From Chiloscyllium plagiosum (Eukaryota): a DNA stretch of 21,983 nucleotides. Numbering within the stretch: the stretch's first letter is position 1; each line of letters opens with the position of its first letter. Below the pieces are notes generated by a model that was not told where the DNA came from, made no database searches, and worked only from the letters and a program-made list of their open reading frames with translations. The stretch covers positions 3,169,797 through 3,191,779 of the forward strand of contig NC_057719.1 in NCBI RefSeq assembly GCF_004010195.1. The letters run 5' to 3'. This document shows positions 1-21,983 of the stretch, in pieces. The position numbers and the translations under genes were made by a program.

Positions 1-283
1 ACCTCACCCTTTCCCACATTGTACTCCATCTGCCACTTCTTTGCCCACCCTCCTAAACTGTCCAAATCCTTCTACAGCCTCCCTACCTCCTCAATGCTAC
101 CTGTCCCTCCACCGATCTTTATATCATTGCAAACTTAGCCAGAATGCCTTCAGTTCCTTCATCTAGATCATTAATGTATAAAGTGAAACGTTGTGGTCCC
201 AACACTGAGTCTTACGGAACGCACTTGTCACCGGCTACCATCCTGAGAAGGACCCTTTTATCCTCACTCTCTGCTTCCTGCTT
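1..283 (-). mobile_element. CR1-clade LINE ORF2 reverse-transcriptase fragment (degenerate; runs off the window start)
   Basis: Minus-strand translation gives RT motifs across frameshifts: KQRVRIKGSFSGW, SVLGPQRFTLYINDLDEGTEGILAKFA, LDSLGGWAKKWQMEYNVGK. Confidence 0.85.
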
Positions 284-700
284 TTATCCTTCCCCTAGTG
301 GGGTGACCAGAACTGGACACAGTACTCCAGAAGAGGTCTCATTGATATCCTGTACAACCTCAACGTGACATCCTAACTCGCTGTACTCAAAGGTCAGAGC
401 AATGAAGGCCAGATTGCCAAATGTCCTCTCGACATGTGACACAAATTTCAAAGAATTATGTACCTGAACCCCTACGTCTCTCTGTTCTACAACATTACCC
501 AGGGCCCTACTATTAACAGTATAAGTCCTGCTTTTGTTTATTTTACCAAAATGCAGCACCTCACATTTTTCCAAACTAAACTCCATTTGCCACTCCTCAG
601 CCCATTGACCAAGATCCCTTTGTAATTTTAGATAACTTTCCTCACTGTCCACCATGCCATCCGCAAAGTTACTAACCATACCTCCTAACCTTTCATCCAA
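284..700 (-). mobile_element. CR1-clade LINE ORF2 fragment (post-RT region, internally deleted)
   Basis: ORF 284-700 contains WAEEWQMEFSLEKCEVLHFG...VEQRDVGVQVHNSLK, typical of CR1 ORF2. Confidence 0.88.
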
Positions 701-774
701 ATGGTGAGGAGTGAAATATCAGGCAGCTGCCTTGACCCTTTATGCCAATTGTGGACTGTTACCCTCCTGGAATA

Positions 775-788
775 AGAGAGAGAGAGAG
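775..788 (+). repeat. (AG)n microsatellite
   Basis: About 7 AG units adjacent to the LINE 3' tail. Confidence 0.8.
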
Positions 789-2095
789 TCATAGTGATGT
801 GCAGCACTAAAACAGACCCTTCAGTCCAACTCGTCCATGCTGACCAGGTATCCTAACCTAATCTAGATTAGATTACTTATAGTGTGGAAACAGTGCCTTC
901 AAATCCACACCGGCCCTCCGTAGAGCAACCCACCCAGACCCATTCCCCTACACCTAACACTACGCCTAACCTGCACATTTTTGAATTGTGGGAGGAAACT
1001 GGAGCACCCGGAGGAAACCCACGCAGACACGGGGAGAATGTGCAAACTCCACACAGAAAGTTGCCTGAGGCGGGAATTGAACCCGGGTCTCTGGCGCTGT
1101 GAGGCAGCAGTGCTAACCACTGTGCCACCGTGCCGCCCACTAATCCCATTTGACAGCACCCGTGTGCTTATCCCTCCAAACGCTTCCTATTCATATACCC
1201 ATCCAGATGCCTTTTAAATGTTGTAATTATACCAGCCTCCACCACTTCCTCTGGCAGCTCATTCTATACATGCACCACCCTCTGCGTTAAAATGTTGCTC
1301 TTTAGGTCCCTTTTAAATCTTTCCCCTCTCACCTAAATATATGCCCTTGAGTTCTAGACTCTCCCACCTCAGGGAGAAAAATATCTTTGTCTATTTACCC
1401 TATCCATGCCCCTCATGATTTTATAAACCTCTATGAGGTCACCCCTCAGCCTCTGATGCTCCAGGGAAAACAGCCCCAGCCTATTCAACCTCTCCCTATA
1501 GCTCAAACCCTCCAATCCTGGCAACACCCTTGTAAATCTTTTCTGAACCCTTTCAAGTTTCACAACATCTTTCCAATAGGAAGGAGACCAGAATTGCATG
1601 CAATATTCCAACAGTGGCCTAACCAGTGTCCTGTACAGCCACAACATGACCTCCCAACTCCTGTGCTCAATACTCTGACCAATAAAGGAAAGCATACCAA
1701 ATGCCTTCTTCACTATCCTATCAATAAAGGTAAGTGTGCCAAACCTTCACTATCCTATCCACCTGCTATTCCAATTTCAAGGAGCTATGAACCTTCACTC
1801 CAAGGTCTTTTTGTTCAGCAACACTCCCCAGGACCTTACCATTAAGTGTATAAGTCCTGACCTGAAATGCCTTTCTGAAATGCAGCATCTCACATTTATC
1901 TGAATTAAACTCCATCTGCCACTTCTCAGCCCATTGGCACATCTGGTCAAGATCTTATTGTAATCTGAGGTAACCTGCTTCGCTGTCCACTATACCTCCA
2001 ATCTCCAATGACAAAAAGCAGTGGACCCAGCACTGATCCTTGTGACACTCCACTGGTCACAGGCCTCCAGTCTGAAAAACAACCCTACACAATCT
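788..2095 (-). mobile_element. HER1-type (shark CR1) LINE 3' portion, 5'-truncated, interrupted by a SINE at ~864-1138
   Basis: ORF 1369-1713 reads LYRTLVRPLLEYCMQFWSP...LERVQKRFTR...RLRGDLIEVYKIMRG. The 3' UTR is the reverse complement of the + strand copies at 3896-4475 and 7921-8244. An RT motif (SGVSQGSVLGPLLFVI) lies at ~2005-2055. Confidence 0.9.
864..1138 (-). mobile_element. HE1-type V-SINE (tRNA-derived head, V-domain, LINE-derived tail)
   Basis: Minus strand starts GGGCGGCACGGTGGCACAGTGGTTAGCACTG (A box) ... GGGTTCAATTCCC (B box). V-domain GTGTGGAGTTTGCACATTCTCCCCGTGTCTGCGTGGGTTTCCTCCGGGTGCTCC follows. It ends in a (TAATC)n tail, and the host LINE resumes on both sides. Confidence 0.93.
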
Positions 2096-2353
2096 CCATG
2101 GTGGAGTGGGGGGGGAGTATGGTGGGGCAAATATTGCAAGCAATAAAAGTGCCCAGCTCTGATTGTTGGTGCCAGTGCGGTGGTGCCCTGTGTGAGGGAG
2201 TAGACAGCACTGAGGGCATGTGGAGAGACTGGTGCCAAGGGATGGGGGGTGGAGAGGTGAGAGCATCTGAGGGGAGGATGTTGATGTGACAGTGAGGGAG
2301 GTAGAGCATGGGTCTTGGTGGGGGTTGGTACAGTAGCAGAGCGTGAGTGTGAG

Positions 2354-2853
2354 NNNNNNNNNNNNNNNNNNNNNNNNNNNNNNNNNNNNNNNNNNNNNNN
2401 NNNNNNNNNNNNNNNNNNNNNNNNNNNNNNNNNNNNNNNNNNNNNNNNNNNNNNNNNNNNNNNNNNNNNNNNNNNNNNNNNNNNNNNNNNNNNNNNNNNN
2501 NNNNNNNNNNNNNNNNNNNNNNNNNNNNNNNNNNNNNNNNNNNNNNNNNNNNNNNNNNNNNNNNNNNNNNNNNNNNNNNNNNNNNNNNNNNNNNNNNNNN
2601 NNNNNNNNNNNNNNNNNNNNNNNNNNNNNNNNNNNNNNNNNNNNNNNNNNNNNNNNNNNNNNNNNNNNNNNNNNNNNNNNNNNNNNNNNNNNNNNNNNNN
2701 NNNNNNNNNNNNNNNNNNNNNNNNNNNNNNNNNNNNNNNNNNNNNNNNNNNNNNNNNNNNNNNNNNNNNNNNNNNNNNNNNNNNNNNNNNNNNNNNNNNN
2801 NNNNNNNNNNNNNNNNNNNNNNNNNNNNNNNNNNNNNNNNNNNNNNNNNNNNN
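2354..2853. other. Assembly gap (500 N)
   Basis: Run of N. Confidence 1.
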
Positions 2854-3484
2854 CCATTATACAACCCTACTCTCTTGACATTATAAAGTATTTATTCAAA
2901 TCTTCTGCTATTTCTTGGCTCCTCATTATTTTTCCCAAGTCTCATTCTCTAAGGGATTTATGTTCACTTTTGCCTCTCTCTTCCTTTTGACATATTTAGA
3001 AGAAGCTCTTACTGTTTGTTTTTATATTACTTGCTTATTTGCCTCATAGTTTATATTTTTCCCTCAGATATGTTTTCATTGGCTTTCGTTGGCTTTAGGA
3101 TATTCCCAATCCTTCATCTTTTTAATTTTGCCACATTTTATGACTTTTTTCTTTAAATGTAATATTATCCTTCCGTCACTTGTGTTAGCCGTGTCCAGTT
3201 TATTCTCTTCGAAGAATCCTTCTTCCTCACTGGGACATATCTTTGCTTTCGGTCATGAACTATTTTATTAAATGTCGGTCATTCTTCCTCAACCATCCTT
3301 TCTGTTAATCGCCTTTCCCGGTCCACTCCAGTCAACTCAGCCTCATTATTTAGTAATTATCCTTATTTGAGCTTAGTGTAGCTGTTTATGGCCCAAGTTT
3401 CTTACTCTCAAAATAAATGTGAAATTCTACCATGTTATGGTCACTGTTCCCTCAGCAATCTTTTAGTCTGACATTATTTCTTAA

Positions 3485-3674
3485 TGATTTGGAGATGCCG
3501 GTGTTGGACTGGAGTGTACAAAGTTAAAAATCACACAACACCAGGTTATAGTCCAACAGGTTTAATTGGAAGCACACTAGCTTTCGGAGCGACGCTCCTT
3601 GGAGCGGCGCTCCGAAAGCTAGTGTGCTTCCAATTAAACCTGTTGGACGATAACCTGGTGTTGTGTGATTTTTA
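3485..3674. mobile_element. Fold-back (palindromic) Penelope-like retroelement remnant with 14-bp TSD
   Basis: Inverted arms 3523-3598 and 3601-3676 (74/76 complementary), with a 38-nt extension at 3485-3522. Direct repeat ACATTATTTCTTAA at 3471-3484 and 3675-3688. Both arms contain GGAGC-N3-GCTCC-GAAAGCTA (hammerhead stem II plus GAAA). Confidence 0.8.
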
Positions 3675-3895
3675 ACATTATTTCTTAAAATTTCCCCTTA
3701 CACGTCACCAAAAACCTGATCTCTTATTGGATCTGCCACATATTGTTCCAGGAAACTGTCCTGAATACAGTCTTTGAATTCTTTCTTATGGCTCCCTTTA
3801 CCAGTTAAAATCACCCATTGCCTTTTTTACTGCCTTTCCCCACATCCGCCCCCCCACCAATGCCTTCTTTCCCTTTTTTATTTCTTACCTGAACC

Positions 3896-4475
3896 CATGT
3901 TGCAGCTGTACAGGAAACTGATGAGGCTAATTTTCAAATACTGCATGCAATTCTGGTCTCCCTACTATAGGAAGGATGCTATGAAACTTGAAAGGGTTCA
4001 GAAAAGATTTACAAGGATGTTGCCAGGGTTGGAGGATTTGAGCTACAGGGAGAGGTTGAACAGGCTGGGGCTGTTTTCCCTGGAGCGTCAGAGGCTGAGG
4101 GGTGACCTAATAGAGGTTTATAAAATCATGAGGGGCATGGATAGTGTAAATGGACAAGGCCTTTTCCCTGGGGTGTCCAGAACTAGAGGGCATAAGTATA
4201 GGGTGAGAGGGGAAAGATATAAAAGGGTCCTAAGGGGCAACATTTTCACATAGAGGGTGGTACGTGTGTGGAACGAGCTGCCAGAGGAAGTGGTGGAGGC
4301 TGGTACAATTATAACTTTTAAAAAGCATCTGGATGGGTACATGAATAGGAAGGGTTTAGAGGGATATGGGCCAAATGCTGACAAATGGGACTAGATTGAT
4401 CTAAGATATCTGGTTGACATGGACAAATTGGACTGAAAGGTCTGTTTCCATGCTGTACATCTCTATGACTCTATG
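3896..4475 (+). mobile_element. HER1-type CR1 LINE 3' fragment
   Basis: Encodes YCMQFWSPYYRKDAMKLERVQKRFTRMLPGLEDLSYRERLNRLGLFSLERQRLRGDLIEVYKIMRG and ends in a CTCTATGACTCTATG tail. Confidence 0.92.
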
Positions 4476-4979
4476 TGGATCTATATCTACTGATCCAAGA
4501 TAACTTCTTGCTATCCAAATTATTCCATATTGTACTAACAAAGCCAGCCCACTATTGTCCCCTTCCAACCTATTCTTTCAAAAAGCCATATACCCCTGAA
4601 TGTTGAGTTCCCAGTTATGATCTCCTTGTAACCATGTCTCTGTAATGGCTATAAGATCATACCCATTCACCTGTATTTGTTTTAGTAAGTCATCTATTTT
4701 GCTCTGAATACCACATGCATTTTAGGTGAAGAGTTTTGCCTTTTTACCATTTTCTCCCCTTTAACCCTATGTTTTTTTATTTAATGTTGGTAGACTGTCC
4801 TTTCCTGCCCCACTTCGGATATCATTAACAAAATTGCTGGCCTGTAAGGCTATCATTTGCTCTTATTTTATAAGCCGATATCTCCTCTTGCCTGAACCCA
4901 CCCTCTTTATTTGTTTAAAGCCCTCTCTACAGGCCCAATTGTTTGATTATCCAGGACATTGGTCTGAGCACATTTCAAG

Positions 4980-5771
4980 TGTTATGACGTGGAGACAATC
5001 AGCCTTTCGACCTCTGTATTTGCAACAAAGTCAAATTATAACCTTCAAAGATTTTCAAAATTGATGCTAGTGGTTCCTGACCAGACTCTGTATTGACAAT
5101 TCTTGACATTGGTATATATATATATATATATAAAAACTTAACAATTTATTAATAATGCAGAAACTTTAGCAAAGCAAATTTAAACAACAAAGTAATCTCT
5201 GTCTGATTTAAAACTCGATAACATTTGTTTTTAATCCCACTCGCATGAAACTCTACGGTCGATAAACAAACACAGTAGAGATAAATCCATGAAAATAACA
5301 AAACTGGCCAAATTACCTGAGCAGTTTTCATGATACATTGTTCCACTGGCTTATATGATGGTTCCTTGGTTGATTTTCTGAAGACGTCCATCAGACTCAT
5401 CCTTTCAGATCATGGAAGAAATCAGTGACGACACTAACTTTGTTTCTATTCTCTGAACTTCCAATAGCTGGCATAGGGAGAGAGCTTTCAAACCTCCACG
5501 TTGTACCATCAACTGCCAGACTCCTCTGAGAACAAGTCCAGAAACCAGTTGCAGAGTCTGTAGAATATTTTGATCAAGATGTAACTAAATTTCAGGCCTG
5601 GCCTCATAAACAAACAATGGCTTGTTTGTTCTAGCTTCCTTTTGTTTAAAACCATACAGCTGCTCACACTCCTAAGGTCATCTCTAGCTCATAGCCTGAA
5701 GTTCACAGCTCCAAACCAAATTACTAAAAGGATAAAATGAAAATAATGAAAGATCAGCAAGGGTTCTAACA
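4980..5771 (-). mobile_element. Solo LTR (792 bp), probably Gypsy-type
   Basis: Termini TGTTA...TAACA form a 5-bp inverted repeat (TG...CA). Flanked by the 4-bp direct repeat CAAG (4976-4979 and 5772-5775). The host CR1 sequence continues across it. AATAAA on the minus strand near 5145-5150 suggests the orientation. Confidence 0.8.
5113..5132. repeat. (TA)n microsatellite inside the LTR
   Basis: About 10 TA units. Confidence 0.85.
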
Positions 5772-5889
5772 CAAGTGAAGATGGCTCCACCAGAACAGCT
5801 CCCTTCGACCTAGGTGCCAATATTAACTGAAACCCTTACTAACCACCAAAATCCCTCAGCCACTTCTTTACCGCCTCGACTTTATTTCA

Positions 5890-6735
5890 TATTGAAGAAG
5901 ACAAATGGTATGTTGGCCTTCATAGTGAGAGGGTTAGAGTACAGGAGCAGAGATGTCTTGCTGCTATTATACAGGACATTGGTGAGATCACACCTGGAGT
6001 ATTGTGGGCAGTTTTGGTCTCCTTATCTGAGGAAGGATGTCCTGGATATTAACGGAGCACAGCAAGGTTTCCCAGACTGATTCCTGGGATGAAGAGTGTG
6101 GTGCTGGAAAAGCACAGCAGGTCAGGCAGCATCTGAGGAGCAGGAGAATCAACATTTCATACATAAGCCCTTCATCATGAAACGTCGATTCTCCTGCTCC
6201 TTGGATGCTGCCTGACCGGCTGTGCTTTTCCAGCACCACACTCTTTGACTGTGATCACCACACCTGCAGTCCTCACTTCCTCCTGATTCCTGGGATGGCA
6301 GGACTGACGTATGACGAGAGAGTGAATCAGTAAGGATTATATTCACTGGAGTTTAGAAGAATAAAAGGGATCTCATAGAAACCTGTAAAATTCCAACAGG
6401 ATTAGACAGAGTAAACACAGGAAGGATGTTCCTGATGGCCAGGAAGTCCAGAATCAGGGGGTCACAGTCTAAGGATATGAATAAGGCCATTTATGACGAA
6501 GATGAGAATTTCCTTCACCCAGACAGTGGGGAGCCTGTGGAACTCTGCCACAGAAAGCCATTGAGGCCATAACTTTGAATGTTTCCATAAAAGAGCTAGA
6601 TAAAGTTCTTGGGGCTAAAGGGGAGAAAGTGGAACAAAGTAAGGAGTTTGACGAACAGCAATGATCCTATTGAATGGTGAAGCAGTGTCAAAAGGCTGAA
6701 TGGCCTACACCTGTTCCTGCTTTCTCTGTTTCGAT
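5890..6735 (+). mobile_element. CR1-clade LINE 3' fragment (second subfamily), interrupted at 6092-6282
   Basis: Encodes KKTNGMLAFIVRGLEYRSRDVLLLLYRTLVRSHLEYCGQFWSPYLRKDV. The 3' UTR ends GGCTGAATGGCCTACACCTGTTCCTG, homologous to 8245-8642. Confidence 0.88.
6092..6282. mobile_element. Fold-back Penelope-like element with perfect 15-bp TSD
   Basis: Inverted arms 6092-6160 and 6177-6245 (~64/69 complementary), with a 37-nt tail at 6246-6282. TSD CTGATTCCTGGGATG at 6077-6091 and 6283-6297. A degenerate hammerhead core lies in the centre. Confidence 0.85.
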
Positions 6736-6873
6736 GATGTACTGCCTACATATCTGGCATCACACAGGCACTGAAATTCTTATACCATGTTACGCAATGG
6801 GAAGCCTGTCAGTGGCAAACAACAGCCATGTTGCTATAGTATCACATTCCATGGCAAAACTTGTCCCACCACA

Positions 6874-7070
6874 ATTTAGATCAGAGTGGTGCTGGAAAAG
6901 CACAGCAGGTTAGGCAGCATCCGAGGAGCAGGAAAATCGACGTTTCGGGCAAAAGCCCTTCATCAGGAAATTTTCCTGCTCCTTGGATGCTGCCTGACCT
7001 GCTGTGTTTTTCCAGCACCACTCTGATCTAAACTCTGGTTTCCAACAACTGCAGTCCTCACTTTTGCCTA
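6874..7070. mobile_element. Fold-back Penelope-like element, same family as 6092-6282
   Basis: Inverted arms 6875-6937 and 6970-7032 (60/63 complementary), with a 38-nt tail at 7033-7070. Imperfect TSD CTTGTCCCACCACA (6860-6873) / CCTGTACCACCACA (7071-7084). Confidence 0.85.
6931..6976 (-). ncRNA. Minimal type I hammerhead ribozyme motif
   Basis: Minus strand reads GGAAAAUUUC-CUGAUGA-A-GGGC-UUUU-GCCC-GAAA-CGUC^GAUUUUCC. It has the conserved CUGAnGA and GAAA boxes, a 4-bp stem II, a palindromic ACGU in place of stem III, and a GUC cleavage triplet. Confidence 0.7.
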
Positions 7071-7231
7071 CCTGTACCACCACAGCCCACTTGCCAACCA
7101 CGAGAGCACAGTCCTCTCAATTTGTACAACTATTGGTCTTATCCTTGAAATGATGTTCTTGCAAAATGTCCTGGTGAGTGTGAGATGAAAAGCTGTGGCA
7201 AAATGTTGCCTTTTTTCAGTAATGCTGTACT

Positions 7232-7330
7232 TCTAATGAAAAGCTATCAGCCTGAAATATTAGCTCTGTTCCTCTTTTTCACAGGTGCTGTTAGGCCTGC
7301 TGGAAATTTAATACATTTTCTGTTTTTGTA
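7232..7330 (+). mobile_element. Degenerate Penelope-like terminal fragment with decayed hammerhead core
   Basis: CTAATGAAAAGCTATCAGCCTGAAATATTA resembles CUGAUGA...GAAACGUU. It is followed by GGTGCTGTTAGGCCTGCTG, similar to GATGCTGCCTGACCTGCTG in the fold-back elements. Confidence 0.55.
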
Positions 7331-7747
7331 CATTAGTTGTGAGTGACTGTAAATAATTCTACGGCGTAGACTCAACGATTCAATGAAACTTGGTCAAACT
7401 TGTAGCTGAGACAGAGAAAATCGAGAAACTGCTCTCATTAGCCCAGAGAAGGTTAAGGGATTATTTTAATAAATGTTCCGAAAGCAATAATGAAAACGTA
7501 TTATTCAACCTATACAAGAGGAAATCCTAGAGAGGTTTGTAAGGGTTTTTAAAAGGTTTTATACAGGCTGTAACTGCAAGCTATGACAAAGTAATCTCAG
7601 AAAGCTGTCCCTAATTCCTTTCACAATAGTGTTCATGCTAAATGTTAATTGAAGGAAATAAGTTGGTGTCACTAAGTGTTATTATTATTGAGAGCTGAGA
7701 TGATTGATGAAGGTGGTGCTGTTAGATGTTCATTACTTACTCAGCAA

Positions 7748-8642
7748 GCTGGCCTTCGTACTGAGCGGGGACACCTTGCTACAATTGTACAGGGCCTTGG
7801 TGAGACACCCCCGGAATACTGTGTGCCGTTTTGATCTCCTCATCTGAGGAAGGACGTTCTGCGATGGAAGGAGTATAGCGAGGGTTTACCAGACTGATTC
7901 CTGGGATGACTTATGAAGACAGTCTTTTCCCTGGGGTGGGGAAGTCCAGAACTAGAGGGCATAGGTTTAGGGTGAGAGGGGAAAGATATAAAAAGAACAT
8001 AAGGGGCAACGTTTTCACGCAACGGGTGGTGTGTGTATGGAATGAGCTGCCAGAGGAAGAGGTGGAGGCTGGTACAATTGCAACATTTAAAAGGCATCTG
8101 GATGGGTATATGAATAGGAAAGGTTTGGAGGGGTATGGGCCGGGTGCTGGTAGATGAGACTAGATTAGGTTAGAATATCTGGCCAGCATGGATGAGTTGG
8201 ACTGAAGGACCTGTTTCCGTGCTGTATAACTCTATGACTCTATGGTGAGGAATCTCTCCACTCGAGCTTAGAAGAATGAGGGAGAATCTCATAGAAACCT
8301 AGAAAATTCCTACAGGATTAGAGAGGGTTAATGCAGGAAGGATGTTCCCAATGACCAGGGAATCCAGAACTGGGGCTCACAGTCTAAGGACTTAGGGCAG
8401 GCCATTTCGGACTGGGATGAGAATGGGGAGCCTGGGGAATTCTCTGCCATAGAAAGCATTTGAGACCAAAATATTGAATGCTTTCATAAGGAGTTAGATA
8501 TCGTTCTTGGGGCTAAAGGGATAAAAGAAAATATAGAGAAAGTGAGAACAAGAGACTGAGATGGATGATCAGCTACGACCATCTTGAATAGCAAACAGTC
8601 TAAAGGGCTGAATGGCCTCCTCCTGTATTCTATGTTCCTATG
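7748..8642 (+). mobile_element. CR1-clade LINE 3' fragment (same subfamily as 5890-6735) hosting a HER1-type insertion
   Basis: Shares CTGAGGAAGGA...CCAGACTGATTCCTGGGATG and GAAGGATGTTCC...TCACAGTCTAAGGA with the 5890-6735 copy. Ends in a CTATGTTCCTATG tail. Confidence 0.82.
7921..8244 (+). mobile_element. HER1-type CR1 LINE short 3' fragment
   Basis: Encodes LFPGVGKSRTRGHRFRVRGERYKKNIRGNVFTQRVVCVWNELP and has a CTCTATGACTCTATG tail. Highly similar to 4160-4475. Confidence 0.9.
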
Positions 8643-8671
8643 ACACCAGTAGGAACTCTCTATGGTCTTGT

Positions 8672-8830
8672 TCAAACTGTGCCATGGGACCTTTAGCCAG
8701 AACTTAGCCTCATCCAGAAAAGATGACACCTCTGACCGTGTAGCACTACTATGGGTCTTGTGTTCGATTTTGTAGAGTGCGATTTCAGCTCACGACATCC
8801 TGACTCTGGGATTACCCAGTGCAGCACAGG
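8672..8830 (-). mobile_element. DeuSINE-like (SacSINE1/AmnSINE1-related) relic
   Basis: CCTCATCCAGAAAAGATGACACCTCTGACCGTGTAGCACT resembles the reverse-complemented Deu-domain core (recalled as CTCATCCGAAAGACGGCACCTCCGACAGTGCAGCACT). A decayed tRNA-like head follows. Confidence 0.6.
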
Positions 8831-9009
8831 AAGCATAAAGACTGCAGATAGTCCATTCCCATCTCTAATTTAGCACTCATCGTTGGAGAGGTCACATGAT
8901 AGCACAGTGTAAGCTCTCTTCTGGGATTCGACTAAATTATTGCATTGAACCCAGTGTGTAAGCTGACCATCTTGGTGGTTACGACTGCTGTGTTATTCTT
9001 TGCTGAGAT

Positions 9010-9200
9010 TAGGGCATCAGTGTCACTCCTTGTTGCCCATTCCTAATTGTCCTTGAACTGAGCAGCTTGTTAGGGTATTTCAGAGGGCACTTAAAAGTTA
9101 CCCATGTTACCATGGGTCTGAAATGCCACGGGTGTGGTGGGATTTGAACTCTTACCTCTCTGCTTTAGTAGCCTAGCAATATTACTATTATTCCATCAAT
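9010..9200 (-). mobile_element. Degenerate tRNA-derived shark SINE (tail shared with the LINE at 11803-12375)
   Basis: GCCCATTCCTAATTGTCCTTGAA tail, and B-box reverse complement GGGATTTGAACT at ~9138-9150. Homologous to 16825-17143. Confidence 0.6.
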
Positions 9201-9481
9201 TCCTCAGTCTGTATCCCTGCTCAAACCATCAGCCTATATTCCCCTAAACCCAGTTATGATGTTGGAACAAGGTACACACGGAGAGTCCTGAAGATGTTTA
9301 CAGCATGGCACACAGGCCAGCTCAGAATGATCGTGTTATTATTAACAACTACATCTTTCACCATGTCCAACCTTCCTCCCCTCAGCAACCTGAAACAGAA
9401 CCTCCCTGGACCGTCTGGTTTGCTGCCGGGTTCACCTGCACCGTTCTCCAAGCAGATATCATGAAAGCCAGAGCTTATCAG

Positions 9482-9790
9482 CAACAACTTGCATTGACAT
9501 AGCCCCATTCATGTCGTGAAGCATTCCAAGGTGACAAGTGGGAGCATTATCAGACCAAGTGTGACATGGAAGTGAGCAAAAGGCATGAACAGACAGGAAC
9601 ACTTTGAACAGAGAATTCCAGAAGCCGGGATGCAAGAGCAGAGGAAATGGTCACCAATGGTGAATTGATTTATAACAGGCATGTTCACAGTGCCACAATT
9701 AGAGGAAGGAGCGTTGTTATTATAGGGATTGAGCCGGGTGAGGCTGTGGAGAAATTTGAACACAACGATAGGAGTTTTAATGAGATGGAG
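9482..9790 (-). mobile_element. L2-clade LINE 3' fragment (old)
   Basis: CAACAACTTGCATTGACATAGC is the reverse complement of an L2-type tail (GCTATATAAATGCAAGTTGTTG). Downstream sequence is weakly complementary to 10188-10360. Confidence 0.6.
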
Positions 9791-10081
9791 ATAGTTATGC
9801 CAAATTCCAATTCACTGAACAAACAGGCTAATCGTCGTTTATCTACACAACTGCACTGAAGGACAAATGGGACGAATGGATGAGGAGAGGGGGAGCAAAT
9901 TGGAGGTTATCAGTGACTCTGACCTCAGGGGTGAGTTCAAATAGGCTCAGCGATTCCCGCTATGGGGGTGGGGAAGCTAAATTATGAAAGGTAGCCTTTT
10001 CCTTAGAACAGCTAACGTTGATCAATGAGGAATTAACCTTACTGTTAAAATAGACAAAGGTGTACAAAGAGACTGAAAGTA

Positions 10082-10185
10082 CAAGAGAAAGTGCTGGAAA
10101 CACTCAGTAGGTCAGTTAACATTGAGAGAGAGAGAGAGAGAGAGCAAGGCAGAAGCTGATTCAAATTCCTGGTCAATGACCTTGG
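10082..10185 (-). mobile_element. Degenerate Penelope-like terminal fragment with internal (GA)n expansion (10124-10144)
   Basis: AAAGTGCTGGAAACACTCAGTAGGTCAG resembles the arm GTGCTGGAAAAGCACAGCAGGTCAGG of the fold-back elements. Confidence 0.5.
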
Positions 10186-10187
10186 AG

Positions 10188-10360
10188 GTAACCCTCCAAG
10201 ATCTCTAATTGCAGCCTCTCGAGCATCTCCAATTTTAATCTCTCCATCTCAGGTCTCAGCTGCTTGGGACCTGAGCTCCAACATTCCCTCTGCAAATCCC
10301 TTTGCCTCTGTTTCTCTCTCTCTTGCTCCCCCTTTAAGACAATCCTTAAAACTGATTGTT
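10188..10360 (+). mobile_element. L2-clade LINE 3' region fragment
   Basis: TCAGCTGCTTGGGACCTGAGCTCCAACATTCCCTC...CCTTTAAGACAATCCTTAAAAC corresponds to the degenerate L2 ORF2 C-terminus (FS..GP.LWNSLP...FK..LKT). Confidence 0.6.
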
Positions 10361-10364
10361 GTGA

Positions 10365-11766
10365 ACGAACTGAACAAAGAACGTTACAGCACAGGAACAG
10401 GCCCTTCAGCCCACCAAGACTGTGCTGAGACCTGAAGCCTTTCTAAACTATAAACCTTTTGCCCCTATGCTGTTTGTATCCCTCTATCCCCTCCCTGTTC
10501 ATGTAACTGTCAAGGTGCCTCTTAAACATTGTCATTGTATCCACCTCCACCAACTCTGCGGGTAGTGCATTCCAGGCACTTACCATCCTCTGTCTAAAAA
10601 ACACCCATCTATCACATCTCCTTTAACTTCCCCTTTTACCTTAAACCTATGTCCCTTAGTTAATGGCATTTCTACTCCTGGGAAAAAGATTCTGACTATC
10701 CATTCTATCCACGCTTCTCATAATTTTGTAAATCTGCGTCAGACTGCCCTTCATCCTTTGAAGTCTAAGTTAAAACAAACCAAGTCTGTCCAATCTCTCC
10801 TCATAGCTAATACTCTCCAAACCAGGCAAAATCCTGGTAAACCCTTTCTGTACCCTCTGCAAAGCCTCCAGAATGTTCTGGTAGTATGATGGCCATAACT
10901 GTACACAATATTCCAAATGTGGCCTAACTAAAGTTTTAAGCAGCTGCAACATGTCTTGCCAATTTTTATACTCTATGCCTCAGCCAATGAAGGCAAAGAT
11001 TCCATATGCCTTCTTGACCACCTTATCCACTTGTCTTGCCCCTTTCAAAGGAATCTGGACCAGTGTGTCTGGATTCTTCCATATGTTGATGCTTTTAGGG
11101 ATTCTGCCTTTTCTCGTATGCGTCCCTCCCACATTAGATTTCCTATAATTCATCACCTCGCATTTGTCTGGATTAATCCATCTACCATTTCTCTGCCTTA
11201 ATCTCCAGCCTATCTACATTCTGCTGTATCCTTTGGCAATCCTCCTCCCTGTCCACAGCTCCACAAATGTTCGTGTCATCCGCAAACTTACTAATCAGGT
11301 CCCCTACATTCTGCTCCAAATATATTTCCAAGCAACAAGGCTCCCACCACAGATCTCCTGGCAGAAAAGCACCCTTTCATTACTACTCTGTTTCTGACTG
11401 AGCCAGTTCTGTATCCATCTTACCCTCTCACTGCAGATCCCACATGACATCACCTTCTGTACCAGCCTGCCATGAGGGACCTTGTCAAAAGCCTTGCTAA
11501 AGTCCATATGGACAACATCCACAGCACTACCCTCATCAATCATCTTCATCCACTTCCACATAAAGCTCAATCACATTTGTGAGACTTGACCTTCCCTGCA
11601 CAAAGCCCATGTGGCCTGTAGTTAATATATTTTTCCAAATGTAAGTAAATTCCTGTCCCAAAGAATCTTCTCTGAATTTCTGAGCCATGATCTAAGGCTT
11701 GCTGGCTGTCACTTCCTCGATTATCCCTGTTGCTCTTCTTAAAGAAAGGACCAACATTGGCTATTC
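10365..11766 (-). mobile_element. CR1-clade LINE, RT domain to 3' end, with internal deletions
   Basis: Minus-strand IDEGSAVDVVHMDFSKAFDKVPHGRL...WIQNWLS, KFADDT (~11271-11289) and LVRPHLEYCVQLW...LQRVQKGFTRILPGL, followed by a TTCTTTGTTC tail. Confidence 0.9.
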
Positions 11767-11802
11767 AAATGTTTGGTTACCTGTTGCAACTTTTAAAAAT
11801 TC

Positions 11803-12375
11803 TATTCATTCATGGGGTAGGGGCTGGGCCAGCATTTATTACTCATCCCTAGTTGCCCCTTGAGAAGGTGGGGGTGAGCTGCCTTCTTGAACTGCTGCAG
11901 TCCATGTTCTGTAGGTAGATCACAATGGCCCTTAGGGAGGGAATTCCAGGATTCTGACCCAGTGACAGTGAAGGAACGGCGATATATTTCCAAGTCAGGA
12001 TGGTGAGTGGCTTGGAGGGGAACTTGCAGGGGGTGGTGTTCCCATGTATCTGCTGCCCTTGTCCTTCTAGATGGAAGTGGTTATGGGTTTGGAAGGTGCT
12101 GTCTGAGGAATCTTTGGTGAACTTCTGGAGTGCATCTTGTAGATAGTACACACTGCTGCTACTGAGCGTCGGTAGTGGAGGAAATGGATGTTTGCAGATG
12201 TGGTGGCAGTCAAACTGCTGCTTTGTCCTGGAGCTGCCCCGCTCCAGGCAAGTGGGGAGTATTCCATCACACTCCTGGCTTGTGCCTTGGAGATGATGGG
12301 ACAGGCTTTGGGAGTCAGGAAGTAAGTTACTTGCCGCAGTATTCCCAGCCTCTGACCTGCTCTTGTGTGTGTCTC
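11803..12375 (-). mobile_element. Non-LTR retrotransposon (CR1/L2 group) 3' fragment
   Basis: RAGQRLGILRQV...KAQARSVMEYSPLAW...HYRRSVAAVCTIYKMH, then SWNSLP...FKKAAHPHLL. The 3' tail ends ATGAATGAATA. Confidence 0.8.
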
Positions 12376-12404
12376 GCTGTCAACTTTTGTCGGATGGTGA
12401 ACAA

Positions 12405-12448
12405 CCTTGAGGGTGTTGAAGTTGCTATTTAAATTCAGGTTGTTGTTG
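12405..12448 (+). mobile_element. Short L2/DeuSINE-type 3' tail
   Basis: TGCTATTTAAATTCAGGTTGTTGTTG resembles the tail seen in reverse at 9482-9503. Confidence 0.45.
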
Positions 12449-12501
12449 AGAATTGGACAAGATTGGCAGAAATTCAAAGGGACAAAGAGAACTCTGGGTG
12501 T

Positions 12502-12585
12502 GATAACATCAAAATGCTGGAGATCGCAGCTGGTCAGGCAGTACCCATGGAGAGCAAGCCAGCTAACGTTTGGAGTCGAGATGAA
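12502..12585 (-). mobile_element. Degenerate Penelope-like terminal fragment
   Basis: AAATGCTGGAGATCGCAGCTGGTCAGGCAG...CTAACGTTT resembles the fold-back arm ending in ACGTTTC. Confidence 0.45.
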
Positions 12586-12856
12586 TATTAGATATTTTTG
12601 AAGGAGAGATGGTCGTGTTTTAAATGTTAATATAAAAGCAAAAAGCAACTGAGACTGGGATGACAAGAATATATTTTCTGTATGCTTCCAGCATCTTCTG
12701 TTGTTAATTGAGATTTCTGGCAACTTACATTATTTTATTTTCTGTTTCTCAATGAGGGTGAATCTGATTTCCAAGGGTGAGGCATACAGAGGACCCCTTT
12801 AAGAAACAGAAACTAGTTTATGTCCTGGTTTATAGGCCCTTTGTTGCTAAGGGAGT

Positions 12857-12870
12857 GTTGCCCTGGTAAC
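12857..12870. promoter_or_regulatory. RFX X-box motif
   Basis: GTTGCCCTGGTAAC versus consensus GTTGCCATGGCAAC, with an adjacent half site GTTGCTAAGG at 12843. Confidence 0.5.
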
Positions 12871-13124
12871 TAAATACAAGACTCATGACAGCTTGAGCAG
12901 ATGAAAACAGCACCACATGATTGCTGCCTGCCATGGTCTCTCTCAGTCTGCTCAGAATGGGAAGGGTTATTTAGAGATTCGTGCTGGAGGAACAAAGCTG
13001 TCCCTAAAGCTTGGTCCAGGAACCTTGGCAGACAGCTCAGTGCAGAAAGCAGCTGCATTCGGAAACCCATCCCGGCTGGGAGCTGTCCATAAGGGGAGGG
13101 AGTCACTTGCTACTGAGTGGGCGA

Positions 13125-13172
13125 GTGTGTGTGTGAGAGAGAGAGAGAGACAGAGAGACAGAGAGAGAGACA
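13125..13172 (+). repeat. Compound (GT)n(GA)n/GACA microsatellite near the 5' end of the gene
   Basis: GTGTGTGTGTGAGAGAGAGAGAGAGACAGAGAGACAGAGAGAGAGACA. Confidence 0.9.
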
Positions 13173-13288
13173 AAGGGATGCTGTCAGAGAGCCGTTGGTG
13201 CTGAAACAGAGAGACTGCCAGGGAAACGCGATTGATCAGAGCCTGCGACTGTCAACTTTCGGATAGTGGAGCACTCCAGTAACCCACC

Positions 13289-13315
13289 ATGGATCTCTCG
13301 TTCATGGCTGCACAG
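13289..13315 (+). CDS. C14orf132: First coding exon (partial CDS, 9 codons) of the C14orf132 homolog, a small transmembrane protein
   Basis: Ideal Kozak CCCACCATGG. ATG GAT CTC TCG TTC ATG GCT GCA CAG = MDLSFMAAQ, identical to the recalled N-terminus of human C14orf132 ([21 protein letters not shown]...). Immediately followed by a phase-0 donor CAG|GTAAAG. Exon 2 was not seen in the window. Confidence 0.88.
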
Positions 13316-14102
13316 GTAAAGCCTTTAACAAACAAAATGAAATTACCTCCTAAAGATAAGATTCGAGCGTGATTATCTTTGCCCCTACCTTTAACGTTTT
13401 TTTTTATTGGAAGTGTCAAGCAACCAACAGAAAAACAATGGTTTCCTGGCGAGGAAGCAAGGGGATAGATTTTGAAATCCAGGCCATTTGTTGAATGATT
13501 GTAATTCACTGCAAAAAACAAAGGGTTTCTTTCACTGCTCTCCCTGTGAATATTAAAGACAGTTTCTGTCGGCTGGCGGTAATGATTGATACTGTTGTAT
13601 ATTAAAACCCTAGTGCCTTGCCTCACTCTTCAAGCTAAATGAAGTAGGGCATGGTCCTCAACCAGAGCTTTGTTGAGTTTTTCAGTTTGCTATTTCAGAC
13701 CCTTTCTGTTACCTCCTCCCCACCCCCACCCACCGGCTCCCTTATATTTCTCACAAAATGATTTCTTTCTGCAGCCTCTGGTTATGAACCTTACACCTTA
13801 AATTTCCTCTCCCGCTTTCTCCTCCACTGACCAGTGTCTTCAGATATTCGTCTGAGGGGTTGGACTCATTGGCACTGCCCCCCACCCCACCCCACCCCAC
13901 CCAGTCGCTTCCTATCTCCCTCTTGTTGATGTCCAGGATGTGAGAAAGGGAGGGTGAGGCAGGGGGTTTGTGGGCCGACTGTATTTGGGGAGAGAAGACC
14001 CGGGGCAAGGTACAATCCCAACACTCCGTACACAAAGGGGACTCTGTGAAAGGGGCCAATGGGGCTTAAGGATACAGTGAAACCCACTGGGCAGTGCATT
14101 GA

Positions 14103-14326
14103 CTGGGATGGCGAGTCGGAAAAGAGGGATGGTCCCTAGATGTGGGGCTGGGAAAGACAGACAGTCCCTGGATATGGGGCTGAGAAAGGCAGACTCCCAG
14201 GGTGTGGGACTGGGAAAGATGGACACTCCCTGGATGTGGATCTAGGAAAGACAAATATTCCCAGGATGTGGGTCTGAGAAAGAGAGGCATTCCTGGGATG
14301 TGAGGCCAGGAAAGATGGATGATCCC
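14103..14326 (+). repeat. Degenerate ~32-bp tandem repeat, ~7 copies
   Basis: Units of the form CCWGGATGTGGGNCTGRGAAAGANRGACANTC. Confidence 0.8.
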
Positions 14327-14364
14327 AGAATTGATTTTCTCCCTATGTTATTTTCCAGTCTTGT

Positions 14365-14635
14365 GGGTGGTGATGGTCATGATAGTGATGGTGGCGATAA
14401 GGGATTGATAATATTGTGATGTCATGTAGTCATCTCGGTGATTGTGGTGATGGTGGTGAAGGTGATAGTGTTGGCAGTGACCGTGCTGGTGGTGCTGATG
14501 GTGATGGTGATGTCAGTGGAGTTGTTCATGGAGGTGATGGTGATAATGGTGGTCTTGGTAGTAATGGTGGCACTGGTGGTAATGGCGATGGAAGTGATGA
14601 CTGTTTTGATGGTAGTGTTAGCAATGGCTTTGCCA
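14365..14635 (+). repeat. Degenerate (GGT/GAT)n trinucleotide low-complexity tract
   Basis: Persistent 3-nt periodicity (GGTGATGGTGGT...), giving G/D-, V/M- and T/I-rich spurious ORFs. Confidence 0.88.
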
Positions 14636-15164
14636 TGTGAAGATAGGCAGTCCCACATATCGGTAATGGTTCTGGAAAGGGTGATAGCCACTTCAGTTTC
14701 CCCTCCCCCTCTGAAGCCTTATCGATACCAACATACTGGGGTTATAGGTTTGAGAAGACTGCAGGAGGGAAGCAGTGGGTTCTGTATGAAGTCCCATCCC
14801 TTTCGTCCTCTACATCCTTCAAATAATGTCTCGTGTGGGATCAATAAGTGCCTGGGGTGAGGGAGGGGCTGGTCACATCCGTAAAGTGCATGGGTCCGAA
14901 GAGTTTGAAGTGCAATAGGGAGGGGTCTGTCTGAAGACTGTGCACTTGGCTTATTGAGCTGCTTTGGTGTCTCTGCCTTGTGCTCATTCTCTCAATCAAT
15001 CACACTGATATTTTTCATTATTTGTTCTCAACAAATGTGATAAAGTGAATATGATTGTTTTGTAATTTGTTGCTTCATCAATCATAAAAACGCTCGCGAG
15101 CAAATCAGGCCATGATTATAGCAATCTGCTGACCTCTCACCTTTCTGGTTGAGGGAACAGGCTT

Positions 15165-15178
15165 GTTGCTATGGAGAC
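15165..15178. promoter_or_regulatory. Intronic RFX X-box motif
   Basis: GTTGCTATGGAGAC; the reverse complement GTCTCCATAGCAAC fits GTHNYY-AT-RRNAAC. Confidence 0.45.
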
Positions 15179-15629
15179 TGGGAATGGAGGTCAGGTTGGA
15201 AGGGTCAACTGTGTCCCCACATGACCTGCAACCTCCCCATCCCCCACCATGCCGACATGATGCCATTGGTCAGTCCTCGTGGTTCCCCGCCCTACAGCCT
15301 GTCCATTATTTACCAGAATGAATCTGAACTTTCCCAATCCACATCCCTGGAACTAACGGCACAAAGAACACCAAGGAGGTCACTGTTTTTGTTTTAAGGA
15401 TTTCTTTCTCCATTGCACAGTATTGAAATGTCAACTGCAAGAGAAACTGAGCCCTCGTTGGGTGTGGGTACCCTCACTGGGAGGGACGAGTCCCATCTCG
15501 TGCCTGAAATGATGGTGTGGAGGGAGGGGGGTATGGCAGGGAAGTGGGAGGGTGAGGATGAGGTGAGGGGGTTAGGGGAGGGGCTGGGCAGACAGGTTAT
15601 GGTAGAGGGGAAAGGGGGGGGTTGAGTGG

Positions 15630-16599
15630 NNNNNNNNNNNNNNNNNNNNNNNNNNNNNNNNNNNNNNNNNNNNNNNNNNNNNNNNNNNNNNNNNNNNNNN
15701 NNNNNNNNNNNNNNNNNNNNNNNNNNNNNNNNNNNNNNNNNNNNNNNNNNNNNNNNNNNNNNNNNNNNNNNNNNNNNNNNNNNNNNNNNNNNNNNNNNNN
15801 NNNNNNNNNNNNNNNNNNNNNNNNNNNNNNNNNNNNNNNNNNNNNNNNNNNNNNNNNNNNNNNNNNNNNNNNNNNNNNNNNNNNNNNNNNNNNNNNNNNN
15901 NNNNNNNNNNNNNNNNNNNNNNNNNNNNNNNNNNNNNNNNNNNNNNNNNNNNNNNNNNNNNNNNNNNNNNNNNNNNNNNNNNNNNNNNNNNNNNNNNNNN
16001 NNNNNNNNNNNNNNNNNNNNNNNNNNNNNNNNNNNNNNNNNNNNNNNNNNNNNNNNNNNNNNNNNNNNNNNNNNNNNNNNNNNNNNNNNNNNNNNNNNNN
16101 NNNNNNNNNNNNNNNNNNNNNNNNNNNNNNNNNNNNNNNNNNNNNNNNNNNNNNNNNNNNNNNNNNNNNNNNNNNNNNNNNNNNNNNNNNNNNNNNNNNN
16201 NNNNNNNNNNNNNNNNNNNNNNNNNNNNNNNNNNNNNNNNNNNNNNNNNNNNNNNNNNNNNNNNNNNNNNNNNNNNNNNNNNNNNNNNNNNNNNNNNNNN
16301 NNNNNNNNNNNNNNNNNNNNNNNNNNNNNNNNNNNNNNNNNNNNNNNNNNNNNNNNNNNNNNNNNNNNNNNNNNNNNNNNNNNNNNNNNNNNNNNNNNNN
16401 NNNNNNNNNNNNNNNNNNNNNNNNNNNNNNNNNNNNNNNNNNNNNNNNNNNNNNNNNNNNNNNNNNNNNNNNNNNNNNNNNNNNNNNNNNNNNNNNNNNN
16501 NNNNNNNNNNNNNNNNNNNNNNNNNNNNNNNNNNNNNNNNNNNNNNNNNNNNNNNNNNNNNNNNNNNNNNNNNNNNNNNNNNNNNNNNNNNNNNNNNNN
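15630..16599. other. Assembly gap (970 N) flanked by G-rich low-complexity sequence
   Basis: Run of N with GGG-rich flanks at 15510-15629 and 16600-16716. Confidence 1.
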
Positions 16600-16824
16600 G
16601 GAGTGAGGAGGGGGAAGGGGAGTGGGGTTAGTGAGGGGGAGGGAGTAGGGGAATGGGACTGAGAAGAGTGGAGGGTGTGGGGAGTGGTATTGGGGGAGAG
16701 GGGACAGGGCAGGGGAACAGAGTTGTTATCATTGAACAGAATTCCCATCACTCCCCAGAATTCCTTGATCAATTCGGGAAATCCTTGAAATTCCAAGTGA
16801 TAGTTGTCAGGAAGCTTCCTCAAC

Positions 16825-17143
16825 CATGAGACGTTGGCATCAACTGGCACAGCCAGAGTTTGTTGTTTGTCCCTAATTGCCCTCAAGAGGGGTGGTGGAG
16901 CTAATTGAGTCCCTTGCTTGGCCACTTCAAAGTTAATTAAAGATCAGTAACATGGCTGTGTTTATAAATCCATCCACAGGCCAGGCTGACTAAGGTCAAG
17001 AGGGTTTCTCCTTGTGGGGCCATTGGTGAATCAGAATGGGTTTTTACCACATTCCTACACATCATCATTACTGTTACCGGATTGTTCCAGAACTATTTAA
17101 GAAAGGTCTGTGGTAGAATTTGAATTTGAATCTCCATGGTATA
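16825..17143 (-). mobile_element. Degenerate tRNA-derived shark SINE (same family as 9010-9200), head end abutting the minisatellite
   Basis: Tail TCCCTAATTGCCCTCAAGAGGGGTGGTGGAGCT matches the LINE tail at ~11845-11880 (TCCCTAGTTGCCCCTTGAGAAGGTGGGGGTGAGCT). TGTGGTAGAATTTGAAT at ~17109-17125 parallels TGTGGTGGGATTTGAAC at ~9133-9149. Confidence 0.65.
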
Positions 17144-20100
17144 CAGTAAGTATCCCTGGATATTCAGTAAGGATCCCTGGATATTCAGTAAGGATCCTGG
17201 ATATTCAGTAAGTATCCCTGGATATTCAGTAAGGATCCTGGATATTCAGTAAGGATCCCTGGATATTCAGTAAGTATCCCTGGATATTCAGTAAGGATCC
17301 TGGATATTCAGTAAGGATCCTGGGTATTCAGTAAGGGTCCCTGGATATTCAGTAAGGATCCTGGGTATTCAGTAAGGATCCTGGATATTCAGTAAGGATC
17401 CTGGGTATTCAGTAAGGGTCCCTGGGTATTCAGTAAGGATCCTGGATATTCAGTAAGGATCCCTGGATATTCAGTAAGGGTCCTGGATATTCAGTAAGGA
17501 TTCAGGATATTCAGTAAGGGTCCTGGATATTCAGTAAGGATCCTGGATATTCAGTAAGGATCCCTGGATATTTAGTAAGGGTCCTGGATATTCAGTAATG
17601 ATTCAGGATATTCAGTAAGGGTCCTGGATATTCAGTAAGGGTCCTGGATATTCAGTAAGGATTCAGGATATTCAGTAAGGATCCCTGGATATTCAGTAAG
17701 GGTCCTGGATATTCAGGAAGGGTCCCTGGATATTCAGTAAGGGTCCCTGGGTATTCAGTAAGGGTCCCTGGATATTCAGTAAGGATCCCTGGATATTCAG
17801 TAAGGGTCCTGGATATTCAGTAAGGAACCCTGGATATTCAGTAAGGATCGTGCATATTCAGTAAGGATCCCTGGATATTCAGTAAGGGTCCCTGGATATT
17901 CAGTAAGGATCCTGGATATTCAGTAAGGGTCCTGGATATTCAGTAAGGTTCCCTAGATATTCAGTAAGGATCCTGGATATTCAGTATGGGTCCCTGGGTA
18001 TTCAGTAAGGTTCCCTGTGTATTTAGTAAGGATCCGTGGGTATTCAGTAAGGGTCCCTGGGTATTTAGTAAGGATCCCTGGGTATTCAGCAAGGATCGCT
18101 GGGTATTCAGTAAGGGTCATGGATATTCAATAAGGGTCCTGGATATTCAGTAAGGGTCCCTGGATATTCAGTAAGGGTCCTGGATATTCAGAAAGGGTCC
18201 TGGATATTCAATAAGGGTCCTGGATATTCAGTAAGGTTCCTGGATATTCAGTAAGGATCCTGGATATTCAATAAGGGTCCTGGATATTCAGTAAGGATCC
18301 TGGATATTCAGTAAGGGTCCTGGATATTCAGTAAGGATCCCTGGATATTCAGTAAGGGTCCTGGGTATTCAGTAAGGATCCCTGGGTATTCAGTAAGGAT
18401 CCTGGATATTCAGTAAGGATCCCTGGATATTCAGTAAGGGTCCCTGGGTATTCAGTAAGGATCCTGGATATTCAGTAAGGGTCCTGGGTATTCAGTAAGG
18501 GTCCCTGGGTATTCAGTAAGGGTCTCTGGATATTCTGTAAGGATCCCTGGATATTCAGGAAGGATCCTGGATATTCAGTAAGGGTTCATGGATATTCAGC
18601 AAGGATCCTGGGTATTCAGTAAGGATCCAGGGTATTCAGTAAGGATCCAGGGTATTCAGTAAGGATCCTGGATATTCAGTAAGTATCCCTGGATATTCAG
18701 TAAGGATCCTGGATATTCAGTAAGGATCCAGGGTATTCAGTAAGGTCCTGGGTATTCAGTAAGGATCCTGGATATTCTGTAAGGGTCCCTGGATATTCAG
18801 TAAGGATCCCTGGATATTCAGTAAGGATCCCTGGATATTCAGTAAGGGTCCTTGAATATTCAGTAAGCGTCCTGGGTATTTAGTAAGGATCCCTGGATAT
18901 TCAGTAAAGGTCCTGGATATTCAGTAAGGATTCCTGGGTATTCAGTAAGGATCCCTGGGTAATCAGGAAGGGTCCCTGGGTATTCAGTAAGGATCCCTGG
19001 GTATTCATTAAGGGTCCTGGATATTCAGTAAGGGTCCTGGATATTCAATAAGGATCCTGGGTATTAAGTAAGTGTCCCTGGGTATTCAGTAAGGGTCCCT
19101 GGGTATTCAGTAAGGATCCCTGGGTATTCATTAAGGGTCCTGGATATTCAGTAAGGGTCCTGGATATTCAATAAGGATCCTGGGTATTCAGTAAGGGTCC
19201 CTGGATATTCTGTAAGGATCCCAGGATATTCAGTAAGGGTTCATGGATATTCAGTAAGGATCCTGGGTATTCAGTAAGGATCCTGGATATTCACTAAGGG
19301 TCTCTGGATATTCTGTAAGGATCCCTGGATATTCAGTAAGGGTCCTGGTTATTCAGTAAGGGTTCCTGGATATTCAGTAAGGATCCTGGATATTCAGTAA
19401 GGGTCCTGGATATTCAGTAAGGGTTCCTGGATATTCAGTAAGGATCCTGGGTATTCAGTAAGGGTCCCTGGATATTCAGTAAGGATACCTGGATATTCAG
19501 TAAGGATCCTGGATATTCTGTAAGGGTCCTGGATATTCAGTAAGGATCCCTGGGTTTTCAGTAAGGGTCCTGGATATTCAGTAAGGGTCCTGGATATTCA
19601 GTAATGATCCTGGATATTCAGTAAGGGTCCTGGATATTCAGTCAGGGTCCCTGGATATTCAGTAAGGATCGTGGATATTCAGGAAGGATCCTGGATATTC
19701 AGCAAGGTTCCTGGATATTCAGTAAGGATCCCTGGGTATTCATTAAGGGTCCTGGATATTCAGTAAGGGTCCTGGATATTCAGTAAGGGTCCCTGGGTAT
19801 TCAGTAAGGGTCCTGGATATTCAGTAAGGGTCCCTGGGTATTCAGTAAGGATCCCTGGGTATTCAGTAAGGGATCCTGGATATTCAGTAAGGGTCCTGGA
19901 TATTCAGTAAGGGTCCCTGGTTATTCAGTAAGGGTCCTGGATATTCAGTAAGGGTCCCTGGGTATTCAGTAAGGATCCCTGGGTATTCAGTAAGGGTCCC
20001 TGGGTATTCAGTAAGGATCCCTGGATATTCAATAAGGATCCTGAATATTCAGTAAGGGTCCTGGATATTCTGTAAGGATCCCTAGATATTCAGTAAGGAT

Positions 20101-20914
20101 CCTGGATATTCAGTAAGGGTCCCTGGATATTCAGTAAGGATCTTGGGTATTCAGTAAGGGGCCTGGATATTCAGTAAGGATCCTGGATATTCAGTAAGGG
20201 TCCTGGATATTCAGTAAGGATCCTGTGTATTCAGTAAGGGTCCTGGATATTCAGTAAGGATCCTAGATATTCAGTAAGGGTCCTGGATATTCAGTAAGGG
20301 TCCTGGATATTCTGTAAGGGTCTCTGGATATTCTGTAAGGATCCCTGGATATTCAGTAAGGGTTCATGGATATTCAGTAAGGATCCTGGGTATTCAGTAA
20401 GGGTCCATGGGTATTCCGTAAGGATCCTGGGTATTCAGTAATGGTCCCTGGGTATTCCGTAAGGATCCTGGGTATTCAGTAAGGATCCTGGATATTCAGT
20501 AAGGGTCCTTGAATATTCAGTAAGGGTCCTGGATATTCAGTAAGGATCCTGGATATTCAGTAAGGGTCCTGGATATTCAATAAGGATCCTGAATATTCAG
20601 TAAGGATCCTGGATATTCAGTAAGGGTCCTGGATATTCAATAAGGATCCTGGATATTCAGTAAGGGTTCATGGATATTCAGTAAGGATCCTGGGTATTCA
20701 GTAAGGATCCCTGGGTATTCAGTAAGGGTCCCTGGGTATTCAGTAAGGATCCTGGGTATTCAGTAAGGGTCCTGGATATTCAGCAAGGATCCTGGATATT
20801 CAGTAAGGGTCCTGGATATTCAGTAATGGTCCCTGGATATTCAGTAAGGGATCCTGGATATTCAGTAAGGGTCCTGGATATTCAGTAAGGGTCCTGGGTA
20901 TTCAGTAAGGATCC
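17144..20914 (+). repeat. Minisatellite (VNTR), 20/21-bp unit CAGTAAGG(A/G)TCC(C)TGG(A/G)TATT, ~180-185 copies
   Basis: 3771 bp of uninterrupted head-to-tail units with no spacers. Copy number is estimated from length divided by ~20.5. Confidence 0.97.
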
Positions 20915-21235
20915 ACAGGTGTTTCTAAAGCAATTGAAATTCTGGGTAACTTTGAGTAACCATTGGCCTCAGAGTGACCAGGTCAAGTTCCCACTCCACT
21001 ATCGTATCCCCATTATCCCGGGAGGCTGGCCATTCAGCCCAGCACGGCAATGCTGGTGTTTATATTCCATGTAAATGACTTCCCATTCTCTTGTTTTGTT
21101 TCCTGACTGTAACCTGCTCACTGTCTTGAGGAGAGGGTAGTTTGGAAAGGAAGGATTTACCTTTACATTGGAGATAAACAATTTCACCAAAGTAACTTTG
21201 ATCCAAGTATTCTGGTCTTTGACAGAGTGGGGAAT

Positions 21236-21983
21236 GATGAGCTTGAGGCTCTTTTGGAAATTGGCAGATATGATATTGTGGGGATAACTGAGACGTGGCT
21301 TCAAGTGGACAGGGCCTGGGAAATGAATATTCAAGGCTATATGTGCTATCGTAAGGACAGACTGACGGGCAGAGGGGGTGGGGTGGCCATGTTGGTAAGG
21401 GATGATATTCAGTCCCTTGCGCGGGGGGGAACCGAGAGTCAGGGGATGTAGAGTCAGTGTGGATAGAGCTGAGAAATACTTAGGGTAAAAAGACCCTCTT
21501 GGGAGTTATCTACTGGCCCCCAAATAGTAGTCTGGATGTCGGATGTAAGTTGAATCAGGAGCTGGAATTGGCCAGTCGCAAAGATGTTACTACAATTGTT
21601 ATGGGGGATTTCAACATGCAGGTAGACTGGGAGAATCAGGATGGTATTGACCTCAAGAAAGAGACTTTATGGAGTCCCTCCGCGATGGATTCTTAGAACA
21701 GCTGGTGCTGGAGCCGACCAGGGAGAAGGCAATTCTGGATCTGGTATTGTGCACCGAACCAGAATTGATCAGGGACCTCAAAGTGAAGGAGCCATTGGGA
21801 GGTAGTGACCATAATACAATAAGCTTCAATCTGCAATTTGAGAGGGAGAGGGTACAATCGGTAATGAAAATATTTCAGTTGAATAAAGGGAACTATGGAG
21901 CTATGAGGGAGGAGCTGGCCAAAGTTCAATGGTGCAATACCTTAGCAGGGATGACAGTGGAGGAACAATGGCAGATATTTCTG
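21236..21983 (+). mobile_element. CR1-clade LINE ORF2 AP-endonuclease region, 5'-truncated and frameshifted; continues past the window end
   Basis: DELEALLEIGRYDIVGITETWL...RKDRLTGRGGGVAMLV, IVMGDFN, ILDLVL, EPLGGSDHN. In-frame TAG at 21481 and frameshifts are present. Confidence 0.92.

Follow-up and report, generated by a model that had tools for sequence, protein, structure and literature searches.

A hammerhead core in a long hairpin of Chiloscyllium plagiosum DNA: very probably two truncated Penelope-like element ends joined head to head, with the core silent

A hammerhead ribozyme core lies at the tip of a long inverted repeat in the genome of Chiloscyllium plagiosum, and the question is whether this hairpin makes a working ribozyme or merely marks how the DNA was inserted. 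The window analyzed here, a stretch of 21,983 nucleotides (contig NC_057719.1 of assembly GCF_004010195.1, positions 3,169,797 to 3,191,779 of the forward strand), had been interpreted before by a sequence-only reading, in which the fold-back arms lock stem I and a working ribozyme is kept at the locus by luck or by selection. In this study, we propose instead that the unit is very probably one retrotransposition product of an abundant Penelope-like element (PLE) family, in which two severely 5'-truncated ends, each consisting of hammerhead plus tail, are placed head to head and the core is silent at the locus.

The core is located on the minus strand and is composed of the following elements:

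6960..6966, minus strand: core box C3-A9 (CUGAUGA) of the left arm, with C3 at 6966
6959, minus strand: extra A in the gap between A9 and G10.1, conserved in PLE minimal hammerheads according to PMC4209133
6947..6958, minus strand: stem II, with four G-C pairs (strands 6958-6955 and 6950-6947), a loop of four U and G10.1-C11.1 present
6939..6946, minus strand: G12-A15.1, the ACGU palindrome (6943-6940) without loop III, and C17; a cut between 6939 and 6938 is predicted from the hammerhead consensus

On this strand GAAA occupies 6946-6943 and is followed by C15.2 at 6942, G16.2 at 6941, U16.1 at 6940 and C17 at 6939. Every hammerhead part named by the sequence-only reading is found in its place, and the core numbering leads to the same predicted cut position. 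Its assignment to the minimal type I hammerheads of PLEs is likewise supported: the core has the CUGANGA and GAAA boxes, a UH triplet, a stem II with G10.1-C11.1, one extra nucleotide after A9 and a palindrome (ACGU, 6943-6940) at 15.1-16.1 that replaces stem III. The native 5' strand of stem I is reduced to three nucleotides that form two pairs, compared to a helix I of 4-5 bp in PLE minimal hammerheads. The suspicion that the extra A may limit activity can be dropped, as this nucleotide is a normal feature of the class in the account of PMC4209133.

A dedicated hammerhead search, suggested as a check, gave a divided outcome. With both strands of the window searched, a minimal-hammerhead descriptor hit one site, and 300 dinucleotide-shuffled versions of the window gave no hit, a lenient control given that the descriptor was composed with the motif already in view. 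Rfam returned no hammerhead family, neither among 13 matches to the whole window at any listed E-value nor among 14 matches to 6915-6990. Rfam's hammerhead models presumably expect a stem III. At the hairpin itself Rfam gave hairpin-type matches only, all below the gathering score, with a microRNA-type match as the best one (42.5 bits against a threshold of 75). We attribute the microRNA-type matches to hairpin shape only and do not assign the unit to a microRNA family. ARAGORN reported no tRNA gene, and a scan of three collections with the core motif (contigs of viruses, contigs of metagenomes, genomes of prokaryotes) gave no match.

The limits 6931..6976 originally drawn around the core are too narrow, since the unit comprises 6874-7069 together with its flanking duplications:

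6859..6873, no strand: left target-site duplication of 15 bp, with two mismatches to the right copy; its 12-bp core, 6862-6873, has one mismatch
6874..6969, minus strand: left arm, a sense PLE-type end module in which 3 nt remain of the native 5' strand of stem I, followed by the complete core and a short tail of 65 nt
6970..7032, plus strand: the part of the right arm complementary to the left arm, a sense copy that starts at hammerhead position 1.2 and lacks the core
7033..7069, plus strand: tail extension present in the right arm only, which makes this arm 36 nt longer when measured from position 1.1
7070..7084, no strand: right target-site duplication, partner of 6859-6873

The insert of 196 bp is enclosed by 15-bp direct repeats, and a duplication match of 11 out of 12 is expected by chance at a level of about 0.001 over the 550 boundary pairs searched. 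The 63-bp inverted arms closing on the core, as described before, are borne out: 6875-6937 and 6970-7032 pair in register over 63 positions with three mismatches, and 1-2 base pairs together with a bulge of two U connect them to the core. The right arm starts 1 nt 3' of where the cut is predicted. The arm junction in the centre is without clean microhomology. The predicted fold of 6860-7045 reaches -136.2 kcal/mol (z -18), and none of 200 shuffles was as good. A mirror artefact of the assembly is disfavoured by the three differences between the arms, their unequal lengths and the target-site duplication. In a second sample of the same organism, no high-identity contig among those listed runs across the exact centre, and such a hole proves nothing. 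The right arm carries tail sequence that is absent from the left arm and was therefore not simply copied from it.

An adjacent inverted and 5'-truncated copy, a tail of 36 nt at one end and a target-site duplication are thus all present at 6874-7069. Together, duplications, a tail of 30-40 bp on a single end and an adjacent 5'-truncated copy in inverted orientation are described as the marks of endonuclease-bearing PLEs (PMC8557442, PMC3846280). The PLE assignment rests on this layout and on the motif, because no ORF for reverse transcriptase and GIY-YIG endonuclease could be linked with the family: in the 14 ORFs scanned among the 62 of the window, no GIY-YIG was present, and only LINE-type reverse transcriptase/endonuclease fragments occur, away from the hairpin.

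Within the window, decayed LINE fragments and satellites surround the unit. The LINE-type fragments lie at 11307-11570 (minus strand), 21113-21448 (plus strand) and 21651-21983, with Pfam matches to RVT_1, Exo_endo_phos and Exo_endo_phos_2, two of the three scoring below the curated cut-off. A satellite in which a unit of 20-21 bp is repeated about 185 times (88% matches, 41-bp higher period) extends over 17140-20914, and a 32-bp minisatellite of about six copies over 14132-14315. The GGT/GAT-rich low-complexity stretch 14356-14600 holds a Thr/Ile-rich minus-strand frame of 98 aa without Pfam match. Assembly gaps are present at 2354-2853 (500 N) and 15630-16599 (970 N). At 10091-10122 and 12527-12552, short and diverged sequences match the tail of this family or of a related one.

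Two further hairpins of the window follow the same plan. The hairpin at 6092-6282 belongs to the same family, has a decayed core on the minus strand and a right arm that begins at G12. It is inserted in a LINE fragment and bounded by a perfect 15-bp duplication (6077-6091 and 6283-6297), with a tail asymmetry of 37 nt. The hairpin at 3485-3674 represents a second hammerhead family, which shares the extra A but has an AGCU palindrome and a stem II of 5 bp. Its arms of 79 bp are flanked by a perfect 14-bp duplication (3471-3484 and 3675-3688), differ by 40 nt in length and both end at or just before stem II; most of the first core box is gone from both. All three hairpins of the window consist of one long and one short arm (36, 37 and 40 nt difference), and the centres differ between the two hairpins of the same family. 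The 5' ends of all six arms fall within the hammerhead, from 1 nt 3' to 31 nt 5' of the predicted cut, which suggests either that the template started there or that reverse transcription stalled there.

These features can be brought together in one insertion model. The PLE protein would nick both DNA strands and prime two cDNAs, one at each of two neighbouring reverse transcription start sites in the tail, yielding one long and one short product. Two cDNAs from separate start sites account for the sequence present in the right arm only as well as for the long and short arms in all three hairpins. At 6874-7069, one cDNA would have crossed the entire hammerhead and ended 3 nt before C3, and the other would have stopped 1 nt short of the cut, after which the 3' ends of both cDNAs would have been joined to each other. 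The hammerhead would be an inheritance from the terminal repeat of the parent element, where it presumably acts as a double hammerhead between tandem copies. The model is in line with the purified Poseidon protein of Anolis, which cuts and extends both strands and uses two reverse transcription start sites with a spacing that equals the tail (PMC11167929). Self-priming or a template switch in place of two-strand priming is a possible variant, and one that is favoured in PMC3846280.

To place the locus in its family, contigs of three DNA runs from three organisms were aligned to 6700-7200 at 85% identity. The runs gave 97,098, 105,572 and 130,079 aligned contigs, with nearly all depth on the element: the summed depth, which is not a copy number, amounts to about 1e7 on the element compared to 13-39 for single contigs on the flanks. 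The family is very abundant, and the locus is an ordinary one in its genome. Matches to the family cover two blocks, about 6873 to 6969 and 6970 to about 7073. Contigs diverge past 6969, and the sequence behind this position is heterogeneous across the family, with an agreement of 0.34-0.43. Copies elsewhere do have a core in front of the right-arm sequence, as seen in the loose ends of contigs before 6970, and the consensus of these loose ends has the same CUGANGA and GAAA boxes as 6874-7069. Among the 40 of 86 variant rows listed, variants in 6938-6969 occur at the CpG sites 6939 and 6941, in loop II (6952) and at N7 (6962), the last being the only variable position of the CUGAUGA box. This is the pattern expected of a hammerhead, and the core at 6874-7069 has the family majority letter at all four sites listed.

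The centres of the family hairpins vary as well, and many of the 15 joints listed out of 425 skip both cores. In the three DNA runs, the opposite-strand joint 6933/6969 was found in 8, 5 and 8 contigs, and the joint 6936/6968 in 1, 2 and 4 contigs; five RNA reads have the former. Both repeat the plan of 6874-7069, in which the inverted tail is attached directly in front of the core, and their recurrence speaks against the idea that one core was rescued here by a rare accident. The joint 6933/6969 may be a hot spot for joining or may mark a sub-lineage of hairpins that is copied as a unit. Five of the 24 pieces listed cross the centre, four of them in accordance with the 31-letter bridging rule, yet each carries 9-12 other letters and 2-4 gaps and hence derives from another locus.

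The placement of the whole hairpin inside one duplication and the recurrence of the joint 6933/6969 would also suit a non-autonomous hairpin element, MITE-like or derived from a master hairpin RNA, that is mobilized as one invariant whole. We consider this very improbable: centres vary between the two hairpins of the same family in the window and among the 425 joints, and in all three hairpins the ends are unequal by 36-40 nt, unlike terminal inverted repeats. For the same two reasons, namely variable centres and unequal ends in place of a fixed interior and equal terminal inverted repeats, the unit is not classified as a MITE.

Long palindromes tend to lose their centres. A longer palindrome may have come first, with a core in each arm, one of which was taken by a later central deletion. 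The asymmetric centres of two of the three window hairpins and the many listed joints that skip both cores can be read in this way. This history is nevertheless unlikely, since it requires a second event, while truncation at insertion directly explains that all six arm ends lie about 31 nt or less from the cut. The functional conclusion would be unchanged.

Because only 1 nt separates the predicted cut from the start of the right arm, the template of this arm could have been the 3' product of self-cleavage, with reverse transcriptase running off at its end, in which case the insertion would combine a cDNA of cut RNA with one of uncut RNA. The joint 6936/6968 fits an arm that ends exactly at the cut, given two ambiguous letters in two runs. 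Most observations point the other way, however, and we regard this origin as quite improbable. Five of the six arms of the window hairpins read through the cut, and the joint with more support, 6933/6969, is 5 nt away from it. The RNA depth of the family is about flat across the cut (1,812 at 6934, 1,730 at 6939 and 1,740 at 6941) and drops farther upstream (1,400 at 6952 and 985 at 6962); in DNA there is likewise no drop at the cut, with depth at this place blurred by the clipping of alignment ends and by the choice between two arms. For the Anolis element, PMC11167929 found no RNA-seq ends at the cut site. If the idea were true and the arm ends of the family pile up at 1.1-1.2, they would form a genomic fossil record of germ-line cleavage by PLE minimal hammerheads and of the use of the cut product as insertion template, for which there is no earlier demonstration in the PLE literature compared.

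Under the favoured origin, by insertion of two truncated ends, the hammerhead at 6874-7069 is most likely silent, as judged from predicted folds. The transcript would snap into a long hairpin with a single core, without stem III and with the core mispaired with itself. A head-to-head insertion results in one core per strand, and no second core would be at hand on the same strand as pairing partner. In the predicted monomer fold G5-G8 pair with C15.2-C17, an inactive arrangement in which the probability that G5-G8 are unpaired is 0.01-0.04, and opening of the core is predicted to cost 2.9 kcal/mol. In a double hammerhead two stems III merge (PMC4209133, PMC6466107), and the strand topology of such a dimer implies that each stem I consists of the 5' strand of one copy and the 3' strand of the other. 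An active dimer would consequently have both arms swapped between two molecules, and the arms would first have to open over 63 bp. The double hammerhead of two hairpins is predicted to be 4.9 kcal/mol worse than two monomers. This penalty is identical with the 63-bp arms and with the 46-nt core region, which indicates that the arms give no thermodynamic gain. The fraction of double hammerheads is estimated at about 1e-9 at 1 micromolar, with tertiary energy ignored; all these nearest-neighbour energies leave out tertiary contacts, Mg2+ and help by protein.

The claim that the fold-back arms supply stem I holds in part. The arms do extend stem I on paper, but a stable stem I in cis is of no help to catalysis, because the missing piece is stem III, which can only come from a second core, and because stem I has to form between the partners in the double-hammerhead model. 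The caution that a missing stem III may limit the monomer is in line with PMC4209133, which describes single motifs without detectable cleavage and weak dimers for PLE minimal hammerheads. In the case of the Anolis element, the hammerhead cleaved only with its protein (PMC11167929). It is more likely, on these predicted energies, that the long hairpin is a by-product of insertion that blocks self-cutting rather than enables it.

A working ribozyme at the locus, as the sequence-only reading had it, would be consistent with the intact core, the 4-bp G-C stem II and the arms that close within 1-2 bp of the core. The amphibian hammerheads of PMC7229834, in which a tetraloop caps a stem III of 1 bp, reach 6% monomer cleavage within an hour. 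Moreover, single-depth contigs of organisms B and C run from the tail end into the same right flank; they cover 20 and 30 letters of the element, less than the 31-letter bridging rule asks for, and hint at an old insertion shared with both organisms. Nonetheless, we judge a working ribozyme at this locus to be highly unlikely. Stem III is here without any loop and single motifs of this class are those without detectable cleavage in PMC4209133, the predicted fold sequesters the core, and the energy of the arms is the same in cis and in trans, leaving no push to an active dimer. The preservation of the core is no counterweight. The arms diverge at 3 of 63 positions, or about 2.4% per arm, and at the age implied by this divergence a 32-nt stretch stays unmutated with a neutral probability of 0.46. 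An intact core thus needs no selection, and we see no sign of the selective preservation proposed before.

Transcription of the locus was not seen either, in RNA data drawn from one poly(A) single-cell run, of which about 2% was used, that are poorly suited to 5'-OH ends or rare intronic RNA. Out of 12,955,460 records, 3,368 fall on the stretch, 30 of them at 99% identity or more and 11 over position 6970, and there are none on the flanks 6700-6852 and 7091-7141. The family is transcribed from other copies. No pile-up of read starts or ends was present in this library, whose preparation is poorly suited to 5'-OH ends.

The locus is most likely one more member of the known kind of PLE hammerhead ends, a dead truncated insertion, and as a single locus among very many truncated PLE ends it matters little. 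The role of PLE hammerheads is still called unclear (PMC8557442), and hammerhead cleavage is dispensable for insertion in vitro (PMC11167929). The family as a whole could serve as a data set: its short duplication-bounded hairpins with unequal tails make two-strand priming testable, and its arm ends could tell if cDNAs terminate at the cut site or at the ribozyme's front edge. We found no description of the family in cartilaginous fish in the open-licence literature, and it is likely annotated in Repbase or Dfam. The hosts named in the text of PMC4209133 are bony fish, coelacanth, frog and reptiles, with no cartilaginous fish, and six shark and skate names have no match in two of its supplementary files.

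Compared to known systems, the unit shares with the animal non-LTR retrozymes (PMC7229834, bioRxiv 10.64898/2026.07.22.740005) its non-coding nature, its relation to PLEs and a type I hammerhead, and the latter study reports retrozymes in its one cartilaginous fish genome. Retrozymes are, however, made of units of 170-400 nt in direct tandem, each with its own core, an arrangement that permits dimer cleavage and circular RNA, whereas 6874-7069 is an inverted pair with one core. With no tandem array at this place and one intact core in the window, we do not assign it to the retrozymes. The PLE minimal hammerheads of Cervera and de la Pena (2014, PMC4209133) are much alike in their core boxes, the extra nucleotide between 9 and 10.1, the G10.1-C11.1 pair, the 15.2-16.2 palindrome without loop III and the way in which truncated elements have scattered them as single motifs by the thousands. 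In PLE repeats they are often single or paired on opposite strands at a distance of 100-700 bp (PMC4209133). The present core differs in its stem II, which has 4 bp compared to 7-8 bp in the schistosome families, and in being kept by one arm only. Relative to the endonuclease-bearing PLE units of PMC3846280, PMC8557442 and PMC11167929, the locus is stripped to about 100 nt per arm without ORF, and the duplications of the window hairpins measure 14-15 bp as opposed to the 8-10 bp quoted for rotifer PLEs; yet it has the same head-to-head arms, a tail of 36 nt at one end and a duplication on both sides.

Follow-up and report, generated by a model that had tools for sequence, protein, structure and literature searches.

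The locus and its features

The sequence analysed is a stretch of 21,983 nt from Chiloscyllium plagiosum (NC_057719.1, GCF_004010195.1, positions 3,169,797-3,191,779 of the forward strand), referred to here as the window. Its central feature is a very short coding exon bounded by a strong start context and a splice donor. The features of the locus are as follows, where X1 and X3 denote sequencing runs from a related organism:

12828-13114, + strand (presumed): probable 5' leader, forming the upstream portion of exon 1, covered by one X1 contig at depth 12.1 whose link to the spliced contig is presumptive
13135-13170, + strand: GA microsatellite within the leader (Tandem Repeats Finder, period 2, 18 copies)
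13180-13288, + strand: 5' UTR on the spliced contigs (X1 and X3 contigs match 13180-13315)
13280-13282, + strand: in-frame stop TAA just 5' of the ATG, by direct reading
13283-13292, + strand: strong Kozak context CCCACCATGG, with the start ATG at 13289-13291, by direct reading
13289-13315, + strand: coding part of exon 1, 27 nt, nine codons (MDLSFMAAQ), ending in phase 0
13316-13321, + strand: splice donor GTAAAG; loose ends of the X1 and X3 contigs start right after 13315
13316-21983, + strand: putative intron 1, at least 8,668 nt, as the window holds no exon-2 pattern and the mouse and zebrafish introns are long

The start context differs from the textbook form GCCACCATGG solely at position -6, and the donor at 13316 matches seven of nine consensus positions. 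Because the TAA at 13280-13282 closes the frame upstream, 13289 is the first possible start. The unspliced frame from this position ends after 27 residues and, being short and closed upstream, is overlooked by ORF callers. The first-pass annotation had described a perfect Kozak sequence, nine codons followed immediately by a GT, and an exon hidden from the ORF track. The second and third statements hold as read here, while in the first the strong context stands and "near-perfect" is the more exact term. Across the window there is a single instance of such a Kozak sequence with a donor no more than 60 nt away, compared with a mean of 0.005 in dinucleotide-matched random samples (n = 200, one of which contained one), for a pattern that was picked after the site was known. 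Pfam returned no family for the 27-residue read-through frame, and Rfam no match across the window.

Six upstream ATGs lie in the putative leader (12828-13288), five of them within the contig at 12828-13114, and none opens a frame that overlaps the main ATG. One of them, at 12933, sits in a good context. These ATGs could damp translation of a longer leader form. As alternative starts they were rejected, since two of them are in frame but run into a stop at 13204, and the TAA at 13280 shuts the frame. Contigs are interrupted at 13115-13179, around the GA microsatellite. A TATA-like TATAAAA is present at 12631-12637, about 200 nt upstream of the first transcript cover, and its use is putative.

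Splicing and the extent of intron 1

Among the 24 runs listed as matching the window, none is recorded as RNA, and four (X1, X2, X3 and X20) were mapped on 12650-13850. X1 and X3 come from two different studies of organism A, a relative of the window's species, and their RNA nature was guessed by the tool. Each has one contig, about 1.06 kb long, which matches the window over 13180-13315 and departs from the genome exactly at 13315. The 30 letters shown beyond this point are identical in the two runs and remain open in frame. Relative to 13180-13315, the contigs differ at four letters (X1) and three letters (X3); the three listed differences (13244, 13248 and 13262) all fall in the UTR, and no difference was seen in the coding part of the exon. 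X3 holds an additional shallow contig inside the intron (13321-13482, depth 2.3), which may represent pre-mRNA or DNA. The mapping of X2 and X20 on 12650-13850 gave no records (about 6 in 100 of run X20 were read), and the splice was not seen in any run of the best-matching organism D (0.85-0.96 of words), which is probably the window's species. The ATG, the nine-codon exon and the splice at 13315/13316 are confirmed, the splice at its predicted base being seen in the contigs of organism A, a close relative.

The second exon was not found in the window. A search with an exon-2 pattern allowing up to three mismatches gave no match there, nor in the viral contigs and prokaryote genomes searched, and no convincing acceptor followed by a hydrophobic frame was seen downstream of 13316. 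Fifteen candidates combining an acceptor with an open frame were considered; two passed a pyrimidine filter but bear no resemblance to the sequence at the junction. Consequently, 13316-21983 is most likely intron, apart from an unreadable gap of 970 N at 15630-16599, one of two N gaps in the window. For comparison, intron 1 measures 33,454 nt in mouse and 68,080 nt in zebrafish (BED columns, PMC4568590). Two expectations of the first-pass annotation bear on these results: that spliced sequence would leave 13315 through the GT at 13316, as the X1 and X3 contigs of the related organism do exactly, and that intron 1 takes up the remainder of the window, which fits the lack of an exon-2 pattern or acceptor in the readable sequence outside the 970-base gap.

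The window consists mostly of repeats. Many broken pieces, which we take to be LINE-like, lie on both strands over 1-12400. Inside the presumed intron, the region 21113-21983 holds a LINE endonuclease fragment, with a Pfam hit at 21113-21448 (PF03372, E 5.2e-6). Three arrays lie inside the presumed intron: a minisatellite at 14132-14315 (32 bp unit, 5.8 copies), a GGT-rich 18-bp repeat at 14538-14585, and a 3.8 kb satellite at 17140-20914 with about 185 copies of a 20-mer (a 41-mer period is also present) and 88% matches.

Gene identity

The nine residues were searched in the small-ORF supplements of PMC4568590 and returned one mouse and one zebrafish row, both identical to MDLSFMAAQ at all nine positions. 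The mouse row is the annotated D430019H16Rik (ENSMUST00000178224, J3QPM6; 83 aa) and the zebrafish row is si:ch211-80j13.1 (ENSDART00000152821; chr20, 85 aa), classed there as a lincRNA. The two are mutual partners in the homology graph of that study, both are predicted to be coding by PhyloCSF, and both carry a signal-peptide value of "False" (PMC4568590). By BED arithmetic, the coding part of exon 1 is 27 nt long in these two genes as well. The ten codons past the junction in the related organism encode zebrafish residues 10-19 exactly (10/10) and agree with mouse at seven positions, counted by eye, so that across the junction 19 of 19 residues are shared with zebrafish and 16 of the 19 with mouse. 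According to the mouse row, hg19 belongs to the species in which start, stop and splice sites are conserved, and SNPs in the frame comprise three synonymous and no non-synonymous changes (PMC4568590). The mouse transcript has a long 3' UTR of 5,266 nt.

The name C14orf132 is reached by triangulation from three sources: the mouse row (83 aa, hg19 sites), its position beside Tunar, and the accessible part of PMC4865363 (2016), where the human C14orf132 product is given as a transmembrane protein of 83 aa with its highest level in brain, kept in most mammalian species and at evidence level PE3. According to the parts available of two further papers, the gene is located at 14q32 (PMC5034552) and is brain-high with a difference between human and chimpanzee (PMC13399162). 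The human protein is absent from the supplements of PMC7066179, PMC10155758 and PMC8416971, and of the several names sought for genes of this family, none were found together in one paper of the literature searched. By triangulation, mouse D430019H16Rik is taken to be the C14orf132 orthologue. Fish and shark genome annotations presumably carry a "C14orf132 homolog" already.

On the basis of identity and exon structure, the locus is read as the first of two exons in a C14orf132-family gene, with a probability of roughly 0.88. Membership of the family as such is hardly in doubt, and strict orthology to C14orf132 is very probable. The same assignment had been made in the first-pass annotation and is borne out by the nine residues and 27 coding nucleotides shared with the mouse and zebrafish genes. 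The junction codons overlap eight specified positions of the exon-2 start predicted there and fit seven of them, and the peptide and phase-0 intron position that it proposed to be kept are the same in shark, zebrafish and mouse. The coding nature of the family down to zebrafish is already contained in the 2015 supplement (PMC4568590), and it is the shark member that is new.

Zebrafish has a second C14orf132-like frame, si:ch211-136a13.2 on chr18, classed as a lincRNA (row 1622, PMC4568590 file 12). The shark exon might consequently represent this second vertebrate paralog and not the true orthologue of the mammalian gene. The chr18 model is 5'-incomplete and starts at the position of residue 18, its first exon being missing, so the existence of this copy keeps the idea alive. 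However, the shark residues are identical at 19 of 19 positions to the chr20 gene, the homology-graph partner of the mouse gene, and the chr18 copy appears more diverged in its visible part. The second-paralog assignment is therefore unlikely.

It is far less probable still that the locus is a long non-coding RNA with an incidental frame. C14orf132 is labelled a lincRNA in the accessible parts of PMC5034552 and PMC7297042, the zebrafish transcript is classed likewise (PMC4568590), the available text of PMC4865363 gives the human protein as without protein-level proof as of 2016, and the mouse 3' UTR is long. Nevertheless, the residues, the Kozak start and the phase-0 intron are kept between shark, fish and mouse while the flanks are at chance identity, the differences in the metagenome copy described below fall at third positions, and the mouse and zebrafish rows are predicted to be coding, with only synonymous mouse SNPs. 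Judged by this conservation, the papers naming C14orf132 a lncRNA are contradicted. The probability that the site is a dead remnant, or that Kozak and GT came together by chance among the repeats, is close to negligible: the window is indeed mostly repeats and the splice was not seen in the runs of organism D, but a close relative is spliced at exactly this base in contigs without coding differences, and the peptide is identical to that of two known genes.

Copies in metagenomes and protein databases

A degenerate pattern, in which the encoded residues were fixed and a following GT was not required, was used to scan metagenome contigs. A single locus was found (L001, 1-1605), with the same codons followed by GT. 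It matches the window exon at 23 of 27 nt, with all four differences at third positions, while the flanks match at 9/30 and 8/30. The lack of amino-acid changes is built into the search pattern. From a reading of its sequence, L001 is genomic DNA of a fish-like vertebrate within a metagenome assembly.

A word-index protein search with the 53-aa read-through frame of L001 gave two candidates, P0002 and P0003, both read-through frames that start with the same nine residues followed by V, as read-through of the donor would give. These are mis-called frames, which means that protein databases hold spurious products of such exons. When the two-sequence alignment A3 was used as a profile against 1.84 billion representatives, there were no hits at E <=0.001. 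As a simulation placed a nine-residue match at E 23-140, this null result carries no evidence. The ESM Atlas gave no usable hit.

Relationship to TUNAR

The comparison with TUNAR uses mouse and zebrafish proteins from published tables, counted by eye, and includes no shark helix. In the mouse table, the row directly before D430019H16Rik is 2810011L19Rik, whose last 48 residues show one difference from human BNLN/pTUNAR (supplement of PMC8416971). This near-identity identifies 2810011L19Rik as Tunar. The C-terminal tails of mouse C14orf132 and pTUNAR, both hydrophobic helices, align without gaps with 10 of 26 residues identical by eye, and those of the zebrafish chr20 protein and megamind with 8 of 26, again by eye. 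Seven columns, I..T..N..V...VY..T, appear by eye to be the same in all four proteins (two mouse, two zebrafish), and the polar ones lie on one helix face. The probability of at least ten identities is 5e-4 after seven registers, or 1.5e-2 when all frequencies are raised by half; both values are rough and depend on assumed transmembrane frequencies. In the helix of si:ch211-136a13.2, the I, T, N and both V columns are kept, while C and A replace Y and the last T. The remaining word matches in the tables of PMC4568590 (three rows) were rejected as unrelated transporter or worm frames.

Mouse Tunar ends 69,925 nt upstream of D430019H16Rik on the same strand, and on zebrafish chr18 the TUNAR-like linc-hhipl1 ends 50,179 nt upstream of si:ch211-136a13.2, also on the same strand. 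An old tandem duplication would leave just such a recurring same-strand pair with similar helices. No TUNAR-like stripe was found in the six frames of the window, and TUNAR is expected 50-70 kb away. The homology graph of PMC4568590 does not connect the C14orf132 and TUNAR genes; it demanded similar length. A gene list for a chromosome-14 interval includes both genes (accessible part of PMC6834745), and such a list is the only place where the two are named together in the literature searched, which leaves most subscription papers outside. C14orf132 is named in none of the 25 papers listed out of 55 on TUNAR and SERCA. The mouse and zebrafish sequences suggest that C14orf132 is probably a tandem paralog of pTUNAR, with homologous helices.

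Proposed protein, topology and role

The mouse and zebrafish proteins consist of a conserved N-terminus of about 20 residues, a variable acidic and Ser-rich linker, and a hydrophobic helix extending up to the C-terminal end, with no signal peptide. Judging from these proteins, ribosomes starting at the strong Kozak ATG of the shark gene would produce a protein of about 83-85 aa. A helix located within the last ~27 residues of a protein escapes co-translational recognition by SRP and enters the membrane post-translationally as a tail anchor, with the N-terminus in the cytosol. As the C14orf132 helix would still be in the ribosome tunnel at termination, post-translational insertion of this kind is quite probable, and the ER is the most likely membrane. 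The Met-Asp start predicts N-terminal acetylation by NatB. Within the membrane, the polar stripe of T, N, Y and T on one helix face would most likely form the packing surface for a partner, while the invariance of the N-terminus suggests a docking motif for a cytosolic one. In shark, zebrafish and mouse alike, the conserved N-terminus contains two copies of the pattern M-x-x-x-F-M with a spacing of 12 residues, possibly a tandem binding motif.

A candidate target is offered by pTUNAR. In the accessible part of PMC8758570, pTUNAR is described as a transmembrane protein of the ER that brings down SERCA2 in co-precipitation and accelerates calcium clearance, whereas the accessible part of PMC8416971 describes binding to SERCA3 and lowered ER calcium; as far as these parts go, the two papers conflict on the direction of the effect. 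Because pTUNAR is an ER microprotein that binds SERCA, its probable paralog C14orf132 may also modulate the pump, tuning neuronal calcium uptake into the ER. By analogy this is the best single guess for its role, and a doubtful one.

A tail-anchored adaptor with a function unrelated to SERCA has a little over an even chance. Here the helix would oligomerise or would partner a channel, transporter or trafficking factor, and the N-terminal motif would carry the main function. The strongest conservation does lie in the N-terminus, which pTUNAR is without, and 16 of 26 helix positions are unlike pTUNAR. In the text available, Senis et al. leave room for other calcium-clearance targets and Li et al. 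mention further pull-down partners. On the other hand, the polar helix face is precisely the part common to C14orf132 and pTUNAR, and both are brain-enriched in mammals according to the accessible parts of the sources. In the literature searched, nothing was found on the function of the C14orf132 protein or on a shark homolog.

The SERCA reading can be extended into a speculative model of the whole pair. TUNAR and C14orf132 would be ancient tandem tail-anchored paralogs that have stayed neighbours between fish and mammals, with a further duplication of the whole block (zebrafish chr18), and C14orf132 would be a neural regulator of the ER calcium pump with a second, cytosolic docking site in its N-terminus, which is invariant between shark and zebrafish.

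Significance

The gain in annotation is modest, as a known small gene is traced into the cartilaginous fishes. The start motif and the intron position are at least as old as the first jawed vertebrates, and the shark exon adds weight against the lncRNA label in human studies that tie C14orf132 expression to disease. The added value of the comparison lies in the probable paralogy with pTUNAR and, much more tentatively, in the SERCA hypothesis. Should C14orf132 prove to be the sister of pTUNAR/BNLN, a human protein enriched in brain would gain a family, a topology, a candidate target in SERCA and residues to test.

Comparison with known systems

The closest known system is zebrafish si:ch211-80j13.1, which shares the first 19 residues, 27 coding nucleotides in exon 1, a phase-0 intron and a two-exon structure. 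It differs in being listed as a lincRNA, and the comparison with the shark covers the first 19 residues only. Mouse D430019H16Rik has identical first nine residues, 16 of 19 over the junction, and the same 27 coding nucleotides in exon 1. Human C14orf132 (Q9NPU4) is alike by description, as an 83-aa transmembrane protein highest in brain in the accessible part of the source.

More distant is pTUNAR/BNLN, the microprotein of TUNAR, megamind and linc-hhipl1. Like C14orf132, it is small, brain-enriched and first annotated as a lncRNA, has a single C-terminal helix with the same I..T..N..V...VY..T stripe, and lies directly upstream of a C14orf132-type gene on the same strand on mouse chr12 and zebrafish chr18. 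Unlike C14orf132, it has 48 aa and lacks both the invariant N-terminal motif and the 27-nt first coding exon. It is also only for pTUNAR that binding to SERCA and a location in the ER have been reported. The regulins (PLN, SLN, MLN, ELN and ALN) and DWORF are likewise short single-pass microproteins whose target is possibly shared. However, the xLFxxF motif of the regulins, as given in the accessible part of PMC8758570, is absent from pTUNAR and, on inspection by eye, also from the C14orf132 helices of mouse and zebrafish.
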